Shown: one piece after another, positions 1 to 64,000 of the stretch | Position numbering within the stretch: the first letter of the stretch is position 1 | Layout of the letters: every line of letters begins with the position of its first letter | Assembly (NCBI GenBank): GCA_041661505.1 | Contig: JBAZUF010000004.1 | Coordinates: 4,861 to 68,860, forward strand | Source: Patescibacteria group bacterium | GTDB taxonomy: Bacteria; Patescibacteriota; Patescibacteriia; Patescibacteriales; JBAZCA01 | DNA: 64,000 bases | Direction: 5' to 3' | Program-made: the position numbers and the translations under genes | Notes under the pieces: generated by a model | Told to the model about the DNA's origin: nothing | The model's input: only the letters and a program-made list of their open reading frames with translations | Databases searched by the model: none

Positions 1-323
1 GAAAAGCTCTTTTACAAGGAATATCACAAAATACCGCGCAAAAAACAAATAGTGCGCCGCGAAAGGGAAATGACAGGCTGTCTTGCTATGGCAAATGATC
101 ATTCTTCTTTTGCGGTACACTAACTTCATGGCTGCCGGGCGGCTCAAAAGCCTTGCACATGTCCGGTAATTTAATACTACAAAAGAGAGGGTGGTTAAGC
201 TATGAAGGAAGTTGTTTCCGCGGCGGTAATTTTGGGGAAAAATATTGTTTTTTAACCTTCTGCCCCTGCGGCGGCCCTTAAATCAATTTGGGCCGGGGCA
301 AAAAACTAAATGGAGGACACACC

Positions 324-476
324 ATGAGCGATGGAACCACAACGACGCAGTTGGACACAAACACGAAGGGTGTCGAGATAGAAACACCCGACGGAACCGT
401 TATCTGGAGGGGGGTAGGATTGCCCCCTAGCCTAATGTATCCCTTACCACAGGTATTTGTGTCCTACGCGCCGTAA
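324..476 (+). CDS. small hypothetical protein, 50 aa (MSDGTTTTQLDTNTKG...)
   Basis: Internal ATG of ORF 288..476 with GGAGGA 7 nt upstream. A hairpin follows at 501-518. No family recognised. Confidence 0.35.
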   Translation: MSDGTTTTQLDTNTKGVEIETPDGTVIWRGVGLPPSLMYPLPQVFVSYAP

Positions 477-500
477 AGTCCCTCCTTGGGTCCTAAAGGA

Positions 501-524
501 ACGGCAGCGCTCTGCCGTATTTCT
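501..524 (+). terminator. hairpin acggcag/ctgccgt with a weak T tract
   Basis: 7-bp perfect stem read by eye, followed by atttct. It is nested inside a second stem, gggtcct(488-494)/aggaccc(533-539). Confidence 0.4.
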
Positions 525-657
525 ATCCTGTAAGGACCCTGCCGCGTAAACCGAGAGGCTTCGAGAGTTTTCCTGGACAGCGAAATGTGCGCGCTATCCG
601 GTTGAAAATTCTCGAACCTCTCTTCCTTCCTTTTTAATTGGTGAAAAGAGCGTTTAT

Positions 658-686
658 TTGACAGCTTTTTTCGGAAAATGTATAGT
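658..686 (+). promoter_or_regulatory. sigma70-like promoter TTGACA-17-TATAGT
   Basis: Exact -35 hexamer at 658-663, a 17-nt spacer, and TATAGT at 681-686. The ATG of the next gene is at 713. Confidence 0.55.
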
Positions 687-712
687 TAGAGAATAAGAAA
701 AAATATTTATAT

Positions 713-1141
713 ATGGAGGGAAATTTAAACCAGGACAATCTAAATAATGAAAAAGAACCGACCATGAAAGATCTTATGGCGGCGATCGACGGTGTGAGGG
801 ATGATTTGACCGGAAAGATTGACGGTGTGAGGGATGATTTGACCGGAAAGATTGACGGTGTGAGGGATGATTTGAAGGGAGAGATAAACGGCGTTCGGGA
901 TGAGTTGGGAAAGAAAATTGACAGCGCCAATGAAGCGGTCAATGAATTAGTCGAGGTTGTTAACGCTTACGCGACCGATGTTGATAAAAAATTTGAAAAT
1001 ATAGACTCGCGGCTCAAAGGATTAAGCCAGGGTCAGGAAAATCTTGAATTAAAAATGATGAATGTCGCCTATCAACTCGACGTAAATGATCTGCAAAAAC
1101 GGGTAACTAAATTAGAAGATAAGATCGGAATTGAGCGTTAA
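713..1141 (+). CDS. coiled-coil protein with an 11-aa tandem repeat (DGVRDDLTGKI x4); paralog of 38747..39169
   Basis: 142-aa ORF. Its N-terminus (EKEPTMKDLMAAIDGV) and a later block (VNAYATDVDKKFENIDSRL) align with the 38747 protein. Confidence 0.7.
   Translation: MEGNLNQDNLNNEKEPTMKDLMAAIDGVRDDLTGKIDGVRDDLTGKIDGVRDDLKGEINGVRDELGKKIDSANEAVNELVEVVNAYATDVDKKFENIDSRLKGLSQGQENLELKMMNVAYQLDVNDLQKRVTKLEDKIGIER
788..919 (+). repeat. 33-bp in-frame tandem repeat, 4 units (2 identical, 2 diverged)
   Basis: gacggtgtgagggatgatttgaccggaaagatt occurs at 788-820 and again at 821-853, followed by two progressively diverged units. Confidence 0.9.
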
Positions 1142-1145
1142 AAGT

Positions 1146-1217
1146 ATGAAGATAAAATCGCTAAAACTTAATTTGCTATTGTTATTGCCTTTAAAACGGG
1201 CGGCGATTTTGTGTTGA
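1146..1217 (+). CDS. leucine-rich leader peptide MKIKSLKLNLLLLLPLKRAAILC
   Basis: 23 codons, 9 of them Leu including 5 consecutive. It lies directly upstream of leuA and overlaps one arm of alternative hairpins. Confidence 0.7.
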   Translation: MKIKSLKLNLLLLLPLKRAAILC

Positions 1218-1272
1218 CATAAAATGTTAGACGGAAAGATACGCAAAGCCGCCCGAAAAGGTGGACTTTTTT
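1197..1272 (+). promoter_or_regulatory. leu attenuator: antiterminator 1197-1204:1248-1255 versus terminator 1245-1272
   Basis: CGGGCGGC is the perfect complement of GCCGCCCG. The latter overlaps the hairpin aaagccgcc/ggtgg(a)cttt, which runs into T6. Confidence 0.6.
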
Positions 1273-1338
1273 ATATTTTATAGGTAAATTAAATACACAG
1301 CCTGCCGTGAATATAAACGGGCCGGGCCAGCAAAAAAT

Positions 1339-2946
1339 ATGGCTAAAGAAAAATACATCCAATTAAACGACGTCTGCCTTCGGGAATCGGCGCAGGTTTC
1401 CGGCGGCGCTATGAGCCCCAAGGATCAGCTTACTTATGTAAGATACCTTTTGGAAGGCGGAATCGACCGGATCGAAATCGGCTTTCCGGGCAGTTCTCCA
1501 GTGCAGTTAGAAAATTCAAAAAGGATCGTCGGTTTCGTAGACAAGAACGCGAAGGTTAAGCGGCCGCTTTTAGGCGGACTCGCGCGGGCGAAAAAAGAAG
1601 ACATTGACGCGATCCGCGAAGCCGGATGCGATTTATGCCATATCTATATTCCTTCTTCGGACGAATTCGTCAAAGCTATGTTTGCCGCGGAAAAATACGG
1701 AGATACGGTGGAGGGCAAGCAAAAGTGGACGATTGACCAGGCGGTAAGCATGGTGCGTTATGCGAAGAGTCTGGGATTTAAAAGCGTTGAATACTCGCCG
1801 GAAGACGCGGCCCGCACCAGCCGGGAATTTCTCTATAAGATGGTGGAGGCGGTAATTTCCGCCGGGGCGGACGTAGTTAATATTCCGGATACGACCGGAC
1901 TGCGCATCGGAAGCGAGTTCGGAGATTTAATCGCGGATATTGAAAAAAACGTGCCTAACCGGAAAAAAGCATTAATCTCGGTCCATTGCCATAACGATTC
2001 GGATCACTCAACCCATAACGCGCTAGAGGCGATTAGAAACGGAGCCGATATTGTCGAAGGGACTTTTTTCGGTCTGGGCGAGCGATCGGGGATGACCAAG
2101 TTTGAGGCGGTTTTAATGAATGTAAACACGCGCCAAGATCTGTTTAGCGGTTTTAAAATAGATTTTAAGCCGGAGCTTTGTGTTAAAATCGTAAACTTTA
2201 CCGCTAACGCCCTGGGCATGTCAGTCCCCAGGCATTGGGTTGTGGCCGGCTCGCAAAATTCTATTTGCTCATCCGGCACCCATCAGGCGATTGAAGCCCG
2301 GGCCAAAGAGCGGGGGATGGAAAGCGCTTATTACAGCTGGCATCCGGAAATTTACGGCCATTCTAAAGTTACCACGGTAATCAACCAGTCATCTGGACGG
2401 GAGGGCCTCCGAAAAAGGCTTGAGGAACTGGGCTATATGCTTGGCTCTGAGGAGATGCAGAAAGTTTACGAGCAGTCGATTAAAATCTCCGAAGCTATGG
2501 CCGGAAAGCCTTTAGAAGACCGGGAACTGGCGGCTATCGTGCATGAAACAATTGACGTTATTCCTTTCCCGATAAAAGTAAAAAGATGCCAGGCCATGGG
2601 CGGAAAAGGAACTATCCCGACCGCTACTGTTGTTATTGAGGTAGAGGGTAAAGAAGGAATCGCGGCCGAAATCGGCGTCGGACCTTATGACGCTATCATG
2701 CATTCCGTCGTCCGGGCGGCGGAAAATTTTTATCCTAAATTAAAAGAAGTGAATATTGTTTTGGACGCCTGGAATCCGACTTCGGTAACTTCCGGGTCGG
2801 ACGCTTTAGCCGATGTTTACGCGCGGATACGGATTAATGATGATATAAACCACGCCTTTTCCGGCCGGGCCGTCCATATCGATACCAACCAGGCTTCGGC
2901 CCAGGCTTTTGCCAACTGTTTAAGCTGGTATTTGGCCTCGCTTTAA
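1339..2946 (+). CDS. leuA: 2-isopropylmalate synthase
   Basis: DRE-TIM metallolyase motifs (HCHNDSDHSTHNAL, GLGERSG) plus a C-terminal LeuA-type regulatory domain (GVGPYDAIMHSV). leuCD and leuB follow. Confidence 0.9.
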   Translation: MAKEKYIQLNDVCLRESAQVSGGAMSPKDQLTYVRYLLEGGIDRIEIGFPGSSPVQLENSKRIVGFVDKNAKVKRPLLGGLARAKKEDIDAIREAGCDLCHIYIPSSDEFVKAMFAAEKYGDTVEGKQKWTIDQAVSMVRYAKSLGFKSVEYSPEDAARTSREFLYKMVEAVISAGADVVNIPDTTGLRIGSEFGDLIADIEKNVPNRKKALISVHCHNDSDHSTHNALEAIRNGADIVEGTFFGLGERSGMTKFEAVLMNVNTRQDLFSGFKIDFKPELCVKIVNFTANALGMSVPRHWVVAGSQNSICSSGTHQAIEARAKERGMESAYYSWHPEIYGHSKVTTVINQSSGREGLRKRLEELGYMLGSEEMQKVYEQSIKISEAMAGKPLEDRELAAIVHETIDVIPFPIKVKRCQAMGGKGTIPTATVVIEVEGKEGIAAEIGVGPYDAIMHSVVRAAENFYPKLKEVNIVLDAWNPTSVTSGSDALADVYARIRINDDINHAFSGRAVHIDTNQASAQAFANCLSWYLASL

Positions 2947-2964
2947 TATATCAAGTTTTAAAAT

Positions 2965-4899
2965 ATGCCGAAGACGGCTTTCCAAAAAATAATTGACGCT
3001 CACGTTAAGAAATTTTTTCCTGACCAAAGGATGGTTTTAGATTTGGATTGGGTATGGGGGCATGAAATTACAACGCCGAACGCCATTTTGGATATGAAAT
3101 CCCGGGGGATAAATTCGGTTTTTAACCCTAACCGGATAAAGCTGATGATTGACCATGTCAATCCGCCAAAAGATACGGCGTCGGCGATTCAGTCAAAAAT
3201 TGTCCGGGACTGGGCGCGGGAAATGGATATTGAATTTTTAGAAGTCGGCCGCAACGGCATTTGCCACGCGGTCATTCCGGAAAAGGGCTGGATCCGGCCG
3301 GGACAAATCGGCATCATGGGCGATTCGCATACCTGCACGCACGGGGCTTTTGGCGCGTTTACCGCCGGCGTCGGGACAACCGACCTGGAGAACGCGCTAA
3401 TTACTGGGCTTTGGATTTGCCCGCCGCAAAAAGTAGTTCGCGTAAATTTTAACGGCGAGCTGGCGAAAAATGTTTTTGCCAAAGATTTGATTTTGGTTTT
3501 GATAAAAAAAATCGGGGTCAAAGGCGCGGCTAACGCGGTACTGGAATTCGGCGGAACTGCCGTGAAAAATATGAGCATGGAAGGGCGGATGACAATCGCC
3601 AACATGGCAATTGAAGCCGGTGCTAGCTCGGGCATGATGATGACGGATGAAAAAACCATCGAATACCTTTGGCCGACTTTGAAGGATGAATTTAAAAATA
3701 GAAAAGAAGCTCTGGCTGATCTGTCAAAATGGAATAGTGACGCGGATGCGAAATATGATCAGGTAATTGATATGGATGCCAGTAAACTGGCGCCGGTAAT
3801 AACTGATAATTTTTCCCCGGAAGACGTCCATTCGGTTAAAGAATTGGCTGGCAAAAAAATTGACCAAGTCTATATCGGCTCCTGCACCAACGGAAGGATT
3901 TCCGATTTAAGGATTGCCGCCGGCGTGTTTAAAGCTATGGGAAAACCGGTACATAAAAATATCCGGTGCATCATCGTGCCGGCTACGGCGCATATTTACG
4001 GCCAGGCTTTGCGCGAAGGGTTAATCGAAATATTTTTACAAGCCGGCTGTTTAATAAGCGCTCCGACTTGCGGCGCTTGCCTGGGGATGTCAAATGGAGT
4101 AATCGCGCCGGGCGAAGTATGCGTTTCAACAACCAACCGCAATTTTCCCGGACGGATGGGAAAGGGCGGGATGGTCCATCTGGCTTCGCCAATAACCGCG
4201 GCTTTAGCGGCAGTGGATGGAAAAATTACCGAGCTGGGTATTGAACTTGGAGAAAAAGTTGAAAAATTTGTTTCTTCCATAATTAAAGACGGGACGCCTA
4301 TGTCTTTAACCGGCTGGAAAGAAAAAAAGGCCGGGCCAGTTGATTATAAAGCCATGCTGAAAAACATAGGCAATGGGGAAGAAAAAGATTTTTCCGGGCC
4401 AGCCGGCTATGCGCCGATAAAAAATATTGATACCGACCAAATTATACCGGCGCGATATTTAACCGAAACCGATAAAGCTGAACTGGGAAGGCATTGCCTG
4501 GAAGACGCTCAATTCAGCGCCGAAGAGAGAAAAATAATTTTAGAATCGCAAATTTTAGTAGCCGATGAAAATTTCGGCTGCGGTTCAAGCCGCGAGCACG
4601 CCCCTTGGGCCTTGGAAGCTAACGGCATAAGATGCGTTATTGCTCCGTCTTTCGCCCGGATTTTTTATAACAACATGTTTAATAATGGATTGCTCTGCAT
4701 TGAACTCCAGCCGGAAGAAATAAGTGAATTGATGGAGGTAAAGCCTAATAGCCTGGAAATTGACTGGAAGAATGGCGTTGCCAAAACGGAAAAAGGGAAG
4801 CAATACAAATTCAGCCTGTCTGATTATCAAAAAGAATTAATTAAAAATGGCGGCAGTGCCGGCTATATGCTAAAGCTGGCCGCGGATATTAATATTTAA
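2965..4899 (+). CDS. leuCD: 3-isopropylmalate dehydratase, fused large and small subunits
   Basis: 644 aa. The N-terminal aconitase-type LeuC part has GDSHTCTHGAFG and GSCTNGRISD. The C-terminal LeuD swivel part has IDTDQIIPARYL and GCGSSREHAPWAL. Confidence 0.9.
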   Translation: MPKTAFQKIIDAHVKKFFPDQRMVLDLDWVWGHEITTPNAILDMKSRGINSVFNPNRIKLMIDHVNPPKDTASAIQSKIVRDWAREMDIEFLEVGRNGICHAVIPEKGWIRPGQIGIMGDSHTCTHGAFGAFTAGVGTTDLENALITGLWICPPQKVVRVNFNGELAKNVFAKDLILVLIKKIGVKGAANAVLEFGGTAVKNMSMEGRMTIANMAIEAGASSGMMMTDEKTIEYLWPTLKDEFKNRKEALADLSKWNSDADAKYDQVIDMDASKLAPVITDNFSPEDVHSVKELAGKKIDQVYIGSCTNGRISDLRIAAGVFKAMGKPVHKNIRCIIVPATAHIYGQALREGLIEIFLQAGCLISAPTCGACLGMSNGVIAPGEVCVSTTNRNFPGRMGKGGMVHLASPITAALAAVDGKITELGIELGEKVEKFVSSIIKDGTPMSLTGWKEKKAGPVDYKAMLKNIGNGEEKDFSGPAGYAPIKNIDTDQIIPARYLTETDKAELGRHCLEDAQFSAEERKIILESQILVADENFGCGSSREHAPWALEANGIRCVIAPSFARIFYNNMFNNGLLCIELQPEEISELMEVKPNSLEIDWKNGVAKTEKGKQYKFSLSDYQKELIKNGGSAGYMLKLAADINI

Positions 4900-4900
4900 T

Positions 4901-6058
4901 ATGGCTAAAAAAATAATCGCATTAGTCGAAGGCGACGGGGCTGGCCCGGAAATGATGCATGAAGCCTGCCGGATAGCGGTTGCCGCCGCCAAAATGGACG
5001 GGATAGAAATTGAATTCGAAAAAACCCCGATGGGCTGGAATGCTTATCATGAACATGGCGATACCTTGCCCGAAGAATCCTTTGAAAAAGCGGTTCGCAT
5101 CGGAACTATTTTTTTCGGCGGCGTCGGCGATCCGAAGTTTGATAAAACCATAGGAATGGAAAAACCGGAAATGAGGCCGGAAGCCCGGGCGCTTTTGGCT
5201 TTAAGGAAAGAAATGGGTCTGTTTTTAAATTTTCGGCCGATTATTTATTATAAATCGCTTGAAGCGCTCGCTAACGTAAAACCGGAAACTATTCCCGAAG
5301 AAGGAGTAAAACAAATCTGGATCCGTTATTTATTGGAAGACAGCTATTTTGGCAATGCCGATTTAATGGACGAGGTGCCGGAAAAGGTGCGGCAGAAAAT
5401 CGGGCTAAAGATGAAAAAAGATGTTTGCCTGGAGGATGAGATAGTCTGCGACCTGGCTTATTATAAAAAATCCACGCTGGAAAAATATATCCGCGCCTGC
5501 TTTGCCTCTGCCCGCGAAATGAAACTGCCCTTAATTTCGATAGACAAGGCCAATGTCATGGCCCGCTATGATTTTTGGCGGAAAATCGCGACGAAAATCG
5601 GCGCCGAAGAATTCCCGGACGTGGAGCTTATCCATCAACTGGTCGACTCGGCCAATTCCATGCTTTTTACGCCGGCCAAATTGCATGGAGTTATCGCCTG
5701 CGGGAACGAGCATGGCGATATCTTATCGGACGGCGCGGCCGCGGCTTTGGGCAGTATGGGGCTCATGTGTTCTTCGGCAGTTAATCCTGATACGGGCCAG
5801 GCAATGTTCGAGTCCGGGGCCGGAACCGCTCCGACTTTAGCCGGCCAGGATAAGGCAAATCCTTTAGGCCGGATTTTAACCGGAGCGTTGATGCTTCGGC
5901 ACATTGGAGCAAAAAAAGGCGCAACTGCCATCGAAGAAGCTGTTAACCGCGCATTGTCAGAAGGCTGGCGCACCGGCGATTTGTTTACAAAAAAAGATGA
6001 CCCGGCCAAACTTTTAGGTACGCAAGCGATGGGGAAAAAAGTTTTGTCATATTTATAG
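4901..6058 (+). CDS. leuB: 3-isopropylmalate dehydrogenase
   Basis: Isocitrate/isopropylmalate dehydrogenase family (GDGAGPEMM, NEHGDILSDGAAA). Operon context supports the call. Confidence 0.9.
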   Translation: MAKKIIALVEGDGAGPEMMHEACRIAVAAAKMDGIEIEFEKTPMGWNAYHEHGDTLPEESFEKAVRIGTIFFGGVGDPKFDKTIGMEKPEMRPEARALLALRKEMGLFLNFRPIIYYKSLEALANVKPETIPEEGVKQIWIRYLLEDSYFGNADLMDEVPEKVRQKIGLKMKKDVCLEDEIVCDLAYYKKSTLEKYIRACFASAREMKLPLISIDKANVMARYDFWRKIATKIGAEEFPDVELIHQLVDSANSMLFTPAKLHGVIACGNEHGDILSDGAAAALGSMGLMCSSAVNPDTGQAMFESGAGTAPTLAGQDKANPLGRILTGALMLRHIGAKKGATAIEEAVNRALSEGWRTGDLFTKKDDPAKLLGTQAMGKKVLSYL

Positions 6059-6102
6059 ATCGTAACGCCTGGCGGAAGATGTCCTTTTTAGCCGGCAAGG
6101 CC

Positions 6103-6131
6103 TTGACAGCGGTAAAGGAATAAAATATAAT
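6103..6131 (+). promoter_or_regulatory. consensus promoter TTGACA-17-TATAAT
   Basis: Both hexamers are perfect with a 17-nt spacer. The predicted start is about 6138 and the mini-ORF ATG is at 6140. Confidence 0.7.
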
Positions 6132-6139
6132 ATTTATAT

Positions 6140-6238
6140 ATGCTTAACCTGGCAAGAAAAATCGTATTGATTGTCGTAGAGGTAGTAGTCATGGTAATGA
6201 CTCCTTTTCGCGTTTGCCGGGTTAGAGTAAGAGCATAA
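6140..6238 (+). CDS. Val/Ile/Leu-rich leader peptide MLNLARKIVLIVVEVVVMVMTPFRVCRVRVRA
   Basis: 32 codons with 10 Val, 2 Ile and 3 Leu, including the run IVLIVVEVVVMV. The mRNA is nearly leaderless, and the 3' part of the ORF forms an antiterminator arm. Confidence 0.7.
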   Translation: MLNLARKIVLIVVEVVVMVMTPFRVCRVRVRA

Positions 6239-6287
6239 AAAGAAAAAAAGCTAAGATGAACCCCCGGCAAACAAGCCGGGTTTTTTT
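6212..6287 (+). terminator. attenuator: antiterminator 6212-6221:6263-6272; terminator cccggc-aaacaa-gccggg plus T7
   Basis: gtttgccggg is the exact reverse complement of cccggcaaac. The terminator stem is 6263-6268/6275-6280, followed by ttttttt at 6281-6287. Confidence 0.7.
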
Positions 6288-6670
6288 GTAAGATGTTCTT
6301 TTGTAGACGGGTGGGCTAATTATGATAACGCGCCTGAAATGGCAAGCGAGCTAATCGTTTTTCGCTTCGGGCGCGTTAAGTAATTGTTTCCTTCGCGGCA
6401 GTCCTGGCGTGCGGCAAGCGACAAAATCGCTTCCAGCAGACGGCGACAGAATCGCCTCTCAATTTTAGCACATAGGGCAAAAACCCGAACAGGCATTTTC
6501 CTGCCAGGCTCTTTCCCGCAAGGCTTTTTTACAAGAGCTAACGCACCCGTAACAATATGGTGTTTCCAAAAGTTTGGAAGCATCCGGGGGGTCTATAGAT
6601 TGCAGATTGATTTATAGATCCCCCTCCTTCCTTTTTCATAATTTAATTAAATATTTAGCCAATTTTAGTC

Positions 6671-6699
6671 TTGACATATGGGCCAAAAAGCACTACTAT
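6671..6699 (+). promoter_or_regulatory. promoter TTGACA-17-TACTAT
   Basis: Perfect -35 hexamer, 17-nt spacer, and a 4/6 match at -10. The predicted start coincides with the ATG at 6706. Confidence 0.5.
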
Positions 6700-6705
6700 T
6701 ATCAT

Positions 6706-6759
6706 ATGATAACCAGACCGCAAAATATTTTATTGGTAAACTTGATTCTACCCACCTAG
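6706..6759 (+). CDS. second branched-chain leader peptide MITRPQNILLVNLILPT
   Basis: 17 codons, 8 of them Ile/Leu/Val. The spacing from the promoter implies a leaderless mRNA. It lies 110 nt upstream of the first ilv-cluster gene. Confidence 0.45.
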   Translation: MITRPQNILLVNLILPT

Positions 6760-6795
6760 ATGGCGGTTTTCCAGCATGGATAAAAGATAAAAACT

Positions 6796-6819
6796 GCCAC
6801 ACTAAAAGGTGGCTTTTTT
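6796..6819 (+). terminator. weak hairpin gccac/gtggc followed by T6
   Basis: 5-bp stem, 8-nt loop, and tttttt at 6814-6819. The upstream cccacc (6751-6756, the end of the mini-ORF) can pair with ggtgg (6808-6812). Confidence 0.4.
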
Positions 6820-6869
6820 AATATAGCGGGCCGTTTAAAAAGCCCGGGGAGAGAAAAAAACATAAAGAT

Positions 6870-8720
6870 ATGACCATCCAAAACGGGACAGTAAAATTTT
6901 ATAAGTTAAAATGCGTTCGATGCGGCGCTGTTTGGGATGAAAAAGAGACTTCGTCCGCCTGCTTAAAATGCGGCGACGCGCTGGAAGCCCACTACGACTG
7001 GGAGTTTATCAAATGCCGTTTAAACCAGTTCAATCTGAAATATACGCCGATTTCCGCCACCAAATATTTGAATTTTTACCCAATTTTGGATTTAAAAAAA
7101 TTAGTTACTTTAAATGAAGGCGGGACTCCCCTTCGAAAATCAAAAAAAATCGCCAAACGGCTGGGACTGGAAAACCTTTATTTTAAGGATGAAACTTCCA
7201 ACCCGACCGGCGGTTTTAAAGACCGGGGGACTATGGTGGAAATAACTAAGGCGCTTGAGATGGGAGCCAAAGCGGTGGTTGTGGCTTCCACCGGAAATAT
7301 GGCCGCTTCGGTTTCGGCTTATGCCAGTCAGGCGGGTATTCCGGCTTACATCGTCGTCCCCGAAGGAACGCCGATTGGAAAACTCTCCCAAACTTTGGCT
7401 TATGGCGCCCGGGTCATCCAAGTCCGCGCCACTTATTCGGAATGCGCGAAACTGGCCGAAGAAATAGCGAAAAAATACGGATTTTATTTGGCCGGTGATT
7501 ATGTTTTTCGGGGCGAGGGGCAGAAATCGCAAGGCTATGAAATTGTCGAACAATTATCCTGGCGCGCGCCGGACTATCTAATCGCGCCGATCGGCTGCGG
7601 GACCAATATCGCGGCGATTTATAAAGGCATAAAAGAATTTCACGATCTGGGCTTTATCGATAAATTGCCGAGAGTCATCGGCGTCCAGCCCGAAGGCGCC
7701 AATACCGTAGTCGACGCCTATAACCGCCGGTCAACGAAAATAAATCCAATTGCCAAGCCCAAAACAATCGCTTCGGCCGTCGCCGTCGGCTACCCTTTAG
7801 ACGGTTTAAAAGTTCTGCGCGATATTAAAGAATCAAAAGGCATGGCGATTAGCGTGAATGACGAAGAGATCTTAAACGCGGAAAAAGAACTGGCTTACGA
7901 GGAATCGATTTTTGTCGAACCGTCGGCCGCGCTTTCGCTGGCCGCCTTGAAAAAAATGTGTTCGAAAAAAATCGTCGGGAAAAATGAAACAGTGGTCTGC
8001 GTTTTGACCGGAAACGGGCTAAAAGATCCGGTAACCATGCTGAAAATTCTCCCATCGCCTCCGTCAATCGAGCCGAAACTCTCGGAAGTCGACCATTATT
8101 TGAAAATGAAATTATATAACATCCAGGCCACGGTCGAAAAAGATAAAGCGGAAATCCTCTTTAGCAAAGCGCCCGGTTTAGCCCAAATAAAAAAAACGGT
8201 GCAAAAGAAGTTCGGCCTGGACTTAACTAAAATTTATCTGGACGCTATCCACGCTGAAGTGAAAGAATTTTTTAATAAAGAAGAAAAAATGAGAAAATCG
8301 GATTTGCAGCACATCATTGAAGCTAATTTAAAAACCGATCCCAAGGCGGTAAAAATAATCAAAGTCGAAGATTTTAAAGTGAGCACTTCAAAAGCCGCTA
8401 AGGCCGAAGCCCAGGTTTGCGTAAAAATCGCCGAGAAACGCATCTGCCGGGTGAATTCTTTCGGCGTGGGGCCGGTGGACGCGATTATGAGAGCGATCCG
8501 CGAAGTCATTAAAAAAGAAAAACTGCCCAATTACTGGCTCATTAATTTTGACGTGAAAATCGACAGCAAAGGAACCGACGCGACGGTGGAAGTTACTATG
8601 GAATTAAAAGACGAAGCCGATAACAAAGTTATCTCAACCGCCGCTTCGCCGGACATTATTGTCGCTTCGATTGAAGCGTTTGAACGGGGATATAATATTC
8701 TCTATAATAAGAAAAAATAA
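6870..8720 (+). CDS. thrC: threonine synthase fused to a C-terminal LeuA-type (LeuA_dimer-like) regulatory domain
   Basis: N-terminal Zn ribbon (CVRCG...CLKCG). The PLP-lysine motif NPTGGFKDRG and ASTGNMAAS are typical of ThrC. The C-terminal ~200 aa (FGVGPVDAIMRAIREV...ASPDIIVASIEAFERGYNIL) resemble the regulatory domains of the LeuA and CimA proteins in this window. Confidence 0.8.
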   Translation: MTIQNGTVKFYKLKCVRCGAVWDEKETSSACLKCGDALEAHYDWEFIKCRLNQFNLKYTPISATKYLNFYPILDLKKLVTLNEGGTPLRKSKKIAKRLGLENLYFKDETSNPTGGFKDRGTMVEITKALEMGAKAVVVASTGNMAASVSAYASQAGIPAYIVVPEGTPIGKLSQTLAYGARVIQVRATYSECAKLAEEIAKKYGFYLAGDYVFRGEGQKSQGYEIVEQLSWRAPDYLIAPIGCGTNIAAIYKGIKEFHDLGFIDKLPRVIGVQPEGANTVVDAYNRRSTKINPIAKPKTIASAVAVGYPLDGLKVLRDIKESKGMAISVNDEEILNAEKELAYEESIFVEPSAALSLAALKKMCSKKIVGKNETVVCVLTGNGLKDPVTMLKILPSPPSIEPKLSEVDHYLKMKLYNIQATVEKDKAEILFSKAPGLAQIKKTVQKKFGLDLTKIYLDAIHAEVKEFFNKEEKMRKSDLQHIIEANLKTDPKAVKIIKVEDFKVSTSKAAKAEAQVCVKIAEKRICRVNSFGVGPVDAIMRAIREVIKKEKLPNYWLINFDVKIDSKGTDATVEVTMELKDEADNKVISTAASPDIIVASIEAFERGYNILYNKKK

Positions 8721-8721
8721 T

Positions 8722-9624
8722 ATGGAGACCACAAAATACATCTGGCAAAACGGAAAATTGGTAAATTGGGAAGACGCTAAAATCCATGTCTTAAGCCACT
8801 CGCTCCATTACGGCTCGGGGGTTTTTGAAGGCATCCGGGTTTATGAGACGAAAAAGGGCCCGGCGATTTTTCGCCTCCCAGAGCACGTGGACCGGTTTTT
8901 TTACTCGGCTAACGCGATGAAAATGAAAATGCCCTGGACTAAGGATGAGTTTAAGGCCGCCATAATTGAAACCGTGAAAAAAAACGATTTGAAATCGGGC
9001 TATATCCGGCCCCTGGCTTTTTACGGCTACGGCGAGCTTAGGATCAGCCCGCTAAAATGCCCGGTCGAAGCGATTATCGCCGCCTGGCCCTGGGGAAAAT
9101 ATTTATCGGCCGACCCGATTAAGGTAAAAGTTCCGGACTACATAAGAATTCATCCTAAGTCATCAATAGCAGACGCGAAAATTTGCGGCCATTATGTCAA
9201 TTCAATCCTTTCCTTTTTAGAGGTGGAAGCGGCCGGCTACCACGAAGCGCTTTTACTCGACTTTGAAGGAAACATCGCCGAAGGTCCGGGAGAAAATTTT
9301 TTTCTTGTGTCCGGCGGAAAATTGGCGACCCCAAAACTGGGAAATATTTTAGCGGGAATTACCCGGCAGTCGATTATTGAGCTTGCGGGCGATTTGGGAT
9401 ACGCGGTGGAAGAAAAAACAATTACGCTTGACGCCGCGATAGCGGCGGATGAATGCTTTTTTACCGGAACGGCGGCTGAAGTAACGCCGATCGGATCTAT
9501 TAATGATTGCCTGATTGCCGGCGGAGCCTTTGGCCCGATTACCCGGCGTTTTAACGACGAGTTTATGAAAATCGTTTCCGGGGAAAATGAAAAATACGAA
9601 AAATGGTTAACATACGCGAATTAA
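8722..9624 (+). CDS. ilvE: branched-chain amino acid aminotransferase
   Basis: Class IV aminotransferase (LHYGSGVFEGIRVYE, FTGTAAEVTPI). The start was chosen at METTKYIW, 1 nt after the thrC stop. Confidence 0.9.
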   Translation: METTKYIWQNGKLVNWEDAKIHVLSHSLHYGSGVFEGIRVYETKKGPAIFRLPEHVDRFFYSANAMKMKMPWTKDEFKAAIIETVKKNDLKSGYIRPLAFYGYGELRISPLKCPVEAIIAAWPWGKYLSADPIKVKVPDYIRIHPKSSIADAKICGHYVNSILSFLEVEAAGYHEALLLDFEGNIAEGPGENFFLVSGGKLATPKLGNILAGITRQSIIELAGDLGYAVEEKTITLDAAIAADECFFTGTAAEVTPIGSINDCLIAGGAFGPITRRFNDEFMKIVSGENEKYEKWLTYAN

Positions 9625-9641
9625 TTTTGAAACTGCCTCTT

Positions 9642-11261
9642 ATGAAACTGCCATCAGAAAAATTAAAAAAGGGAATTGCCACTATGCCGCACCGGGCGCT
9701 CTTGCGGGCTGACGGCTTGCGCGGCGCGGATTTTAAAAAGCCTTTTATCGGCGTGGCTGATTCTTATAACGATATTATTCCCGGGCACATTCATCTGCGC
9801 GAGCTGTCAGAAGAGGTGAAGCGGGGAATCCGCGATGCCGGCGGCGTGCCGTTTGAGTGGGGCGTACCGGGGGTTTGCGACGGCATTGCCATGCACGTCG
9901 AAATGCGCCTGTCACTGCCTAGCCGGGAGCATATCGCCGACAATATAGAAATCATGGTGCTGTCTCATAGCCTGGACGGCTGGGTTGGCGTAACTAACTG
10001 CGACAAAATCACGCCCGGAATGCTAATGGCGGCCGGGAGGCTTAATCTTCCGGCGGCAATTTTAACCGGCGGGCCGATGAAGGCGGGAATCGTGAATGGA
10101 AAAAAAATGGACGTGATTTCCGATTTTGAGGCGGTAGGGCAAATTGAAGCCGGAAAATTATCCAAAAAAGAGGCTTTGAAAATTGAATGCGAATCCTGCC
10201 CGGGCGCCGGGAGCTGCGCCGGGCTTTTTACCGCTAATTCTATGGCGGCCATGACCGAAGTTTTAGGCATGTCAGTAACGGGCTCTGCCACAACGCTCGC
10301 CCTGGATCCGAAAAAAAAGAAACAAGCTTATGAAACCGGCCGGCGCATTGTGGAACTGGTAAAAAGGAACATTAAACCAAAAGATATAATGACCAAAAAC
10401 GCGTTTTTAAACGCAATAAGAGTGGACATGGCTATCGGCGGCTCGACCAATACGGCCCTGCATTTGCCGGCCATTGCCAAAGAATGCGGAATTAAGCTGG
10501 AGCTCGGGCTATTTGACCAGGCCTCCCGGCAAACTCCCAATATTTGCCATATTCGGCCGGCCGGGCCTTATGTTATGGAAGAACTGGATCAGGCCGGAGG
10601 CATCCCGGCGGTGTTAAATCGCCTGAAAAAATACTTAAAGCCAGCCATAACTATTAATAAAAAGAATATTTTAAAAATTGCCGAAGAAGGAAGGGTGCGG
10701 AATGAAAAAGTAATAAGGCCGCTTTCGGACCCGTTCTATAAAGAAGGCGGCATCGCGGTTTTAAAAGGGAATTTAGCGCGGACTTCGGTAGTAAAACAGA
10801 CCGCGGTCGAACCGGAGATGCTGAAAATTACCGGGCCGGCCAAAGTTTTTTCCGGCGAGCAGGCAATTTTAAAAGCCGTGGCCCGGAAAAAAATTAAAGA
10901 CGGCGACATTATCGTAATTAATTTTATGGGTCCGGCCGGCGCGCCGGGCATGCCGGAAATGCTTACGCCCACGGCCGCCATATCCGGCGCCGGATTAAAG
11001 TGCGCGCTGATTACCGACGGCCGTTTTTCCGGCGGAACTCGGGGGGCGGCTATCGGCCATATTGAACCCGAAGCTTTTCATGGCGGAGTAATCGGCATTA
11101 TAAAAGACGGCGACCTGATTGAGATTGATATTCCCAAAAGAAAATTAAATGTGGCGCTAAGCCGCGCGGAAATTAAAAAGAGGAAGAAGAATTTAAAAAT
11201 TCCTAAAAGAAAAATGACCAAGATGCTGGAAAAATACCGAAAGGATAACAAAAAAGCCTGA
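9642..11261 (+). CDS. ilvD: dihydroxy-acid dehydratase
   Basis: IlvD/Edd family (CDKITPGMLMAA, CPGAGSCAGLFTANSM, ITDGRFSGGT). The start at MKLPSEKL avoids overlap with ilvE; 9603 is an alternative. Confidence 0.9.
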   Translation: MKLPSEKLKKGIATMPHRALLRADGLRGADFKKPFIGVADSYNDIIPGHIHLRELSEEVKRGIRDAGGVPFEWGVPGVCDGIAMHVEMRLSLPSREHIADNIEIMVLSHSLDGWVGVTNCDKITPGMLMAAGRLNLPAAILTGGPMKAGIVNGKKMDVISDFEAVGQIEAGKLSKKEALKIECESCPGAGSCAGLFTANSMAAMTEVLGMSVTGSATTLALDPKKKKQAYETGRRIVELVKRNIKPKDIMTKNAFLNAIRVDMAIGGSTNTALHLPAIAKECGIKLELGLFDQASRQTPNICHIRPAGPYVMEELDQAGGIPAVLNRLKKYLKPAITINKKNILKIAEEGRVRNEKVIRPLSDPFYKEGGIAVLKGNLARTSVVKQTAVEPEMLKITGPAKVFSGEQAILKAVARKKIKDGDIIVINFMGPAGAPGMPEMLTPTAAISGAGLKCALITDGRFSGGTRGAAIGHIEPEAFHGGVIGIIKDGDLIEIDIPKRKLNVALSRAEIKKRKKNLKIPKRKMTKMLEKYRKDNKKA

Positions 11262-11297
11262 ATTATTTTTGATTATATTCTACCATGTTAAATTTAT

Positions 11298-13007
11298 ATG
11301 ATCGGAGCTGACGTATTAATAAAATCATTACTGGAAGAGGGAGTCGAGGTAATCTTCGGCTATCCGGGAGGGGTAACCATACCTTTGCATGACCGGCTGG
11401 CTTTTTATCCGAAAATAAGGCACATCCTTCCAAGAAACGAGCAGGGCGCGGCTATGGCGGCTGATGCTTATTTCCGCGTTACCGGCAAGCCGGGAGTCTG
11501 CCTTTCGACCTCCGGACCGGGCGCGACCAATTTAATTTCCGGCATCGCCAACGCTTATATGGACTCAATCGGCGTGGTGGCCATCACCTGCCAAGTTTCC
11601 ACCAAAATTTACGGCACGGACGCTTTTCAGGAAATAAAAATGACCGAGCTTACTAAAGCTATTACCAAGAAGAATTATTTTGTTAAAGACGTAAAAGACC
11701 TGCCGAAAATAATTAAAGAAGCTTTTTACCTCGCCCGCTCGGGGCGCCCCCGGCCGGTGCATATTGATTTGCCGGTGGACGTTATTAAAGCCGAAGTGAA
11801 GGAATTTTCTTATCCCCGGGACAAGGACGCGGAAGCTTTATCCGGACGGGATTATAAAGTAAGCCGGGAAACGGAAAAAGAAATTGAAAAGGCAGTTAAA
11901 TTAATCCATGAAGCGAAAAAGCCGATTGTTATCGGCGGCCATGGTATAATTTTGTCGGGCGGATCAGAAGAGTTTAAAGAATTTATAGAAGCCAATGAAC
12001 TGCCGTTTGTTACGACGCTTTTGGGAATAAGCGTTTTGCCGGATAAGCATCCTTTAAATTTCGGCATGGCCGGAATGCATGGCATGGCTTACGCCAATTT
12101 GGCGGTGCATAGCGCTGATCTTATTATCGCCCTGGGAACCAGGTTTTCCGACCGGATTACCGGGAATCTTGAGCATTACGCCAAGCGGGCTAAAGTAATC
12201 CACTTGGATATTGACGCGAGAGAAATCGGAAAAAATGTTAAGGTGGACGTTCCGCTTATAGGCGACGCCAAAAGCATATTAAGGCTAATGAACAAAAAAT
12301 TGGCCGGATATAAAAGAGAGCGCAAAAGCCGGCGCTGGGTCGATCAAATCTGCACCTTAGAAGAAAGGACCAGCCTTGATAAAATTAAAACTGAAGCCAA
12401 GCTGAAAAGAACCGGGCATATTTTTGCCTTTGAAGTGATTGAAGAAATTTCTAAACAAGCGGCCAAAAATGCAGTCGTCGTTTCGGATGTCGGGCAAAAC
12501 CAGATGTGGACGGCGCATTACTTTGACTATACTTATCCCGGCCAATTTTTGTCTTCCGGCGGCTTGGGCTGTATGGGCTACAGCCTGCCGGCGGCGGTAG
12601 GCGCGCAAACCGGCAAGCCCGGCGCCCAGGTTTGGTCAATTATGGGCGACGGGGGACTGCAGATGAATATTCAGGAGCTGGGGACGATAATGGAACAAAA
12701 ATTGCCGATAAAGATTATTGTTTTAAATAACGGGTTTTTGGGCATGGTGCGCCAATGGCAGGAATTGTTTTTTAAGAAAAATTATATGTCTACGCCGCTT
12801 TGCAATCCCGATTTTATCGAAGTCGCGAAAGCTTACGGCATCGAAGCATATAGGATTACCAAACTTGATCAGGTGGCGCCGATGATAAAGCGGGCGGCGG
12901 CGGGAAAAGAGTCGATTTTTCTTGAGTTTGCTATCGAGCCGGAGGCTAATGTTTTTCCCATGGTGCCGCCGGGGCAAGCTTTAAGAGATACGTTAATTTG
13001 TAAATAA
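11298..13007 (+). CDS. ilvB: acetolactate synthase large subunit
   Basis: ThDP enzyme (GYPGGVTIPLHD, GLGCMGYSLPAAVGA, GDGGLQMNIQEL). Confidence 0.9.
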   Translation: MIGADVLIKSLLEEGVEVIFGYPGGVTIPLHDRLAFYPKIRHILPRNEQGAAMAADAYFRVTGKPGVCLSTSGPGATNLISGIANAYMDSIGVVAITCQVSTKIYGTDAFQEIKMTELTKAITKKNYFVKDVKDLPKIIKEAFYLARSGRPRPVHIDLPVDVIKAEVKEFSYPRDKDAEALSGRDYKVSRETEKEIEKAVKLIHEAKKPIVIGGHGIILSGGSEEFKEFIEANELPFVTTLLGISVLPDKHPLNFGMAGMHGMAYANLAVHSADLIIALGTRFSDRITGNLEHYAKRAKVIHLDIDAREIGKNVKVDVPLIGDAKSILRLMNKKLAGYKRERKSRRWVDQICTLEERTSLDKIKTEAKLKRTGHIFAFEVIEEISKQAAKNAVVVSDVGQNQMWTAHYFDYTYPGQFLSSGGLGCMGYSLPAAVGAQTGKPGAQVWSIMGDGGLQMNIQELGTIMEQKLPIKIIVLNNGFLGMVRQWQELFFKKNYMSTPLCNPDFIEVAKAYGIEAYRITKLDQVAPMIKRAAAGKESIFLEFAIEPEANVFPMVPPGQALRDTLICK

Positions 13008-13107
13008 TTATTAATTTAAGTTATTGTTTTTAATTTTTCATTTTGCGAGCATTTAAAAAATTAATTACAATTAATAAACATTAAAATATTCTAATAAAAA
13101 AAATACT

Positions 13108-14157
13108 ATGGCAAAAATTGATTTTGGAGGAGTAGTAGAAGAGGTGACGACCAGGGAAGAATTTCCTTTGGAAAAGGCGCGGGAAGTGCTGGCTAATGAA
13201 GTGGTGGCCGTTATCGGCTACGGCGTCCAGGGGCCGGGGCAGGCTTTAAATTTGAAAGACAACGGCATTAAAGTAATTGTCGGACAAAGAAAGCCCGGCG
13301 CTTCCTGGGACAAGGCTTTAGCGGATGGTTTTAAACCGGGAGAAGATTTGTTTGAAATTGAAGAAGCCTTGGAAAAGGGAACGATTATTTGCTATCTTCT
13401 TTCCGACGCCGGGCAAATCACTCTTTGGCCGACTGTTAAAAAACATTTGACCAAAGGCAAGGCCCTTTATTTTTCCCACGGCTTTGGAATAACCTACAAA
13501 GACCAAACCAACATCATTCCGCCGGCTGACGTGGATGTTATTTTAGTCGCCCCAAAAGGCTCGGGGACTTCGCTCCGCCGCTTGTTTGTCGCCGGCAAAG
13601 GGCTTAACTCAAGCTACGCGATTTTCCAGGACGCTACCGGCCGGGCGGCCGATCGGGTTAGGGCTTTGGGCATTGCCGTAGGATCGGGATTTTTATTTCC
13701 CACTACGTTTGAAAAAGAAGTCTATAGCGACTTAACCGGGGAGCGCGGAGTTTTAATGGGCGCTTTGGCCGGCATTATGGAAGCCCAGTACAACCTGTTG
13801 CGGAAGATGGGGCACTCGCCGTCCGAAGCCTTTAATGAAACGGTTGAAGAAGCGACCCAGAGCCTAATCCCTTTAGTGGCGGAAAACGGGATGGATTGGA
13901 TGTATGCTAATTGCTCTACGACTGCCCAGCGCGGAGCCCTGGACTGGCGCCACGAATTTCGAAAGGCGGTGGAACCGGTTTTTGAAAAATTATACGGCCG
14001 GGTAAAAAACGGCGAGGAGTGCCAGGTGGTTTTAAAAGCCAATAGCGATCCGGATTATCGGGCAAAATTAAATAAAGAGCTGGAAGATATGCGCAATTCG
14101 GAATTATGGCAGGCCGGAGCGGCGGTTCGCGCCTTGCGCCCGGAGAGGCAAAAGTAA
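13108..14157 (+). CDS. ilvC: ketol-acid reductoisomerase
   Basis: Class I KARI (VIGYGVQGPGQALNLKDNG, SHGFGI, ERGVLMG). Confidence 0.95.
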   Translation: MAKIDFGGVVEEVTTREEFPLEKAREVLANEVVAVIGYGVQGPGQALNLKDNGIKVIVGQRKPGASWDKALADGFKPGEDLFEIEEALEKGTIICYLLSDAGQITLWPTVKKHLTKGKALYFSHGFGITYKDQTNIIPPADVDVILVAPKGSGTSLRRLFVAGKGLNSSYAIFQDATGRAADRVRALGIAVGSGFLFPTTFEKEVYSDLTGERGVLMGALAGIMEAQYNLLRKMGHSPSEAFNETVEEATQSLIPLVAENGMDWMYANCSTTAQRGALDWRHEFRKAVEPVFEKLYGRVKNGEECQVVLKANSDPDYRAKLNKELEDMRNSELWQAGAAVRALRPERQK

Positions 14158-14236
14158 TTTTTGGCCGGCCTTTAGCGAAAGCGGCAGGCGAGCTTTTTTG
14201 AAGCCTATTTTGTTTTTATAAAATAAATATATTGCT

Positions 14237-14611
14237 ATGAAACAAGTAATCAGTTCCGGCAACGCGCCAAAAGCCGTTGGGCCGTATTCGCAAGGGATAA
14301 AATCCGGAGAATTTTTATTTCTTTCGGGGCAAATTCCTCTAAGGCCGGACGGAAGCCTTGTGGAAGGCGATATCGAAGCGCAGGCCGCGCAAGTTTTAGA
14401 GAACATAAAAGCTCTTTTGTCCGAGGCCGGAATGGGCTTTCAAAACGTGGTAAAGTCCACCATGTTCTTAGCCGACCTGGCCGATTTCCAGAAAGCTAAC
14501 GAAGTTTACGCCAAGTATTTTACCGAGCCTTATCCGGCCCGGGTTACAATTCAAGTTGCCGGGATTCCTAAAGGCGCAAGGATTGAAATTGAAGTAACGG
14601 CCAAGGCCTAG
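14237..14611 (+). CDS. ridA: RidA/YjgF family enamine/imine deaminase
   Basis: APKAVGPYSQGIKSGEFLFLSGQIPL and a C-terminal RIEIEV motif. Confidence 0.85.
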   Translation: MKQVISSGNAPKAVGPYSQGIKSGEFLFLSGQIPLRPDGSLVEGDIEAQAAQVLENIKALLSEAGMGFQNVVKSTMFLADLADFQKANEVYAKYFTEPYPARVTIQVAGIPKGARIEIEVTAKA

Positions 14612-14652
14612 CCCGCCCAAAACCCGATTTTTGCGGAATAACCAAGCAATTT

Positions 14653-14678
14653 AGAGCCATCCTAAAAGGGGTGGCTCT
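14653..14678. terminator. hairpin agagcca/tggctct between the convergent genes ridA and trpA
   Basis: 7-bp stem with a 12-nt loop, flanked by AT-rich sequence. The T tracts are weak. Confidence 0.35.
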
Positions 14679-14698
14679 TATATTACTTATATTAAAGT

Positions 14699-15505
14699 TT
14701 ATTTTTTTATTTTCGTTTCGGCTATTAAAGCCCCTAAAAATTTTTCTACCGCCTTTAGCCCTTGGCCCGCGCGGGCCTCGGTGTAGGCGTTTAGGCAGGC
14801 GCTTCCGATTACCGCCAATTCAGCTTTTCCTTTCAAGGACTGGAGGTGTTCTTTTTTTGATATGCCAAAACCCACGGCGATCGGAATATGGATATAGCGT
14901 TTTATTTCTTTTAGATGCTTATTTAAAGAGCGGTCCAGACTGGATTTCACGCCGGTTGTCCCTTTGCGTCCGACATAATATAAAAATCCGCCGGCTACTT
15001 TGGCGTTTTTTTTCGCTCGCTCGGCCGTAGAAGCCGGGGAAAGAAGGCGGATAGGAATAAGATTGTTGTTCTTCGCGTGGCGGATATAGTGTTCTTCGGC
15101 TTCCTCTTCCAAGGGAATATCGGGAAAAATAAGGCCGCTGGCTCCGGCCGCTTCGGCGTCGCGGCAGAATTTTTCTACTCCGTAATTTAAGACTACGTTA
15201 AAATATCCCATAAACAGTAAAGGGATTTCTACCTGGCGCGAAAGCTCTTTCATGGCGCGAAAAGAGTCGCGAACCCGGGTGCCGTTATCAAGGGATTTCT
15301 TATTGGCTTTCATGATTGTCGGCCCGTCCGCCATCGGATCGGAAAAGGGAATTTGCAATTCGACAAAATCAACGCCTAAGCGGGCCATAAGCTTAACTAA
15401 ATTCAAGCTTTCTTTTATAGTCGGATAGCCGATTACTATGTGAGTCATCAAGCCGAGGCGATTTTCTTTTTTTATTTTTTCAAGCTGTAAATTGATCTTA
15501 TTCAT
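14699..15505 (-). CDS. trpA: tryptophan synthase alpha chain
   Basis: TrpA family (ELQIPFSDPMADGPTI). Last gene of the trp operon. Confidence 0.9.
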   Translation of the reverse strand: MNKINLQLEKIKKENRLGLMTHIVIGYPTIKESLNLVKLMARLGVDFVELQIPFSDPMADGPTIMKANKKSLDNGTRVRDSFRAMKELSRQVEIPLLFMGYFNVVLNYGVEKFCRDAEAAGASGLIFPDIPLEEEAEEHYIRHAKNNNLIPIRLLSPASTAERAKKNAKVAGGFLYYVGRKGTTGVKSSLDRSLNKHLKEIKRYIHIPIAVGFGISKKEHLQSLKGKAELAVIGSACLNAYTEARAGQGLKAVEKFLGALIAETKIKK

Positions 15506-15551
15506 ATAATAATGGATGCCGGAATTCTCTTTCGTGGAATTCCCGCCCGCC

Positions 15552-16799
15552 TTATATTTTACTTTTTAAATAGTCTTTCCAGCCCTGGTCGCCTAAAGCT
15601 TCCGCCACGATAAAAATATCTTTGTCTCCCCGGCCGGAAAGGTTAATGACGATGGTTTTATTTTTCTTTAGCTTAGGCGCGAGCTTGATGGCATGGGCGA
15701 CGGCATGGGAAGACTCCAAAGCCGGAATTATTCCTTCGGTTGAAGCCAGCAATTTAAAAGCGGCTAGCACTTCTTTATCAGTAACATATTTATATTCCAC
15801 CCGGTTTTCCTCAAACAGCTTTCCGTGCTCCGGCCCGATTCCGGAATAATCGAGGCCGGCTGAAATGCTGTGGGTATTCTGGATTTGGCCGTCGGCATCC
15901 TGGATAAAATAGGATTTATAACCTTCAACCACCCCGACTTTTTGGTTTTTTTGGAGCCGGGTGGCGTGGTCGCCCGTTTTTTTTATTCCTCTTCCGCCGG
16001 CTTCAACGCCGATTAATTTTACGCTTTTATCGTCAAGAAAAGGGTTGAAAATCCCGATGGCGTTCGAGCCGCCGCCGACGCAGGCGACAATGTAATCCGG
16101 TTTTTTTATTTTATAGATCTCTTTTAATTGCTTTTTTACTTCGAGCCCGACGATGGTTTGGAAGTCCCGGACGATTGACGGGTAGGGATGGGGGCCGAGA
16201 GCCGAACCCAGGAGGTAATAAGTGTCGTCAACGTTGGTTATCCAATCTTGCAGGGTGGCGGTTACCGCGTCCTTTAGCCTTTGGGTGCCGTGCAAAACCG
16301 GGACGACTTCGGCGCCTAATTGTTCCATCCAAAAGACGTTGGGGCGCTGGCGCTGGTAATCGACTTTGCCCATGTAAACCGTGCATTTAAAGCCGAATTT
16401 AGCGGCCACGGTCGCGGTGGCAAGGCCGTGCTGGCCCGCTCCGGTTTCGGCAATAAGCCTTTTTTTGCCCATCCTCTTAGCAAGGAGCGCCTGGCCTAAG
16501 GAGTGGTTCATCTTATGGGCGCCGGTTAAATTTTGGCCTTCATTCTTAATAAAGATTTTGGCTCCGCCCAGGCGGCGGGTTAAATTTTCGGCAAAATAAA
16601 GCGGCGTCGGACGGCCGCCGTAGTTTTCGTAAAGGCTCATGAGGTCTTTTAAGAATCCCGGATCCCGCTTTGCTTTTTCGTAAGCGATTTCTAATTCTTC
16701 CAGGGCCGGGATAAGCATTTCCGGCACATACCTTCCGCCGAGCTTTCCGAAGTGCCCGCCCCGATCGGCGTCATACTTAGTTTTTATAAAGATGTTCAT
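15552..16799 (-). CDS. trpB: tryptophan synthase beta chain
   Basis: PLP enzyme (NLTGAHKMNH, ETGAGQHG, GGGSNAIG). Confidence 0.95.
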   Translation of the reverse strand: MNIFIKTKYDADRGGHFGKLGGRYVPEMLIPALEELEIAYEKAKRDPGFLKDLMSLYENYGGRPTPLYFAENLTRRLGGAKIFIKNEGQNLTGAHKMNHSLGQALLAKRMGKKRLIAETGAGQHGLATATVAAKFGFKCTVYMGKVDYQRQRPNVFWMEQLGAEVVPVLHGTQRLKDAVTATLQDWITNVDDTYYLLGSALGPHPYPSIVRDFQTIVGLEVKKQLKEIYKIKKPDYIVACVGGGSNAIGIFNPFLDDKSVKLIGVEAGGRGIKKTGDHATRLQKNQKVGVVEGYKSYFIQDADGQIQNTHSISAGLDYSGIGPEHGKLFEENRVEYKYVTDKEVLAAFKLLASTEGIIPALESSHAVAHAIKLAPKLKKNKTIVINLSGRGDKDIFIVAEALGDQGWKDYLKSKI

Positions 16800-16805
16800 A
16801 TTTTT

Positions 16806-17471
16806 TTATTCCGCGATTATATTTTTCATAAGCAGTTTCATTTTATCATTACTTTTTTTTCCGGGATAGTCTTCAACTCCCTGCGATACATCGATTATTT
16901 CCGGTTTGAGTTTATTAATATATGAATCTATATTCAAAGGGCTTATGCCGCCGGCCAGGATTAAAGGCCAGCCCAGTTTTCTTAGCCGGGTGAAAATTTT
17001 GTAATTTTCGAATTTTATCTTTTTTCCCCCGGCTTTATCTTCCGCGCTGGAAGCGTCCAGAAGAAATTTATCAATTTTTCCCAGGTATTTTTCAAGCTCC
17101 GTTTTTTTATCTTTTTCGTTTTCCTCCCCTTTTATTTTAAATGATTTCCAGACTTCGATATTTTTTTTAAACCGGCTGCAAAATTCCGGCGCCTCATCGC
17201 CGTGGAATTGCAAAACATCAACCAATCCGCTTGACGCTAATTTAAGCAGTTTTGACTCTTCCATGTTAACGGTAACGGCAACGATCTTTGGAAAATTTTT
17301 TGACACTGATTTAAGAGTTTTTATTTCTTCTGCCAGTTTCAGAAACTTGCCAATCGAAACAGATCTTGGGCTTTTGGGAAAATCAACAATAAAACCAAGA
17401 TAGCCGGCGCCCCGCGCTATGGCGTTCTTCGCGTCTTCCAAATTAGTAATTCCGCAAAATTTTACTTTCAT
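16806..17471 (-). CDS. trpF: phosphoribosylanthranilate isomerase
   Basis: MKVKFCGITNLEDA N-terminus; position between trpC and trpB. Confidence 0.85.
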   Translation of the reverse strand: MKVKFCGITNLEDAKNAIARGAGYLGFIVDFPKSPRSVSIGKFLKLAEEIKTLKSVSKNFPKIVAVTVNMEESKLLKLASSGLVDVLQFHGDEAPEFCSRFKKNIEVWKSFKIKGEENEKDKKTELEKYLGKIDKFLLDASSAEDKAGGKKIKFENYKIFTRLRKLGWPLILAGGISPLNIDSYINKLKPEIIDVSQGVEDYPGKKSNDKMKLLMKNIIAE

Positions 17472-18328
17472 ATATTTTCGGCGGCGCCATCATCAAAGGC
17501 CATTAACTCGTCAATTGCTTCGCCGATATTCCCGGCTTTCATTAAGGATGTGCCGACTAAAATCGCGTTCGCGCCGGCCGCTTTCATTTTTACGGCGTCC
17601 AGCCGGCAATTAATTCCCGACTCCGCCACCTTTATTATATCATCAGGGATTAAAGAGGAAAGCCGCGGAAAATTATTTATGTCAATTTTCATGCTTTTTA
17701 AGTCCCGGTTATTGATGCCGATGATGCTTGAGCCGGGTTTTTTTATACTGGACATAAGCCGCGCTATGCTTTGGCATTCTTTCTCATCGTGCGCTTCGAC
17801 CAAAACATCAAGATCCAGCCGGCCAGCCAAAGAATATAATTCTTTTAGCTGCTCTTCCTCTAGAATCGCGGCGATCAGAAGAACGGCGTCGGCGCCGAAA
17901 GCCTTGGATTCATATAGCTGGTAAGGATCAAAAATAAAGTCTTTGGAGAGGACCGGTAAACCGGCAGCCCCTTTTACCAAAGGAAGAAAGCCGAGACTGC
18001 CGTTAAAAAATTTTTCTTCGGTTATAACCGATATAGCGCTGGCTCCATGGTCTTCGAAAATCTGGGCGATTTCCAAAGGATTGAATCCTTCCCGGAAGGC
18101 CTTTTGGCCGGCAGAAGGGGAAAAATTTTTAATTTCCGCGATTAATGAAAGCCCTTCTTTCTTTAAGGTTCCGGCAAAATCCCTTTTCTCATAATTATTG
18201 CCCTCCTTATCGGCTTTGATTTTTTCTTGCAATCCGTCCAAACTGGTTTTTTTCATCCTTTCACTAATTTCCAGGATTTTGTTTTCGCAAATTTTATCAA
18301 GAATAGTATTGGTTTTTTTGTATTGCAT
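17468..18328 (-). CDS. trpC: indole-3-glycerol phosphate synthase
   Basis: IAEIKNFSPSAG and INNRDLKS motifs. Overlaps trpF by 4 nt. Confidence 0.9.
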   Translation of the reverse strand: MQYKKTNTILDKICENKILEISERMKKTSLDGLQEKIKADKEGNNYEKRDFAGTLKKEGLSLIAEIKNFSPSAGQKAFREGFNPLEIAQIFEDHGASAISVITEEKFFNGSLGFLPLVKGAAGLPVLSKDFIFDPYQLYESKAFGADAVLLIAAILEEEQLKELYSLAGRLDLDVLVEAHDEKECQSIARLMSSIKKPGSSIIGINNRDLKSMKIDINNFPRLSSLIPDDIIKVAESGINCRLDAVKMKAAGANAILVGTSLMKAGNIGEAIDELMAFDDGAAENI

Positions 18329-18378
18329 AAAGATATCTGGATAATTTAATGCGGCCTGGCCGCTCCGGCCAGGCAGGC

Positions 18379-19392
18379 CTATACTTTGTTTGAAATCTCA
18401 ATAAAGTCTTTAAGCTTGCTAAGAGCTTTTCCCGATTCAATCATATCTTTCGCCAATTTTATCCCTTCTTCCATTTTTCCGGCTTTCCCAAAAGCGAGCA
18501 TGCCCGCGGCCGAATTTAGAAGTACGGCGTTTAACTGGGCTTCGGTTGCCTTGCCATTTAAGACGTTTAAGAATATTTTGGCGTTTTGATCCGCGCCGCC
18601 GCCTTTTATTTCCTCTATATTATACAGCTTTAAGCCAAAATCGCGAGGATTTATTTCGCATCGCGCGGCCCGGCCATTTTCATAAGTATAAAGCTCTGTA
18701 TCGCCTCCGATGCTCACTTCGTCTAAACCTTCTTTTCCGTGAACTAGAATTACTTTTTTAGCGCCGGTCTGTATCAAAGTTTTGGCGATTATTCCGGCTT
18801 TGGACGCGTCCGCCAATCCAATCAGCTGATGGGTGGCTTGGGCGGGATTCAGCATTGGGCCTAAAATATTAAAGTATGTTTTTTTCCCGTATTCGGCCCG
18901 CGCGTCTTTAACATGCCTCAAGGCTGGATGGAAATTCGGCGCGAACATGAATACGATGCCGGCTTCTTTTAAGCATTCTTTCGCCTGGTCCGGATCAAGA
19001 TTTATTTTCACGCCCAGTTTTTCCAATACGTCGGCCGAACCGCATTCGCTTGAAGCGGCCCGGTTGCCGTGCTTAGCCACCGGAATTCCCGCGGCCGCGC
19101 AAACTATCGCGGAAACCGTGGAAATGTTAAAAGTACTGAACCCGTCTCCGCCGGTTCCGCAGTTATCCAGCGTATCGAAATCTATTTTTACCCTGGCCAT
19201 TTTTTTCCGCGTCGCTTCGACAATTCCCGCGAGCTCCTCTTCGGTCATTTCTTTTTCCTCGAAAGATTTGAAAATTCCAATAATTTCATCTTTAGCCAAT
19301 TGTCCTTCTATGATGTTCATCTGCATTTCGCATGCTTGTTCACGGGTGAGATTTTTTTTGCCTTTCAGCAGTTTTAAAATTTCATTTATCAT
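18379..19392 (-). CDS. trpD: anthranilate phosphoribosyltransferase
   Basis: DNCGTGGDGFSTFNIST and KHGNRAASS motifs. Confidence 0.9.
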   Translation of the reverse strand: MINEILKLLKGKKNLTREQACEMQMNIIEGQLAKDEIIGIFKSFEEKEMTEEELAGIVEATRKKMARVKIDFDTLDNCGTGGDGFSTFNISTVSAIVCAAAGIPVAKHGNRAASSECGSADVLEKLGVKINLDPDQAKECLKEAGIVFMFAPNFHPALRHVKDARAEYGKKTYFNILGPMLNPAQATHQLIGLADASKAGIIAKTLIQTGAKKVILVHGKEGLDEVSIGGDTELYTYENGRAARCEINPRDFGLKLYNIEEIKGGGADQNAKIFLNVLNGKATEAQLNAVLLNSAAGMLAFGKAGKMEEGIKLAKDMIESGKALSKLKDFIEISNKV

Positions 19393-19397
19393 AAAAA

Positions 19398-20012
19398 TTA
19401 TTTATCTCCTAAAATAAAATTTTTAAGCAGTATTTTTCCGCCTTCAGTGGCGAAAGATTCCGGGTGGAATTGGATTCCGCAGATTGGATATTTTTTGTGC
19501 TTTAGCCCCATAATTTCGCCGGTATCGGCGGCGCGGGCGGTTATTGCAAGGCATGAGGGAAGGGATTTAGCATCGGCTACAAGAGAATGGTAGCGCATGA
19601 CTTCAAGGTTTTGGGGCAGGCCGCGGAACAACCCTTTAGAGTCATGCATTATCCGGCTTACTTTTCCGTGCATCGGCCGCTTGGCTCTTATGACTTTTCC
19701 CCCGCAGTAATGGGCGATGCCTTGCATGCCCAGGCAAACGCCTAAAACCGGAATGGTTTTTCCCAGCCGGGTTATAACCTCGGCGCACACCCCGAAATAA
19801 GCCGGTTCGGACGGATCGCCGGGGCCGGGGGAAATTACTATTTTATCAAAGCCGCTTTTTTCAATCTGTCCGGCGGTAATTTCGCTGTTCCTTTTTACTA
19901 TAAGCTCAAAGGGCCGGTTTTCGGCTTCTAAAATTTCGCCGATATACTGGTAAAGGTTGTAAGTAAAGGAATCGTAATTGTCGATTATCAGGATTTTCAT
20001 AGAATTATTCAA
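19398..20012 (-). CDS. trpG: anthranilate synthase component II (glutamine amidotransferase)
   Basis: Class I GATase (GVCLGMQ, QFHPES). Overlaps trpE by 8 nt. Confidence 0.9.
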   Translation of the reverse strand: MNNSMKILIIDNYDSFTYNLYQYIGEILEAENRPFELIVKRNSEITAGQIEKSGFDKIVISPGPGDPSEPAYFGVCAEVITRLGKTIPVLGVCLGMQGIAHYCGGKVIRAKRPMHGKVSRIMHDSKGLFRGLPQNLEVMRYHSLVADAKSLPSCLAITARAADTGEIMGLKHKKYPICGIQFHPESFATEGGKILLKNFILGDK

Positions 20013-21417
20013 ATTCTTTTAGAACTTTCTTCATCGCGAAAAGCTTACTTTTAATTTCGGCGTATTCTTTTCCCGGTTTTGAGTCATAAACAATCCCGCC
20101 GCCGGTCTGGGCGTAGCCCTTATTTTTGTAAATGAATAATGACCTGATGGGAATGGCAAAAGTACATTCGCCGGAAAAGCCGAAATGCCCGACCGCGCCG
20201 CCGTAAGGGCCGCGCGCCTCATTTTCCTCGCGCTCGATTATTTTCATCGCTTCGATTTTTGGCGCGCCAGTCAAGGTTCCGGCCGGGAAATTGGCGGCCA
20301 GGGCGGAAAAGGCGTCTTCGCCTTCCCGGATGATGCCGGCCACTTCTGAAGAAATATGCTGGACGTGGCTGAATTTTTTTACATCCATGGCGTTTTTCAC
20401 TTTGACGGAACCGAACCGGGCGACCCGGCCGATGTCGTTTCTGTGCAAGTCGATTAGCATTGAATGTTCGGCGATTTCTTTCGGATCGGATAAAAGTCGG
20501 CGGGTAAGTTTTAAATCTTCGGCCCGGCTGGTCCCGCGAGCGGCCGTCCCGGCCAAGGGAAAAGTTTCCATTTCCCCCTCTCTTAACCTGAATAAAAGCT
20601 CGGGCGATGCGCCGATTATTTTTTCCGGACCGAATTTGAGGTAAAACATGTGGGGCGAAGGATTGACCTTCCGCAGACTTTCATAAATTAAAATATCATC
20701 TCCCCTTATTTCAAATTCGCTTTTAAACCCGGCCACGCACTGGAAGATTTTTCCCTCGGTTATGTCTTTTTTTATCCTTTTTACCATCGCCTCATGCTCT
20801 TTTTTGGTTTTTGTGTCCCGGATGAATTTTACCTTAAGTTTTTTCGGGCCGGAATTTTTTACCGCTGCGCCGCCGCCCTTTTTGCCGAAGGCCATTTTTT
20901 TTATCAAGGGCGCGCGGTTTTGGCCGTAGTGAAAGTAAAAAGATTCGCCCGTCATTTTATCGTAAACCAATCCGTCGGTGTAAACCCCGAATTTAAACTG
21001 GCTAAAATTTTTATGCGGCGCTAGATTAATAGCCGGCTCAAAATAATTCATGCCTTCGTAGGCGATATAGCCGATAAGGCCTCCGGCGTATTGGCGGGAA
21101 ATTACGTTATTGGGAACAATTTTCCTTAAGGCGTAATACGGATTTTCGACCCGGAATTTTTTAGTTTCAATCTTGCCGTTTTTGGCGCGGCAGTTTGTAA
21201 GGCTTAATTCATTTCCGGCGGCGGCCAAAATTGCTTCCGGGCCGAACCCGATTACGTGATAGCGCGAGCGGCCGCCCTCTTCGCCCAAGGATTCGAGAAT
21301 GAAGCAGTCTTCGAAATTTTCTTCAATTTTTTTGAATAGCTCAAAAAAATCAGCGTCCTCGGCGAATTTTATATAGCTCGGTTTTTTATTCTTAAGTTTT
21401 ATTTTCGGCAGCGTCAT
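20005..21417 (-). CDS. trpE: anthranilate synthase component I
   Basis: Chorismate-binding enzyme (FPAGTLTGAPK, GPYGGAVG). First gene after the T-box leader. Confidence 0.9.
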   Translation of the reverse strand: MTLPKIKLKNKKPSYIKFAEDADFFELFKKIEENFEDCFILESLGEEGGRSRYHVIGFGPEAILAAAGNELSLTNCRAKNGKIETKKFRVENPYYALRKIVPNNVISRQYAGGLIGYIAYEGMNYFEPAINLAPHKNFSQFKFGVYTDGLVYDKMTGESFYFHYGQNRAPLIKKMAFGKKGGGAAVKNSGPKKLKVKFIRDTKTKKEHEAMVKRIKKDITEGKIFQCVAGFKSEFEIRGDDILIYESLRKVNPSPHMFYLKFGPEKIIGASPELLFRLREGEMETFPLAGTAARGTSRAEDLKLTRRLLSDPKEIAEHSMLIDLHRNDIGRVARFGSVKVKNAMDVKKFSHVQHISSEVAGIIREGEDAFSALAANFPAGTLTGAPKIEAMKIIEREENEARGPYGGAVGHFGFSGECTFAIPIRSLFIYKNKGYAQTGGGIVYDSKPGKEYAEIKSKLFAMKKVLKEFE

Positions 21418-21502
21418 AAGATTAATTTGTTTTTTCTCGTTCGCATGCGGCGGGTAATTCAGGAAAAGATGTTGCCAGCTTTTTTATCCGGCCGCTGGAA
21501 TT

Positions 21503-21781
21503 AAAAAACCTCCCATCCTTTTATCTAAATAAAATATTTTAGATAAAAGGACGAGAGGTTATCCCGCGGTGCCACCCTTTTTTCCTCCGCCCGAGGCGGA
21601 GAACGCTTACTGACTCGTAAATTGAAATCAGTTATCCTCTGGTTACGGAGGAAGCCGGGCCCTCACTAGCGCAAGAGCCGCCTTTCCCGTCCTGTATTGC
21701 GCAAGACGGGGTAAACTAGACCCAGTCCCTTGGCAGAACCAAGGGATCCAGTTTTAGGCTTTATAGTTGTTAAATTGCTTA
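21503..21781 (-). promoter_or_regulatory. T-box leader (tRNA-sensing riboswitch) of the trp operon, with a terminator
   Basis: The minus strand reads AAAAAAGGGUGGCACCGCGGGAUAACCUCUCGUCC, with the T-box core at 21563-21577. It is preceded by a Stem-III-like hairpin CUCCGCC-UCG-GGCGGAG. A long terminator hairpin at 21509-21558 ends in U6. Confidence 0.85.
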
Positions 21782-21787
21782 ATATTA

Positions 21788-21816
21788 TTTATAGCACAGA
21801 GCTAAACTGCTGTCAA
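21788..21816 (-). promoter_or_regulatory. promoter TTGACA-17-TATAAA for the trp leader
   Basis: On the minus strand the -35 hexamer is at 21816..21811, the spacer is 17 nt, and the -10 hexamer is at 21793..21788. Confidence 0.6.
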
Positions 21817-21868
21817 ATGCCCGAAAGTTATGGTTATTTTCTGGGGGTTTTTTCAATAAACGCCCGGT

Positions 21869-21898
21869 TTGACAGAAAAAGCAGTAGCATGATAATAT
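21869..21898 (+). promoter_or_regulatory. promoter TTGACA-18-TAATAT
   Basis: Perfect -35 hexamer at 21869-21874. The mini-ORF ATG at 21908 is 9 nt after the -10 hexamer. Confidence 0.45.
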
Positions 21899-21907
21899 CT
21901 ATTATAG

Positions 21908-21964
21908 ATGCAAACCGGTCTCAATAATGAAGCCGGTTTTATTGCGCTCTTTATTAAAAAGTAA
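21908..21964 (+). CDS. near-leaderless mini-ORF MQTGLNNEAGFIALFIKK (speculative)
   Basis: It has the same promoter-to-ATG geometry as the other leader ORFs and contains the hairpin aaaccgg/ccggttt (21912-21939). It shows no obvious amino-acid bias. Confidence 0.25.
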   Translation: MQTGLNNEAGFIALFIKK

Positions 21965-22402
21965 TAATTGGCGGAGCCCGTATTAGGTGCCTGGAGTCTT
22001 AAATTCCAACCGGCAGAGATAAGTCTGCCTAGAATTGAGAAAGTTATGAACCTTTTTGTAATTTCGACACAGCCTGGGATGGCCAGTGAAATACACACCA
22101 CTCTGCAAAAGGATTTTCCCGATGGAGTGGTTGTGATGGGTCAGGATCGGCTGACCCTGGATACTAGTTTAAAACCTGACAGGCAAGTCGAGCTGTCAAT
22201 CAGAAGCGGAATAAGAAGCATGAAAGGCGTGGTGGCAATATGCCAAGTTCCGCGGCGTCCGCCTGTGAGATTCCGCAATCCTTTTCGCGTTCAATGCGGA
22301 AGCAATTGCGGAGAATGCGAGAGAGATCTCTGCTAAATAGCATGCACGTCGGGCGAGGGAAGCAAAGCACGCGCTTTCCCCGCCCGCCCAGAACTTTCCG
22401 CT
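21965..22402. other. GC-richer, densely hairpinned segment: unclassified ncRNA candidate or a 96-aa Cys-tailed ORF (22046..22336 +)
   Basis: Many perfect local stems: ggcaga/tctgcc, ccactc/gagtgg, gggtcag/ctgaccc, tgacag/ctgtca, tccgcaat/attgcgga, and a 14-bp stem at 22349-22384. Strand and class are unresolved. Confidence 0.35.
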
Positions 22403-22436
22403 AAAAAAACCGCCCGACTTTGATGGGGCGATTTTT
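22403..22436 (-). terminator. terminator after aroC (usable on both strands)
   Basis: Stem cgccc/gggcg (22411-22415/22426-22430). The minus strand has a U7 tract (22409..22403) and the plus strand has atttttgtttt. Confidence 0.55.
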
Positions 22437-22490
22437 GTTTTAATGCAAGTTCGGCGCTTTATGCATATTAGGATGGGCCTGGCAGAAGAA

Positions 22491-23564
22491 TTATTTATAG
22501 GCTTTATAGCGCAGGTAATGGTCAAGGATTACCAAGGCGGCCATAGCCTCGACGATGGGAACCGCCCGGGGAACGATGCAGGGGTCGTGCCGGCCGGCGG
22601 CCTTTAAAGTGATGGATTTATTTTGGCGGTTGAGCGTTTCTTGGGCTTTGGCTATTGTTGAAGTCGGCTTAAAGGCCACCCGGAAATAAATATTTTCGCC
22701 GTTTGATATTCCGCCCAAGGTTCCGCCGGAGAAATTGGTGCGGGTTTTGACTTGGCCTTTTTCCGCGTAAAACGAGTCGTTGTGTTCGCTCCCGCGCATT
22801 TCCACGGCGCAAAAGCCTGACCCGATTTCAAAACCTTTGGCGGCATTGATCCCGAGCATAGCCTTGGCCAGATCGGCCGGCAATTTATCAAATACCGGAC
22901 TGCCTAAGCCGACCGGGGCATTCTTAATTACCGCCGATACGCTTCCGCCGATTGAGTCGCCTTCCGCTTTAACGGCTTCGATAAGGGCAATCATTTTTTT
23001 CGCCGCTGTTTCATCCGGGCATCTTACCGGATTGGCTTCGATTTTTTTTAAGCTTACTTTGGAATAATCAACTTCGGATTTTACGCTTCCTACCTGATCG
23101 ACAAAGCCTATAATTTCAACGCAAAATTTTTCCTTTAAATATTTTTTGGCGATGGCTCCGGCCGCCACCTGGGCTAATGTCGTCCTGGCCGACGCCCGGC
23201 CGCCGCCGCGCCATTCGCGGTTTCCGTATTTGGCCGAATAAGTAAAATCCGCGTGCCCCGGGCGGTAAACTTCTTTTAAGTTTTCGTAGTCTTCCGAACG
23301 GGCATCGCTATTCTTAACCAGTAAAAGAATCGGAGCGCCGGTGGTCTTGCCGCCGGTAACGCCCGATAAAATTTGGATTTTATCTTCTTCTTTCCTTTGG
23401 GTGGTAATTTTACTTTGCCCGGGCTTTCTCCGGTCAAGCTCTTTTTGGATGTAAGCTTCAGTTATTTCCAATCCGGCCGGACAGCCGTCAATTATGGCGC
23501 CTACGCCTGCTCCGTGCGATTCGCCGAAAGTAGTAATAGTAAATAATTTTCCAAAAGTATTCAT
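22491..23564 (-). CDS. aroC: chorismate synthase
   Basis: [18 protein letters not shown] and [13 protein letters not shown] motifs. Confidence 0.95.
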
Positions 23565-23591
23565 AGTTTTTCTCGATTGGATATTAATATG

Positions 23592-24263
23592 TTATTTAAT
23601 GATGCCCATTTTCCGGTAAACATTTTTCAATTCTTTAACCGTAAGCTGGCCCGGCGCGGTAGTTTTTCCGATAGAAGCGAAAGTGAGGAATCCGCCCCAA
23701 AGCGGCGATAAGAGCCGTGTAATTTTTCCTTTTTCGCCCATGCCCAAAACTATCATTTCTTGATTTTTCTTCCGGCTGGCTAGCAGTTCAAAAAGTTTTT
23801 GATTGTCTTTTTCATTATTAACCATGGTAACAATTTTCATTATATTAGCTTTGCTAACTCCCATCTTTTTCACAACATCCTTAAGCTTCGGCAAGGCCGG
23901 GGTTTTTTTAAAGTCGTGGTAGGAGCAGATTATCTTGGAACCATTCGGCCCGCCCGGAATTTTAATTTTTGAAATGGCCGGCAATTCTATGTCAACGAAA
24001 TCAAAACCGGATTTTAAAGCTGTGTTTAATATGGCGAGCCTTTCTTTTTCCGCGCCCGGAAATTTACCGCCTTCGCTTTTTTTCCGGCAGGTAAAAATGG
24101 AACTTTTTTTAACCGCTCTTTTGATGGCGGAGATATGTTCCGGCTTTAAATTTTTAATGTAATCCGCCCTTAACTCAACCCAATCAGCCTGCTTTTGGGC
24201 AATCCGCAGATTAGACAAGAACTCTTTTAAATTTTTTTCCGCAACCACCGCGCAAATTCTCAT
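23592..24263 (-). CDS. aroD: 3-dehydroquinate dehydratase, type I
   Basis: Size, operon position and a type I-like layout (VELRADY...). Confidence 0.75.
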   Translation of the reverse strand: MRICAVVAEKNLKEFLSNLRIAQKQADWVELRADYIKNLKPEHISAIKRAVKKSSIFTCRKKSEGGKFPGAEKERLAILNTALKSGFDFVDIELPAISKIKIPGGPNGSKIICSYHDFKKTPALPKLKDVVKKMGVSKANIMKIVTMVNNEKDNQKLFELLASRKKNQEMIVLGMGEKGKITRLLSPLWGGFLTFASIGKTTAPGQLTVKELKNVYRKMGIIK

Positions 24264-24282
24264 ATTAATCTTGCCGATATTA

Positions 24283-25596
24283 TTATTTTAAATTTTTAGA
24301 CAATACTTTTCTCATGGCTCGAACCGGCGCTTTTTTCCCGGTGTAATATTCAAACTGGGCCGCGCCCTGGTATAAAAGCATTTCCAGCCCAGGAATAATT
24401 TTCGCTCCTTTCTTTTTCGCGTCTTTTAATAATCTGGTTATAGGAGGCGAATAAACCGCGTCAAAAACAATTTGTCCTTTATGTAAAAACTCGGCCGGGA
24501 CCGGCGTTTTGTTAATCCGCGGCTTCATTCCGACCGGTGTCGCGTTAATAATAATGTCAAAATTATTAACCCGGTGAATTTCCGAAAAATCACAATAACT
24601 CGCCTTGAATTCTTTGGCAAGTTTTCCGGCCCTTTCCGCGTCCCGCCCGAATACGGTTAGCTTCGCCCCTTTTCTTGTTACGCCGTAAGCGATAGCCCGG
24701 GAAGCGCCGCCGGAACCCAGCAAAGCTACTTTTTTATTTTTCAGCCGGGTCATTTTTTCCAAAGGAATCACCGCTCCCTGCCAATCAGTATTATAGCCCG
24801 TCAACCGGCCTTTGTCATTCACTACCGTATTCACCGCTTTGATTTTTTTTGCTACCGGGTCGATTTTATCAAGGAATTTCATTACGGCTTCCTTGTGCGG
24901 CATGGTGCAGGTTAAGCCGCGGATGCCGGATATTCTAACCGCTTTTACCGCGTTTTTTACTTCGGGTTTTTTTATCCGGGCGGATAAAAAAATAAACCGA
25001 TTGTCGATTTTAAGCGCCCGGTAGGCGGCGTTATGCATGGCGGGCGAAAGAGAATGGGCGATCGGGTCGCCGATTATCAGGCAGACTTTTTTCAAATCTT
25101 TTTCCAGGACGGCTATAATTTTCTCGCTAATCGCGTTAAGATCGGGGTTTTTTATACAGTCAATAACTTCATCCGCGTACAATGAATATAGCGGGCTTCG
25201 CAATTTAAAAAGTTTTCTGGCCGATTCCCGGTCCTTAAATAGCGGACGGGTTTTGTCGTTTTTCAGCCTTTTTTCGATATTTTTAAACCCATCTTTTAAA
25301 TAGATGATTTTTCCGTTCTTTTTCAGATTGCGGATATTTTTTTCATTCATAACAATGCCTCCGCCCGTGGAAATTATTTTTTTATCAATATCCGACAATT
25401 CCTTTGCCACCCGGGCTTCCAGCGGCCGGAAAGTTTTTTCCCCGCCTTTCTCAAAAATTTCATTGATGTTTTCTCTCCGGCTTTTTTTAACAATCAAATC
25501 ATCCATTTCAACCGCCTGAAATCCCAGCCTTTTAGCCAGGATTTTTGACAGGCTGGTTTTTCCCGAACCCATAAAACCGATTAAGACGATGTTCAT
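24283..25596 (-). CDS. aroKE: bifunctional shikimate kinase / shikimate 5-dehydrogenase
   Basis: The N-terminus has the P-loop GFMGSGKT of shikimate kinase. The C-terminal ~270 aa match AroE (IIGDPIAHSLSPAMHNAA, NTDWQG, LGSGGASRA). Confidence 0.85.
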   Translation of the reverse strand: MNIVLIGFMGSGKTSLSKILAKRLGFQAVEMDDLIVKKSRRENINEIFEKGGEKTFRPLEARVAKELSDIDKKIISTGGGIVMNEKNIRNLKKNGKIIYLKDGFKNIEKRLKNDKTRPLFKDRESARKLFKLRSPLYSLYADEVIDCIKNPDLNAISEKIIAVLEKDLKKVCLIIGDPIAHSLSPAMHNAAYRALKIDNRFIFLSARIKKPEVKNAVKAVRISGIRGLTCTMPHKEAVMKFLDKIDPVAKKIKAVNTVVNDKGRLTGYNTDWQGAVIPLEKMTRLKNKKVALLGSGGASRAIAYGVTRKGAKLTVFGRDAERAGKLAKEFKASYCDFSEIHRVNNFDIIINATPVGMKPRINKTPVPAEFLHKGQIVFDAVYSPPITRLLKDAKKKGAKIIPGLEMLLYQGAAQFEYYTGKKAPVRAMRKVLSKNLK

Positions 25597-25622
25597 ATAA
25601 TAAGGTTAAGCACTTTACTCTA

Positions 25623-26909
25623 TCAGGCTAATTTAATTCCCGCGCTTTTAATTATATTCCAGAATTCAGGGAATGATTTTGACACGACTTCGGGATTTTT
25701 AATAACCATGCCCGGGATTTTCGCGCCGGCTATGGCAAAGGACATTGCCATGCGGTGATCGTTGTAGGTGCTGATTTTCGCGCCGCGAGGATTTCCGCCC
25801 TGGATGGTTATCGAATCATGGCTGATAGCGGAGCGGATGCCCATTTTTTTGAGTTCGGTTTTTAACGCGCTTAACCGATCGGTTTCTTTGTGGCGCAGGG
25901 TGGACAAGCCGGTAATTTTAGTAGATCCTTTTGAAAAAGCCGCTACAACCGCTAGCGTCTGGGCCGTATCAGGCATATCTTCCATGTTAACCTTAATTCC
26001 TTTTAGAGTTGCCGGCCCCTTAACTTCAATCCAGTTTTCTTTTTTATTTTTTATGACTTTGGCGCCCATGCGTTTTAGTAAATCGGGAAATTTAGCGTCG
26101 CCCTGCGATGAGTTAGGCGGAATATTTTTTACTTTGATTCGGCTGCCGGTAATGGAAGCCAATGCCCAGAAATAACTGGCACCCGACGCGTCGCCCTCAA
26201 TCCGGTATTGGCCGGGACTATAGCGCGCGACCGGGCTTACCGAGTATCTTTTATAGTTATTATTTTTTACAAAAACTCCATGCTCTTTCAGGCTCTCCAG
26301 AGTCATGTCGATAAAAGATTTGGAGACCTGTTTGCCTAAAACTTTTATATTTAATCCCCGTTTTAATGCCGGCGCGATTAAGAGAAGGGAAGTGAAAAAC
26401 TGGCTGGATACTTTGCCGGGCATTTTTACCTCTCCTCCGGTGATTTTACCCCCGATAATTTTTATGGGCGGACAATTTTTTTCTGCCAGGTATTTTATTT
26501 CCGCTCCAAGCGACCCCAAAGCTTTTACTAAATCGCCGATCGGCCGCTTTCTCATGCGGCGAGAACCGTCTAATGTTATTTCTCCGGGTGTGAGGACGGA
26601 AAGGGCGGCAAGGAACCGGAAAGTAGTTCCGGCTGGACCGACATTAATGCGGCCGTTAAATGGTTTAAAGCGGCCGCCATTTCCTACAATTTTAGTTTTG
26701 TCCCCAACTTTAGTTATCCGGATTCCTAGTTTTTTTAAGGCGTTAATCATCACCCGGGTGTCGTCTGAAAGGGAAACGCCCCGTAAAATCGTCCGGCCGT
26801 CCGTAAGCGCGGCCATAACCAAAGCCCGGTTAGAAAAACTTTTGGAACCGGGCATTATAATTGATTTATTGATTAATTTTTTCAAGGGTTGGATTTTGTA
26901 TGGCCGCAT
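25623..26909 (-). CDS. aroA: 3-phosphoshikimate 1-carboxyvinyltransferase (EPSP synthase)
   Basis: PGSKSFSNRALVMAAL and LRHKETDRL motifs. Confidence 0.95.
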   Translation of the reverse strand: MRPYKIQPLKKLINKSIIMPGSKSFSNRALVMAALTDGRTILRGVSLSDDTRVMINALKKLGIRITKVGDKTKIVGNGGRFKPFNGRINVGPAGTTFRFLAALSVLTPGEITLDGSRRMRKRPIGDLVKALGSLGAEIKYLAEKNCPPIKIIGGKITGGEVKMPGKVSSQFFTSLLLIAPALKRGLNIKVLGKQVSKSFIDMTLESLKEHGVFVKNNNYKRYSVSPVARYSPGQYRIEGDASGASYFWALASITGSRIKVKNIPPNSSQGDAKFPDLLKRMGAKVIKNKKENWIEVKGPATLKGIKVNMEDMPDTAQTLAVVAAFSKGSTKITGLSTLRHKETDRLSALKTELKKMGIRSAISHDSITIQGGNPRGAKISTYNDHRMAMSFAIAGAKIPGMVIKNPEVVSKSFPEFWNIIKSAGIKLA

Positions 26910-26981
26910 TTTACAATGTAATAGCTGTATTATAATGGCCTGCAGTGAAGTATTGCTGTACCCGCGCCATGCTTATTGAGA

Positions 26982-28070
26982 TTAACTTATGTAGCCTTTT
27001 TTTACCAATAGTTCGGCGTTTAAAATTCCTCCTCCGGCGGCGCCGCGAACCGTGTTATGGCTTATAGCGGCGAATTTATAATCAAAAATTTTGCATTTTC
27101 GGAGGCGTCCGATGGTTACGGCCATGCCTTTCTCCGCGTCCCGGTCTTTTCTCGGCTGGGGCCGGTTGTCTTCCCGGCGGTAGATGATTGGCCGCAAAGG
27201 CGCGAAAGGGAGTTCTAATTCCTGCGGAAGGGCTCTGAATTTTTGCCAGATTTTTATTATTTCTTCACGCTTGGGCTTCTTGCCGTTAAACTTAAAACTG
27301 ACGCAGGCCAGATGTCCGTCCGCTACCGGCACTCGGTTGCAATGGGCGGAAATTTTCAAAAAGTTGGTATTGGCGAATTTTCCTTTTTTAATGGAGCCTA
27401 ATATTTTCAAAGGCTCTTCTTCGGTTTTATCTTCCTCGCCCGCTATAAAGGGAACGACATTGCCGATCATGTCTAGTGACGGGACGCCCGGATAACCGGC
27501 GCCGGAAACAGCCTGCAGGGTGGCAATAAAGATTTTTTCTATGCGGTAGCCCGCCTGAATTATTGCGAAAATCGGAGTAATATAGCTTTGCAAACTGCAA
27601 TTGGGCTTGGTAACGATAAACCCTTTTTTCCAGCCCCGGTTTATTTTCTGGACCGGAATTATTTCAAGATGCCGGTGATTTATTTCCGGGATGAGCATCG
27701 GAACGTCTTCGGTCCAGCGGTTGGCCGAGGCGTTCGATACGACCGGAATTCCGGCGGCCGCGTATTTCTCCTCCATTTTTTTAATAAGATTTTTATCCGG
27801 CAGTTCAAAGGCCGAGAAAACAAAATCACAGCGCTTTTTTGCCGCCTTGATATTGGCAACATCCGCGACAATCAAGGATTTTACGTTTTCAGGGATCGGG
27901 ACAGGCATTTGCCAGCGGCCTGCCACCGATCTTTCATAGCTAACGCCGGCGGAATTAGCCGAAGCCGCGACGTGAGTTACCGTAAACCAGGGGTGGTTGC
28001 GAAGCAGTTTTATGTAATTTTGGCCTACCATGCCGGTAGCCCCGAGAATCCCGACTTTGAATTTTTTCAT
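26982..28070 (-). CDS. asd: aspartate-semialdehyde dehydrogenase
   Basis: GILGATGMVGQ, NCSLQ active-site region, SGAGYPG. The start was chosen at MKKFKVGILG, an internal Met of the ORF that ends at 28115. Confidence 0.85.
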   Translation of the reverse strand: MKKFKVGILGATGMVGQNYIKLLRNHPWFTVTHVAASANSAGVSYERSVAGRWQMPVPIPENVKSLIVADVANIKAAKKRCDFVFSAFELPDKNLIKKMEEKYAAAGIPVVSNASANRWTEDVPMLIPEINHRHLEIIPVQKINRGWKKGFIVTKPNCSLQSYITPIFAIIQAGYRIEKIFIATLQAVSGAGYPGVPSLDMIGNVVPFIAGEEDKTEEEPLKILGSIKKGKFANTNFLKISAHCNRVPVADGHLACVSFKFNGKKPKREEIIKIWQKFRALPQELELPFAPLRPIIYRREDNRPQPRKDRDAEKGMAVTIGRLRKCKIFDYKFAAISHNTVRGAAGGGILNAELLVKKGYIS

Positions 28071-28139
28071 AAACGAAATAACCGAGCCCCGCCAGCTCGC
28101 TGGCAGGACAGGCAAAGGGCATAAAAATGCCTTAATATT

Positions 28140-29531
28140 TTATTTTATGAATTCTTTGTGCAGGGCCCGGACCATTTTTTCCATTTCTTCGGTTTTTACG
28201 ACCGCTTCCAGCCGGACGCAATTTTTGTAAGGAAAAGCGCCGAGCTCGGTATAGGGGCAAAGACGGATCAGGATGTCATTAAAACGGTTTACGTCTTTCC
28301 AATCAAGATTGCCGATTAAGATCACCATGTTAACCGGCGATACTTCCAGTTTTTTTACTTGCTTTTTTAGCTCGGCAATCATCTCTTCAAAGCCGTTGCC
28401 GTTATTTTCCGCCACTAAAATGAGCTTGTCCCGGGTGTTTCTGGTTATGTCCAAATTTACTTTATGGCTGGTCAAAATCCGCGTTACATTGGCCAGGTAG
28501 CCGTAATTATTCATCCGGTCATCGGTAATAATTAAGAGGGATAAGTTTTTTTTGAAGCTGACGATTTTCGCGCCCTTAACGCTTTTAATATAGGGCCCGA
28601 CTTGGGTTTTTTTAGCCGGGTCGATAATCGCCGCCACCTCGGCCGGAGTCTTAAACATTTTTACGTATTGGATGGCCTTGTCATGGATAACCTTGCCGGA
28701 TTCGGCCGCTTCAGCATAGCTTATGAATGGAACGGTTATCGCGTCTTTGGCGATTTTTGGATCAGCGGATAAAACTCCCTCCACGTCTTTCCATAAAATA
28801 ATTTTTTCCGCTTTTAAGGCCGCCCCGAGGAAGCAGGCGGTCGTATCGGTTCCGCCCCGGCCTAAAGTAGTTGTATTGCCCTCCAAAGTTTCTCCGCAAA
28901 ATCCAGGGATAACCGGAATTTCTTTGATTTTCAAAATTGTTTTTCGGGCGGATTTGGCCGAAAGATCATAATTGATGTTGGCATTTTTAAAACAATCGTC
29001 GGTGATGATGGGGATTTCTTCGGCAAACACCGCCCGGGCGGAAAACCCCCGCGACTTAAGATAATAGGAAAAGCAGACGCTCGCCAGCTTTTCGCCATAA
29101 GCCGTAATTTTATCGTCAAAAATTGGCAAGAATCCGAAGCGGAGAAGGGTGACGAGATCATTTTCGAGCTCACCGAAAACCCGATCCAGGGGCGCTTTGG
29201 CGTTTTTTCTCCAGTCCCGGGAAACGCAAACTTCTTCCAAAAGCTTCATGTGCTTTTCGTTCAAGCTATTGACGAAAGGTTTTATCAGGCTGTCGATATA
29301 TTTTTCGCTCGCTCCGCCCAGTCTTTGATTCCTTCTTATTTTTTCTTTGATATGCCCAAGAAATAAAATAATCTCGTCAGTTACTCCTTTTAGCGCTGAA
29401 ACCACTACAATCGGCCGGTAGCCGGCTTTTAGCTGTTCGGAAATCCTTTTTTCGGTATAGGGGATAAGTTTTTTTATCATTATCCCTCCGCCGAATTTAT
29501 TGACGATGATTTTAGTCCCGGATTTTGGCAT
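28140..29531 (-). CDS. aspartate kinase
   Basis: Amino-acid kinase fold (IVNKFGGG, TLGRGGTDTTA) with a C-terminal ACT-like region. Confidence 0.85.
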   Translation of the reverse strand: MPKSGTKIIVNKFGGGIMIKKLIPYTEKRISEQLKAGYRPIVVVSALKGVTDEIILFLGHIKEKIRRNQRLGGASEKYIDSLIKPFVNSLNEKHMKLLEEVCVSRDWRKNAKAPLDRVFGELENDLVTLLRFGFLPIFDDKITAYGEKLASVCFSYYLKSRGFSARAVFAEEIPIITDDCFKNANINYDLSAKSARKTILKIKEIPVIPGFCGETLEGNTTTLGRGGTDTTACFLGAALKAEKIILWKDVEGVLSADPKIAKDAITVPFISYAEAAESGKVIHDKAIQYVKMFKTPAEVAAIIDPAKKTQVGPYIKSVKGAKIVSFKKNLSLLIITDDRMNNYGYLANVTRILTSHKVNLDITRNTRDKLILVAENNGNGFEEMIAELKKQVKKLEVSPVNMVILIGNLDWKDVNRFNDILIRLCPYTELGAFPYKNCVRLEAVVKTEEMEKMVRALHKEFIK

Positions 29532-29571
29532 AATTTATTTTTCCAAAAATTATTATTGGCGCGATTTAATC

Positions 29572-30582
29572 TTATTTTTCGGTTATGGTTTCTTTGATTT
29601 TTTGGCCAAAGTGGCGGCCCATCTCTTCTTCCTGGATAAAAGCCAAAACCCGGTCGCCCGGCTTTAGCTTGGTTACGGAAACAGGACTGCCGTCATTTTT
29701 TGTAAGGCGGATAGTCTCGGCATTTTGCATAACTAAAGAAAGCTCCCGGCCGCCCGCAATACCGCGGACAATGAGCATCGGCCGCCGCTCGATTTTCACC
29801 CGGCCGACAATCACTTCCTCGGTATTGCCTTTTTGGTCAACTACCAAAGCCTTGAGGCCGCTTTTTAATTCTCCCAAATACTTGGTCTTATCGCCGGGCA
29901 TCCGGATATAGGCATGGGTGCCGCCGGCGTTAACCCGAAAGGGGCGGGGGTCGCAATAAGGAGTCTCCACATTTTCATTATATACTAAAAACATAGCTTT
30001 GGAAGAGTCCCCCACTAGCATGCCCTGGCCGGGGGATAAGGTGGAAGCAGTATCAACTACTACCCGGTCGCCCAGGCCCAGCTGTTCAATGCTTATGATT
30101 TCCGCCTCGCAAAGCTCTAGTTTTTCATTTTGGATTTCTTTTATCAGTTTGGCTGTTTTTTTTATTTCATTTAAATCGCCGGTTTCCAAAAGAATTCCGT
30201 CAGAACCGATTTCCAAAGTTAGAAAAGCCAGTTTAGCCTCATTATAATTTCTGACGTGCTGGATTAAATTGGAAGTTTTGGAAATTAAATTTTCCAGAGG
30301 GATGATAGTCCAGTCAAAATTTCTTATGATGACCGGAATCTTTCCCTTATAGGCCACCACCCGGTTTTCGCATTCCTTGTTCTCTATCTTCACTTCATCG
30401 GCATTTTCTCCGATGATGAAATCAGCCGGAGCTTTGGTAGAAATAATTTTTGCCCGGGAAAGTTCCCTGGTTTTTTCTATATCTTTTTCCGCGACATAAA
30501 TCGCTTCAAATCCCGACTCGATCGCGGCGGTAATTAATTTTTTATCCCAGTTTGGCGGCTGGTACCAGAATTTTTTTTGCAT
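29572..30582 (-). CDS. 3-dehydroquinate synthase II (archaeal type, MJ1249-like)
   Basis: The N-terminus KKFWYQPPNWDKKLITAAIESGFEAIYV and overall length match my recollection of the archaeal DHQS-II family. It is adjacent to ADH synthase. Confidence 0.8.
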   Translation of the reverse strand: MQKKFWYQPPNWDKKLITAAIESGFEAIYVAEKDIEKTRELSRAKIISTKAPADFIIGENADEVKIENKECENRVVAYKGKIPVIIRNFDWTIIPLENLISKTSNLIQHVRNYNEAKLAFLTLEIGSDGILLETGDLNEIKKTAKLIKEIQNEKLELCEAEIISIEQLGLGDRVVVDTASTLSPGQGMLVGDSSKAMFLVYNENVETPYCDPRPFRVNAGGTHAYIRMPGDKTKYLGELKSGLKALVVDQKGNTEEVIVGRVKIERRPMLIVRGIAGGRELSLVMQNAETIRLTKNDGSPVSVTKLKPGDRVLAFIQEEEMGRHFGQKIKETITEK

Positions 30583-30631
30583 ATGCGAGGCGCCATTAAT
30601 TATGGCTTAATAAGGCAATCATGGAGCCTGG

Positions 30632-31420
30632 TTATCTTTTTAAGTTTACCTCAATTTTAGAAGCATTGTAAACCGCGTCTTTAATTTTTTCAAGCATGCC
30701 CGAAACGTCCTCGGACTGGAAGACATTTCTTCCGACCGAGACTCCGGCCGCGCCGACCCGGACGCAATCCCGGATTGAGGAAAGCATTATTTCTTCCGAA
30801 CCCTTGGCTCCGCCGGCGATTACTACCGGAATCGGACAGCCTTCGACCACCTCGCGAAAACTTTCCGCGTCGCCGGTAAAAGGGACTTTGACGATGTCGG
30901 CGCCAAGCTCGGCCGCTACCCGGGCGGCATGCTTAACCCGGGCGGTATCCCGGTAATGGACAATCTTTCCGTCAATCATGGTCCGCGGATACATCATGGC
31001 GAGTAAAGGCAGGCCTTCTTCCTGGCATTCTCTTGCCACGGTTCCCAAATCTTTTAACATTTCCCCTTCGTGCTCGTTTCCTAAATTAAGATGGATGGAA
31101 ACGCCCTGGGCGCCCAGTTCTTTAACTTCGCGGGCGGTAGCAATTAAAACTTTTCGAAGCGAGCCGGAAAGGCCGGTGGAAGCCGAAATATGAATAAAGA
31201 CCGGCAAATCGCCGATAACATCCTTGTATAATTTATAAATCCCTTTGTGGATAACAATGGCATCGGCTCCGCCGGCCTTAACCTTTTTGATTATTTCATC
31301 CATCTTGATGAGGCCGGGAATAGGCCCGTCGGTAACGCCATGATCCATCGGAACAATAACTGTCCGCTTGGAAATGGGGTTGATAATTTTTGACAATAGC
31401 TCACGCTTGGTGTTAGTCAT
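30632..31420 (-). CDS. 2-amino-3,7-dideoxy-D-threo-hept-6-ulosonate (ADH) synthase, MJ0400-like class I aldolase
   Basis: RTVIVPMDHGVTDGPIPGL, LLAMMYPR, AELGADIVKVPFTGD and GAAGVSVGRNVFQ closely parallel the archaeal enzyme as I remember it. Confidence 0.8.
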   Translation of the reverse strand: MTNTKRELLSKIINPISKRTVIVPMDHGVTDGPIPGLIKMDEIIKKVKAGGADAIVIHKGIYKLYKDVIGDLPVFIHISASTGLSGSLRKVLIATAREVKELGAQGVSIHLNLGNEHEGEMLKDLGTVARECQEEGLPLLAMMYPRTMIDGKIVHYRDTARVKHAARVAAELGADIVKVPFTGDAESFREVVEGCPIPVVIAGGAKGSEEIMLSSIRDCVRVGAAGVSVGRNVFQSEDVSGMLEKIKDAVYNASKIEVNLKR

Positions 31421-31469
31421 AGTATTGGCTGAAAGGGATTTACGCGTTTCGCGCGAGACCCCTAAATTT

Positions 31470-31553
31470 AAAAAAACCGGCTGTCTTTCAAGGCCGGGTT
31501 ATATTCTTAAGTAATTTATTAGTCTTTAATTTATTCTGCAAAAAGCCGGCCTT
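31470..31553 (-). promoter_or_regulatory. aromatic-operon attenuator: antiterminator 31553..31546:31497..31490 versus terminator 31497..31477 plus U7
   Basis: On the minus strand AAGGCCGG, inside the leader ORF, is the perfect complement of CCGGCCUU. The latter overlaps the terminator stem CCGGC/GCCGG, which is followed by UUUUUUU (31476..31470). Confidence 0.7.
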
Positions 31554-31609
31554 TTAATAAGGTTAAAATAGAAATAAAAGTAGCTAAACCAGATTTGGCC
31601 GAATTTCAT
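31526..31609 (-). CDS. aromatic leader peptide MKFGQIWFSYFYFYFNLIKRPAFCRIN
   Basis: 27 codons, 10 of them aromatic, with the contiguous run W-F-S-Y-F-Y-F-Y-F. It lies between the promoter and the first gene of the aromatic operon. Confidence 0.8.
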   Translation of the reverse strand: MKFGQIWFSYFYFYFNLIKRPAFCRIN

Positions 31610-31638
31610 AAAATATTGGTGATTTTTGTATATCCTAA

Positions 31639-31667
31639 ATAATACACATTTTCAAAAGACGTGTCAA
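31639..31667 (-). promoter_or_regulatory. promoter TTGACA-17-TATTAT
   Basis: On the minus strand the -35 hexamer is at 31667..31662 and the -10 hexamer at 31644..31639. Confidence 0.6.
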
Positions 31668-31698
31668 GAGCAGTAAAAATTGGTTAAAATTCGCTAAT

Positions 31699-31736
31699 AA
31701 AAAACACCTCCTGACTTTGACGAGCCAGGAGGGTGG
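31699..31736 (-). terminator. terminator after argB
   Basis: The minus strand reads CACCCUCCUG-loop-CAGGAGGUG followed by U6 (31704..31699). Confidence 0.7.
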
Positions 31737-31768
31737 AGAAATCCGGGGCACCATCTCTCCGGAGTCAG

Positions 31769-32672
31769 TTAATTGGTGATTAGCCGTCGGACCACCTCGG
31801 TTCCGATTCCCTCTTTGGTAAAGAACTCTAAAAGGACGGAATGAGGCAAGCGGCCGTCAATCAAATGCACCCTTGCCGACGCCGGAGTTTATCGCCTCCA
31901 CGGCACTCTCGATTTTTGGGCGCATGCCTCCGGTGATTACGCCTTCCTGGATTAAGCCTTCCACCTCGTCAGTCCACAGGGTGCTTATTACCGAATCTTC
32001 ATCATTTTCATCTCCAGGAACGCGCAGAAGGCCAGGAACGTCGGAGATAAATACGAGCTTCGCGGCCTTAAGGGTTTTTGCTACAAAGAACGCCACTTCA
32101 TCGGCATTCATGTTGCAGAACTGGCCACACTCGAAATATCCGAGAGGGGTGATTATAGGGATAATATTCAGTCCCAGCATCTGTTCAATTTGATTAATAT
32201 CCGCGCGTATCGGCTCGCCCACCAATCCTAAGTCTGCGGGCATTCCCGATTCGTCAAGCATTTTTTTCTTTACTGCCGTAAAAGTATCCTCACCGTACAA
32301 CTGCCAGGCTCGGCCGCCGCGTTCGTAGATTTTGCTGACCAATCTGCGATTAATCTTTTTCAGCACTTCCTGCACTACGTCCAGAGTGGGCTGGTCAGTG
32401 TAACGCAGACCGTTTACTTTCCTGGTTACTATCCCTCTCTCTTCCGAAAGCTTGTTGATTTCCGGTCCGCCCCCGTGTACGAGAATGGGTTTTATACCCA
32501 GTATCTGCAAGACTGCAAGATCTGAAAGCAGGTCGTCCTCATGTTCAGGATCTTCAATTACACTGCCGCCTGACTTGAATACCATAATTTGGTTTTTAAA
32601 AGCCTTGGCATAGGAAAGCGTTCCCAGCACTACTTGAATTTTTTCCAACCCTTCTTTAATGCGCGCGTTCAT
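31769..32672 (-). pseudogene. argB: acetylglutamate kinase with a 1-nt frameshift near the C-terminus
   Basis: The ORF 31857..32672 stops at ...SGVGKGAFD*. Skipping nt 31871 restores the canonical tail [26 protein letters not shown]..., which ends at 31769. Confidence 0.75.
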
Positions 32673-32894
32673 GATTTTCTCCCTTTTCTTGTTTTTTAGG
32701 ATTTAGGATTAGTTAAGTGTATTTTAGCCGCAGAAGGAAAGAGATTGGGCGCGAATCGGGCAAACTCCTTTCTGCTGCGGCAAATCACAAAAGATTATTA
32801 AAGAGCAGTAATGTTTAAAGCCAACAGTAATTTATATAACAAAAAATACGTATTGCAAAGGTTTTACGGCATTTGCCCGTAAAAACCGCGGGGG

Positions 32895-32923
32895 TTGAAA
32901 ATTTGGGAAAATAAAGGTAAGAT
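32895..32923 (+). promoter_or_regulatory. promoter TTGAAA-17-TAAGAT
   Basis: Hexamers read by eye upstream of pheA. Confidence 0.4.
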
Positions 32924-32970
32924 TGGATTAGCCTGGCTTCTTGCAGGCGAGTTAAATATAACTTATTTAT

Positions 32971-33552
32971 ATGAGCGCCAAAATAATTATCGGGGTTTCA
33001 GGAAACAAGGGAAGTTTTACCGAAGAGGCCGCCAAGCACTACTGCACCGAAGAAAAGATTCAAAATTATGAGCTTGCCTATCTCACTTCCGTAGAAAATG
33101 TTTTGCGCGATCTGGGTAAAGGAAAAATCGATAAAGGCGTTTTTCCGATCGAAAACTCGACCGGAGGAGTTGTTATTGAGGCGGTGGAAGCTATGGCCCG
33201 CTATATATTTGCCATCGAAAAAATGTTCGAAATTGAGATAAAGATGAATCTGCTTATGAAAAAAGGAATAAAGCCGGAAGATATAAAATCAATTACTTCG
33301 CACCAGCAGGCGCTGCGTCAATGCCGGATGTATTTAAAAAGAAAATATCCCAAAGCCGAACTCTGCGAATATCCGGATACGGCGACGGCCGCCAAGGATT
33401 TAGCCGACGGAGTATTGCCGGAAACTACCGCCGTAATCGCCCCGAAAATCTGCGCCGAATTGTATGATTTAGAATTGGCCGAAGAGGGCATCCAGGATTT
33501 AAAATTTAATTTTACGTCTTTTATCGTAGCCGCGAACGAGCATGCCTATTAA
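32971..33552 (+). CDS. pheA: prephenate dehydratase, catalytic domain only (no ACT domain)
   Basis: GNKGSFTEEAA, FPIENSTGGVV and NFTSFIV correspond to PDT motifs. At 193 aa it ends where the ACT domain would begin. Confidence 0.8.
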   Translation: MSAKIIIGVSGNKGSFTEEAAKHYCTEEKIQNYELAYLTSVENVLRDLGKGKIDKGVFPIENSTGGVVIEAVEAMARYIFAIEKMFEIEIKMNLLMKKGIKPEDIKSITSHQQALRQCRMYLKRKYPKAELCEYPDTATAAKDLADGVLPETTAVIAPKICAELYDLELAEEGIQDLKFNFTSFIVAANEHAY

Positions 33553-34570
33553 AAAAACAGTTTCCATAATCGGGTTCGGACGCTTCGGCCAGTTAACCGC
33601 AAGCGTCTTTTCGAAACGGGCGGAAGTTTTAATATATGAAAGCCGCGTTAAAAATGACCATAAACTCAAAGCGAAAAAAATCGGGGCAAAAATCGTAAAT
33701 TTAAAATTAGCGGCGAGCGCGGATTTGATAATTTTAGCAGTTCCTATTTCTGCGGCCGAAAAAGTGATTAAACAAATCGCTCCGTATGTCCGCCCCGGAT
33801 CTTTAATTGTCGACACCTGTTCAGTAAAAGCATACCCTTGCGGCTGGCTAAAAAAATATTTGCCGAAAAGCGTAGAAATCATGGGTACCCATCCGCAATT
33901 CGGCCCGGTTACGACCAAGTTTAATTTTGAAAAACAATCCTATAAGTTAAAAGGCCTGCAAATCGTTTTATGTCCGATAAGAATCGGCGGCGCGCGCCTT
34001 GGGGCGGTGAAAAATTTTTTAACCGGCTTGGAACTGAAAGTTATCATAACCACCCCGGAAGACCATGACCGCCAAAACGCTTATACTCTCGGCCTCGTCC
34101 ATTTTGTCGGGCGGGCTTTGCTCGGCGCCGGCGCCCGCGAACAGGAAATATATACTCCCGGCTATACGGACTTGCTTTCCATCCTGCCGCATACCACTTC
34201 CGATAACTGGCAATTGTTTTACGACATGCACAATTATAATCCATACGCCGAATCAGTGCGCCTTAAATTTATGGGAGCCTGCGAATCAATGGACGAGCGG
34301 ATTAGAAAAGCTAATGTAAAAGACGAACTGGGTTTCCGGCGGGAGGCGATTAATAAAATCGACTGCCGGGTTTTTAAATTATTAAAAGACCGTTTCCGGC
34401 AAGTTAGGGCGATAGGAAAAATTAAGGGTAAAAAAGGCTTGCCAATCCAGGACAAAAAAAGGGAAGAAGATATAATAAAAGATAAAGTGAAAAAATTCAA
34501 GATGGACAAGAATTTTGTTGAAGGGATTTACCATTCAATATTTAAAGAAGCTTACCGGAAACAGAAATAA
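33542..34570 (+). CDS. tyrA: prephenate dehydrogenase with a C-terminal AroQ-type chorismate mutase
   Basis: Rossmann motif IIGFGRFGQ and GTHPQFGP. The C-terminal ~85 aa (REAINKIDCRVFKLLKDRF...DKKREEDII) look like a type II chorismate mutase. Confidence 0.8.
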   Translation: MPIKKTVSIIGFGRFGQLTASVFSKRAEVLIYESRVKNDHKLKAKKIGAKIVNLKLAASADLIILAVPISAAEKVIKQIAPYVRPGSLIVDTCSVKAYPCGWLKKYLPKSVEIMGTHPQFGPVTTKFNFEKQSYKLKGLQIVLCPIRIGGARLGAVKNFLTGLELKVIITTPEDHDRQNAYTLGLVHFVGRALLGAGAREQEIYTPGYTDLLSILPHTTSDNWQLFYDMHNYNPYAESVRLKFMGACESMDERIRKANVKDELGFRREAINKIDCRVFKLLKDRFRQVRAIGKIKGKKGLPIQDKKREEDIIKDKVKKFKMDKNFVEGIYHSIFKEAYRKQK

Positions 34571-34581
34571 AATTTTGATTT

Positions 34582-35304
34582 ATGAAAGAAAAACCATCGG
34601 CCTATGACGACGCCGAGATAATTTCCGTCTCTGACCAGAATTTAGAAATACATAATCGGGCTTTTCTAGACTTAAACCTCAAGGAAATTATCCCGCCTAA
34701 TGCCGTCGTCGTAAATATGGGAAGCGGAGTGGAAAAGCTCTTCGAAAAAGAATTATTGAAAGAGCGGCCGGACATTAACTTCGTTTCGGTAGATTTCTCT
34801 TTGGGGCTGGAAGACTATACGAAAGGCGAAGCAGAGAAAGAATCTAAAAATAATCAGTGGACGGTTATATCTCCTACCAGTCCCCACGACAAAACCGCGA
34901 TATACGCGAAGAAGCCTTTGGGCCAGGAATTCTTAGATGATATCGAGGAAGAAAAGCTAAGCGAGCTTACCGAGAGCGAAAAAAGGAGGCACTGGAAAAA
35001 AAGATACCAGTCGTTAAAAGAGGTTCCTGGTTCAGTCGCCATGAAAGCGCCAAAATTGGCATTGGCCGACAATTCCGCGGATACAGTTGTTGATTTCATG
35101 GGCGCCTATCAATACCTTAAAGACGACCAGGCGAGAAAAGAATATTTGGAAGAAATCCGCCGGATATTAAAGCCAGGCGGCGCGTTATATATTTACGCGG
35201 ACAGCCTCTTTCCGGAGACTCTTGCCGCCCAGATCGAGGGATTGCAAGTTGACGAAGAAAGGGTCAGGAGCGGTAAGCGGGTGTTAAAAATATCAAAAGC
35301 TTAG
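34582..35304 (+). CDS. putative class I SAM-dependent methyltransferase
   Basis: VVNMGSGVEK (motif I-like) and ILKPGGALYIY. Substrate unknown. Confidence 0.5.
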   Translation: MKEKPSAYDDAEIISVSDQNLEIHNRAFLDLNLKEIIPPNAVVVNMGSGVEKLFEKELLKERPDINFVSVDFSLGLEDYTKGEAEKESKNNQWTVISPTSPHDKTAIYAKKPLGQEFLDDIEEEKLSELTESEKRRHWKKRYQSLKEVPGSVAMKAPKLALADNSADTVVDFMGAYQYLKDDQARKEYLEEIRRILKPGGALYIYADSLFPETLAAQIEGLQVDEERVRSGKRVLKISKA

Positions 35305-35355
35305 CCAATCGAGGCGTGAAAGAAATCCCGGTTAAGATTATTATCCGCGCATTTA

Positions 35356-35384
35356 TTGACAAGTTCTAGCCTATCCGGTAATAT
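35356..35384 (+). promoter_or_regulatory. promoter TTGACA-17-TAATAT
   Basis: Perfect -35 hexamer. The ATG at 35391 is exactly 7 nt after the -10 hexamer, giving leaderless geometry. Confidence 0.6.
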
Positions 35385-35390
35385 ATAAAC

Positions 35391-35477
35391 ATGAGAAAAT
35401 TTACCGTTTCCACAATTACCATGAAGATGACCGGCATTATTATGACCGGGAATTTAATGTGGACGGTAAAGCTATAA
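35391..35477 (+). CDS. Thr/Met/Ile-rich leader peptide MRKFTVSTITMKMTGIIMTGNLMWTVKL
   Basis: 28 codons with 6 Thr, 4 internal Met and 3 Ile. The 3' end of the ORF is one arm of an antiterminator. Confidence 0.6.
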   Translation: MRKFTVSTITMKMTGIIMTGNLMWTVKL

Positions 35478-35531
35478 AGTCAAGTTAGCGAATTGAAATA
35501 AGCAGCCGTCCACACCCGGACGGCATTTTTA
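35460..35531 (+). terminator. attenuator: tggacgg(35460-35466):ccgtcca(35506-35512) versus terminator gccgtcc/ggacggc plus aTTTTT
   Basis: Terminator stem 35505-35511/35518-35524 with T tract 35525-35530. The alternative 7-bp pairing uses the W-T-V codons of the leader ORF. Confidence 0.65.
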
Positions 35532-35655
35532 ATATTTTTTCCGGCTGATTGCTGCTTTAAATATTTCGCAGGCATTATTTTATTTTTCAGCTATTATTTA
35601 TTGGAAAACAGAGTTATGTCTTACTGCGAAAAATATCAGACACAAGGAGGTTAGC

Positions 35656-35844
35656 ATGGAAGAGAATGACGGAATTGTTTGTTTTTGCCGCGTATGCGGT
35701 AAAAAAATGGTAGTTGAGTCAAGGGGCGGCAATCTTGACGCCGCCGCCCTAAAAAACATGCTTTCCTGCTCCGATGCTTGTCGCGAGCGGGAACGCGAGC
35801 AATTAATCTCCGCCCCCAAGAGCATTGTTTTTCAGGGGATATAA
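35656..35844 (+). CDS. small Zn-ribbon-like protein, 62 aa
   Basis: AAGGAGG lies 5 nt upstream of the ATG. Contains CFCRVCG...CSDAC. Confidence 0.5.
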   Translation: MEENDGIVCFCRVCGKKMVVESRGGNLDAAALKNMLSCSDACREREREQLISAPKSIVFQGI

Positions 35845-35855
35845 AAGGAGATATT

Positions 35856-36032
35856 ATGTTCCTTCAAAAGTCCTCCGTTCCGCGGGAGAAAAAAAAGGTA
35901 ACCGTTCTAAACTGCGGAATTTGCGGAAAGGAAGTCAAGCTGGTGGTCGCGAGAGACTATCCAGAAGACCTGATCCGCAAAATGGCGTCCCCGGTTTGCA
36001 AGGAATGCAAAATAGAACTGGGGATAGGATAG
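35856..36032 (+). CDS. small Zn-ribbon-like protein, 58 aa
   Basis: AAGGAG upstream. Contains CGICG...CKEC (two CxxC pairs). Confidence 0.5.
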   Translation: MFLQKSSVPREKKKVTVLNCGICGKEVKLVVARDYPEDLIRKMASPVCKECKIELGIG

Positions 36033-36167
36033 GGGAGAAAGACAAAGAAGTTTGTCTTTCTCCCCTCCTCAATTTAATTTTTATCTTTAAAGATAAGGCT
36101 TGGGTTGAGGAGGATTCTAAATACTAAAGTAGTCAGTGATCTTTTTATAAACGAGGGGGAGAAAAAA

Positions 36168-36542
36168 ATGAGGCTTATGTGGCGGGCAGTAATAGGCAGG
36201 TGTTCGACTCCGGATTGCGGGCTGGATTATGAGCTAGTACCCACGAGCTGGAAAGAAAGAGGGAAAGCAAAGAGAGGGGAATTGCCTTGCCCTGACTGTA
36301 AGTGTTACGAAGCAGTCGTTCTGGCCATTGGTAATTGTATTTCCCAAGGCGGTAGGGCAATAACTAAGGCCGGGGAGATTGTATCAACAACTCTATTGGT
36401 GCCGTGCAAGAATTGTTTAAGAGACTTTCTTTACACGGCCTCCAGCGAGGAAGATGCATTAAGAGCTAAACACGGGGCTGAAATTTGTGTCTTATGCCAG
36501 CAATTAGAAAGGGGAAAAAATGGCAAAACCTGCATGGGGTGA
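36168..36542 (+). CDS. Cys-rich hypothetical protein, 124 aa
   Basis: GAGGGGGAG upstream. Contains several CxxC-type pairs (CSTPDC, CPDCKC, CKNC, CVLC). Confidence 0.5.
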   Translation: MRLMWRAVIGRCSTPDCGLDYELVPTSWKERGKAKRGELPCPDCKCYEAVVLAIGNCISQGGRAITKAGEIVSTTLLVPCKNCLRDFLYTASSEEDALRAKHGAEICVLCQQLERGKNGKTCMG

Positions 36543-36885
36543 TCTCTATCTGAAGCCAGGTGAGGAATATCCAATCGGTCCTCAACCCGGTGATCTCCTG
36601 ATAAACCAAGGACCTGTAATTAAAGGTGTTTGTTCGAAATGCCGCCGTTGGTTTGAGGAGTCGGTGGAAAATTTCGAGATCGTGATGAAGACGAGGAGAT
36701 GCTTTACCTGCCGCGGCAGCGACTGGGGGAGTATTACTTCCCGGCTCATTTTGCACCAAGAGGTGTTGTCTGATGGTTATGTATCAGAAACACCACTTGA
36801 AGATCTTTGGGCGCTGGAGAAACCCCCAACCTCCGTACCGGCAGGAGTTAAAGATTTGGCCGATATCGGGTTCTGGCAAGATTAA
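36520..36885 (+). CDS. hypothetical protein with a CxxC...CxxC motif, 121 aa
   Basis: AAAGGGG upstream. Overlaps the previous ORF by 23 nt. Contains CSKC...CFTC. Confidence 0.5.
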   Translation: MAKPAWGDLYLKPGEEYPIGPQPGDLLINQGPVIKGVCSKCRRWFEESVENFEIVMKTRRCFTCRGSDWGSITSRLILHQEVLSDGYVSETPLEDLWALEKPPTSVPAGVKDLADIGFWQD

Positions 36886-37038
36886 AACAGTCAGGATTAG
36901 GGGGCATCCGACCTATCCGATCGGAGGAGATCAAGGACTGTCTTAAAGAGGCCCTTAAAAAGGGTCAAGGCGCAACACTAAGCGCGTCAGAAGGGGGAGA
37001 AAAAAATTTCTCCCCCTGCTCCACTTCAAAAAAATCAT

Positions 37039-37066
37039 TTGACATAAAATATAAAGCGCATAAATT
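37039..37066 (+). promoter_or_regulatory. promoter TTGACA-16-TAAATT upstream of cimA
   Basis: Perfect -35 hexamer. The implied 5' UTR is very short and has no SD. Confidence 0.45.
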
Positions 37067-37081
37067 AATTAACTTTTTAAT

Positions 37082-38656
37082 ATGCCAAAAGGAGTAAAGA
37101 TTTACGATACAACCTTGCGCGACGGGACCCAGGCGGAGAATTTCAGCCTGACGGTTTCCGATAAAATAAAGATCGCCTTAAAGCTTGATGATTTAGGCCT
37201 GCATTATATTGAAGGCGGCTGGCCGGGTTCTAACCCTAAGGACGCGGCTTTTTTTAATGAAATAAAAAAGCACGAATTGAAAAACGCGGTTATTGTTGCT
37301 TTTGGCTCGACTCATCATCCGGCGGTTTTAGCCGAAGATGACTTGAACCTGAAAGCCTTGGCCGATTCCGGCGCGAAAGCCGTAACAATTTTTGGCAAAG
37401 CCTGGACCGTGCAGGTAAAAGAAGCTTTGAATATCCCGCTGGAAAAAAATTTGGAAATAATTTTAGAAAGCTTAAGAATTTTGAGGCCGCGGGTTAAAGA
37501 GCTTTTTTTTGACGCCGAGCATTTTTTTGACGGTTATAAGGCGGATTCGGAATATGCTTTGGCGGTTTTATCTAGGGCCTTAGAAGGCGGGGCTGATTGT
37601 TTGGTGTTATGCGATACTAACGGCGGAAGCATGCCAAGCGATATCCGGCAAATTATCACTAAAGTCAAAGAAAGGTTTCCTGCGGCGGAATTAGGCATCC
37701 ATGCCCATAACGATTCCGAGCTGGCGGTAGCCAACACCATGACGGCGGTTAAGCTCGGAGCAGTCCAGGTTCAGGGAACGATTAACGGGATTGGCGAACG
37801 CTGCGGAAACGCGAATTTATGCTCAATAATTCCCAATCTGATTTTAAAAAAGGGTGTTATGTGCCTGCCGAAAGAAAATTTAAAAAAATTATCGGCCGCG
37901 AGCCGCTTTGTCAGCGAATTGGCGAATTTAAATCCTAACCGCTATCAGCCGTATGTCGGACAAAGCGCTTTTGCCCATAAGGGCGGAGTGCACATTAACG
38001 CCGCCTTGAAAAATCCGATGACTTATGAGCATATTGATCCGGCTTTGGTCGGGAACATCCGGCGCATTTTAGTTTCCGATCTTTCCGGCCGCTCGGCTAT
38101 AGCGAAAAAATTGGAAGACTTTGGCATTAATTTATCCAAGACTGATCCGGCGGCCTTGAAAATTTTAAATGAAGTAAAGGAATTGGAAAACCACGGCTAT
38201 CAGTTTGAAGCGGCCGAAGCCAGTTTTGAGCTTTTGGCCAGCCGCCTGCTTGGGAAAAACAAAAATTATTTCCAGTTGGTTGATTACCGGGTGACTGACT
38301 GCAAGGCCGGAGAAGGGGAGGCGCCGTCCATCGAGGCAACAGTAAGGATTAAAGTAAAAGATCGCGAAGAGCATAGCACGGCCAAAGGCGTCGGCCCGGT
38401 TGATGCCCTAAACAATGCTTTAAGAAAGTCTTTGGAAAAAATTTATCCCCAGCTAAACGGCATGAAGCTTACGGATTATAAGGTCCGGGTATTGCCGACG
38501 AATGACGGTACGGCGGCCCGGGTAAGGGTATTAATTGAATCCTGCGACGATAAAGACTACTGGGGCACGGTCGGGGTATCAGTTGATATATTAGAGGCAA
38601 GCTGGATGGCTTTAGTCGATAGTTTTAATTACAAATTGTATAAAGAAGAAAAATAA
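37082..38656 (+). CDS. cimA: (R)-citramalate synthase
   Basis: IYDTTLRDGTQAE, the YIEGGWPGSNPKD signature of the CimA branch, HAHNDSELAVANT, and a C-terminal regulatory domain GVGPVDALNNAL...VDILEASWMAL. Confidence 0.8.
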   Translation: MPKGVKIYDTTLRDGTQAENFSLTVSDKIKIALKLDDLGLHYIEGGWPGSNPKDAAFFNEIKKHELKNAVIVAFGSTHHPAVLAEDDLNLKALADSGAKAVTIFGKAWTVQVKEALNIPLEKNLEIILESLRILRPRVKELFFDAEHFFDGYKADSEYALAVLSRALEGGADCLVLCDTNGGSMPSDIRQIITKVKERFPAAELGIHAHNDSELAVANTMTAVKLGAVQVQGTINGIGERCGNANLCSIIPNLILKKGVMCLPKENLKKLSAASRFVSELANLNPNRYQPYVGQSAFAHKGGVHINAALKNPMTYEHIDPALVGNIRRILVSDLSGRSAIAKKLEDFGINLSKTDPAALKILNEVKELENHGYQFEAAEASFELLASRLLGKNKNYFQLVDYRVTDCKAGEGEAPSIEATVRIKVKDREEHSTAKGVGPVDALNNALRKSLEKIYPQLNGMKLTDYKVRVLPTNDGTAARVRVLIESCDDKDYWGTVGVSVDILEASWMALVDSFNYKLYKEEK

Positions 38657-38692
38657 GAATTTTTTAATATTTTATGCTTCAGGCTGGAAAAT

Positions 38693-38721
38693 TTGACACG
38701 GATTTTAGGATAAGCTATGTT
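38693..38721 (+). promoter_or_regulatory. promoter TTGACA-17-TATGTT
   Basis: Read by eye upstream of 38747. Confidence 0.45.
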
Positions 38722-38746
38722 TAAATAAGAAGAATAATTTATTATT

Positions 38747-39169
38747 ATGGCTGATAATAATATAATCAACGACCAAAATAAGCCGGCTGATAAAGAACCG
38801 ACTCTTTATGATGTTTTAGACGCCATAAATGTTTTTGCGACAAAAACTGATGAGCGGCTTGAGAATATAGAATCAACCATGGTGACTAAAGATTTTTTGG
38901 AAAAACGGTTGACTCCGATAGAATTAACCATGGTAACTAAAGATTTCTTGGAAAAACGGTTAGCGCCCATTGAGGCCAATATGGTAACCCGGGATTATCT
39001 TGATGATAAGCTTGGCGATTTAAAAGGCGATTTGATTGTAACCATGAGAAAAGAAGACGCCAAATTAAGAATTTTGATAGAGATTCTTCGAGGGAAAAGC
39101 GTTATATCCGAAGACGAAGAAAAACGGATTTTATCCATGGAACCGTTTCCTAAGCTATATGTTAGCTAA
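38747..39169 (+). CDS. coiled-coil protein with a 17-aa tandem repeat (TMVTKDFLEKRLxPIEx); paralog of 713..1141
   Basis: 140-aa ORF. Shares the N-terminal KEPTxxDxxxAI and ATxxDxxxENIxS blocks with the 713 protein. Confidence 0.7.
   Translation: MADNNIINDQNKPADKEPTLYDVLDAINVFATKTDERLENIESTMVTKDFLEKRLTPIELTMVTKDFLEKRLAPIEANMVTRDYLDDKLGDLKGDLIVTMRKEDAKLRILIEILRGKSVISEDEEKRILSMEPFPKLYVS
38876..39028 (+). repeat. 51-bp in-frame tandem repeat, 3 units (the third diverged)
   Basis: accatggtgactaaagat... at 38876 and accatggtaactaaagat... at 38927. Confidence 0.85.
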
Positions 39170-39190
39170 GGTTAAAGTAAATATTTTATA

Positions 39191-39219
39191 TTGACATTTG
39201 GTAGGCTCTTCGCTACAAT
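39191..39219 (+). promoter_or_regulatory. promoter TTGACA-17-TACAAT
   Basis: Perfect -35 hexamer and a 5/6 match at -10. The mini-ORF ATG at 39229 is 9 nt after the -10 hexamer. Confidence 0.6.
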
Positions 39220-39228
39220 GGAATCAAT

Positions 39229-39309
39229 ATGAATTTAAACCAAGTCAAAATTGGATCCCCCATTTCCGGCGGTTGTGGCGGTAGTGGCTCATGCATTGAG
39301 CAATTTTGA
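39229..39309 (+). CDS. Gly/Ser/Cys-rich leader peptide MNLNQVKIGSPISGGCGGSGSCIEQF
   Basis: 26 codons with 6 Gly, 4 Ser and 2 Cys in the block SGGCGGSGSC. The stop codon lies inside an antiterminator arm. Confidence 0.55.
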   Translation: MNLNQVKIGSPISGGCGGSGSCIEQF

Positions 39310-39398
39310 GGATGGTTTAAAAAGAAGAACATGCATAGGTTAGCAACAAAGCTAAAATAAGACACAAGCCATCCTCAAAGGGATGGCTTTAGCGTTTT
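39307..39398 (+). terminator. attenuator: tgaggatgg(39307-39315):ccatcctca(39369-39377) versus terminator agccatcc/ggatggct plus a T-rich tail
   Basis: The 9-bp and 8-bp perfect stems share nt 39369-39374. The tail ttagcgtttt is at 39389-39398. Confidence 0.6.
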
Positions 39399-39448
39399 AG
39401 GGGTATAATGCAGTGAACGCTCTTTTTGAAAATTTGGGAGGAATAGCC

Positions 39449-39856
39449 ATGAATCAATTTGATTTTACGGAAGTCGTTGCCGAGGGCGCGGAAAGCGGGA
39501 ATCAAAACGGTCTAATCCGCGGACTCTGCATAAGAGGAGAACATCGCGGAGAGATCATGTGTTTCAGCTTTCCTCAGCCTGTGCAGGGCAAGTTTTTTTG
39601 GACCGTAGAACGAAGTGGCGAGAAGATTTTGTCCTCGGAAAAATGGGAGATTATCCGGAAGGGAGGTGATGAAATGAAAGACTGTTGTCGTGAGACGACG
39701 GACAGTGCGGGTAAAAATAAACATGTTGCTTGCCTGCACTGCGGGGAGAGATGGGAAAAATTCGGCGATAAATGGCGTAAAGAGATACCCCCGGCAAATT
39801 TTAAGCTGGAGGGTGAAATTTACGTCTACGAAGACCACCCCGCCGTACCATCCTGA
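39449..39856 (+). CDS. Cys-rich hypothetical protein, 135 aa
   Basis: GGGAGG lies 8 nt upstream of the ATG. Contains DCC...CLHCG. Sits between the attenuator and cysK. Confidence 0.5.
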   Translation: MNQFDFTEVVAEGAESGNQNGLIRGLCIRGEHRGEIMCFSFPQPVQGKFFWTVERSGEKILSSEKWEIIRKGGDEMKDCCRETTDSAGKNKHVACLHCGERWEKFGDKWRKEIPPANFKLEGEIYVYEDHPAVPS

Positions 39857-39954
39857 TCCGCGTACCGGAGGTGTTTTCTAGAAGGACAAGCTTTGCCTTC
39901 AGGGAACGCCTCCGGTTCCTAATTCCTTATTTAGAATCAGATTTATATACCAGA

Positions 39955-40848
39955 ATGCTTTACAATAATATCCTAGACACAATCGGCAATACGCCGATGG
40001 TAAAAATTAATAATTTGTTCAATAAAGAAGGCGTTAATATTTACGCTAAAATTGAAGGCGTTAATCCGGGCGGAAGCATTAAAGACCGGATTGCCCTAAA
40101 AATGATCGAGCAGGGAGAAAAGGAAGGGAAGTTAAAAAAAGGAAAAACGATTATTGAGGCGACTTCGGGAAATACCGGAATCGCCCTGGCCATGATTGGA
40201 AGTTTAAAAGGCTACGCGGTGGAAATTGTAATGAGTTCGGCTGTTTCGCCGGAACGGGTAAAAATGATAAAGGCTTTTGGCGCTAGTATAATTTTAACCG
40301 GCTCGAACAAAGGGACGGACGGGGCTATAATGAAAGTAAAGGAAATGGTAGCCGGCTGCCCGGAAAAATATTTTAATCCGAACCAATTCTCGAATGAATA
40401 TAATAAAATCGCCCATTATGAGACAACCGGTAAAGAAATTTGGAAAGATATGGGCGGTAAAATCGACTATTTTGCCGCCGCTATCGGTACTTCGGGAACA
40501 CTGATGGGAGTCGGCGCTTATTTAAAAAAAATGAATCCGAATATCAAGGTGGTTTCGGCCGAACCTGTTTTAGGGCATTATATCCAGGGATTAAAGAATA
40601 TGCAGGAGGCGATTGTTCCCGAAATTTATAATCGCGAAAAGCTGGATGATGTTATAATGATTAATACAGAGAAAGCATTTGAAATTTCAAGGGAAATCGT
40701 AAAAAAAGAAGGGATATTTGTCGGCATGTCTTCGGGAGCGGCTATGCTCGCGGCGCTGGAAATCGCCAAAAAAATTGATAAAGGGAATATTGTTACGATT
40801 TTTCCGGACCGGGGAGAAAAATATTTAAGCACAAAGTTGTTTGAGTAA
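39955..40848 (+). CDS. cysK: cysteine synthase (O-acetylserine sulfhydrylase)
   Basis: IGNTPMVKINN, NPGGSIKDRIA (PLP lysine) and TSGNTGIALA. The start was chosen at MLYNNILD. Confidence 0.9.
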   Translation: MLYNNILDTIGNTPMVKINNLFNKEGVNIYAKIEGVNPGGSIKDRIALKMIEQGEKEGKLKKGKTIIEATSGNTGIALAMIGSLKGYAVEIVMSSAVSPERVKMIKAFGASIILTGSNKGTDGAIMKVKEMVAGCPEKYFNPNQFSNEYNKIAHYETTGKEIWKDMGGKIDYFAAAIGTSGTLMGVGAYLKKMNPNIKVVSAEPVLGHYIQGLKNMQEAIVPEIYNREKLDDVIMINTEKAFEISREIVKKEGIFVGMSSGAAMLAALEIAKKIDKGNIVTIFPDRGEKYLSTKLFE

Positions 40849-40958
40849 TTTTATATTTTCGATCTTTCAAAAGTCCAGTGGATAGGAAAGCGGAAAGTAG
40901 AAAAATTTTAGTTTTCGGTTTCCTGTTCAATGTATTTCCAACGAAAGGAGGTTAGAGG

Positions 40959-41132
40959 ATGTCCCAAAAAAACGAAAGGAGCGTTATTATCGGAACTTGT
41001 TCTATATGCGGATTCCCGATAATTGAAGGCGACAAGCCTGACAAACACTCAAACCCGACTACTTGCCGAATAAATATTCTTTCGGAGCGTCGACGGGATG
41101 TTGAGAAATTGTCATGCAAGGGGCAGAAATAA
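40959..41132 (+). CDS. small Zn-ribbon-like protein, 57 aa
   Basis: AAAGGAGG upstream. Contains CSICG...C...C. Too short to appear in the ORF track. Confidence 0.45.
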   Translation: MSQKNERSVIIGTCSICGFPIIEGDKPDKHSNPTTCRINILSERRRDVEKLSCKGQK

Positions 41133-41177
41133 AAAAATTTCAAACAGGACGGCATAGGAAGCCGCCGAGGAGGGAGT

Positions 41178-41318
41178 ATGTCAATCGCCGGGTACAGGGT
41201 GATTAAGGAGGGCCAGCCTAAGGGAGAGGTAGACAATACCCCTAAAGAGGGAACCTCCCTGGAGGACGTGGACGCGAAAGAGCCCTCTGATGACGACAAC
41301 AATGAGGACTGGAGCTAA
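41178..41318 (+). CDS. small acidic protein, 46 aa
   Basis: GAGGAGGGA upstream. C-terminal tail EPSDDDNNEDWS. Confidence 0.35.
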   Translation: MSIAGYRVIKEGQPKGEVDNTPKEGTSLEDVDAKEPSDDDNNEDWS

Positions 41319-41337
41319 CCGCAGTTAGTTCTCGCAA

Positions 41338-41390
41338 CCCGAGAGACGCTATTCTGGCAAACTCAATTCTGCCATGGAGCGTCTCTCGGG
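41338..41390. repeat. 13-bp perfect inverted repeat cccgagagacgct/agcgtctctcggg
   Basis: Strong hairpin with a 27-nt loop and no T tract. It lies between the small ORFs and the serA promoter region. Confidence 0.7.
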
Positions 41391-41460
41391 CTCCAATTTC
41401 CGCCAATCATCTTCCATGTATCAACTTTGATAATATAATTTACAAATTTAAAGATAACAT

Positions 41461-42414
41461 ATGGCGGCCAAAGTATTGCTTTTGGAAGGGATTAAAGAGG
41501 AAGCAAAATCTTATTTTGAGGAAAGGGGTTATAAGGTGGAGCTCGTAAAAGGCACTTTAGCGAAAGAGGAATTAAAAGAGAAAATTAAAGATGTTGAAGT
41601 GCTCGGCATCCGCTCAAAAACCGAAATTGACGAGGAAGTGCTTGCCGCGGCCAAGAATCTAAAAGTGATCGGCGGCTACGTCATCGGCTTAAATAAAGTT
41701 AACCTTCCGGCCTGCACTAATGCCGGAGTAACGGTTTTTAACGCTCCCCATTCTTCAACCCGAAGCGTAGCCGAATTGGCAATTGGCCTCATAATCTCGC
41801 TTTTTAGAAAATTAGGCGACCGGAATCGGGAAATGCACGCCGGCGAATGGAAAAAAAGCGCCAAAGGATCTTTTGAAGTCCGGGGCAAGACTCTTGGGAT
41901 TGTCGGCTACGGCAATATCGGCGTCCAGGTTTCGGTTTTGGCCGAAGCTTTCGGGATGAAAGTTGTTTTTTTTGATCCCTATGACAAACTGCCGATGGGG
42001 AACGCGGAAAAGATGGGGACGCTGGAAGAGCTTTTAGGCGCCGCCGACATTGTAGCTTTGCACGCCCCATCGCCAAATCTAATGAACAAGGAAAAAATCG
42101 GCTTAATGAAAAAGGGAAGCTATTTAATTAATTTAAGCCGGGGGAATGTGGTTGACTTAACTGTTTTAGCTCTATATTTAAAATCCGGGCATCTGGCCGG
42201 AGCGGCGATTGACGTTTACACAAGCGAGCCGAAAACTAACGATGAAAAATTCGTTTGCGAACTGCAGGACCTGCCAAACGTTATTTTAACTCCGCATATC
42301 GGCGCTTCAACCGAAGAGGCGCAGATGGATATCGCGCTATCGACTAGCGAAAAGGTTTATAGGTTTTTAACTGAAGGCCGGACAATCGGATCGGTTAATC
42401 CGCCAAAAGCTTAG
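41461..42414 (+). CDS. serA: D-3-phosphoglycerate dehydrogenase (short form, no ACT domain)
   Basis: 2-hydroxyacid dehydrogenase family (GIVGYGNIGVQV, LSRGNVVD, TPHIGAST). It precedes serC and serB. Confidence 0.8.
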   Translation: MAAKVLLLEGIKEEAKSYFEERGYKVELVKGTLAKEELKEKIKDVEVLGIRSKTEIDEEVLAAAKNLKVIGGYVIGLNKVNLPACTNAGVTVFNAPHSSTRSVAELAIGLIISLFRKLGDRNREMHAGEWKKSAKGSFEVRGKTLGIVGYGNIGVQVSVLAEAFGMKVVFFDPYDKLPMGNAEKMGTLEELLGAADIVALHAPSPNLMNKEKIGLMKKGSYLINLSRGNVVDLTVLALYLKSGHLAGAAIDVYTSEPKTNDEKFVCELQDLPNVILTPHIGASTEEAQMDIALSTSEKVYRFLTEGRTIGSVNPPKA

Positions 42415-42458
42415 CCTGTTTTACCGCCTTAAGGCTTGTTAATTTATAAAAATAAAAT

Positions 42459-43544
42459 ATGTATTTGACTTTTAACGTCGGACCATCGGCCATCTCGGAA
42501 GAAGTAAAAAAGGACGTCTGCGAAGCCGCCGACAATAATCTTCTTTCCCTTTCCCACCGCCACAAAGATTTTCTAGCGATTTTTCGCTCGGCCCGCGAAA
42601 ACTTGTATGAATTTTTAGATATTCCAAGAAACTATTCGATATATTTCGTCTCTTCGGCTACCGAATGCATGGAAATACTCGGCCGGAATCTAGTCGACAA
42701 AAAAAGCCAGCATTTTATTTTTGGATCTTTTTCCAAGCGCTTCGCCAGCACTTTGAAAAAAATCGGCAAGGAGACTGTCGTTCGGGAAGTGGAGCCTGGA
42801 AACGGTTTTAACTATGCTATTGAAGAGATAACGGATAAAGAAGTTGAACTGGCGGCCCTTACTTATACCGAAACTCCGGCCGGCGTAAGCCTGGCTGAAG
42901 GCGAGCTCAAAACTTTCAGAAATAAATACCCGGATATTTTAATCGCCGTTGATATAGTATCGGCGGCCGGGGCGCATAAAATTAATTTTAGCCTGGCCGA
43001 CGCCTGGTTTTTTTCGGTGCAAAAAGGATTTGGGCTGCCGGCCGGTTTGGGCGTTTTAATTATCAATGAAAAAGCTAAAGCCAAAGCGCTAAAGATGGAC
43101 GCTGAAGGAAAAGACGTAGGCGCGGTCCATTCGATTGCCAATTTGGAAAAATACGGCGTAAAAGATCAGACTTTTGAAACGCCTAATGTTCTTGGATTGT
43201 ATTTGTTGTCAAAACAAGCCGGACGGTTTAAGGACAAGGGAATGAATGAAATTGAGAAAGAAACCCGCCAAAAGGCCGAATACCTGTATAGCTGGGCCCG
43301 GGAAAAGGGGATGGAAGTTTTAGCCCGGGAAGAAAAATACAAGGCTTTGACGGTTTTATGCATAAAACTTCCGGCCGGGGTTAGCGCGGAGGATTTCCAT
43401 AGAAAATTAAACGCCCAAGGGATAATTTCCGGCAAAGGCTATAAGGAGATGAAGGAAACTCATTTCCGCTTAGCTAATTTTCCGACCCACACCTTAGAGG
43501 ATTTTAAGCGGCTTACCAAGGCGATTGACGATATGAAAGAATAA
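42459..43544 (+). CDS. serC: phosphoserine aminotransferase
   Basis: Class V aminotransferase with an FNVGPSAIS N-terminus. Gene context supports the call. Confidence 0.8.
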   Translation: MYLTFNVGPSAISEEVKKDVCEAADNNLLSLSHRHKDFLAIFRSARENLYEFLDIPRNYSIYFVSSATECMEILGRNLVDKKSQHFIFGSFSKRFASTLKKIGKETVVREVEPGNGFNYAIEEITDKEVELAALTYTETPAGVSLAEGELKTFRNKYPDILIAVDIVSAAGAHKINFSLADAWFFSVQKGFGLPAGLGVLIINEKAKAKALKMDAEGKDVGAVHSIANLEKYGVKDQTFETPNVLGLYLLSKQAGRFKDKGMNEIEKETRQKAEYLYSWAREKGMEVLAREEKYKALTVLCIKLPAGVSAEDFHRKLNAQGIISGKGYKEMKETHFRLANFPTHTLEDFKRLTKAIDDMKE

Positions 43545-43595
43545 ATATTTTTTCCGCCTTCCGGGCATTAATCAATTATGTAAGCCATTTCTATC

Positions 43596-44264
43596 ATGAA
43601 AGAAAAATTTTTGATTATCGATTTTGACAGCACTTTAGTCCAGATCGAATGCCTGGATGAATTGTTTTTTTTAACCCTGAAAGGGAATCCGGACAAGGTA
43701 AAAATTATGGGGGATTTTTCCGAAATTACCCGCCTTGGGATGGAAGGGAAGCTTTCTTTCGGGGAGTCGCTTGAAAAAAGGATGGCTCTGGTAAAGGCGG
43801 GAAAAAAAGAACTGGACGAATTCATAAAACTTTTGCACGGGCATATAACCGAGTCGTTTTGGAAAAACCGCGGATATTTAAAAGAGCATGCCAAAAATAT
43901 TTATGTTTTTTCCGGCGGTTTTAAGGATTACGTAATTCCCATAGTTATTAAACTGGGGCTTTTGCCCGAGAACGTTTGCGCCAATAACTACATCTTTGAC
44001 AAGGAGGGAAATATAATCGGTTTTGACAAGGAGAATTTTTTGGCCCAGACCGGCGGCAAATGGAAGCAGCTCAAAGCCTTGAACCTGTCCGGAGAAAAAA
44101 TCGTTATCGGCGACGGCTGGACCGATTATGAAATCAAAGAAGCCGGGGCGGCGGATAAGTTCATCGCTTTTACTGAAAACGCGGCGCGGAAATCGGTAAT
44201 CGAAAAAGCGGATTTTACCGCTGAAAATTTTGATAAAGTCATTGAAATTTTGGAAAAGAACTGA
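43596..44264 (+). CDS. serB: phosphoserine phosphatase (HAD family)
   Basis: DFDSTL (DxDxT), GDGWTD, and gene context. Confidence 0.75.
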   Translation: MKEKFLIIDFDSTLVQIECLDELFFLTLKGNPDKVKIMGDFSEITRLGMEGKLSFGESLEKRMALVKAGKKELDEFIKLLHGHITESFWKNRGYLKEHAKNIYVFSGGFKDYVIPIVIKLGLLPENVCANNYIFDKEGNIIGFDKENFLAQTGGKWKQLKALNLSGEKIVIGDGWTDYEIKEAGAADKFIAFTENAARKSVIEKADFTAENFDKVIEILEKN

Positions 44265-44582
44265 TATAAAAACCGGCTGGCCATAAAGGCGTTCCTTAAT
44301 TGAAATATTAATAAAGGCGTGCTAAAGTAAAAATACCCCGCAGTTTGCGGGGCAATAAAGCTTCACCAGCCGGCATAAATTTTGGATCAAATTGTATAAT
44401 TTTGGCTAGCCGTTTTCCCGCCTCGTTCGCGAGTCGGGATAGGCTCAAAGGATTAAATCGCCTTTAGGATTGTTAAGCGGTGAATCGGCATTTTGTCCTG
44501 TTTACTGCGAGATGAATTCTTAGGCCCTCTGTCCCGTTTCGGGATAGCATCCATTAGAATAAGGCCAAAATTTAACCGGCCT

Positions 44583-44740
44583 GGCCCTGTCGCCAAATGC
44601 CATTTCTACTGCAATTTGAAAATTTTGGCTGCAAAGTCCAAAAAGCTCCTCCGCTTACTATTGTAAACATCGTCGCTTTTTGAACTTTTCGCTTCAAAAT
44701 TTTCAAATTTCGCTACGAAAGCGTATTTGGCGACAGGACC
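44583..44740. repeat. about 158-nt long imperfect inverted repeat (hairpin) just upstream of tRNA-Pro
   Basis: The arms are ggccctgtcgccaaat...tttgaaaatttt...caaaaagc and their reverse complement, with internal mismatch bubbles and a 28-nt apical loop. Confidence 0.7.
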
Positions 44741-44765
44741 ATTGGTGGAGCTTTAGTGTTTTAAA

Positions 44766-44836
44766 CGGGCTGTCGTATAGTGGCAGTACGCGTGCATGGG
44801 GTGCATGTAGCCGCGGTTCGATTCCGCGCAGCCCGA
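44766..44836 (+). tRNA. tRNA-Pro (anticodon GGG)
   Basis: Hand-folded cloverleaf: acceptor cgggctg/cagcccg, G18G19, anticodon loop aUGGGGu, T loop ttcgatt. CCA is not encoded. Confidence 0.85.
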
Positions 44837-44861
44837 CTGGCTATTTAGTTAAATAAAATTT

Positions 44862-45173
44862 ATGACTTCAGAAAAAAAACATTTTACTTTGGAAGACGCC
44901 AAAAGGGTGGGCGGAAAAATCGGGGCCGATTTTGATAAGCTTGATCCGGAACAATTCCGGGCCGGCATGGACGTCGAGCTGGAACATGGATCAAGAGATG
45001 CCCAAACCAACGTTACCAACGACGACGAAATTATTACCGGAAAAATCGCTTTGGCGCACATGAAGGAATTTCCGGATTATTACGAGCGGCTGGAAAAGAT
45101 GGAAAAGGAAGCGGAAGAATTTTGGGACAAAAAAGAAAGCGGCGGCTGTAGTTGTTGCTGCGGGCGCCATTAA
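44862..45173 (+). CDS. conserved hypothetical protein with a C-terminal CSCCC tail
   Basis: 103-aa ORF with a DVELEHG motif. Family not confidently named. Confidence 0.5.
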   Translation: MTSEKKHFTLEDAKRVGGKIGADFDKLDPEQFRAGMDVELEHGSRDAQTNVTNDDEIITGKIALAHMKEFPDYYERLEKMEKEAEEFWDKKESGGCSCCCGRH

Positions 45174-45216
45174 TCCGCCAGTTAAATCAGCTTTTGTCCG
45201 GCTGATCGGAAGCGAA

Positions 45217-45244
45217 TTGACAAGCAAGAAAAAACATGTATAAT
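45217..45244 (+). promoter_or_regulatory. promoter TTGACA-16-TATAAT
   Basis: Both hexamers are perfect, upstream of rplU. Confidence 0.6.
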
Positions 45245-45297
45245 ATAGGAACTAGCGCTTGCTTATTGCAGGGCTGTTTTAATTTCAATATTTTTTT

Positions 45298-45612
45298 ATG
45301 ACAATCGCAGTAATAAAAACCGGCGGAAAACAGTATAAAGTAAAGCCGGGCCAGATTATAAAGATTGAAAAACTGGCCGGTGAAAAGGACTCAAAAGTTG
45401 ATTTTGAAACCCTGATGGTCGCTTCCGAAGACGGGGCAACCCTAAACCTCGGCGGACCTTCGTTAGGCGCGAAAGTAGCCGGAAAAATTTTAGAGAACGG
45501 GAAATCAAAAAAAATAACGGTGGTAAAGTATAAAAATAAGATCCGGTATCTGCGGACCAAAGGCCATCGCCAGCAGTTTACTAAAGTTGAGATTACCAAT
45601 ATTGCCGCCTAA
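45298..45612 (+). CDS. rplU: 50S ribosomal protein L21
   Basis: MTIAVIKTGGKQYKVKPGQ and GHRQQFTKVEI. Confidence 0.95.
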   Translation: MTIAVIKTGGKQYKVKPGQIIKIEKLAGEKDSKVDFETLMVASEDGATLNLGGPSLGAKVAGKILENGKSKKITVVKYKNKIRYLRTKGHRQQFTKVEITNIAA

Positions 45613-45632
45613 TAACTTGAACTCAAAAAAAG

Positions 45633-45657
45633 ACCCGCCCAGTGAGGCGGGTTTTTT
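45633..45657 (+). terminator. rho-independent terminator acccgcc/ggcgggt plus T6
   Basis: 7-bp GC-rich stem with a 6-nt loop, running into tttttt. Confidence 0.85.
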
Positions 45658-45718
45658 GACGCAATTTGTTGACGTAATTTGGGCAGTCTTTAAGCCTGTC
45701 CCCGGATTTCCGTAATTA

Positions 45719-46321
45719 CTACATCTCGCTTCGGTATTTTAAGGAATTCGACAAAGTGAGCTCATCGGCGTATTCGATATCGGCGCCCATAGGCAGGCCC
45801 CGGGCCAGGCGCGTTACTTTGATGCCGGGAAAAGCGGACTTAATGAGCTTGGTCAGATACATAGCGGTCGTTTCGCCGTCCAAGTTCGGGTTTAAGCCCA
45901 AGATCACTTCTTTGATTTTTTTCCCGCGCAGTTTTTCAATCAGCGCCTTGATGTGCAAATCTTCCGGCCGGATCCCTTCAATAGCATTTAGTTCGCCGTT
46001 TAGGATATGGTAATAGCCGTTATAATTCCGGGTGGAGTCGATGGCCGCCATGTCGCGGTTGTCGGCCACGACGCATAAAAGCGATGAATCGCGGCGAGGG
46101 TCGGAGCAAACCGGGCAGGAATTTTTTTCCACCAAAGCCAGGCAGTTTTTACAGATGGAAATTTCTGATTTTAAAAGCGCCAGGGCTTTGCCGAAGTCGC
46201 GCAATTCTTCCGGGGATTTTTTCAATAAATAAAAAACATACCGTTCCGCGGTCTTCGGCCCGACGGACGGCAATGTTGAAAAAAGCTTGATCAGGTTTTC
46301 GATGCTTTTTGGATATTTCAT
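45719..46321 (-). CDS. recR: recombination protein RecR
   Basis: LPSVGPKTAERY HhH motif, C4 zinc finger CKNC...CPVC, and a Toprim domain. Confidence 0.95.
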   Translation of the reverse strand: MKYPKSIENLIKLFSTLPSVGPKTAERYVFYLLKKSPEELRDFGKALALLKSEISICKNCLALVEKNSCPVCSDPRRDSSLLCVVADNRDMAAIDSTRNYNGYYHILNGELNAIEGIRPEDLHIKALIEKLRGKKIKEVILGLNPNLDGETTAMYLTKLIKSAFPGIKVTRLARGLPMGADIEYADELTLSNSLKYRSEM

Positions 46322-46359
46322 CGGCTTTGGCTGGATGGGTTTATTTTTGGCGCCTGGCT

Positions 46360-46632
46360 TTAGAATCCCGGCAGTCCGCCCATCTCCTGCATTTTTTTAG
46401 CCATGATCTTTTGGGTTTTTTTAATCGTATCGTTTATCAGGTCTTTTAATATCCCTTCCTGGCTTTCTTTGGCGATGCCGTCGTTAATGCTGACGGATTG
46501 GACTTCCAAATTGCCGTTCATAACGATTTTTATTCCGCCCTTCTCCGATTCAATCGTTTCCTGGGACAGGACGTTTTGGATGGATTTGGCCTGGCTTCTT
46601 AAGTCTTTGATTTGTCTTAGTTTGTTGAACAT
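46360..46632 (-). CDS. ybaB: nucleoid-associated protein YbaB/EbfC
   Basis: 90 aa with family-typical length and sequence. Adjacent to recR. Confidence 0.85.
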   Translation of the reverse strand: MFNKLRQIKDLRSQAKSIQNVLSQETIESEKGGIKIVMNGNLEVQSVSINDGIAKESQEGILKDLINDTIKKTQKIMAKKMQEMGGLPGF

Positions 46633-46658
46633 GGTGCTTATATATTAGTAATGATAAA

Positions 46659-48050
46659 TTAAAACTGGGGAACTCCGGTGTTAACTTTTGCGTCTAAATT
46701 TTTAAAGCTGGTAGTTTGCTCGTCAAAATACATGTCAACGCGTCCGGTCGGGCCGTTTCTATGCTTGGCGATATGGAGTTCGGCCCGGTAGCGGTCGTCG
46801 TCGTTTAAATCTTCCATTCGGTAATTCCGGTCGGCGGCTTTGCGGTAGATAAACATTACGATATCGGCGTCCTGCTCAATCGAGCCGGATTCGCGAAGGT
46901 GCGACAATTTAGGGATGGCCGGCTTTGACTGTTCGACGACGCGCGACAGCTGGGAAAGGGCGATCACCGGTATGTTCAATTCGCGGGCAATGCCTTTCAA
47001 GCCCCGGGTAATTTCTGAAATTTCCTGGACGCGGTTGTCGCCGTATTTTCCCCGGCCCTCCATCAGCTGCAAGTAATCAATTATTAGAAGATCCAGTCCT
47101 TTTTCAATCTGCAGGCGCCGGGCCTTGGTTCTTATTTCCATGATTGAACAGCTGGGGGAATCGTCTATGAAAATCGGCGCTTCGGATAATTGGCCCATAG
47201 CGTCGCCAATCCGCATAAAATCGTTGTCTTCTTCCTTGTCCGATAATTTTCCGGTTCGCATTTTCCAGAGGCTGACGCCGGCTTGGGCGCAAAGCATCCG
47301 GTCGACTAACTGCTCTTTAGACATTTCCAGAGAAAACAAGCCGACTGACGCTTTCACTTTTACCGCCGTCTGGCGGGCGATATCAAGCGCCAAGGATGTT
47401 TTTCCGACCGAAGGCCGGGCGGCGATGATTATCAAATCGGACTTTTGCAGGCCGGCCATCATTTCATCCAGCTCATAGTAGCCGGTCGCGAGTCCTCGCA
47501 ATTTTCCCGACTGCTTATGCAATTCGTCAATCCGGTCAAAAGCTTCGGTCAAAAGGGAATCGATGGGGATAAAAATATTTTTTACGAATTTTTGGGAAAC
47601 CGAGAAAATTTTCTGCTCGGCTTCGTCCAGGAGTTTTTCTAAATCCTCCTCTTCATTATAGCCCATCTCGCCGATTTGGGCGGCGGTTTCGATTAAGCGC
47701 CGGAGCGTAGCTTTGCGATGGACGATTTGGGCGTAATGGACGATGTGCGATGAGGTGGCGACAATAGTCGACAAGTGGGCAAGATAAGTCCGGCCGCCGA
47801 TTTGCGCCAGCGCGCCTTTTTCTTCCAGGCGGTTGGTTAAGCTTAAGATATCAATCGGTTCGCGCCGGCTAAACAATTCTTTCATCGAGCTGTAGATCAG
47901 TTCGTGGCTTTCCTTATAGAAATCCTTATCAAAGACGATGTCGGCCACCTTAATAATCGCGTCTTTATCAATCAAAAGACAGCCTAAAAGCGATTCTTCG
48001 GCTTCCAAATTTTGCGGTGGCATTTTTTCGGCGACTTGGGGCACGGTCAT
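46659..48050 (-). CDS. dnaB: replicative DNA helicase DnaB
   Basis: PPQNLEAEESLLG, Walker A ARPSVGKT, and IIDYLQLM. Confidence 0.95.
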   Translation of the reverse strand: MTVPQVAEKMPPQNLEAEESLLGCLLIDKDAIIKVADIVFDKDFYKESHELIYSSMKELFSRREPIDILSLTNRLEEKGALAQIGGRTYLAHLSTIVATSSHIVHYAQIVHRKATLRRLIETAAQIGEMGYNEEEDLEKLLDEAEQKIFSVSQKFVKNIFIPIDSLLTEAFDRIDELHKQSGKLRGLATGYYELDEMMAGLQKSDLIIIAARPSVGKTSLALDIARQTAVKVKASVGLFSLEMSKEQLVDRMLCAQAGVSLWKMRTGKLSDKEEDNDFMRIGDAMGQLSEAPIFIDDSPSCSIMEIRTKARRLQIEKGLDLLIIDYLQLMEGRGKYGDNRVQEISEITRGLKGIARELNIPVIALSQLSRVVEQSKPAIPKLSHLRESGSIEQDADIVMFIYRKAADRNYRMEDLNDDDRYRAELHIAKHRNGPTGRVDMYFDEQTTSFKNLDAKVNTGVPQF

Positions 48051-48227
48051 AAGCTGGGGATTAATGAATTTTTAAAGCGTGATTGATAAGTTCATACTAC
48101 ACTGTTTCTTCGGCTTTGAAAAGCTCAAGTTTTCCACGAGTTTTTCACTAGTTATGCACAGGGAAAGGGCGGGCTAAAAGAGCCGAATTTTAAAGCTAGA
48201 CCGAACAATTGGCTGTGGAGGCGCGTA

Positions 48228-48256
48228 TTGCAAAATTTGCGGCAATTTGTTATTAT
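48228..48256 (+). promoter_or_regulatory. promoter TTGCAA-17-TATTAT for the tRNA pair
   Basis: Read by eye, about 85 nt upstream of tRNA-Lys. Confidence 0.5.
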
Positions 48257-48340
48257 ACTAAATAATCTCTGCGCTAAGCAGAATTGTTTTTAGTTTTGCG
48301 CCGTTAGCCATAAGTTGGCAGACGGTTAGCAATGCAACAT

Positions 48341-48413
48341 GCGCCGTTAGCTCAGTTGGTAGAGCAACTGCCTTTTAAGCAGAAGGTCACTGGTTCGAGT
48401 CCTGTACGGCGTA
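48341..48413 (+). tRNA. tRNA-Lys (anticodon UUU)
   Basis: Hand-folded cloverleaf with anticodon loop cuUUUaa. It has a G1-U72 pair and one T-stem mismatch. Confidence 0.8.
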
Positions 48414-48437
48414 CAATTATCTATTTTCTATCAATTT

Positions 48438-48512
48438 GCCGAAATAGCTCAATGGTAGAGCAACCGCCTTGTAAGCGGTAGGTTGTCGGTTCGAGTCCGA
48501 CTTTCGGCTCCA
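48438..48512 (+). tRNA. tRNA-Thr (anticodon UGU), CCA encoded
   Basis: Hand-folded cloverleaf: acceptor gccgaaa/tttcggc, anticodon loop cuUGUaa, T arm gtcgg-ttcgagt-ccgac. Confidence 0.9.
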
Positions 48513-48648
48513 AAAAATAAGTCTGTACTTTTACAACATTCCCATGCTCTTGGCTATGTCAGGCTGGTTAATCAGTCTGTCGAAATAAATTTGCGTTCCG
48601 TGGTTGGCCGGATCCAGAGCTATTCACTTCTTGACCTAGGAGGAAGCC

Positions 48649-49050
48649 ATGTCCGTTGATTGGAGATTGCTGGGTATGTTGGCTCTTTTGTTTGCCGGTG
48701 TCGTTATATTTCTTTTCTTCATCCGCCGGTACCGCATAATCGCGAAGGAAAATAAGAGGCGTGAGAAAGCGTGGGCGGATGATCACGAAATCCGTGCGAT
48801 TGACTGGGACGCCAAAGGAATTTTGGTCATAACCTTGGCTAGCGGAAAGACCGTCCCGGTCAGCTACTTTCAGAGCTGGGCCCCGCTGGACTACGGAAAA
48901 AGGTGCCTCGACAAAGAGAAGTATGTAAGTTTGGAAGTGGCTGAAGGCGGCGCTTCGAGGCGGGTACGCTATAGCATATCTAAAAGCGCTATGTATAGCC
49001 TGGAAAAGTCCCTTCCAATGAAAGAGTTTGGTTCTCGCGCGAAAACTTGA
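48649..49050 (+). CDS. hypothetical membrane-anchored protein
   Basis: AGGAGG upstream and one N-terminal hydrophobic helix. Lies immediately after the tRNA pair. Confidence 0.5.
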   Translation: MSVDWRLLGMLALLFAGVVIFLFFIRRYRIIAKENKRREKAWADDHEIRAIDWDAKGILVITLASGKTVPVSYFQSWAPLDYGKRCLDKEKYVSLEVAEGGASRRVRYSISKSAMYSLEKSLPMKEFGSRAKT

Positions 49051-49123
49051 CTCTGAAAAGGCTTGATCAGCTAATTATTAAGATCAAGAGTGCGGGCGAT
49101 TTAAATGCTCTTTGACAACACAG

Positions 49124-49152
49124 GGGCCGGCAGTACAATGCGGCCCTTTTTT
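49124..49152 (+). terminator. terminator gggccg/cggccc plus T6
   Basis: 6-bp GC stem, 11-nt loop, and tttttt at 49147-49152. Confidence 0.75.
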
Positions 49153-49199
49153 CTGGAGTTTTTTAAAATGTAAATTAATTTGGTTTGTCTGCGCGAAAC

Positions 49200-50555
49200 A
49201 TGGCAAAAAAATTTAAAATCTACACCCTCGGCTGTAAAGTTAACCAGTATGATTCTGGCGTCCTGGCCGGAAAATTAAAGGCGGCGGGCTTTCTATTGGT
49301 AAAAAATAACGCGAGCCTAGCAATCGTAAATACCTGTGCGGTTACGCAAACGGCGATACGGAAGGGCAGAAAGATGGTTGTTAAAGCCAGGAAAGAGAAC
49401 CCTAAGGCGCGGATTATTATTACCGGCTGCTGGCCAAAAGTTTATAAGGAGGCGGGTTATGGAAACGAGAAAAGCGTGGTAGTCGTAAGAAACGAAAAAG
49501 AACTGGAGAAAATAAGCGGATTTAGCGGCAGAGATATGGGAAGCAGAAACAAGGCGGATGGCGGTGGCCCGGTTAAGGATGACGAAGTAATGCCGTGCAC
49601 GAAGGTTATAAGCGCTAACGATCGGGCGAGATACTCGATTAAAATTCAGGACGGCTGCGAGCAATTTTGCTCCTATTGCATAATTCCTTATGCCCGGGGA
49701 AAAATGAAAAGCCGGTTAATGGATGAAGTTCTAGAGGAAATTAAAACAGCAGTGGAGAAGGGCTATCGTGAAGTGGTATTATGCGGAATCCATCTCGGGC
49801 TTTATGGAAAAGATTTTAAAAATAAAAAATTGGGAACAGGAGGCAGGACGAGAAACGTGAATCTGGCGGGATTACTGAAAAAGGCGGCAGAGATAAAAAA
49901 CTTGGGTAGAGTGAGGCTAAGTTCAATTGAGATTACGGAAGTGAGCGATGAGCTTATAAAGCTAATGGCCGATTACACCAGGCAGGCTGACGCGAAAAAG
50001 AGCGGGGCAAAAATTTGCCGGCATTTGCACATACCTTTGCAATCCGGCTCGGATAAAATTTTAAAGTTAATGAACCGGCCTTATGCCGCGGCTTATTTCA
50101 GGAAGCGAGCGAGAGCCATAAGGAAAAAATTACCGGATATAGCGCTGACAACGGATGTGATTACCGGCTTTCCGGGAGAAACCGAAAAAGATTTTAAAGA
50201 GACATATAATTTTATTCGGGAGATGAAATTCAGCCGATTGCATGTTTTTCCTTTTTCGGCCCACGAAAAAACCCCGGCCGCGAGACTGCCTTTCCGCGTG
50301 CCTGAAGAAATAAAAAGCGAGCGGGCCGCCAAATTAAAATCTCTGGGCGAAAAAATGGCTCTGGATTATAAAAATAAGTTTAGGGGGCGAAGCCTTTTTG
50401 TCGTTATTGAAAATAAGCGGAAAGGGGAGTGGCTCTTAGGAAAAACTGAATACTATTTTGACGTTGTATTCACGGAGAAAAATATACCGGACGCGGTGAA
50501 AATTGACTCTAAGAGGCTTGCCGGAAAAATCGCAAAGGTTAAGTATTGGAAATAA
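49200..50555 (+). CDS. radical-SAM methylthiotransferase, MiaB/MtaB family
   Basis: N-terminal KIYTLGCKVNQYDS, radical-SAM CEQFCSYC, and a C-terminal TRAM-like region. Subfamily assignment is uncertain. Confidence 0.8.
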   Translation: MAKKFKIYTLGCKVNQYDSGVLAGKLKAAGFLLVKNNASLAIVNTCAVTQTAIRKGRKMVVKARKENPKARIIITGCWPKVYKEAGYGNEKSVVVVRNEKELEKISGFSGRDMGSRNKADGGGPVKDDEVMPCTKVISANDRARYSIKIQDGCEQFCSYCIIPYARGKMKSRLMDEVLEEIKTAVEKGYREVVLCGIHLGLYGKDFKNKKLGTGGRTRNVNLAGLLKKAAEIKNLGRVRLSSIEITEVSDELIKLMADYTRQADAKKSGAKICRHLHIPLQSGSDKILKLMNRPYAAAYFRKRARAIRKKLPDIALTTDVITGFPGETEKDFKETYNFIREMKFSRLHVFPFSAHEKTPAARLPFRVPEEIKSERAAKLKSLGEKMALDYKNKFRGRSLFVVIENKRKGEWLLGKTEYYFDVVFTEKNIPDAVKIDSKRLAGKIAKVKYWK

Positions 50556-50612
50556 AAATGGGCTTATGGTAAAATATAGCTACATAAGCGATTTTAGGAT
50601 ACCTAGCCAGAT

Positions 50613-51518
50613 ATGCCCAATTTTGGACGCCAAATTAGCCATTTTTTGAAATACAATAATGCCGCTATCGTTATTATCGCGGTGATTTTACTTTTTGGCG
50701 GAGCGGTTTTCGCTAGCGAGCCCGGAAGAGACGCTGTTGGAAAGAAACAGACGGCAATCCAGGGCGTCGACAATAAGCTTTTGCTTGCTGCCGATCTGGA
50801 CAAGCATAAGTTTGATTTTAAAATCGAAAAAATCGAGGGCGACGAAAAATATTACTACGTTAATTTTACTTTTCTGGATATCGCGGTCGTAAACAGCGCC
50901 TGGCAATACCAGATGCGGGAAGGGGCGATAAAAGTCTCCAAAAATATTCCTGAAGATCTTGGAAATTATTTAAGCGGGGAATTGAAAGATATCCAGGAAA
51001 AAAGGCTAAAGGAATTAAAAGAAGCTAAAGATGAGGCGATAAAAAAAGGAGAGGAAAAGCGGATCCAGGTAACCGAATATACCGGCTTAATCGGGAAGAC
51101 TTTGAACCTGGCCGGCAATATCTTGCCAAATTACGAACCGGTAAAAAAAGTAGAATTACCGACTCCGGCCACTGACCCGGCGTTGACAGCGCAAATTGAA
51201 CGAAATATAGACGGCGGTTCCGGTTCTGATAATTTAACGCAAGTATATTTAAATTACGTAGCCGAGCATAACGGCGGCCAGGCAAATCCTCCGGCGGAAA
51301 GCGGCAATACTTCCGGGCCGGCTGATTCGGTAAATCCTCCGGCCGCTGGCGATAATGCCGGAAGCGACGGCGCTAATGCTGGGGGCGGTTCGAGCGGATC
51401 AGCGGGAATCGGCGCGGATACTCCCGGCGCGGGCGCGGGCGGTAATACCGGCGGCAGTACCGATTCCCAGACGCAAGAAGTCCAGGTAATTAATTTGCCG
51501 CAGAATAATACAGAGTAA
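50613..51518 (+). CDS. hypothetical membrane-anchored protein with a low-complexity G/A/N/S-rich C-terminus
   Basis: 301-aa ORF with an N-terminal TM helix. Confidence 0.5.
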   Translation: MPNFGRQISHFLKYNNAAIVIIAVILLFGGAVFASEPGRDAVGKKQTAIQGVDNKLLLAADLDKHKFDFKIEKIEGDEKYYYVNFTFLDIAVVNSAWQYQMREGAIKVSKNIPEDLGNYLSGELKDIQEKRLKELKEAKDEAIKKGEEKRIQVTEYTGLIGKTLNLAGNILPNYEPVKKVELPTPATDPALTAQIERNIDGGSGSDNLTQVYLNYVAEHNGGQANPPAESGNTSGPADSVNPPAAGDNAGSDGANAGGGSSGSAGIGADTPGAGAGGNTGGSTDSQTQEVQVINLPQNNTE

Positions 51519-51520
51519 AT

Positions 51521-52099
51521 ATGCCAGACAATTTTTCACAAACCGTCGATTTAAGGGAAGAGGCGGAAAGGAAGAAAAAAAATTCCAAGCCCAAGGAGTC
51601 TGATTTTGAAAAAGTTTACGGGCGGGAAGGGGAGGCAAGAAAAAAAGAACTGCAAAAGATTTCCGTTCCCCGGGCGCCAAAGGAAGCCAATCCGGCTTTT
51701 AGATATATTTTGATTGTTTTTGCCGTAATCCTGGTTGGAGCCGGAATATGGTTTTTATTTTTCCGCGGTTCAAATACGGCCTCAAAGCCTGAAGCAAATT
51801 TACCGAAGGGGAGCAACTGGAACGCGGTAAAGCTGGTGGACGGCGAAATTTTCTACGGCCAAATAAAAGATACCAAATCCGATCCGGTAGTAATCGAAAA
51901 CGTATATTATAACTACGAGCAAGCCCAGGACGTTAAAAAGGAAGTGGATGAAACCGCCAACCTGAAGCTGGTTAAGCGCGGAAAAGAAACCCACGGCCCG
52001 ACCGGCAGCCTAAACGTCGTCCGTTCGCAGATTATTTATATGGAGCCTTTGGCTGAAGATTCGAAAGTCTTGCAGGCGATTTTGGAATACGAGAAGTAG
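51521..52099 (+). CDS. hypothetical membrane-anchored protein
   Basis: 192-aa ORF with a Lys-rich N-terminus followed by a TM helix. Starts 2 nt after the previous gene. Confidence 0.5.
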   Translation: MPDNFSQTVDLREEAERKKKNSKPKESDFEKVYGREGEARKKELQKISVPRAPKEANPAFRYILIVFAVILVGAGIWFLFFRGSNTASKPEANLPKGSNWNAVKLVDGEIFYGQIKDTKSDPVVIENVYYNYEQAQDVKKEVDETANLKLVKRGKETHGPTGSLNVVRSQIIYMEPLAEDSKVLQAILEYEK

Positions 52100-52154
52100 G
52101 ATTTGTCTCGCCTCGTAATGGTAAGGATTATGGGGGATATCCCTCATTTTTAAT

Positions 52155-52502
52155 ATGAAGACGATAAAAATTAAAGGAAAAGTTGTTAAGGGGAAAGGCA
52201 AAGGGAAGGCCTTTGGCTTCCCGACCGCTAATATCGCCCTGCCGGAACTGGAAGAAAAAATAGGGAGCGGCGTCTATTATGGCCGGGTGGCAATCGGTTC
52301 GAAGGAATATAAGGCGGCGATATTTATACCGAAAGCGAAAGACCTGCTGGAAGCCAATATTTTCGATTTTGACGGCGATATCTATGGCTCCGAGATTGAG
52401 GTAATTTTGGGTAAAAAACTAAGGGAAGCCATAGATTTTAATAGCGAGAAAGATTTAATCGACCAGGTAAAAAAAGACCTTGGGGCGATAAAAATGGATT
52501 AA
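52155..52502 (+). CDS. riboflavin kinase (stand-alone RibF C-terminal domain)
   Basis: GKVVKGKGKGKAFGFPTANI and ANIFDFDGDIYG. Confidence 0.8.
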   Translation: MKTIKIKGKVVKGKGKGKAFGFPTANIALPELEEKIGSGVYYGRVAIGSKEYKAAIFIPKAKDLLEANIFDFDGDIYGSEIEVILGKKLREAIDFNSEKDLIDQVKKDLGAIKMD

Positions 52503-52539
52503 TTTAAGCTTAATGCTTCAGGCTTAATATAGGACGTCT

Positions 52540-53853
52540 ATGACTTATAAAATACACACTTTAGCCAACGGACTAAGGGTAATTACTTCGCCGGTCAAAG
52601 GGACCCAGACGGCGACGGTTTTAATTATGGTCGCTACCGGCTCGAAATTCGAAAACCGGGAAAATAGCGGAATTTCCCATTTTCTTGAGCACATGTTTTT
52701 CAAAGGGACGAAAAAGCGGCCGCGGGCTATTGATATTGCCAATGCCTTTGATTCGCTCGGGAGCGAAAATAACGCTTTTACCACTAAAGAATATACCGGC
52801 TATTGGGTTAAGGTGAATATCCAAAAATTGGACGCGGCGGTAGAAATATTAAGCGACCTGATCAAGAATTCAAAATACGAAGCCCAGGAAATTGAAAGGG
52901 AAAAAGGCGTGATTATCGAAGAGCTTAACATGTACGTTGACAATCCGATCATGCATATTGACGATGTCTTTGAAGAGGGATTGTACGGCGACACGCCGGC
53001 CGGCTGGCAAATTATCGGGACTAAAAAAACCATTGCCGGGCTTAGGCGGGAAGATTTTTTGAAATATGTTTCCTCGCAGTACGGCGCGGAAAACATGATC
53101 GTCAGCGTAGCGGGAAATATTAATGAGAAGGAAATTATTAAACTCGCGGAAAAGCATTTTTCCGGAATCGGCAAAGCCCGACCTGAAGATAAAGCGGCAG
53201 TGGTTGAGGCGCAGGCCGCTCCGCAGGCAAAAATCAGTTTTAAAAAAACCGACCAGGCGCATCTTATGCTCGGCGTCCGCGCTTTTCCGTACGGTGAAAG
53301 AAACGAATTCGCCCTGCGGGTGCTCGCGATAATTTTGGGCGGATCAATGGGATCGCGGCTTTTTACCGAGTTAAGGGAAAAGCGCGGGCTGGCTTACTAC
53401 GTCCGGGCCCAGAGCGAATTTTATACTGACAGCGGATATTTCGCGGCAAGCGCCGGAGTCCAGGTGGAAAAAATTGAAGAGTCAATTGAGATAATTTTGC
53501 GGGAGTTCAAAAAACTGGCGCGCGAGCTGGTCGGCCCCGTAGAATTAAAAAGGATAAAGGACCTGATCCGGGGGCGGATGTCTTTGCAATTCGAATCCTC
53601 GGACAGTATCGCGAGCTGGTACGGCCGGCAGGCGATTATGGCTTTAGAAAAAGCCAAGCTGGAAAAAACCGCGCCGGACTTAAAAAAGGAAATCCTGATT
53701 CCCGAAGACTTCTTTAAAAAAATCGACCAGGTCAGCCCGAAAGATATCCGCGAACTGGCCGGAAGAATTTTTGATAATTCAAGGCTAAATTTAGCCATAA
53801 TCGGGCCTTATAAAACGCAAGAAAAAATGTTCGCGAAGCTACTTAGATTTTAG
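52540..53853 (+). CDS. M16 family zinc peptidase
   Basis: Inverted zinc motif HFLEH within GISHFLEHMFFKGT. Confidence 0.85.
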   Translation: MTYKIHTLANGLRVITSPVKGTQTATVLIMVATGSKFENRENSGISHFLEHMFFKGTKKRPRAIDIANAFDSLGSENNAFTTKEYTGYWVKVNIQKLDAAVEILSDLIKNSKYEAQEIEREKGVIIEELNMYVDNPIMHIDDVFEEGLYGDTPAGWQIIGTKKTIAGLRREDFLKYVSSQYGAENMIVSVAGNINEKEIIKLAEKHFSGIGKARPEDKAAVVEAQAAPQAKISFKKTDQAHLMLGVRAFPYGERNEFALRVLAIILGGSMGSRLFTELREKRGLAYYVRAQSEFYTDSGYFAASAGVQVEKIEESIEIILREFKKLARELVGPVELKRIKDLIRGRMSLQFESSDSIASWYGRQAIMALEKAKLEKTAPDLKKEILIPEDFFKKIDQVSPKDIRELAGRIFDNSRLNLAIIGPYKTQEKMFAKLLRF

Positions 53854-53872
53854 GATTTGCGCAGTCGTCTTG

Positions 53873-55042
53873 TTACCGATTTCCTTTTGCTCTATTATGA
53901 GTCTTGCATAACATCTGACAATTTTTGGCCGACGTCGCTCCACCCTTACTCCACGCCGCTACATGATCGGCATCCATTTCAGCAAAACTCCAAATCTTAT
54001 TCTTACCGGCATCATGTCCAAGAGCGCAATGCTGGCAGTTTGATTCGCCTTTTTTCTCTGCCTTGGCGGTTTGCGCAGTATAAACCGCCTTTTTGGTCGC
54101 ATCGTCAAAAACTCTAACGTCAAGCAATTTCGCGTCAACAGAGCCTCCTAAAATATATTCAAAAATTCCTTTGCGGTTTTTTATATACGGGTCGCCATAA
54201 AGTTCACGTACTTCTTCCGAAACCTTTTTCGGATTGTATGATTTTTTATGGTATGCCTCATACAGCCGTCCCCACTCCAGTCCGCGCATCTCGCTTTCCA
54301 CATCAATAAATACGCCGGAAACCCAATCAATCACACTGCAAAAATACCTTTTCAGCTCGGTAATATTTTTATCAAAACGATGACTGCTCATATAGTCTCC
54401 GATATTGCCTTTGCTTACCCAATCCAGCGCGCGTTCCAAAAAATCCTGCCTGTTAGCGCTGCCCGATACATACGCGCTCCATTTTTGGATATTTGAGTTT
54501 TGGCTGTTGCTAAACTCCTCTTTGCCTAGTGTTACAAATGGTCCAGAATACACCGCGTTAAGCAGTTCCTGATTATTTAATGGCACTCCCGCGATATTGA
54601 TCGTTCTAAACCATTCTTTTATCTCGCTTTCGGTGCCTTCGCATTCATAAATGAGCAGTCTAGTTTCCCAAATTTTGGCTTTCTTGTCTTTTGCCATGCC
54701 GCTAAAATACTGCTCCATGCCGTTTTCGTCTTTGATAGCGAATTTGTCAGTTACAAAACGCCCAACGCTGGTGATGCGCTGCTGCCCGTCCAAAACTTCC
54801 AGGTTGTTTAGAGAAACTTTATTAAAATAAATCAGGCCGATTGGGTAGCTTTTAAGCAGAGATTCAATAACGGCAACCTCTCTTTTGCCGCCGTCGGAGG
54901 CATAGATATAGTTGCGCTGATACTCCGGCTGAATAGTAAGCTTGCCGGACAAACCAAATAACCCTTTGCCCTCAAGTTCGTTATAGACAAATCCGTTGCA
55001 AATATCTTTGACGGTAATGTTGGTTTTTAAAGTTGTTTTCAT
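53873..55042 (-). CDS. DUF262 (ParB-like NTPase/nuclease) plus HNH endonuclease, GmrSD/type IV restriction-like
   Basis: IQPEYQRNY and LDGQQRITS in the N-terminal domain. C-terminal HNH motif CQHC...[12 protein letters not shown]...[14 protein letters not shown]. Confidence 0.75.
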
Positions 55043-55069
55043 AATATTGAAATTTTTATTAACTCTTTA

Positions 55070-55273
55070 TCACAAAACCCCCATTTTTTGTTCTAATCTC
55101 ACATCCTCGTCTTGTTGCTCAAGCCACAGATCGTAATCTGACTTCTTTTCACCCTTTTTCTCAGCAAGGATGTCAAGAGCCGGTTGACCTGTTTCAGCAT
55201 CCACGAACTTTGTGCCTGTAGTTTTTTCAAAGAATTTTATAAATGCTTCAGCATCAATAATTGGTTTTTGCAT
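55070..55273 (-). CDS. small hypothetical protein, 67 aa
   Basis: ORF within the minus-strand island. No family recognised. Confidence 0.35.
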   Translation of the reverse strand: MQKPIIDAEAFIKFFEKTTGTKFVDAETGQPALDILAEKKGEKKSDYDLWLEQQDEDVRLEQKMGVL

Positions 55274-55286
55274 AGGGGTTTTTATA

Positions 55287-56243
55287 CTATTTTTTGCTTT
55301 CCAGCCTTTTTTGATTATATTTTTCCAATTCTTTTCTTACCTTTTTTTCCATTTCCAAATGTGAAACATTGCCGGAACTTTGCAATATTTTTTTATCGTT
55401 CAAAACCAAGAAACTATCCAGTTTGCCAATCCAATCTTTCATATACATCAATCTTTGTTCCACGCTTTGAAGCTCGGCAAAAGACAAAAATTGTTCCACC
55501 AACAAATTTAACCTTTTTAGTTCCAATTCCTCTAAATAATTTTTAGCGATTTGCGCTTGCTCTCTATTAATGATTTTTCCTTTCCAGTTGGTAAGCCCCA
55601 GATTTTCTTTTTTATTATCAATCCGGCTGCTGACAATTTCCGCCGCCGTAAGTCCGGTAATGGCATAATGGAATTTATTTTGCACAGTGGCATAAAATAA
55701 TTTCGCGTAATTAGTTTTGGGATTATAATCGGCGCTGGTAGCAAAAACGTCCCGGACTTTTTGATAAAAATTTGCCTCGGAAGTCCTGATCCTCCTGATC
55801 CGTTCTTCCCACTCTTCAAAATAGGTTTTCTTCACCCGGCCTTCCGCCAAGCGTTCATCATCCATCACAAAACCTTTGACTATGTATTCTTTCAATTTTT
55901 GAGTAGCCCATATACGAAATTGGGTGCCGCGCAAAGAATTTATTCGATATCCTACGGAAATTATGGCATCAAGGTTATAATGTTTTGTGACATAATTCTT
56001 GCCATCAGAAGCAGTTACCGAGTATTCCTCGGTAACTGAATTTTCTCTTAGTTCAGCCTCTTTAAAGACATTTTTTAGGTGTAAACTGATGTTATCTGTT
56101 GAACAATCAAAAAGCTCCGCCATCTGCTTTTGCGAAAGCCAAACTGTCTCATTTCTCATCACCACCTCGACTTTCGTTTCGCCGTCTTCGGCGTTATAGA
56201 TAATGATCTGGTTATTTTTATCTTGATCGCTCATAGGCCGCAT
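55287..56243 (-). CDS. RhuM-family protein
   Basis: ETVWLSQKQMAELFDCSTDNISLHLKNVF and GYRINSLRGTQFRIWAT are typical of RhuM-like proteins seen next to R-M systems. Confidence 0.7.
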   Translation of the reverse strand: MRPMSDQDKNNQIIIYNAEDGETKVEVVMRNETVWLSQKQMAELFDCSTDNISLHLKNVFKEAELRENSVTEEYSVTASDGKNYVTKHYNLDAIISVGYRINSLRGTQFRIWATQKLKEYIVKGFVMDDERLAEGRVKKTYFEEWEERIRRIRTSEANFYQKVRDVFATSADYNPKTNYAKLFYATVQNKFHYAITGLTAAEIVSSRIDNKKENLGLTNWKGKIINREQAQIAKNYLEELELKRLNLLVEQFLSFAELQSVEQRLMYMKDWIGKLDSFLVLNDKKILQSSGNVSHLEMEKKVRKELEKYNQKRLESKK

Positions 56244-56845
56244 TACTTAACATCAGGCAAATCTCTTAGTTTTGTCCCTTTGTATTTAAAATAATCTGCG
56301 CCGGCATAAGCTCCGCTTGCGTTTAATTCTTTTCGTTGCTCATAAAGCTTATAGGCAAGCGGCGACAATTTCCAGACCTGGCCTTCATATTCTACTTCGC
56401 GCTCACCAACAACTTTTGCCGATATATTTTCATCGTCTTTAAAAACAACTATTTCTCCATTTTTTATTCCTTTTCTGTAAAAAGTGAACAGCCTGCTCTC
56501 TTCTCTTACTTTTGACACCTCGTCAAACTCTTTTTCTTGGTCAACATTTTCAGGATAAATAATTTTACCCTTAAAAGAAAGCAATAATTGTCGGATCAAT
56601 TCCTGGTCAAGCGCGAATAATTCACTCTCGCCGACCCGGTGCTTATTAAAAATATCATGCAGTAGCGACTCTTTATCAGCGTAATCCTCAAGCTCCATCG
56701 CAAAAAATCTTTTTAATCCGGCGACATTATAATAACCGTTGGCTTCAAGATTCCGCATCCGTTCCTGATAATTAGCAGTGCCGGTTTTTCCGATTTTTAT
56801 TAAACCGGAAACCGCGGTTGTCATTATGTAAATTGCTCCTTTCAT
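56243..56845 (-). CDS. GIY-YIG / T5orf172-type nuclease-like protein
   Basis: N-terminal GAIYIMTT...GLIKIGKT and ESELFAL resemble the T5orf172 domain. Confidence 0.6.
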   Translation of the reverse strand: MKGAIYIMTTAVSGLIKIGKTGTANYQERMRNLEANGYYNVAGLKRFFAMELEDYADKESLLHDIFNKHRVGESELFALDQELIRQLLLSFKGKIIYPENVDQEKEFDEVSKVREESRLFTFYRKGIKNGEIVVFKDDENISAKVVGEREVEYEGQVWKLSPLAYKLYEQRKELNASGAYAGADYFKYKGTKLRDLPDVK

Positions 56846-56863
56846 GTTGTTTATTTTAAAATA

Positions 56864-57676
56864 CTATTTATCAAGTATCTGTTTAATTAAGTTAGTAGTC
56901 GTAGTCCAAAATAATTTTGCATCACCAATTACTATACTTTCGCCCATTCTCAATTCCTTTTCTGGATGTATATAATTTCTATAGTCTCTAATAAGGCGGC
57001 TAAAATCTGCTGAAGGCTTTGTAATAACTTTTATCTCACTCAAAACATCAATATAATCCTTAAGCATCCATTCTCCTAGCTGTTTTGGCCTATTCGTTTT
57101 ATAGTCTTTAGGGGTTGACTTTTGTTTAAAAAGAACAGATTTATCATCAAACTTATTAATTTTTGCTATCAACACTGATTCTATCAAGCCACCCATCATG
57201 ACAGTTGATGCGAGAGGAGCCTCGCATTTTAAACAATTTTCTATCTCTGCCCATCTTTTCTGTATTATACTAATCATCGCTTTATCAGAAATTAAAATTG
57301 AAAAATCAGGCATAACACTTGAATCATTATAAACAATTTCGCCAGATATAATTTTTTTAATGATTATTGACCTCAGTTTAATCAAATCATTTTTTAATTT
57401 GTTGATAATATTTTTATAAATAGCTCTCTTTGTCCTCTTATCCGAAAAATCTAATAGTCTACAATAAGAATCATGAATTTTAGAGATATCAGTAGAATCG
57501 TTAAAAAAAATAGAAAGTTTGGGCTGATAAAATTTAATCCAAGAATAAGAAGTAGCCTTGATTAAATCTTTTTCATCAATAGAATTGACTTGATCGATTT
57601 TCTTCTTATTTAAAATCTTTTTCAGACTTTCTAATTCAATAATAGCTTTATCTATAAATGAAATATTTTCGTGCAT
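56864..57676 (-). CDS. hypothetical protein with a C-terminal HEPN-like Rx4-6H motif
   Basis: The C-terminus reads LIRDYRNYIHPEKE. The gene is very AT-rich. No family confidently assigned. Confidence 0.45.
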   Translation of the reverse strand: MHENISFIDKAIIELESLKKILNKKKIDQVNSIDEKDLIKATSYSWIKFYQPKLSIFFNDSTDISKIHDSYCRLLDFSDKRTKRAIYKNIINKLKNDLIKLRSIIIKKIISGEIVYNDSSVMPDFSILISDKAMISIIQKRWAEIENCLKCEAPLASTVMMGGLIESVLIAKINKFDDKSVLFKQKSTPKDYKTNRPKQLGEWMLKDYIDVLSEIKVITKPSADFSRLIRDYRNYIHPEKELRMGESIVIGDAKLFWTTTTNLIKQILDK

Positions 57677-57677
57677 A

Positions 57678-58274
57678 TTACTTTTTACTTTTTTTCTTGG
57701 TCACTTTTTTTTCTATACGGTTTCTCTTTTTCTTTTTAACTACTCTTCCGTCATTATTGTCAGGTAAAACCATTGCCACTAAATTTTCTCCAACCGTATT
57801 TAATTTATATTTTCCAGAATCAACCCTATCAAGATAACCTGATTTATTATAAACGTTGTTCAATGTTGCCGCAGGCTTCTGAAATCGGCTCCTATCAGAC
57901 AAACGAGCAGCTTCATTTAAATCTTCACTAATAATAAACTCTTTTTTTTGGTCTTCTGGGGCTTCAAATTTAAAATAATAAGCCACCACTGCCACAAATT
58001 GAGCGTCACTGCTTGGATTTTTTTCATTAACAAATCTTTTAATATCAACTCCTCTGCTTTTGGTGATAGATTGATCGGGCTGAATTTGACTAGTAGTTTC
58101 AGATACACCAAGAGAATAACCTACATCTTTAATACTTGGAGCATTTTTCATGCCCATTCTTTCACAAGCCCATTTAATGATTCTCATTCTTTCTTCATCG
58201 TTAAATTTTTCTAAAGACTCAACTAAGATTTTTACTGCGTCGAGGTCTTCAAATGATTTTTTTTGCTCAGACAT
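57678..58274 (-). CDS. hypothetical protein with a Lys-rich C-terminal tail
   Basis: 198-aa ORF whose stop lies 1 nt from the next gene's start. It may contain a winged-helix-like segment, which is a guess. Confidence 0.4.
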   Translation of the reverse strand: MSEQKKSFEDLDAVKILVESLEKFNDEERMRIIKWACERMGMKNAPSIKDVGYSLGVSETTSQIQPDQSITKSRGVDIKRFVNEKNPSSDAQFVAVVAYYFKFEAPEDQKKEFIISEDLNEAARLSDRSRFQKPAATLNNVYNKSGYLDRVDSGKYKLNTVGENLVAMVLPDNNDGRVVKKKKRNRIEKKVTKKKSKK

Positions 58275-58299
58275 ACATTTTTTAAATTAAATTATAAAC

Positions 58300-59442
58300 T
58301 TATTTCCCAACTTTCTTATGCCCAATAAAAATTCTCTTGTACGCCCTTTCGCTATTTATCAACGGCTGCGATACTTTGCTTTTTTCGTCCCATAATCCAT
58401 TTGAAAAACCTCTACCTTCACTTTCAGTGGCTCCTAAAATCTCAAACTGCTCCGGATTGTATTTATCTAAGAAACTGATCGGCACGCCCATTACGCCGTC
58501 ATAATCGCTAGGGATGGCATCGGTGAAGGGAACTTCTATGGCGTTGTAATTATCATATTTATCATACGCCTTTTTGCCTTTAATTTCTTTGTGCCTGCTG
58601 TATTTTAAATTTTCTTCCATGGTCATGAGCGGCAAAGCTCTGTGGCGGCGCCCGTGGTCAAGGCGGGTAAACCAGCAGGAATTCCCGAGTCTTGTATAGT
58701 TGCCAACATACCCTAGCCTAGCCGCTTTTAGCCTATCACTCTCCGCAATCTCAAAACCATTCGGCACGGCAAAGACCATATCACTCCCGTTGCCAGTCGC
58801 GCCAAGCCACATCTTGTTTTCCTTAATTTTTGGAAAAACTTCCTTATACGTTATAGCGTTCATGTTGCCGATAATCACGAACTTTTTATTGTACTCAAAA
58901 AGCTGTTTGACGTATTCGCGGAAAAGGCTGAACGGGGGATTGGTTACTACAATGTCGGATTGTTTTAGTAATTCTACGCACTCGGGACTTCTGAAATCGC
59001 CATCTTCATTAAGCGGAGTCCATTCGTTATGCTTATTTGCCTTTAACTGCTTGGCAACATCCTTTAGGTTGAATTCGCCATCGCCGTCTAAGTCATGCAC
59101 TTCATTGATAATAAATTTGTTGGCGGTTATCTTGGGGCGGCCTTTTGATTTTGGGAGAGATTTATTATCGCCAAACAACTCTAGTTGCGTGTTGGCTACG
59201 GGCGAGGGCTTGTAGCTGGTAGTGATAAGCTGTTTTAATCCGAGTTTATTGAAATTGAGCACGAAATAGCGAAAAAAATTGCTCTCATACGGATCGTCGC
59301 AATTGCAATACACCGCCTTGCCGCGGAATGCATTGGGGTTAAATTCCAGATACGCTTCAATTTCTTTCTGAATATCGCCGTACTGGGTATAAAACTCGTC
59401 ATTTTTTGCCCTTTTTGCGTTCGTAAGATTGCTGTTTGCCAT
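58300..59442 (-). CDS. N6-adenine DNA methyltransferase, EcoRI-methylase family
   Basis: N-terminal KNDEFYTQYGDI, YCNCDDP, and catalytic VVTNPPFSLF (NPPF). Confidence 0.8.
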   Translation of the reverse strand: MANSNLTNAKRAKNDEFYTQYGDIQKEIEAYLEFNPNAFRGKAVYCNCDDPYESNFFRYFVLNFNKLGLKQLITTSYKPSPVANTQLELFGDNKSLPKSKGRPKITANKFIINEVHDLDGDGEFNLKDVAKQLKANKHNEWTPLNEDGDFRSPECVELLKQSDIVVTNPPFSLFREYVKQLFEYNKKFVIIGNMNAITYKEVFPKIKENKMWLGATGNGSDMVFAVPNGFEIAESDRLKAARLGYVGNYTRLGNSCWFTRLDHGRRHRALPLMTMEENLKYSRHKEIKGKKAYDKYDNYNAIEVPFTDAIPSDYDGVMGVPISFLDKYNPEQFEILGATESEGRGFSNGLWDEKSKVSQPLINSERAYKRIFIGHKKVGK

Positions 59443-59575
59443 ATTGACTATACCCCTAAAATTAAATAAAATACGAGTATTAAGGCTTGGTTATATTATA
59501 GACCTGATTGGCTAAAGCTGGCAAATTTGGCGGACGAATGAAAGATGGATTGGCGGATTTTAAACTGGGAAAAAC

Positions 59576-62500
59576 ATGAACGCTTCGTTAACAAAACTAA
59601 ACCCCGAACAGCTAAGAGCGGCAACCCATACCGAGGGGCCGCTTTTAATTGTGGCTGGCGCCGGAACCGGAAAAACAACCGTGCTTGTTAACCGGCTGGC
59701 TTTTTTAATTGAAAAGGGCCTCGCTAAGCAGGAAGAAATTTTACTTATCACTTTTACCCGCAAAGGGGCCGAAGAGATTGACGAACGGGCCGATAAACTT
59801 TTGCCTTACGGGTATGTTGACCGCTGGATTTCCACCTTTCATGATTTCTGCGCCCGGATTTTGCGCGAGCACGCTTTGGATATCGGTTTGCCGGGCGACT
59901 TTAAAGTTATAACGCAGACCGAAGCCTGGGTCATCGTAAAAAAACATTTGGACGAATTTAACCTGGATTATTACCGGCCTTTAGGCAATCCGACCAAATT
60001 CATCCACGAACTTTTAAAGCATTTTTCCCGCTTAAAAGACGAAGATATCGGGCCGAGCGAGTATCTTGAATACGCGAGCGGATTGGAGCAGGACTCTGAC
60101 GCCATGATGTCGGGCGGGAAAGGCAGTAAGGTAAAATCTAAGGTGAAGGGCGCCAGGGCCGCAAAGGCGGAGAAAGCGCTAGGCAAAGCGCTAACTGAAA
60201 CCGCGGACAACGATATGGACGGCATGGAAGCCTCGCGGATTATAGAGCTGGCCAATGCATATCACGCCTATAATAAACTACTACTGGACAATAGTTATCT
60301 GGATTTCGGCGATTTAATTTGCTATACGCTTAAACTGTTTCGCGAGCGGCCGAACATCCTAAAAATCTATCAGGAAAAATTTAAATACATCATGGTGGAC
60401 GAATTCCAGGATACTAACTGGGCCCAATACGAAATGATTAAAATTTTGGTTGGCGAAAAGAAAAACTTGGTTGTTGTTGGTGACGACGATCAGGCAATCT
60501 ATAAATTCCGCGGTGCGTCCTTATCCAATATCATGCAGTTTAAGGATGATTTTCCCAAGGCTAAAGAAGTGATTCTAAACCTGAATTACCGCTCGGGCCA
60601 GGCCATACTAGACAAGGCTTACGAATTTATCAAGCATAACGACCCAAACCGGCTGGAAGTAAAATTAAAAATAGGGAAGGACCTAAGAGCCCAGAAAAAG
60701 GAACCGGGCAATGTGGAGCACCTCTATTTCATGAATGACGAGGACGAAACCCGGGCGGTTATAGAAAAAATCCTTAGCTTAAAGCGCGAAGACAAAGAAG
60801 CGAGTTGGGCCGATTTCGCGATTTTAACCCGGGCAAACGACACAGCCAATAAATTTATTGCCGAGCTAAAAAGAAATGACATACCGGGAGATTTTCTTTC
60901 GCAAAAAGGGCTTTACTTTAAGCCGGCGATTTTGGACATCGTTTCCTATTTTCGCCTCTTGGACAATTATCATGAATCTTCGGCCTTATTCCGGGTTTTA
61001 AATATCCCGGCCTTCCGTTTAAGCCACGCTGACATTATAGCGGTTAATTTTTTTGTCCGGGCCAAGGGCTGGTCTATGTACGAGGGCATCGCCAATATCG
61101 CCGCTGTTCCTAAAGTCAGCCCGGAAGGAGTAGCGAATGCCGCCAAACTAACAGCCATGATCGCAAGGCATTCGGTCCTTGCCCGCCGGGAAAAGCCTTC
61201 GCGGATATTTTTACAATTCATTAACGAGTCCGGCCTGATCCGCGATTATGATTTTGACCGCGACAAAGAAATTTTTAACCAGATCAGCCAGTTTTACAAA
61301 CGGATAATTTTTTACGAAGACAATGACCCGGATTTAAGGTTAAGGGATTTTATGGAACTCCTAAACCTGGAAATGGAGTCGGGCGAGTCTGGATCCTTAA
61401 ACGCTCAAGCCGACGACGCCGATACGGTAAAGGTTATGACCGTCCACGCCGCCAAGGGAAAGGAATATAAGTTCGTTTTTATTGTCAATGTCGCTGACAA
61501 AAAATTCCCGACTATCGGCCGGGGTGAAAAAATACCGGTGCCGGACGCTTTAGTCCGGGAAAAATTGCCGGAAACCGGGGACGAGCATTTAGAAGAAGAG
61601 CGCCGGCTTTTTTACGTTGCGATGACTCGGGCTAAGGAAAAACTCTTTTTTACGAGCGCTGAAGATTACGGCGGAGTAAGAAAGAAAAAGATTTCCCGGT
61701 TTTTATTTGAAGCCGGAGTGGCAAAGGAAGGGGCTAAGCCTATGTATGCCGAAATTCAGGTAAAGGGCGCTAAGAGTCCGGGCGATATGTTTTTACCCGA
61801 AAAAGAAAAAGCGCCAGCCTGCCAGGACAAATATTATCTGCCTTCAAAATTTTCTTTCTCCCAGGTAGAGACTTACAATAACTGCCCCTTGCAGTATAAA
61901 TTTAATTACATCTTAAAAATCCCGACCCCGGGCAAAGCGGTTTTTGTTTACGGCCGGGTTATGCATAGCGTTTTAAGGGATTTTCTCTCGCCGTTAATGG
62001 AAGCCGGCGGCATCCAGCCGGGGTTATTCGGCGCCGCGAAAGGGAAAGGCGGGAAAGCCGCTTATCCGGACTTTAAAAAACTTTTAGACATATTCGCCGC
62101 CCGCTGGGAGGACGATGGTTATGATGATCAAAAGCAAAGGGAAGGCTATAAGAAAAAAGCTCGGAAGTCGCTTGAGATTTTTTACGCTGACTTAGAAGAA
62201 AACGGCTGGCCCGAACCCCTATACTTAGAAAAAAACTTTGCCATGCGGCTCGGAGAGTTTATGTTCCGCGGGGCGATTGACCGGGTAGACCGGCTTTCGG
62301 ACGGGACGGCTATGATCATCGACTATAAAACCGGTCAGCCAAAAGACAAGTTAGCCTTTGAAGAGAAACGCCAGCTCATATTATACCAGCTGGCTTTAGA
62401 AGACTTATTTAAAATTAAAGTTTCCAAGCTCGCTTACTATTACCTGGACAGCGGGAAGAAAATCGCATTTAGCGCTACAGAAAAAGACGTTGAGAAATTT

Positions 62501-62626
62501 GAGGAACAGGCTTTGGCTTCAATAGAGCGGATCCGGAGCTGTGATTTTACGCCGACTCCTGGATTTGTCTGCGACTGGTGCGACTTTAACGGGATTTGCG
62601 AGTTCAGGAAAATCAATAACCGGTAG
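59576..62626 (+). CDS. UvrD/PcrA-type helicase with a C-terminal Cas4/AddB-like PD-(D/E)xK nuclease
   Basis: Walker A AGAGTGKT and DEFQDTN. The C-terminus has CPLQYKF plus DYKTGQ plus CDWCDFNGIC (a 4-Cys cluster). Confidence 0.85.
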   Translation: MNASLTKLNPEQLRAATHTEGPLLIVAGAGTGKTTVLVNRLAFLIEKGLAKQEEILLITFTRKGAEEIDERADKLLPYGYVDRWISTFHDFCARILREHALDIGLPGDFKVITQTEAWVIVKKHLDEFNLDYYRPLGNPTKFIHELLKHFSRLKDEDIGPSEYLEYASGLEQDSDAMMSGGKGSKVKSKVKGARAAKAEKALGKALTETADNDMDGMEASRIIELANAYHAYNKLLLDNSYLDFGDLICYTLKLFRERPNILKIYQEKFKYIMVDEFQDTNWAQYEMIKILVGEKKNLVVVGDDDQAIYKFRGASLSNIMQFKDDFPKAKEVILNLNYRSGQAILDKAYEFIKHNDPNRLEVKLKIGKDLRAQKKEPGNVEHLYFMNDEDETRAVIEKILSLKREDKEASWADFAILTRANDTANKFIAELKRNDIPGDFLSQKGLYFKPAILDIVSYFRLLDNYHESSALFRVLNIPAFRLSHADIIAVNFFVRAKGWSMYEGIANIAAVPKVSPEGVANAAKLTAMIARHSVLARREKPSRIFLQFINESGLIRDYDFDRDKEIFNQISQFYKRIIFYEDNDPDLRLRDFMELLNLEMESGESGSLNAQADDADTVKVMTVHAAKGKEYKFVFIVNVADKKFPTIGRGEKIPVPDALVREKLPETGDEHLEEERRLFYVAMTRAKEKLFFTSAEDYGGVRKKKISRFLFEAGVAKEGAKPMYAEIQVKGAKSPGDMFLPEKEKAPACQDKYYLPSKFSFSQVETYNNCPLQYKFNYILKIPTPGKAVFVYGRVMHSVLRDFLSPLMEAGGIQPGLFGAAKGKGGKAAYPDFKKLLDIFAARWEDDGYDDQKQREGYKKKARKSLEIFYADLEENGWPEPLYLEKNFAMRLGEFMFRGAIDRVDRLSDGTAMIIDYKTGQPKDKLAFEEKRQLILYQLALEDLFKIKVSKLAYYYLDSGKKIAFSATEKDVEKFEEQALASIERIRSCDFTPTPGFVCDWCDFNGICEFRKINNR

Positions 62627-62699
62627 AGTGTTGAAATGCAAGGGAAAAACTGATAGCATATAATTATCAATTATTGAATACGAACCAACCACCGAAAAC

Positions 62700-63110
62700 A
62701 TGGGCTTAAAATCGTATCTATTTGTCATGACTCTCGCTACGGCCGTATGCTGGGCGGTTTTTTCGTATATAACCTGGACCGTCAATCCGGAAGTAACCAA
62801 CGGGGTGGGCTTTTTCCTTTTTTATTTGTCTTTATTTTTATCCATCGTTGGAACAACGGCCATCTTCGGTTTTGTAATCCGGTTTATTGCTTTTCGGCGC
62901 GACTTTGCCCTGCGCGCGGTAATTGAAGCTTTCCGGCAGTCGTTTTTATTCGCCGGGCTGGCTATCGTAGTATTGATACTGCTTTCCAAAGATATGTTTA
63001 ACTGGGTAAACCTCGCCTTTTTGGTAATCGGCTTAAGCGTCTTGGAATTTTTTCTAGTGAGTTATAATAAACATGACATAAGCGCCGTAAAAGAATATGG
63101 TGAACAGTAA
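62700..63110 (+). CDS. hypothetical integral membrane protein
   Basis: 136-aa ORF with about 4 hydrophobic segments. Confidence 0.5.
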   Translation: MGLKSYLFVMTLATAVCWAVFSYITWTVNPEVTNGVGFFLFYLSLFLSIVGTTAIFGFVIRFIAFRRDFALRAVIEAFRQSFLFAGLAIVVLILLSKDMFNWVNLAFLVIGLSVLEFFLVSYNKHDISAVKEYGEQ

Positions 63111-63160
63111 AGCGGATAATGAAATTTTTATGTTTATCCAAAAGAAAGATGAATTCTAAT

Positions 63161-64000
63161 ATGAAAAAAGAACTGGAAAATTTAAAAAAAGAAATTTCGG
63201 AACAACTGGCCAAAGTTAAAAATCTGGATGCTTTTCGCGATTTAGAAATAAAATATCTTGGCCGCAAAGGCGAACTGGCCAAAGTTATGAAAGCGGTGGC
63301 GCAACTGGCGGACGCGGAAAAAAAGGAAATGGGCCGGCTCGCTAATGAATTGAAAAACGAAGTCTCGGGAAAGTTCCGGGAGATTAAAGAAGCGCTTGAA
63401 CAAACCGGTAAAATTGAGAGCCAGATTGACGCAACTCTTCCCGGCGAAAAAATTATCTCCGGCCACCTACATCCGATAACTATCGTCCAGGAAGATTTAG
63501 AGGATTTTTTCCGCAGTCTGAATTTCAGGATTTTGGAAGGCCCGGAATTGGAGAGCGACTTTTTTAATTTTGAAGCTTTGAATATTCCCCCCCATCATCC
63601 GGCCCGCGACATGCAGGACACTTTTTACGTTGACGTAAAAAACAGCCAGGGAGAAAACGACCTGGTTTTACGGACGCATACTTCACCAGTCCAGGTGCGG
63701 TCCATGCTTAATTATGGGGCGCCGCTGCGCTGTATAATTCCGGGAAGATGCTTTCGTTCGGAAGCGACTGATGTCCGGCACGAGCACACTTTCTACCAGC
63801 TGGAAGGCTTGGTAATTGATAAAGGCATAAACATCCGGCATTTAAAGGGAGTTTTGGAAGCCATGGCCAAGCACCTTTACGGCCCGGAAACCGAAGTGCG
63901 CCTGCGGCCTAAATTTTATCCTTTCGTCGAGCCGGGTTTTAACGGGGAAGTAACTTGCTTTATCTGCCGCGGCCAGGGTTGCCGGCTATGTAAGCAAACC
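63161..64000 (+). CDS. pheS: phenylalanine--tRNA ligase alpha subunit (3' end beyond the window)
   Basis: Hand translation from ATG 63161 gives MKKELENLKKEI...HPARDMQDTFY...LRTHTSPVQVR. The frame is open to the window end. It is absent from the ORF track because it has no stop. Confidence 0.9.
   Translation, partial: MKKELENLKKEISEQLAKVKNLDAFRDLEIKYLGRKGELAKVMKAVAQLADAEKKEMGRLANELKNEVSGKFREIKEALEQTGKIESQIDATLPGEKIISGHLHPITIVQEDLEDFFRSLNFRILEGPELESDFFNFEALNIPPHHPARDMQDTFYVDVKNSQGENDLVLRTHTSPVQVRSMLNYGAPLRCIIPGRCFRSEATDVRHEHTFYQLEGLVIDKGINIRHLKGVLEAMAKHLYGPETEVRLRPKFYPFVEPGFNGEVTCFICRGQGCRLCKQT

Follow-up and report, generated by a model that had tools for sequence, protein, structure and literature searches.

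In E. coli, pheL-pheA and trpL-trpEDCBA are leader-peptide attenuators, and the enterobacterial leaders of ilvGMEDA/ilvBN (Ile/Leu/Val) and thrABC (Thr/Ile) are multivalent attenuators, which contradicts the view, taken in an earlier note on the DNA studied here, that known leaders each sense one amino acid. Leader attenuation of the E. coli phe and trp operons is summarised in PMC11802643, and pheL is treated in PMC3082878. For the common shikimate pathway, the aroR leader of C. glutamicum (Phe-Tyr-Phe; Neshat et al. 2014) controls the aroF DAHP-synthase operon and, according to PMC11802643, responds to Phe and not to Tyr. This leader is a further counterexample to the one-leader, one-amino-acid view, and it also lowers the novelty of what the earlier note had thought uncommon, a leader that mixes aromatic codons ahead of the common pathway. 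A candidate Phe-codon uORF, the uORFC-13-1 motif, has been described upstream of Acholeplasma aroF (PMC8632094). In D. vulgaris, a putative attenuator has been proposed for the aroA' > aroB' supraoperon, as a structure-based prediction only (PMC1173090), and Rodionov et al. 2004 holds no passage on an aromatic leader in Desulfovibrio.

We find a comparable element in a 64-kb stretch of DNA from a Patescibacteria group bacterium (the window, by which we mean the whole stretch that was analysed; coordinates are window positions, and the leader and its operon lie on the minus strand). The sequence and a promoter scan identify a TTGACA -35 hexamer (31667..31662) and a TATTAT -10 hexamer (31644..31639) that are separated by a 17-nt spacer, agree with the consensus at 11 of 12 positions and form the top match in 31000..33200; transcription probably starts near 31632, about 7 nt past TATTAT. 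Given that the argB-like gene upstream ends in its own strong terminator (31732..31707), promoter and leader make up a self-contained unit. Between the promoter (31667..31639) and the start of aroA' (31420) sits the ORF MKFGQIWFSYFYFYFNLIKRPAFCRIN (31609..31526), with 27 codons and a stop codon at 31528..31526. Ten of its 27 residues are aromatic, and eight of these fall in the nine-codon run W7-F15 (TGG TTT AGC TAC TTT TAT TTC TAT TTT; 31591..31565), which holds one Trp, four Phe and three Tyr codons. This run has no equal in the window: across the six frames, 127,948 nine-codon windows yield no second case with eight aromatic residues, and the leader ORF alone among 474 ATG mini-ORFs reaches that number. 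No Shine-Dalgarno motif was found in the sequence before the leader ORF, which is normal for this organism, since only 9 of the 54 gene starts in the window carry an SD-like motif, even as a 4-mer. Based on these features and the evidence below, we propose that the element is very probably a classical ribosome-mediated (leader-peptide) transcription attenuator.

Downstream of the leader, Pfam assignments identify eight genes: aroA', encoding a DeoC-family aldolase (ADH synthase, also by its NCBI product name; 31420..30632), aroB' (DHQ synthase II; 30582..29572), an aspartate kinase (29531..28140), an aspartate-semialdehyde (ASA) dehydrogenase (28115..26982), the EPSP synthase gene aroA (26909..25623), a shikimate kinase-shikimate dehydrogenase fusion, aroK-aroE (25596..24283), the type I dehydroquinase gene aroD (24263..23592), and the chorismate synthase gene aroC (23564..22491). 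A sequence scan places a terminator at 22430..22403. From the common strand, the short gaps and this terminator, we infer that the eight genes (22491..31420) are one operon. The unit spans all steps to chorismate by the aspartate-semialdehyde (archaeal-type) route and includes a dedicated precursor supply. Since the leader carries aromatic codons and the operon makes chorismate, the functional setting fits an attenuator. The Phe/Tyr branch genes, for a prephenate dehydratase and a prephenate dehydrogenase-chorismate mutase fusion, run divergently from 32971 on, and a trp operon (21417..14699) comes after the aro operon. The AroA' of the window is identical to an NCBI protein annotated as ADH synthase [Patescibacteria group bacterium], and its nearest genomic relatives, judged by AroA', are exclusively Patescibacteria MAGs (Parcubacteria, Paceibacterota, Moranbacteria).

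The leader RNA holds two mutually exclusive structures, and this exclusivity can be read directly from the sequence. Segment 2, AAGGCCGG (31553..31546), which sequence and folding identify as the antiterminator 5' strand, is perfectly complementary to CCGGCCTT at 31497..31490. Segment 3, CCGGCCUU (31497..31490), can pair either with segment 2 or, through 31497..31493, with segment 4, and the latter pairing gives the intrinsic terminator (31497..31470), which we identify from sequence and folding and which consists of CCGGC (31497..31493), GCCGG (31481..31477) and U7 (31476..31470). The 2:3 antiterminator helix has 8 bp and a predicted stability of -11.8 kcal/mol (-16.6 kcal/mol with inner helices) and overlaps the entire 5' arm of the terminator. 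When the leader was shuffled 5000 times with dinucleotide composition preserved, a perfect complement to this arm of at least 8 nt arose in 0.32% of cases. The terminator itself is modest, with a 5-bp stem, an 11-nt loop and -7.8 kcal/mol, and a simple terminator scanner did not list it because the loop limit of that program is 8. The same weak design, a 5-bp GC stem with a large loop and U7, is found again where the operon ends (22430..22403), which suggests that this design is functional in the organism. The promoter with its 17-nt spacing, the ORF with its ten aromatic residues, the 8-bp complement and the terminator overlapped by the second pairing segment had all been read from the minus strand in the earlier note, and each was recovered at the same position on re-reading.

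Upstream of the codon run, a third element, segment 1 (UCGGCC, codons 3-5; 31602..31597), is predicted to pair with GGCCGG of segment 2 (31551..31546) in a 6-bp helix of -7.5 kcal/mol. Of the attenuator model, this pairing is the weakest part: the GGCC of segment 1 is kept in two close relatives (L089, L092) and broken to GUCC in two others (L090, L099). When the region that the earlier note had singled out for folding (31420-31640) was folded, the 1:2 pairing did appear in the MFE structure, but the overall stability was that of shuffled sequences (z = 0.12); no excess is expected from a switch built of short helices in AU-rich RNA. Against an attenuator weigh the short terminator stem, the shuffle-like stability of the whole-region fold and the lack of conservation of segment 1 in L090 and L099, together with points taken up below: the position of the stop codon, the antiterminator predicted for the naked RNA, the stability of the terminator in L090 and, for Trp sensing, the single Trp codon.

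To represent different positions of the ribosome, we masked RNA in the window leader and in those of four relatives and computed the MFE structure of the remainder. When the mask covers everything 5' of position +13, counted from the last Phe codon of the core, as for a stalled ribosome, the 2:3 antiterminator is the MFE structure in four of the five leaders; in the simulation of L090, terminator and antiterminator are equally stable. Extending the mask to 13 nt beyond the stop codon yields the terminator in all five. Segment 2 begins 14 nt past the first base of the final Phe codon in the core, and the ribosome footprint extends about 12-13 nt downstream of the A site, so that segment 2 falls just past the edge of a ribosome held there. 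Unmasked, the naked leader RNA is predicted to reach the antiterminator at equilibrium, and thus the branch of the E. coli trp scheme in which no translation gives termination is not predicted here. The leader stop codon is reached 18 nt after segment 2, and a ribosome at this position leaves segment 2 physically uncovered; the exclusion of 2:3 pairing would therefore have to be steric or kinetic.

These elements suggest the following course of events, in which ribosome stalling, ribosome-polymerase coupling, the start of transcription and actual termination are the conjectural steps. Transcription would begin just past the -10 hexamer, and the 27-codon leader would be translated as RNA polymerase proceeds. 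If charged tRNA-Phe or tRNA-Tyr (possibly also tRNA-Trp) were scarce, the ribosome would stall within codons 7-15, leaving segment 2 just outside and free to pair with segment 3 once the latter is made; this pairing would block the CCGGC/GCCGG terminator and let the polymerase enter aroA' and the seven further genes. If aromatic amino acids were plentiful, the ribosome would cross segment 2 and reach the stop codon, which lies between segments 2 and 3, whereupon segments 3 and 4 would pair and transcription would end at U7, about 140 nt past the AUG. The mixed codons would then act as an OR gate, in which a shortage of any end product derepresses the common pathway.

A comparison of close relatives, which we define as contigs with AroA' at 77-86% identity (L089, L090/L091, L092 and L099), argues for selection on just these features. 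The earlier note had regarded absence of the mini-ORF from relatives as grounds for rejecting its reading; we find orthologous ORFs in each of them, with the peptides MKIGQILFSYFYFYFNLNPRPVFCIN (L089), MKTVQLWFSYFYFYFNLTPRPVFCIS (L090/L091), MKFGQIWFSYFYFYFTLKTRPVFCINQ (L092) and MKTVQLWFSYFYFYFNLQPRPVLCID (L099). In an alignment of the window leader with L089, L090 and L092, the invariant parts are the -35 and -10 hexamers of the promoter, the peptide core F-S-Y-F-Y-F-Y-F, the motifs AGGCCGG, CCCGGCC and GCCGG, and the tract of U6/7; the AGGCCGG of segment 2 is unchanged across all five members of the window's leader family. The 5'UTR, the spacer and the terminator loop (7-11 nt, in sequence as well as length) drift, and the distance from AUG to the end of the U-tract is held at 130-140 nt in the window and the four relatives. 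Within the core (codons 8-15), all three variable codons differ synonymously, at the third position (TAT/TAC, TTC/TTT), and outside it the changes are mostly non-synonymous. A synonymous core combined with invariant pairing segments points to selection on the identity of aromatic codons and on pairing, not on a protein, and this pattern is the signature of a regulatory leader peptide. Since the stems are invariant within the window's own family, support for them comes from replacement at the level of architecture in distant relatives.

The same comparison bears on whether the intrinsic terminator is the operative element. Control might instead be exerted by translational coupling, by Rho-dependent polarity or by occlusion of aroA' translation, and a 5-bp hairpin that a simple scanner does not call would be in keeping with that. 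However, five relatives share an unchanged hairpin and U6-7 despite differences in the loop, and the weak design is shared by a bona fide terminator, that of the operon end. Moreover, the spacing between the U-tract and the aroA' start is 49 nt in the window (to the ATG at 31420) but 5 nt in L092, and this variability implies that no conserved structure takes in the aroA' start. We therefore regard control without the intrinsic terminator as improbable.

More distant Patescibacteria carry leaders of unrelated sequence with similar composition, including NIWENLFFSFFVFYYFF, QWNSYWFFGF, NSYWFISF (in L005, ...MNSYWFISF...), NYFNYFGF (in L094, ...NYFNYFGF...), FYFTFNYFYFYFY, SFYFYFY (in L096/L097, Roizmanbacteria, ...SFYFYFYPE) and VFGFYFYFTF (in L100, ...VFGFYFYFTF...). 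Towards the end of the ORF, these leaders carry a segment that is similar to the 3' arm of the terminator and complementary to its 5' arm. For instance, in L001/L002/L006, where the peptide reads ...NI(W/Y)ENLFFSFFV(F/S)YYFFNF(I/T)I, the stop codon overlaps GAGGC, the complement of the GCCUC arm of a CCUC/GAGG-U6 terminator; the stop codon of the L001 group thus overlaps segment 2, unlike that of the window. In L004, with the leader MKKLSIQWNSYWFFGFMGKS, AGCUGAU at the stop codon is complementary to AUCAGCU of the terminator. The leader of L095 reads MQKFYFTFNYFYFYFYASKRRGIC, and L096/L097 have a second FYFYF leader with its own terminator about 300 nt farther upstream. These distant leaders also speak to another proposal, that the mini-ORF encodes a functional small hydrophobic peptide, acting at the membrane or in trans, whose position before aro genes is incidental or secondary. 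The window peptide is indeed hydrophobic and conserved among close relatives, and one trans-acting leader peptide, peTrpL of Sinorhizobium, is known (PMC7298713). Across lineages, however, aromatic composition alone is kept and neither sequence nor length is, residues outside the core vary freely, and the ORF is always paired with a terminator/antiterminator and aroA'. We consider a peptide function of this kind extremely unlikely.

The association with aroA' is found in many lineages and over a wide range of GC. We surveyed 84 aroA' loci with at least 300 nt of upstream sequence, drawn from a metagenome scan by AroA' alignment and from other loci and covering GC contents of 0.28-0.68, and counted a locus as positive if an ORF lying no more than 300 nt upstream had 6 or more aromatic residues in a stretch of 10. 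Aromatic mini-ORFs upstream of ADH synthase homologs, which the earlier note had proposed to look for, were found on the sense strand at 32 of the 84 loci and on the antisense strand at none (0/84). Phe and Tyr occur together in each of the 32 positives, and Trp is present in 24. Where the upstream gap measures 150 nt or more, 28 of 48 loci are positive. At GC of 0.42 or more, 25 of 60 loci are positive, and AT-bias cannot account for Phe/Tyr codons there. Some of the loci scored negative have leaders barely under the threshold or farther upstream (L002, L009, L051, L072, L094). In L003 and L093, where aroA' lies behind an EPSPS-chorismate synthase fusion, no leader is found directly upstream; in P0096 (Deltaproteobacteria) aroA' lies outside any aro operon, and the call for L098 is ambiguous. 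Many survey leaders precede strong terminators, and the ORF then contains a copy of the terminator 3' arm (as in L010 and L012); an automated terminator/antiterminator finder often mis-picked the first U-run, chiefly in the high-GC family, and its output is used qualitatively. The association of such leaders with aroA' operons is thus a direct observation, as are the sequence elements and their conservation. Together with the operon content and the relatives, the survey supports the central proposal of the earlier note, that an aromatic leader controls the common shikimate operon, through evidence that is comparative and sequence-based throughout.

The survey also bears on the idea that the switch is real but is operated by a metabolite- or protein-binding RNA or by tRNA, and not by translation, with the ORF as a U-rich by-product. 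AU-rich leaders do produce Phe/Tyr/Ile/Asn codons by chance, antisense ORFs at low GC reach 5-7 aromatic residues in 10, and the leader ORF is without an SD motif. Against this, aromatic ORFs occur beyond chance also at GC 0.52-0.68, with none on the antisense strand at a threshold of 6, the codon changes in the core are purely synonymous, and beyond the short pairing segments codon identity alone is conserved. SD motifs are rare genome-wide, and 31200..32100 gives no match to an Rfam riboswitch or T-box at E <= 10. An untranslated switch is, in our estimate, very improbable. A T-box identity of the aro leader was considered separately and rejected: the RF00230 model has no match in 31200..32100 at E <= 10, and the same model finds the region 21697..21544. 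The Rfam leader families (Trp, Phe, His, Leu, Thr and similar) likewise leave 31200..32100 unmatched at E <= 10, and across the whole 64-kb window none reaches its gathering score.

Which amino acids the attenuator senses is a question on which the evidence divides. The earlier note had described a leader for three amino acids; codons for Phe, Tyr and Trp are indeed present, but sensing of all three is not established by a single Trp codon. We regard trivalent (Phe/Tyr/Trp) sensing as plausible, with roughly even chances. In aromatic leaders found here Phe and Tyr codons are universal, and Trp is frequent without being universal. A sensor effectively bivalent for Phe and Tyr, working by the same mechanism, with Trp sensed through a T-box-like leader of the trp operon, is a serious contender, to which we give about a one-third chance. 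It would explain why the core has one Trp codon next to four for Phe and three for Tyr, why L089, at 86% AroA' identity the nearest relative, has Leu (TTG for TGG) in place of W7, and why W is absent from the Patescibacteria leaders L001, L094, L095, L096 and L100. It would also fit the trp operon leader itself (21697..21544), which is T-box-like (RF00230, 36.9 bits, under the gathering score; E = 1e-6 for the region), with a canonical GGGUGGCACCGCG box and a candidate UGG specifier ahead of trpE. In C. glutamicum, aroR is affected by Phe limitation only, according to PMC11802643. On the other side, W7 is retained in four of the five members of the window's family, and the 24 W-containing leaders among the 32 positives usually have it in or beside the run and come from at least 10 unrelated families, a frequency far above expectation, Trp being the rarest amino acid and the peptides 20-30 residues long.

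As a mechanism, the attenuator we propose is classic, and with the mechanism being textbook material the conceptual gain is modest; the leader family, as judged from the Rfam searches above, is uncatalogued and non-homologous to known leaders. We consider the host lineage, the link to the ADH-type pathway and the wide, uncatalogued distribution to be mildly novel. A literature search of incomplete coverage returned no description of Phe/Tyr/Trp leaders before aroA'/aroB' operons and none of leader-peptide attenuation in Patescibacteria. The broader claim, that Phe/Tyr/Trp leaders are an undescribed, widespread multivalent class tied to the aroA'/aroB' (ADH) route and including Patescibacteria, has in our judgement an even chance of being correct. 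If it is, the class spans GC contents of 0.28-0.68, with leaderless leader ORFs and tandem attenuators as variants, and would include the first evidence of ribosome-polymerase-coupled amino acid sensing in the reduced-genome Patescibacteria radiation. Patescibacteria are usually taken as auxotrophic. Classic attenuation implies transcription-translation coupling, here in organisms whose genes mostly lack Shine-Dalgarno sequences. In the window, which comes from an uncultured lineage, it would also give a testable logic of aromatic regulation: a multivalent leader peptide would govern the trunk, and a T-box-like leader the Trp branch. In many uncultured bacteria, cis-regulation of aroA'/aroB' operons appears to rely mainly on aromatic leader ORFs; there is no RNA-family model for them, and their recognition would improve annotation. 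The leader also lends independent support to an aromatic amino acid role for operons of DeoC-like aldolases and DHQS-II.

How does this leader compare with those described before? Like E. coli pheL and trpL, it combines a short ORF bearing a run of end-product codons with an antiterminator and a terminator that exclude each other and a U-tract behind them, and it shares with the E. coli trp leader the order of elements, similar spacings and the distance of about 140 nt from AUG to the end of the U-tract. Whereas pheL and trpL each respond to one amino acid and control terminal branches, the window leader has a Phe/Tyr/Trp mix and stands before the common trunk. Sequence or structure homology between them is undetectable with Rfam at E <= 10, the window ORF has no SD motif, and its naked RNA is predicted to form the antiterminator. 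Further departures from the trp paradigm are the stop codon 18 nt past segment 2 and the poorly conserved segment 1.

Among systems at the head of the shikimate pathway, the D. vulgaris supraoperon resembles the window in having a predicted terminator/antiterminator before aroA'-aroB', a likeness drawn from the published description (PMC1173090); unlike our reading of the window, that paper makes no mention of a leader peptide. By analogy, the D. vulgaris attenuator is probably the same broad phenomenon as that at the high-GC survey loci. The uORFC-13-1 motif (PMC8632094) likewise places Phe codons just upstream of an intrinsic terminator and of the first shikimate gene; there, a U run encodes at least one Phe, an RBS is present, the gene encodes a classical DAHP synthase, and the distribution takes in only Acholeplasma and environmental sequences. 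With C. glutamicum aroR the likeness is one of function and is taken from the published description (PMC11802643): aroR uses mixed aromatic codons and ribosome stalling at the entry to the common shikimate pathway, as the window leader would. In that account aroR has three regulatory codons, without Trp, and the window leader has eight or nine; aroR precedes a classical DAHP synthase in another phylum, and the window leader precedes the aroA'/aroB' (ADH) route.

In its logic, the window leader also resembles a group concerned with other amino acids. Like the leaders of ilvGMEDA/ilvBN and thrABC, it mixes codons for more than one end product of a common pathway and would work as an OR gate; it differs from them in the amino acids, in the operon and in its sequence, which is unrelated to theirs.

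The operon that begins with the ADH synthase gene aroA' and the DHQ synthase II gene aroB' (the aro operon, 22491..31420, minus strand) ends at a terminator of CGCCC, a 10-nt loop, GGGCG, G and U7 (22403..22430, minus strand). This minimal design is shared with the terminator of the aromatic leader-peptide attenuator upstream of aroA' (CCGGC, an 11-nt loop, GCCGG and U7), a hint that this organism normally terminates transcription at short GC stems with large loops. In the 22 nt upstream of predicted gene starts across the whole window, a Shine-Dalgarno-like motif, even one of four nucleotides, is present in only 9 of 54 cases, and the upstream sequences are A/U-rich. These two features suggest that initiation is mostly Shine-Dalgarno-independent.

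Comparison of the regions upstream of aroA' in other genomes and metagenomes uncovered further leader arrangements. In two Moranbacteria-type relatives (L004, 3810..3835; L005, 895..920), 6 nt separate an extended -10 box from the start codon of the aromatic leader ORF (TGtTATAAT-N6-ATG). Translation of the leader peptide thus probably begins on a leaderless mRNA, an unusual pairing with attenuation. In a second example, two tandem aromatic leaders lie about 300 nt apart upstream of aroA' in Roizmanbacteria (L096, 1558..1990, and likewise L097). The L096 peptides are MKNLAIKFYFYFTRQCGG and MGIKSKSISFYFYFYPE, each leader has its own CCCCGC/GCGGGG terminator and U-tract, a GC-rich palindromic insert separates the two, and fragments of an IS1595-family transposase are found upstream. 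In a final example, ten loci (L025, L027, L030, L037, L039, L043, L050, L063, L068 and L086) carry high-GC leaders placed 200-250 nt upstream of aroA', whose peptides follow the pattern M..(C)WRR-[YF]x9-PG..CASTFKR. A conserved GUCGAGG just 5' of the AUG has its complement, CCUCGAC, within the A-S-T codons; CUUUUAAAAG boxes are duplicated, and there is a strong terminator (GCCGUGG.../...CCACGGC-U5-7). The high-GC leaders appear to form a separate, well-conserved attenuator family and would be good material for a covariance model.

The argB-like gene (acetylglutamate kinase family; 31769..32672, minus strand) has an apparent frameshift near 31870..31857: one ORF ends in ...GVGKGAFD*, while an overlapping ORF in another frame carries on into a typical C-terminus. 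Either the gene is a pseudogene or the assembly is wrong at a G-run. The divergent intergenic region between argB and pheA has no aromatic leader ORF. It contains an imperfect 24-nt inverted repeat (32724-32747 / 32761-32784, 79% complementary) and, directly upstream of a promoter-like site for pheA (TTGAAA(32895)-17-TAAGAT), the palindrome GGTTTTACGGCATTTGCCCGTAAAAACC at about 32861..32888; the repeat and the palindrome may serve argB or pheA-tyrA as operators or as leader structures.

Together with the adjoining trp, pheA and tyrA genes, the aro operon makes up an aromatic-biosynthesis cluster of more than 20 kb in a Patescibacteria MAG. Patescibacteria are usually described as lacking amino-acid biosynthesis. 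Genes for aspartate kinase and aspartate-semialdehyde dehydrogenase sit between aroB' and aroA, an arrangement consistent with synthesis of dehydroquinate by the ASA-dependent ADH route; in L096 these two enzymes are a single fused protein of 678 aa.

The trp operon is preceded by a T-box-like leader upstream of trpE (21417), at 21503..21760 on the minus strand. The canonical AGGGUGGCACCGCG box is present, and a long terminator hairpin with U6 lies at about 21560..21503. Stem I is very short (about 21749..21726); after it comes C-UGG-G, whose UGG (21724..21722) is a candidate Trp specifier. Against RF00230, positions 21697..21544 score 36.9 bits, with an E-value of 1e-6 for the region; the gathering score, 93, is much higher. 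T-boxes of this type may be under-called in Patescibacteria.

Follow-up and report, generated by a model that had tools for sequence, protein, structure and literature searches.

The 64,000-nt stretch of Patescibacterium DNA analysed here, referred to below as the window, has a large biosynthetic repertoire. Between positions 1339 and 14611 lie leuA, a fused leuCD, leuB, a threonine synthase gene with a C-terminal LeuA allosteric domain, ilvE, ilvD, ilvB, ilvC and ridA. The minus strand has asd, the aspartate kinase gene and shikimate-pathway genes, the last as seen in L089, a syntenic contig of a relative. pheA and tyrA occupy 32971-34570, the latter coding for a TyrA-chorismate mutase fusion with relatives in Moran-, Falkow- and Parcubacteria. 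A cysteine synthase gene follows at 39871 and serA at 41461, with serC and serB next to it as judged by synteny with a second related contig, L007.

Downstream of tyrA we examined a compact unit of promoter, short ORF and terminator that precedes a set of small genes and cimA (Table 1). The first-pass annotation of this DNA had described the promoter as TTGACA-17-TAATAT just 5' of ATG 35391, and a promoter scan places it there. The four small Cys-rich ORFs that it listed behind the terminator, and cimA with a promoter of its own after them, are likewise present, the cimA promoter being a promoter-like site.

Table 1. Features of the 35391 locus and positions of the other leaders in the window.
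Feature	Position	Strand	Basis
Leu leader MKIKSLKLNLLLLLPLKRAAILC, before leuA	1146		
Val/Ile/Leu leader MLNLARKIVLIVVEVVVMVMTPFRVCRVRVRA, promoter 12/12, after leuB	6140		
Ile/Leu leader MITRPQNILLVNLILPT, before thrC-ilv genes	6706		
Sigma-70-type promoter: TTGACA (35356-35361), 17-nt spacer, TAATAT (35379-35384)	35356-35384	+	sequence; promoter scan, 10/12
Leader ORF, 28 codons, MRKFTVSTITMKMTGIIMTGNLMWTVKL, without Shine-Dalgarno	35391-35477	+	ORF translation; homologous ORFs in L089, L094, L095 and L101
Putative sensing run, codons 5-19 (TVSTITMKMTGIIMT), 11/15 Thr, Ile or Met	35403-35447	+	enrichment
Region 1 (ACCGTTTCCACA), 5' arm of predicted anti-antiterminator/pause hairpin; spans codons 5-8 of the run	35403-35414	+	folds
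Near-invariant core ATGACCGGCATTATTATGACCGGG (MTGIIMTG), with direct repeat of ATGACCGG	35427-35450	+	alignment of copies
Region 2 (TGTGGACGGT), alternative partner of region 1 or region 3	35458-35467	+	folds; pairing across homologs
Region 3 (GCCGTCCACA), terminator 5' arm and start of loop; antiterminator partner of region 2	35505-35514	+	covariation; shuffles
Intrinsic terminator, 3' arm (region 4, GGACGGC) and, after an A, the U5 tract	35518-35530	+	terminator scan; fold
Untranslated spacer from terminator to ORF1, Shine-Dalgarno AAGGAGG at its end	35531-35655	+	corresponding conserved blocks in L089, L094, L095 and L101
ORF1, 62 aa, Cys-rich (CxCxxC...CxxxC), first gene predicted to depend on read-through	35656-35844	+	44% identical to L089 13078-13374
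ORF2, 58 aa, CxxC...CxxC as typical of a zinc ribbon	35856-36032	+	40% identical to L089 13462-13695
Strong 16-bp hairpin after ORF2	36031-36066	+	-27.2 kcal/mol, z = -5.8
ORF3 (36168-36542, 124 aa) and ORF4 (36520-36885, 121 aa), both Cys-rich	36168-36885	+	ORF translation
Promoter-like site (37039-37066) and cimA, citramalate synthase (37082-38656)	37039-38656	+	TIGR00977, 742.9 bits, cut-off 450
Gly/Ser/Cys leader MNLNQVKIGSPISGGCGGSGSCIEQF, before a small Cys-rich ORF, then cysK	39229		

Promoter, leader ORF and RNA folds

ATG 35391 lies 6 nt past the -10 hexamer TAATAT (35379-35384), and the seventh base after that hexamer is the A of the start codon, from which we infer a leaderless transcript. 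Translation of the ORF bears out the earlier count of 6 Thr, 4 internal Met and 3 Ile, and these three amino acids make up 13 of the 27 residues past the start Met, compared with 14.8% in the proteins of the window (binomial P = 4e-5, calculated post hoc). The Thr, Ile and Met residues that would be regulatory are interspersed and form no clean run. Leaders rich in Met are unusual. Across all copies described below, the sole change in the MTGIIMTG core is one synonymous GGC to GGA substitution; we note that the core is constant even at synonymous sites, for which codon sensing alone gives no explanation.

The terminator consists of GCCGTCC (35505-35511), a 6-nt loop and GGACGGC (35518-35524) followed by T5, as annotated before except that an A precedes the T5, and has a predicted stability of -14.6 kcal/mol (z = -5.3). 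The competing pairing that had been proposed, TGGACGG (35460-35466) with CCGTCCA (35506-35512), is present as part of a longer, perfect 9-nt complement between the last stretch of the ORF and the terminator 5' arm, TGTGGACGG (35458-35466) with CCGTCCACA (35506-35514). When the 110 nt upstream were subjected to 5000 dinucleotide shuffles, a complement of 9 nt to the terminator arm turned up in just 8 of them. In the predicted fold of the whole 148-nt leader (-42.1 kcal/mol, z = -4.85), the early and late portions of the ORF form one long hairpin, behind which comes the terminator.

The minimum-free-energy fold of the window leader contains the helix between regions 1 and 2 (1:2), while copies of the L089 type already show the antiterminator (2:3) in the unconstrained minimum-free-energy fold. 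When the first 30-60 nt were blocked, mimicking a stalled ribosome, the antiterminator fold was obtained in every homolog. Its 9 pairs (alignment columns 76-84 with 141-149) are complementary in 54 of the 54 cells across the homologs, compared with 31-63% for slid controls, and two of them covary (U-A/C-G/U-G and A-U/G-C, with a G-U intermediate in L101). The covariation score was reached by 3 of 500 shuffles, a fraction that is not to be read as a probability. With six different sequences that represent two or three sub-lineages, the covariation reflects a small number of independent events and is supportive but statistically not decisive. The terminator helix is paired in 100% of cases across the homologs and has one compensatory pair (UA to CG), and one covarying column of the antiterminator also covaries with the terminator 3' arm (U-A as against C-G). 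The 1:2 helix is imperfect, being 79% paired across the homologs with shifts of register between lineages, and the local fold around the conserved core varies between lineages as well.

A search of the whole window with Rfam models at gathering thresholds returned three tRNAs only and no leader, riboswitch or T-box family, including Thr_leader (RF00506); with E-values up to 10, the interval 35250-35700 gave noise and no relevant match. The resemblance to thr-operon leaders on which the first-pass annotation had remarked therefore holds at the level of function and does not extend to an Rfam match.

Related leaders and the history of the locus

Homologous copies of the leader are present in four related Patescibacteria metagenome contigs, L089, L094, L095 and L101, every one of them downstream of tyrA. 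The L089 leader (MTRINATTIKTIMMMTGIIMTGVLIAGGENKLEVRS) is clearly homologous, and TyrA of that contig is 73% identical; the other three were found by scanning metagenome contigs with the shared core GACCGGNATTATTATGACCGG. The other matches to this core fall in unrelated coding sequence; several read ...IMTGIIMTGR, a stretch recognised by eye rather than by a family search and which we take to be an MlaE-type permease segment (mlaE). Derivation of the leader from a gene encoding this stretch was considered and rejected, the 21-nt identity being judged a coincidence of a common motif.

The mini-ORF is kept in all four related contigs together with its start codon and its Thr/Ile/Met run. ATG is invariant in the six-sequence alignment, and the -35 hexamer and a block behind the -10 hexamer (ATATAAACATG) are shared by the window, L089 and L094, with a variant (ATATAAGCATG) in L095. 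The spacing of 6 nt from the -10 hexamer to ATG is equal in the window, L089, L094 and L095, and in L101 the ATG follows its -10-like hexamer by 10 nt. The two indels within the Thr/Ile/Met part (6 nt and 3 nt) are both in frame, while the linker has indels of 5, 10, 4 and 1 nt. Substitutions in the sensing part mostly exchange Thr, Ile and Met among themselves or lead to a neighbouring codon, and the homologs keep the enrichment, with 14-17 of 34-35 residues (P = 1e-5 to 2e-4). A 1-nt deletion right before region 2 in the window's lineage has altered the C-terminal residues and shifted the stop codon, which indicates that the tail of the peptide is unconstrained. With the six leaders as the basis of a covariance model, each copy scores 146-173 bits, and nothing else exceeds 30 bits in 213 kb. 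The contigs of the same species (L001-L006) are 99% identical and were of little value for covariation.

The more distant TyrA loci L090, L102 and L103 have pheA, tyrA and an aminotransferase gene and lack both cimA and the Thr/Ile/Met leader. A scan of GTDB species genomes with CimA gave 80 loci at 53-61% identity, mostly from Desulfobacterota and Nitrospirota, with no homologs of the leader; in these genomes cimA mostly stands right behind aspartate kinase and has no leader, from which we take the leader to be lineage-specific.

The spacer between the terminator and ORF1 contains no promoter-like site in the promoter scan and ends in a strong Shine-Dalgarno sequence, so that ORF1 and ORF2 would depend on read-through of the terminator. 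The hairpin after ORF2 has no adjoining U-tract, a T-rich stretch beginning about 7 nt later, so that it is possibly a weak terminator or a stabiliser. cimA, a gene of the Ile pathway, lies 1.5 kb past the first genes downstream of the leader and has a promoter-like site of its own; it is a possible distal target of read-through. The Cys positions of ORF1 and ORF2 are kept in their L089 counterparts. For ORF3 and ORF4 neither L007 nor L089 has a homolog, and they may for this reason be gains of the window's own lineage. Unrelated small ORFs stand in place of the first ORF in L094/L095 and in L101, with the flanks conserved, and the slot behind the Thr/Ile/Met leader is occupied by three unrelated ORFs among the relatives. 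Many of these small proteins are Cys-rich and zinc-ribbon-like. For ORF1, a word-indexed search and a full phmmer search of 1.84 billion representatives retrieved, apart from ORF1, no more than a fragment of 45 aa and a single repeat protein that is unrelated; the proteins identical to ORF1 were in contigs labelled Patescibacteria group bacterium, which together with the TyrA relatives places the host in the candidate phyla radiation. Searches with Pfam gave no match for ORF1, ORF3 or ORF4, and just a sub-threshold zinc-finger hint for ORF2.

Two contigs bear on the history of the locus. L007, the closest relative found, is syntenic (CimA 78% and TyrA 79% identical) and has a promoter, the ORF MIITAKNIITTIIIPQMRDEIVLA and a terminator (CCCCGCATAATGCGGGG and T6) immediately 5' of cimA, with the leader at 8668-8742 and the terminator at 8762-8790. 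This leader is collinear with that of the window (z about 6.7) and shares with it the tyrA ... leader ... cimA neighbourhood, the promoter-to-ATG geometry and the 1:2/2:3/3:4 logic. It differs insofar as it has 8 Ile, 3 Thr and one internal Met, the latter outside the Ile/Thr run, lacks the MTGIIMTG core, and adjoins cimA without the small ORFs that intervene in the window. The covariance model of the family gives it a marginal 23.6 bits (E about 0.02), and since Gly/Ser/Cys leaders score equally, this value reflects shared architecture more than homology. The L007 leader is probably, though not demonstrably, orthologous to that of the window. L089 has the leader followed by ORF1', ORF2', a cimA remnant (a stand-alone LeuA-dimer fragment) and thrC.

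The first-pass annotation had offered two readings of the small genes: that they form a genuine starvation-controlled module, or that a cassette was inserted between an ancestral attenuator and cimA. Both find partial support. The first is favoured by the presence of ORF1 and ORF2 behind the leader in L089, ORF3 and ORF4 being absent there. The second finds support in L007, where the leader stands directly before cimA, an arrangement that fits an ancestral link between attenuator and cimA. The gene order in L089 argues against a recent insertion and indicates that the small ORFs have long been established behind the leader. The simplest history compatible with these gene orders would start from an ancient arrangement in which leader, small ORF(s) and cimA stood together; L007 would have lost the small ORFs, and the window's lineage would have added ORF3-ORF4 and the separate cimA promoter; fixing the direction of these changes requires an outgroup.

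Other leaders in the window

The 35391 element is one of at least five probable leader-peptide attenuators in this genome. The other four (Table 1) each have a terminator and a complementary upstream segment, and in each the fold switches when the 5' part is blocked. In three of the four the composition of the leader matches the operon that follows, namely Leu before leuA, Ile/Leu before thrC-ilv and Gly/Ser/Cys before cysK, while the Val/Ile/Leu leader at 6140 has no clear gene of its own ahead of the next promoter. We also scanned the window blindly for any short ORF with a promoter before it, the ATG being 4-10 nt past the -10 hexamer, and a terminator after it, and the only matches with a strong promoter were the elements at 6140, 6706 and 35391. 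The Gly/Ser/Cys leader is kept in L007 and L089. Inspection by eye of the sequence 5' of pheA (31410-32980) revealed no Phe/Tyr leader.

A distant Patescibacterium, L104, whose TyrA is 54% identical, has a tandem array of units composed of promoter, leader, terminator, Shine-Dalgarno sequence and small ORF, and one of these units is an aromatic leader (MKNIIRKNNWFFFYFYGYFIKPGFCDYKKK) upstream of pheA-tyrA. This array and the Cys-rich ORF before cysK are further observations on which a speculative role of the small proteins, discussed below, also leans.

Interpretation and comparison with known systems

The 35391 element is likely to be a transcription attenuator of the trp/thr/ilv type that works through a ribosome on a leader peptide, and its leader ORF is probably read from a leaderless mRNA. 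The attenuator reading of the first-pass annotation has gained support in this analysis from the conservation of the ORF, the in-frame indels, the compensatory pairing and the four sibling attenuators. The observations beneath it are sequence elements, conservation, covariation, amino-acid bias and parallel attenuators, and from these we infer the position of the transcription start, translation of the leader ORF, the identity of the limiting amino acid and the reach of read-through. Translation of the leader ORF from a leaderless mRNA is consistent with the geometry of ATG and -10 hexamer in the window, L089, L094, L095 and L007.

In the proposed mechanism, transcription would begin on the A of ATG 35391 or on a base adjoining it, and the leader ORF would be read from the leaderless mRNA. 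With charged tRNA-Thr, tRNA-Ile and probably tRNA-Met ample, the ribosome would pass codons 5-19 and either cover region 2 at the stop codon or leave region 1 to re-pair with region 2 behind it; the terminator (3:4 and the U-tract) would then form, and transcription would stop near 35530. With one of these charged tRNAs scarce, the ribosome would stall in TVSTITMKMTGIIMT, where it would mask region 1 or split it off and so hold it away from region 2. Region 2, left free, would pair with region 3 as the antiterminator, and RNA polymerase would continue into ORF1-ORF2, and possibly as far as ORF3-ORF4 and cimA.

Other explanations of the same features were weighed. The terminated transcript of about 140 nt could act mainly in trans as a small or dual-function RNA, in the manner of rnTrpL, with attenuation secondary or absent. 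The locus does have the compact look of such a gene, a promoter, a strongly folded 140-nt RNA and a terminator, and the core is constant at synonymous sites too. There is also precedent in rnTrpL from the trp attenuator of Sinorhizobium and in further RNAs and peptides of attenuators with activity in trans (PMC7968998, PMC7298713). Against this, no Rfam family matches, the fold near the conserved core differs among lineages, and the conserved ATG, the in-frame indels, the amino-acid bias and the covariation of the antiterminator are traits of an attenuator. We consider it improbable that a small RNA is the main product, although such a role and attenuation are compatible with each other and need not exclude one another. 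Slightly more improbable is a 1:2/2:3/3:4 switch driven by a ligand or an RNA-binding protein (a riboswitch, or a regulator of the TRAP or PyrR type) that recognises the core, the ORF being incidental. The three-hairpin logic would indeed work without a ribosome, and the core, with its direct repeat of ATGACCGG, is conserved past coding needs. But neither an invariant start codon nor in-frame indels in the Thr/Ile/Met part would be expected of a switch that senses through RNA or protein alone. The amino-acid bias survives many substitutions, and the distance from -10 hexamer to ATG does not vary among the window, L089, L094 and L095 and is longer in L101; no riboswitch or T-box model matched, and no candidate gene for a binding protein was found nearby.

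A further explanation makes the ORF product itself the functional molecule, a small hydrophobic or membrane peptide or one like a type I toxin, with the RNA folds governing its own translation or stability. The segment TIMMMTGIIMTGVLIAGG resembles a transmembrane helix, the MTGIIMTG core is invariant and recurs within the coding ...IMTGIIMTGR of unrelated contigs, and there is a weak antisense promoter-like match on the minus strand (35463-35436). This last match scores 9/12, which is at chance level (22 found as against 11 expected from shuffles). The C-terminal third is frameshifted between lineages, leaving no conservation over the full length, and residues outside the core vary freely yet remain Thr, Ile or Met. 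Nor would a peptide of this kind account for the Leu, Val and Gly/Ser/Cys runs of the sibling leaders, mostly beside genes of the matching pathway, and we regard it as very unlikely. Finally, the ORF could lie by chance beside the terminator of an unrelated transcript and have no regulatory role. ORFs of 20-30 codons are abundant throughout the window, as the ORF listing shows, and in the window scan promoter-like and terminator-like matches overall are only about 1.5 to 2 times as frequent as in shuffles. The unit from promoter to terminator is, however, conserved with covariation in four other contigs, the shuffle tests of the fold and of the 9-nt complement speak against chance, and the covariance model separates the copies (146-173 bits) from everything else in the 213 kb searched. 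These comparative data already contradict a chance origin, to which we give almost no credence.

If the attenuator reading is correct, the element has consequences beyond this locus. Bacteria of the candidate phyla radiation are usually portrayed as poor in biosynthesis and in known regulators. The contig studied here counters that portrayal insofar as leu, ilv, aromatic, Thr, Ser and Cys biosynthesis genes are present and apparently under classical ribosome-sensing attenuators whose leader ORFs are probably at the 5' end of the transcript. Leaderless attenuation, given the start site predicted here, would thereby extend past Actinobacteria and Deinococcus. For uncultured organisms the model makes a definite prediction, namely metatranscriptome reads that start at 35391 and stop at 35530. 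The arrangement also raises the question of why orphan small proteins stand between attenuators and enzymes. That amino-acid-specific, leaderless attenuators of Patescibacteria switch on interchangeable orphan small proteins under starvation, besides biosynthetic enzymes, is a speculative reading that we hold to be possible though unlikely; were such proteins effectors of starvation (e.g. in scavenging or host interaction), they would be a new class of attenuator cargo. Our literature search found no paper tying Patescibacteria or the candidate phyla radiation to leader peptides or transcription attenuation, and no relevant paper linking citramalate synthase with a leader peptide. The mechanism itself is well known; what adds interest is to meet it in this phylum, with Met in the sensing run and orphan small proteins as cargo.

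The nearest functional counterparts are the enterobacterial thrL (RF00506) and the trp, his, leu and ilv leaders, each with a short ORF rich in codons for the end product (Thr and Ile in thrL). In these classical attenuators the anti-antiterminator, antiterminator and terminator hairpins exclude one another, and stalling of the ribosome at the regulatory codons tips the choice to the antiterminator. The window element is like them in its biased short ORF and its three competing hairpins. It differs in having no sequence or covariance-model similarity to them, no Shine-Dalgarno sequence and a start codon apparently at the 5' end of the transcript. Its run includes Met codons, MMM in copies of the L089 type, among residues that are interspersed. 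Compared with thrL, orphan small ORFs rich in Cys take the place of thrABC right behind the leader, and the host is a Patescibacterium.

Leaderless leader peptides have been documented for ilvBNC of Corynebacterium glutamicum (IlvL, MTIIRLVVVTARRLP; PMC11857589), and 14 have been predicted in Deinococcus deserti (PMC4007540); in both organisms these start at the transcription start or one base from it and have no ribosome-binding site (PMC11857589; PMC4007540). The window element shares with them the three-hairpin attenuator and the apparent 5'-terminal AUG, and theirs control amino-acid biosynthesis genes. It belongs to another phylum, has no sequence relationship to them and has a start site that is predicted rather than mapped, and it is set apart from both by its Thr/Ile/Met run and by the orphan small ORFs that stand between the leader and cimA.

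Predicted leader peptides before leuA, the ilv genes and cysteine synthase

The window's amino-acid gene cluster carries several predicted leader peptides (see table). In the candidate Leu leader upstream of leuA, complementarity links AACGGGCGGC to the arm GCCGCCCG of a terminator, GCCGCCC...GGTGGAC followed by T6, that lies 5’ of leuA; no clear promoter was found immediately 5’ of the leader ATG. The Val/Ile/Leu leader has a perfect TTGACA-17-TATAAT promoter and a terminator (CCCGGCaaacaaGCCGGG plus T7) with an arm complementary to GTTTGCCGGG, and is followed by approximately 380 nt without a clear gene before the next promoter. The Ile/Leu leader lies immediately 5’ of a fused threonine synthase gene together with ilvE, ilvD, ilvB and ilvC. 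A 10-codon ORF starting MITR at approximately 6323 may be a remnant duplicate.

The Gly/Ser/Cys-rich leader, MNLNQVKIGSPISGGCGGSGSCIEQF in the window, has a terminator arm, CCATCCTCAA, that is complementary to TTGAGGATGG. It is kept 5’ of a cysteine synthase gene in both the closest relative (L007) and a more distant one (L089), and in the window and L007 a small ORF lies between leader and gene.

Positions of leader peptides, small ORFs and compared regions
Feature	Locus	Position	Peptide or content	Context
Candidate Leu leader	window	1146-1276	MKIKSLKLNLLLLLPLKRAAILC	upstream of leuA (1339)
Val/Ile/Leu leader	window	6103-6290	MLNLARKIVLIVVEVVVMVMTPFRVCRVRVRA	after leuB
Ile/Leu leader	window	6671-6822	MITRPQNILLVNLILPT	with promoter and terminator
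Gly/Ser/Cys-rich leader	window	39191-39400		
Gly/Ser/Cys-rich leader	L007	10441-10615		
Gly/Ser/Cys-rich leader	L089	16567-16772		
Small Cys-rich ORFs	window	35656-36885, 39413-39856, ~40960-41135		
First-ORF alleles, region compared	window	35531-36100		
First-ORF alleles, region compared	L089	12805-13470		
First-ORF alleles, region compared	L095, L101	minus strand		downstream of leader
tyrA-to-leader stretch	window	34582-35304	methyltransferase	
tyrA-to-leader stretch	L094	1044-2584, minus strand	candidate toxin-antitoxin pair, small Cys-rich ORFs	
tyrA-to-leader stretch	L007	7180-8527	ORFs of 91, 155 and 80 aa	

Small ORFs and variable content around the Thr/Ile/Met leader

The cluster is interspersed with small Cys-rich ORFs that carry CxxC-type motifs and have good Shine-Dalgarno sequences, and none of those in the window has a Pfam family. 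In a distant Patescibacterium (L104, 6070-9160), tandem units each consist of a promoter, leader peptide, terminator, Shine-Dalgarno sequence and small ORF, the leaders being enriched in Ile, Leu, a mixture of hydrophobic residues, or Phe/Tyr/Trp; two small ORFs and pheA-tyrA lie downstream of the aromatic leader.

Behind the Thr/Ile/Met leader, the first ORF occurs as three unrelated alleles among the window, L089 and two related metagenome contigs (L095 and L101), flanked by conserved blocks, the 5’UTR and Shine-Dalgarno sequence on one side and a 3’ hairpin on the other. The content of the stretch from tyrA to the leader likewise differs from relative to relative; the pair in the metagenome contig L094 resembles, as judged by eye, a nucleotidyltransferase/HEPN toxin-antitoxin pair. 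In L089, palindromic repeat-like hairpins are inserted 3’ of the leader terminator.

The 21-nt core of this leader (GACCGGNATTATTATGACCGG) recurs without mismatch on four contigs from unrelated bacteria (L092, L096, L097 and L100), where it is part of coding sequence that reads ...IMTGIIMTGR, in what we take, by eye, to be an MlaE-type permease gene. We judge the identity to be a coincidence.

Threonine synthase, LeuA domains and cimA

The threonine synthase (6870-8720; NF006050, 318.5 bits) has a fused C-terminal LeuA allosteric or dimerisation domain. In L089 (13910-14326), a stand-alone LeuA-dimer ORF of 138 aa lies 5’ of another type of thrC; this ORF is what remains of cimA, the catalytic domain being absent. 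The cimA gene itself (37082-38656) lacks a Shine-Dalgarno sequence in both the window and L007. The nearest relatives of CimA outside the clade are from Syntrophobacteraceae and other Thermodesulfobacteriota (64-69% identity), and in 80 cimA loci from GTDB species genomes, mostly Desulfobacterota and Nitrospirota, the gene usually lies directly behind aspartate kinase; together, these relatives and this gene order suggest that cimA was brought into the Patescibacteria lineage by horizontal transfer.

Follow-up and report, generated by a model that had tools for sequence, protein, structure and literature searches.

A cluster of four predicted Cys4 zinc-finger micro-protein genes between a leader-peptide attenuator and cimA in a Patescibacteria-labelled genome

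The locus described here lies in a stretch of 64,000 nucleotides (hereafter the window) from an uncultured metagenome-assembled genome labelled 'Patescibacteria' (CPR). Upstream of the citramalate synthase gene cimA, the four ORFs reported in the initial annotation (62, 58, 124 and 121 aa, all on the + strand within 35656-36885) are all present (Table 1), each preceded, as had been described, by a strong Shine-Dalgarno (SD) sequence, which sits 4–7 nt 5' of the ATG; an SD is found in 6 of the 48 core genes of this genome. The ORFs are tightly packed: only 11 nt lie between ORF1 and ORF2 (the SD of ORF2 lying directly 3' of the ORF1 stop codon), and ORF3 and ORF4 share 23 nt, the two pairs being separated by 135 nt that are filled by two long hairpins. 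The cluster is indeed bracketed by the terminator at 35505 and by a hairpin at 36989-37020. Its supposed GC enrichment, however, did not survive computation, since the cluster (0.47) is close to the window mean (0.45 ± 0.033) and 24.5% of equal-sized segments are as GC-rich. In the NCBI annotation (PGAP), ORF1 is a hypothetical protein and ORF3 is left uncalled.

Table 1. Features of the attenuator, the small-ORF cluster and the 5' flank of cimA (window coordinates)
Feature	Position	Strand	Description
Sigma-70-like promoter TTGACA-17-TAATAT	35356..35384	+	10/12 consensus matches
Leader peptide ORF MRKFTVSTITMKMTGIIMTGNLMWTVKL	35391..35477	+	28 codons: 6 Thr, 5 Met, 3 Ile
Attenuator region 1	~35400-35414	+	within leader ORF
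Attenuator region 2	~35458-35470	+	adjoins leader stop codon
Intrinsic terminator GCCGTCC-ACACCC-GGACGGC and T-rich tail	35505..35540	+	hairpin 35505-35524
ORF1, 62 aa	35656..35844	+	SD AAGGAGGT; module CxCxxCGK-x23-CxxxC
ORF2, 58 aa	35856..36032	+	SD AAGGAG; module CxxCGK-x24-CxxC
Hairpin A	36031-36066	+	16-bp perfect stem
Hairpin B	36064-36113	+	25-nt arms; abuts hairpin A
16-nt direct repeat AGGGGGAGAAAAAAAT, left copy	36154..36169	+	holds ORF3 SD and first two start-codon bases
ORF3, 124 aa	36168..36542	+	SD GAGGGGGAG; modules Cx4C-x23-CxxC and CxxC-x23-CxxC
ORF4, 121 aa	36520..36885	+	SD AAAGGGG; module CxxC-x19-CxxC
Hairpin C GGGGGAGAAA-AAAA-TTTCTCCCCC	36989..37020	+	5' arm and loop form the right repeat copy
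16-nt direct repeat, right copy	36992-37007	+	exact match to left copy
Promoter-like site TTGACA-16-TAAATT	37039..37066	+	immediately 5' of cimA
cimA (citramalate synthase; Ile synthesis)	37082..38656	+	1.55 kb 3' of the terminator

The element upstream of the cluster, which had been taken for an amino-acid attenuator, is convincingly a leader-peptide attenuator. A short ORF rich in Thr, Met and Ile codons, whose translation is predicted, is followed by an intrinsic terminator, the 5' arm of which has region 2 as an alternative partner, giving an antiterminator that excludes the terminator. When folds were computed with parts of the transcript masked, masking of the 5' part left the 2:3 duplex (-19.0 kcal/mol) and masking through the stop codon left the 3:4 hairpin (-15.9 kcal/mol), with -16.3 kcal/mol for the alternative 1:2 fold; the region as a whole has a fold z of -4.0. 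In a strain variant the leader peptide carries a single substitution (F4Y) and the stems one (35401, at the end of region 1), with five in the spacer at 35479-35495. Two more leader attenuators in the window have the same promoter-then-leader layout. This design is shared with the enterobacterial thr/ilv/leu attenuators, both in the Thr/Ile/Met-rich ORF whose stop codon adjoins region 2 and in the mutually exclusive hairpins, the U-tract and the pathway gene downstream (here cimA). Unlike in those systems, the codons are mixed Thr/Met/Ile codons, the host is Patescibacteria-labelled and just 6 nt separate the end of the -10 element from the leader ATG, which means that the leader may be leaderless or devoid of an SD. 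A further difference is that four unrelated small genes, ORF1-4, come next after the terminator, cimA being reached only 1.55 kb further on and preceded by a promoter-like site of its own. No promoter-like site was found on the + strand between the terminator and ORF1.

Based on their cysteine pattern, ORF1-4 are predicted to encode small zinc-binding proteins of the Cys4 zinc-finger type, in agreement with the initial description of Zn-ribbon-like, Cys-rich products. Cysteine makes up 6.6% of the residues of the cluster (vs ~1.1–1.3% in core genes), and the four ORFs contain five C4 modules of the CxxC-x19-24-CxxC type, near-identical in spacing, each with two Cys pairs at the spacing of zinc ribbons or treble clefs. 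The CxxC pairs are not a product of chance: ORF2, ORF3 and ORF4 are the sole ORFs with at least two CxxC among the 221 six-frame ORFs of 50–150 aa in the window, with residue-shuffle P values of 0.01, 0.04 and 0.0025, respectively. A similar organization is known from the haloarchaeal CPxCG family (including Brz), formed by small one-domain zinc-finger micro-proteins (PMC2253796; also PMC10117724). In both groups the products measure ~60 aa, or consist of tandem modules, and carry two Cys pairs, the first knuckle being of the CxxCG type (CRVCG in ORF1, CGICG in ORF2); both also have an intergenic location next to a metabolic gene and are mostly lineage-specific and missing from domain databases. 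The present cluster, known here from its genes alone, differs in its bacterial (CPR) host, its longer spacer (x19-24), its position between an attenuator and the attenuator's gene, and in having no sequence homology to the archaeal proteins.

As had been anticipated, no known family could be recognised. Searches of Pfam, NCBIfam, PHROGs, PADLOC and the PDB returned no family match for the ORFs; ORF3 and ORF4, queried against 5.8 billion proteins, matched themselves only, and so did ORF3 when 1.84 billion proteins were scanned exhaustively with HMMER for this ORF alone (two matches, P0123 and P0124, proved to be spurious, being translated tandem repeats). The AF2 model of ORF2, a weak prediction (pLDDT 66.7) of a beta-hairpin zinc knuckle plus helices, is compatible with a zinc finger, yet has no significant neighbour in the PDB (best Foldseek match, E = 1.4). 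Pairwise paralogy tests among the small ORFs, and between these and the small ORFs in the corresponding gap of a relative (L085, see below), gave nothing significant, and the likeness seen earlier to ORFs at 40959 and 39449 reduces to a CxxCG motif in common; the sequences do not align significantly, and paralogy is not supported. ORF1-4 thus appear to belong to no described family and, apparently, to a single species-level lineage; they are so far unclassified additions to the small C4 zinc-finger proteins.

It is very improbable that the four proteins descend, with divergence, from a known zinc-ribbon family linked to translation, transcription or amino-acid synthesis (C+ ribosomal protein paralogues, DksA/TraR, YacG, LysW), even if their size and C4 spacing are compatible with it. 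In particular, ORF1 and ORF2 share with the YacG/FCS treble-clef fingers the pattern CxxCGK...(F/S/V)C(S/K)xxC and, in the ORF2 model, a predicted fold with the knuckle within a beta-hairpin and the second Cys pair at the N-terminus of a helix. Nevertheless, their spacer is longer, the C-terminal gyrase-binding tail of YacG is missing, and YacG identity was rejected in the absence of a Pfam match, the PDB entries 1lv3 and 4tma being hit at non-significant E values of 0.7–1.1. The ribosomal zinc ribbons (bL31, bL32, bL33, bL36, uS14, bS18) and DksA/TraR were likewise rejected, their profile matches being noise (L34e at E = 0.9 and 0.19; PDB profiles of uS14 at 0.62 and L24e at 0.16), as was everything up to E = 1 in Pfam and NCBIfam; RpoP, at 0.04 in the PDB profile search, is also non-significant. 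The amino-acid biosynthesis setting, with argB near the cluster, would suit the amino-group carriers LysW/ArgW, which bear a C-terminal EDWGE acceptor tail. The tail of ORF4 (...GFWQD) is, to our eyes, faintly LysW-like, but no ORF ends in EDWGE (the others end in ...VFQGI, ...ELGIG and ...KTCMG, for ORF1, ORF2 and ORF3) and neither NCBIfam nor Pfam gave a match, so this identity was rejected too.

ORF1 and ORF2 are well-supported genes under purifying selection at the strain level, given their native codon usage (ORF1 falls inside the core range) and the fact that all of their substitutions relative to a 96%-identical strain variant are synonymous (3/3 in ORF1 and 2/2 in ORF2; pooled, 5/5, P ~6e-4). 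MTase, tyrA and intergenic DNA diverge by 3–5% from the same variant. This comparison uses one strain variant and covers ORF1 and ORF2; Logan contigs break off in the middle of palindrome B (3' of ORF2), and three other contigs (L001-L003) are 100% identical to the window and therefore useless for dN/dS. For ORF3 and ORF4, synonymous-codon scores fall outside the core range, and the codon statistics are indistinguishable from those of off-frame sequence. One may then ask whether any of the four ORFs, or even all of them, and above all these two, are unexpressed chance or decaying frames in a long structured leader before cimA. Besides frame log-likelihoods and synonymous-codon scores that do not rise above those of off-frame sequence, such a reading could invoke the self-only matches of ORF3 and ORF4, the failure of anything in the block to align to L085, the omission of ORF3 from the NCBI annotation and its unusable single-sequence AF2 model (pLDDT 39.7). 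We regard it as distinctly unlikely in view of the equally spaced modules in three adjacent ORFs that are the sole carriers of at least two CxxC in 64 kb, the well-placed SD and ATG of each ORF in an SD-poor genome, the synonymous changes in ORF1 and ORF2, and the lack of a better-scoring competing ORF on either strand.

The non-native codon usage of ORF3-ORF4 (ORF4 encodes an acidic protein, pI 4.9), together with the exact 16-nt repeat that flanks them, suggests a recent foreign insertion. This repeat is the only exact 16-mer direct repeat of its kind within the window. Hairpins A and B (36031..36113, fold z = -4.6), which separate the two ORF pairs, may serve in termination, processing or recombination, and read-through may end at hairpin A without reaching ORF3; an Rfam E-value scan yielded only hairpin-like miRNA noise there. 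The initial annotation had listed a selfish cassette among the candidate roles, and for ORF3-ORF4 this part found some support in the codon usage and the repeat; for ORF1-ORF2, with their native codons, it did not. In its broader form, the cluster, or at least ORF3-ORF4, would be the cargo of a mobile or selfish cassette without an amino-acid role, for instance a toxin-antitoxin-like or anti-defence pair integrated site-specifically into an intergenic hairpin. We hold this to be unlikely, though not remote: one repeat copy makes up an arm of hairpin C together with its loop, ORF3 and ORF4 have an overlapping two-gene architecture, and in L085 unrelated SD-led small ORFs fill the same slot and several other intergenic slots differ. 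On the other side, no integrase or transposase was found within ±10 kb, no second copy of the cluster was found in the window, and none occurs in phage records or viral contigs (the best PHROG match, Lar-like, has a non-significant E of 0.025); PADLOC, PHROGs and Pfam gave no match, including to anti-phage defence or phage families.

Integron-type (promoterless) cassettes and small integrative elements have much the same appearance, with small orphan ORFs, a hairpin after each pair, exact flanking repeats (here around ORF3-ORF4) and slot turnover between relatives. Integron attC sites are imperfect, bulged hairpins with the core RYYYAAC...GTTRRRY, and are accompanied by an integron integrase nearby. 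In contrast, the hairpins of this locus are perfect palindromes, no attC core was seen by eye in 36025-36120, no integrase lies within ±10 kb and there are only one or two units; an integron cassette is accordingly not supported.

The relative comparison rests on one genome, L085, the sole close relative, which has full synteny and a CimA 78% identical. The flanks are 74–79% identical at the DNA level, and the segment 34571-37094 of the window is unalignable. In L085 the tyrA-cimA gap holds different SD-led, Cys-containing small orphans, unrelated in sequence, and this gap is thus, as far as gene order and alignment can tell, a slot of fast turnover. An Ile/Thr leader and terminator stand directly 5' of cimA in L085, with the small ORFs upstream of the attenuator instead of between it and cimA, and no site similar to the cimA-proximal promoter-like site was detected. 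A conserved functional link between attenuator and zinc proteins is not borne out by this arrangement, in the light of which cimA is probably the gene that the attenuator originally controlled; the two attenuators share their design but no detectable sequence similarity. Searches for further relatives were negative: the MTase matched no JGI metagenome contig, the best TyrA relatives (47–54%) lack synteny, and a CimA scan of GTDB genomes gave relatives of at most 61% identity from many phyla and no close genome (the next-best CimA homologues, at 67–68%, are uninformative, having a Desulfobacterota-type aspartokinase-cimA context). With no homologue in any other genome, there is no deep conservation. 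The earlier concern that the ORFs might not be conserved is thus confirmed at a genus-like distance, where nothing similar occurs in L085, and overturned at the strain level for ORF1 and ORF2.

Taken with somewhat better than even confidence, the explanation that we favour is that of accessory zinc-finger genes in a turnover slot, with ORF1-ORF2 led by the attenuator and ORF3-ORF4 inserted later. ORF1-4 would have lodged between a Thr/Ile/Met ribosome-stalling attenuator and cimA, a placement by which ORF1-ORF2, presumably a translationally coupled pair, would now be the first cistrons transcribed upon attenuator read-through. The overlapping pair ORF3-ORF4 would have entered later, into the hairpin just 5' of cimA, where the empty site would have read ...TTATAAACG-AGGGGGAGAAAAAAAT-TTCTCCCCC..., and cimA would now use its own promoter-like site. 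Both co-transcription with the attenuator and the direction of the event are presumed, the single relative fitting either an insertion here or a loss in L085. C4 zinc modules that stand alone and are this small usually bind nucleic acid or a partner protein, and the products would therefore most likely be small regulators or adaptors, made when Thr, Ile or Met is limiting.

A wider and quite improbable extension is that SD-less core genes alternate, in this lineage, with SD-led micro-genes exchanged as hairpin-inserted cassettes. There would be two translation-initiation regimes, with conserved biosynthetic genes lacking an SD and gaps, often right after attenuators, repeatedly colonised by SD-led, mostly Cys-containing micro-genes that insert site-specifically at hairpins between genes, with the 16-nt repeat as an att-like scar. 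If true, CPR bacteria would possess a miniature gene-cassette system that has not been described before, and it would bring new zinc-finger micro-proteins under amino-acid-starvation control. No relevant literature on SD usage in Patescibacteria was found; the opposition of core genes without an SD to orphans with one, which recurs in both related genomes, is a concrete clue that the orphans are foreign or are expressed by a special route.

Current understanding stands, and the value of the locus is that of a documented case and a metatranscriptomic lead. Zinc-finger micro-proteins are an under-annotated class, to which four unclassified CPR examples are added here. The locus also illustrates that accessory mini-genes can settle in the space separating an attenuator from the gene it targets, which may rewire both, the orphans inheriting starvation control and cimA gaining a promoter of its own.

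Between a leader-peptide attenuator and cimA, the four small Cys-rich ORFs of the initial annotation (ORF1 to ORF4) were recovered with exactly the positions and sizes claimed, and the Shine-Dalgarno sequences (SDs) attributed to them are present 4-7 nt 5' of every ATG (AAGGAGGT in ORF1, AAGGAG in ORF2, GAGGGGGAG in ORF3 and AAAGGGG in ORF4). A gap of 11 nt separates ORF1 from ORF2, the reading frames of ORF3 and ORF4 share 23 nt, and the 135 nt between ORF2 and ORF3 fold as two long, abutting hairpins. In the best-supported reading, ORF1-4 are lineage-restricted accessory genes for small zinc-finger proteins of the C4 type (two Cys pairs per module), located in a slot subject to turnover. The earlier interpretation stands in part: the C4 zinc-finger type without a known family is retained, and two other elements are not, namely GC enrichment (0.47, versus 0.45 +/- 0.033 in equal-sized windows, 24.5% of which are equally high) and similarity to the ORFs at 40959 and 39449, with which the CxxCG motif is the sole common feature.

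Features of the tyrA-cimA interval in the window and in the contig of its only close relative, L085
Feature	Position	Size	Strand or location	Motif or sequence	SD
Promoter-like site	35356-35384		5' of leader ORF		
Leader ORF	35391-35477	28 codons		MRKFTVSTITMKMTGIIMTGNLMWTVKL	
Terminator + T-tract	35505-35524		3' of leader ORF		
ORF1	35656-35844	62 aa	+		
ORF2	35856-36032	58 aa	+		
ORF3	36168-36542	124 aa	+		
ORF4	36520-36885	121 aa	+		
L085 slot ORF		91 aa	-		
L085 slot ORF		155 aa		CxxxxCxxC	AAGGAG
L085 slot ORF		80 aa		CxC...CxxC	GAGGAG
L085 promoter, Ile/Thr-rich leader, terminator			3' end of slot; terminator ends ~36 nt 5' of cimA	MIITAKNIITTIIIPQMRDEIVLA	

The CxxC pairs are as described: the six frames of the 64-kb window contain 221 ORFs of 50-150 aa, of which only three have at least two CxxC motifs, and these are the mutually adjacent ORF2, ORF3 and ORF4 (residue-shuffle P of 0.01, 0.04 and 0.0025), whose Cys pattern is far from chance. 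Five modules can be aligned on four Cys with near-constant spacing (x23 in ORF1, x24 in ORF2, x23 twice in ORF3 and x19 in ORF4). The AF2 model of ORF3 from the single sequence was unusable (pLDDT 39.7); for ORF2, modelled from a small alignment of the five modules, the pLDDT was 66.7, the first CxxC being placed in a beta-hairpin, followed by a helix, and the second at the N-terminus of the terminal helix, a predicted fold which we take to be treble-clef-like. Foldseek against the PDB gave nothing significant (top match the HPV E7 CR3 domain, E = 1.4).

The absence of a recognisable family was borne out by searches of Pfam, NCBIfam, PHROGs and PADLOC (noise at best), and a PDB profile search returned generic zinc-finger noise (RpoP E = 0.04, L24e 0.16, YacG ~1). 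The large homology searches had two of the four ORFs, ORF3 and ORF4, as queries: against 5.8 billion clustered proteins only self-matches were obtained, and exhaustive phmmer of ORF3 against 1.84 billion representatives gave no real homologue, its two matches besides itself being artefacts (translated tandem repeats). At 90% identity the clusters of ORF1-ORF4 are singletons, save for a longer-start version of ORF3, and phage genomes and viral contigs held no match to the cluster. In the NCBI annotation ORF1, ORF2 and ORF4 are hypothetical proteins, and ORF3 is absent. Set beside these searches, the idea that the ORFs are diverged members of a known family appears extremely improbable.

Strain variation bears on whether the ORFs are genes at all. 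A variant strain, 96-98% identical to the window from tyrA to ORF2, is represented by three contigs of other samples (L090, L093 and L094), all of which stop at 35983-35998 and cover no ORF3 or ORF4 sequence. The substitutions (three in ORF1, two in ORF2) are all synonymous, for which the neutral expectation is ~6e-4; in the same comparison, the MTase gene has a pN/pS of ~0.09, and the non-coding spacer changes too. The synonymous-codon score D of ORF1 (-0.05) and ORF2 (-0.07) lies within the core-gene range and, given this usage and the synonymous-only changes, both are well supported as genes. ORF3 (-0.23) and ORF4 (-0.28) lie beyond the core minimum of -0.135, and by codon statistics alone they are inseparable from off-frame or foreign sequence; their standing as genes is based on well-formed C4 modules, SDs and a translationally coupled layout. 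That the ORFs are not expressed is rather improbable. Up to 35906 the variant strain and the window differ by 2-5%, and beyond this point they are identical, a switch that may mark a recombination boundary or an ORF2-to-ORF4 segment recently common to the strains.

The nearest CimA (78% identical) is encoded on the 20-kb contig L085, which is syntenic throughout (asd, AK, DHQS, deoC, pheA, tyrA, [slot], cimA, cysK, serA, serC, serB, L21, recR, ybaB, dnaB), with a DNA identity of 74-79% in the flanks; genome and contig searches found no other close relative, and the next CimA homologues are at 67-69%, Syntrophobacteraceae among them. Window positions 34571-37094 (MTase, leader and ORF1-4) have no similarity, in DNA or protein, to L085 7158-8841. 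In L085 an attenuator lies directly 5' of cimA, whereas in the window ORF1-4 intervene between the two; there, cimA has a promoter-like site at 37039-37066, to which nothing similar was detected in L085. Further intergenic differences concern argB (acetylglutamate kinase, TIGR00761 E = 2e-61; 31857-32672, - strand), which is missing in L085, the 38747 ORF, the C-terminal half of the 39449 ORF, and the 40959 and 41178 ORFs. The 38747-39169 ORF (140 aa, native codon usage, without SD) contains two copies of an internal repeat, MVTKDFLEKRL, as well as a variant of it, and has no L085 counterpart, the cysK leader region following cimA directly there. Of the 39449-39856 ORF, the N-terminal 70 aa alone are conserved (51% identity, motif MNQFDF...RGEH...FWTVER); the L085 ORF stops after residue 70, and the C-terminal half (CC...CLHCG), of non-native codon usage, may have been added recently, by 3' extension or by fusion.

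ORF3-ORF4 bear signs of insertion. An exact 16-nt direct repeat, AGGGGGAGAAAAAAAT, occurs at 36154-36169, where it includes the SD of ORF3 and runs two bases into the ORF3 start codon, and at 36992-37007, where it supplies the 5' arm and the loop of a hairpin upstream of cimA (36989-37020). Besides the 788-870 tandem repeat, no other exact 16-mer direct repeat with copies at most 2 kb apart occurs in the whole window; shuffled windows have a mean of 0.065 such pairs. The tandem repeat is a perfect 33-nt repeat of ~2.5 copies within a 142-aa ORF (713-1141) with weak, apolipoprotein-like coiled-coil matches. The direct repeat, together with the non-native codon usage, suggests that an 838-bp ORF3-ORF4 unit entered the pre-existing hairpin. 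No integrase or transposase was found within +/-10 kb, and a selfish cassette is an unlikely explanation. In the reading as accessory genes, ORF1-ORF2 are residents under selection and ORF3-ORF4 probably a later foreign insertion.

The SDs also separate slot genes from core genes. An SD of even 4 nt precedes only 6 of the 48 core genes of the window, whereas one is present in all of ORF1-4 and the 39449, 40959 and 41178 ORFs (the full AAGGAGGT in two); in L085, core genes lack SDs except for a weak AGGA 5' of recR, and five of seven small slot ORFs have one. Gene-caller ascertainment may contribute, but chance is an unlikely source of perfect 8-mer SDs at the correct spacing 5' of Cys-motif ORFs, and the split is consistent with slot ORFs being foreign or having an expression route of their own. 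The 40959-41318 segment, upstream of serA, holds two SD-led mini-ORFs, one of 57 aa (CSICG), sharing the 11-nt upstream motif AAGGAGGTTAG with ORF1, and one of 46 aa, very acidic and ending in ...NEDWS; the counterpart slot of L085 has an unrelated acidic 40-aa ORF.

In the attenuator upstream of ORF1 (fold z = -4.0), region 2, UGUGGACGG, adjoins the leader stop codon and can pair either with region 1, within the leader ORF, or with the terminator's 5' arm. In masked folding, the antiterminator forms for an early-stalled ribosome and the terminator for a ribosome at the stop codon, which is classical attenuation logic. In the variant strain region 1 has a single substitution, at its end (35401), and the stems are otherwise unchanged, with five changes in the 17-nt spacer. 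ORF1-ORF2 would probably be transcribed only upon read-through, since no + strand promoter-like site was found from 35444 to 35829. A second attenuator (6140-6280; fold z = -4.3) has a Val-rich leader, MLNLARKIVLIVVEVVVMVMTPFRVCRVRVRA, a terminator (CCCGGC-AAACAA-GCCGGG + T7) and an alternative pairing; downstream of it are a PALP+LeuA_dimer (ilvA-like) gene, ilvE, ilvD, ilvB and ilvC. The third (39191-39389; leader and attenuator 39229-39389) consists of a promoter (TTGACA-17-TACAAT), a Cys/Gly/Ser-rich leader (MNLNQVKIGSPISGGCGGSGSCIEQF; MELTISKTRLSICGGSGSGGSGCESILRMV in L085) and a hairpin, and precedes the 39449 ORF and cysK; it is kept in L085 (~10405-10640), with region 2, GAGGATGG, conserved and arm changes that keep pairing. 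With these two further devices, leader-peptide attenuation is a regular feature of the genome.

Positions 1339-44264 form an amino-acid biosynthesis supercluster (leuA, leuCD, leuB; ilvA-like, ilvE, ilvD, ilvB, ilvC; an EPSP synthase gene; asd, aspartokinase, archaeal-type DHQS with a DeoC-like gene, argB, pheA, tyrA-CM, cimA, cysK, serA, serC, serB). A supercluster this large is unusual for CPR; Patescibacteria is here a MAG label, the NCBI name of the source being 'Patescibacteria group bacterium' MAG. It is highly doubtful that, in this SD-less genome, a cassette-like turnover system puts zinc micro-proteins with an SD behind attenuators. As accessory zinc-finger proteins, and by analogy with Brz, a standalone zinc micro-protein (PMC2253796), the likeliest role of the ORF1-4 products would be binding to nucleic acid or to a partner protein; they are new as members of an already known kind, the small C4 zinc-finger proteins.
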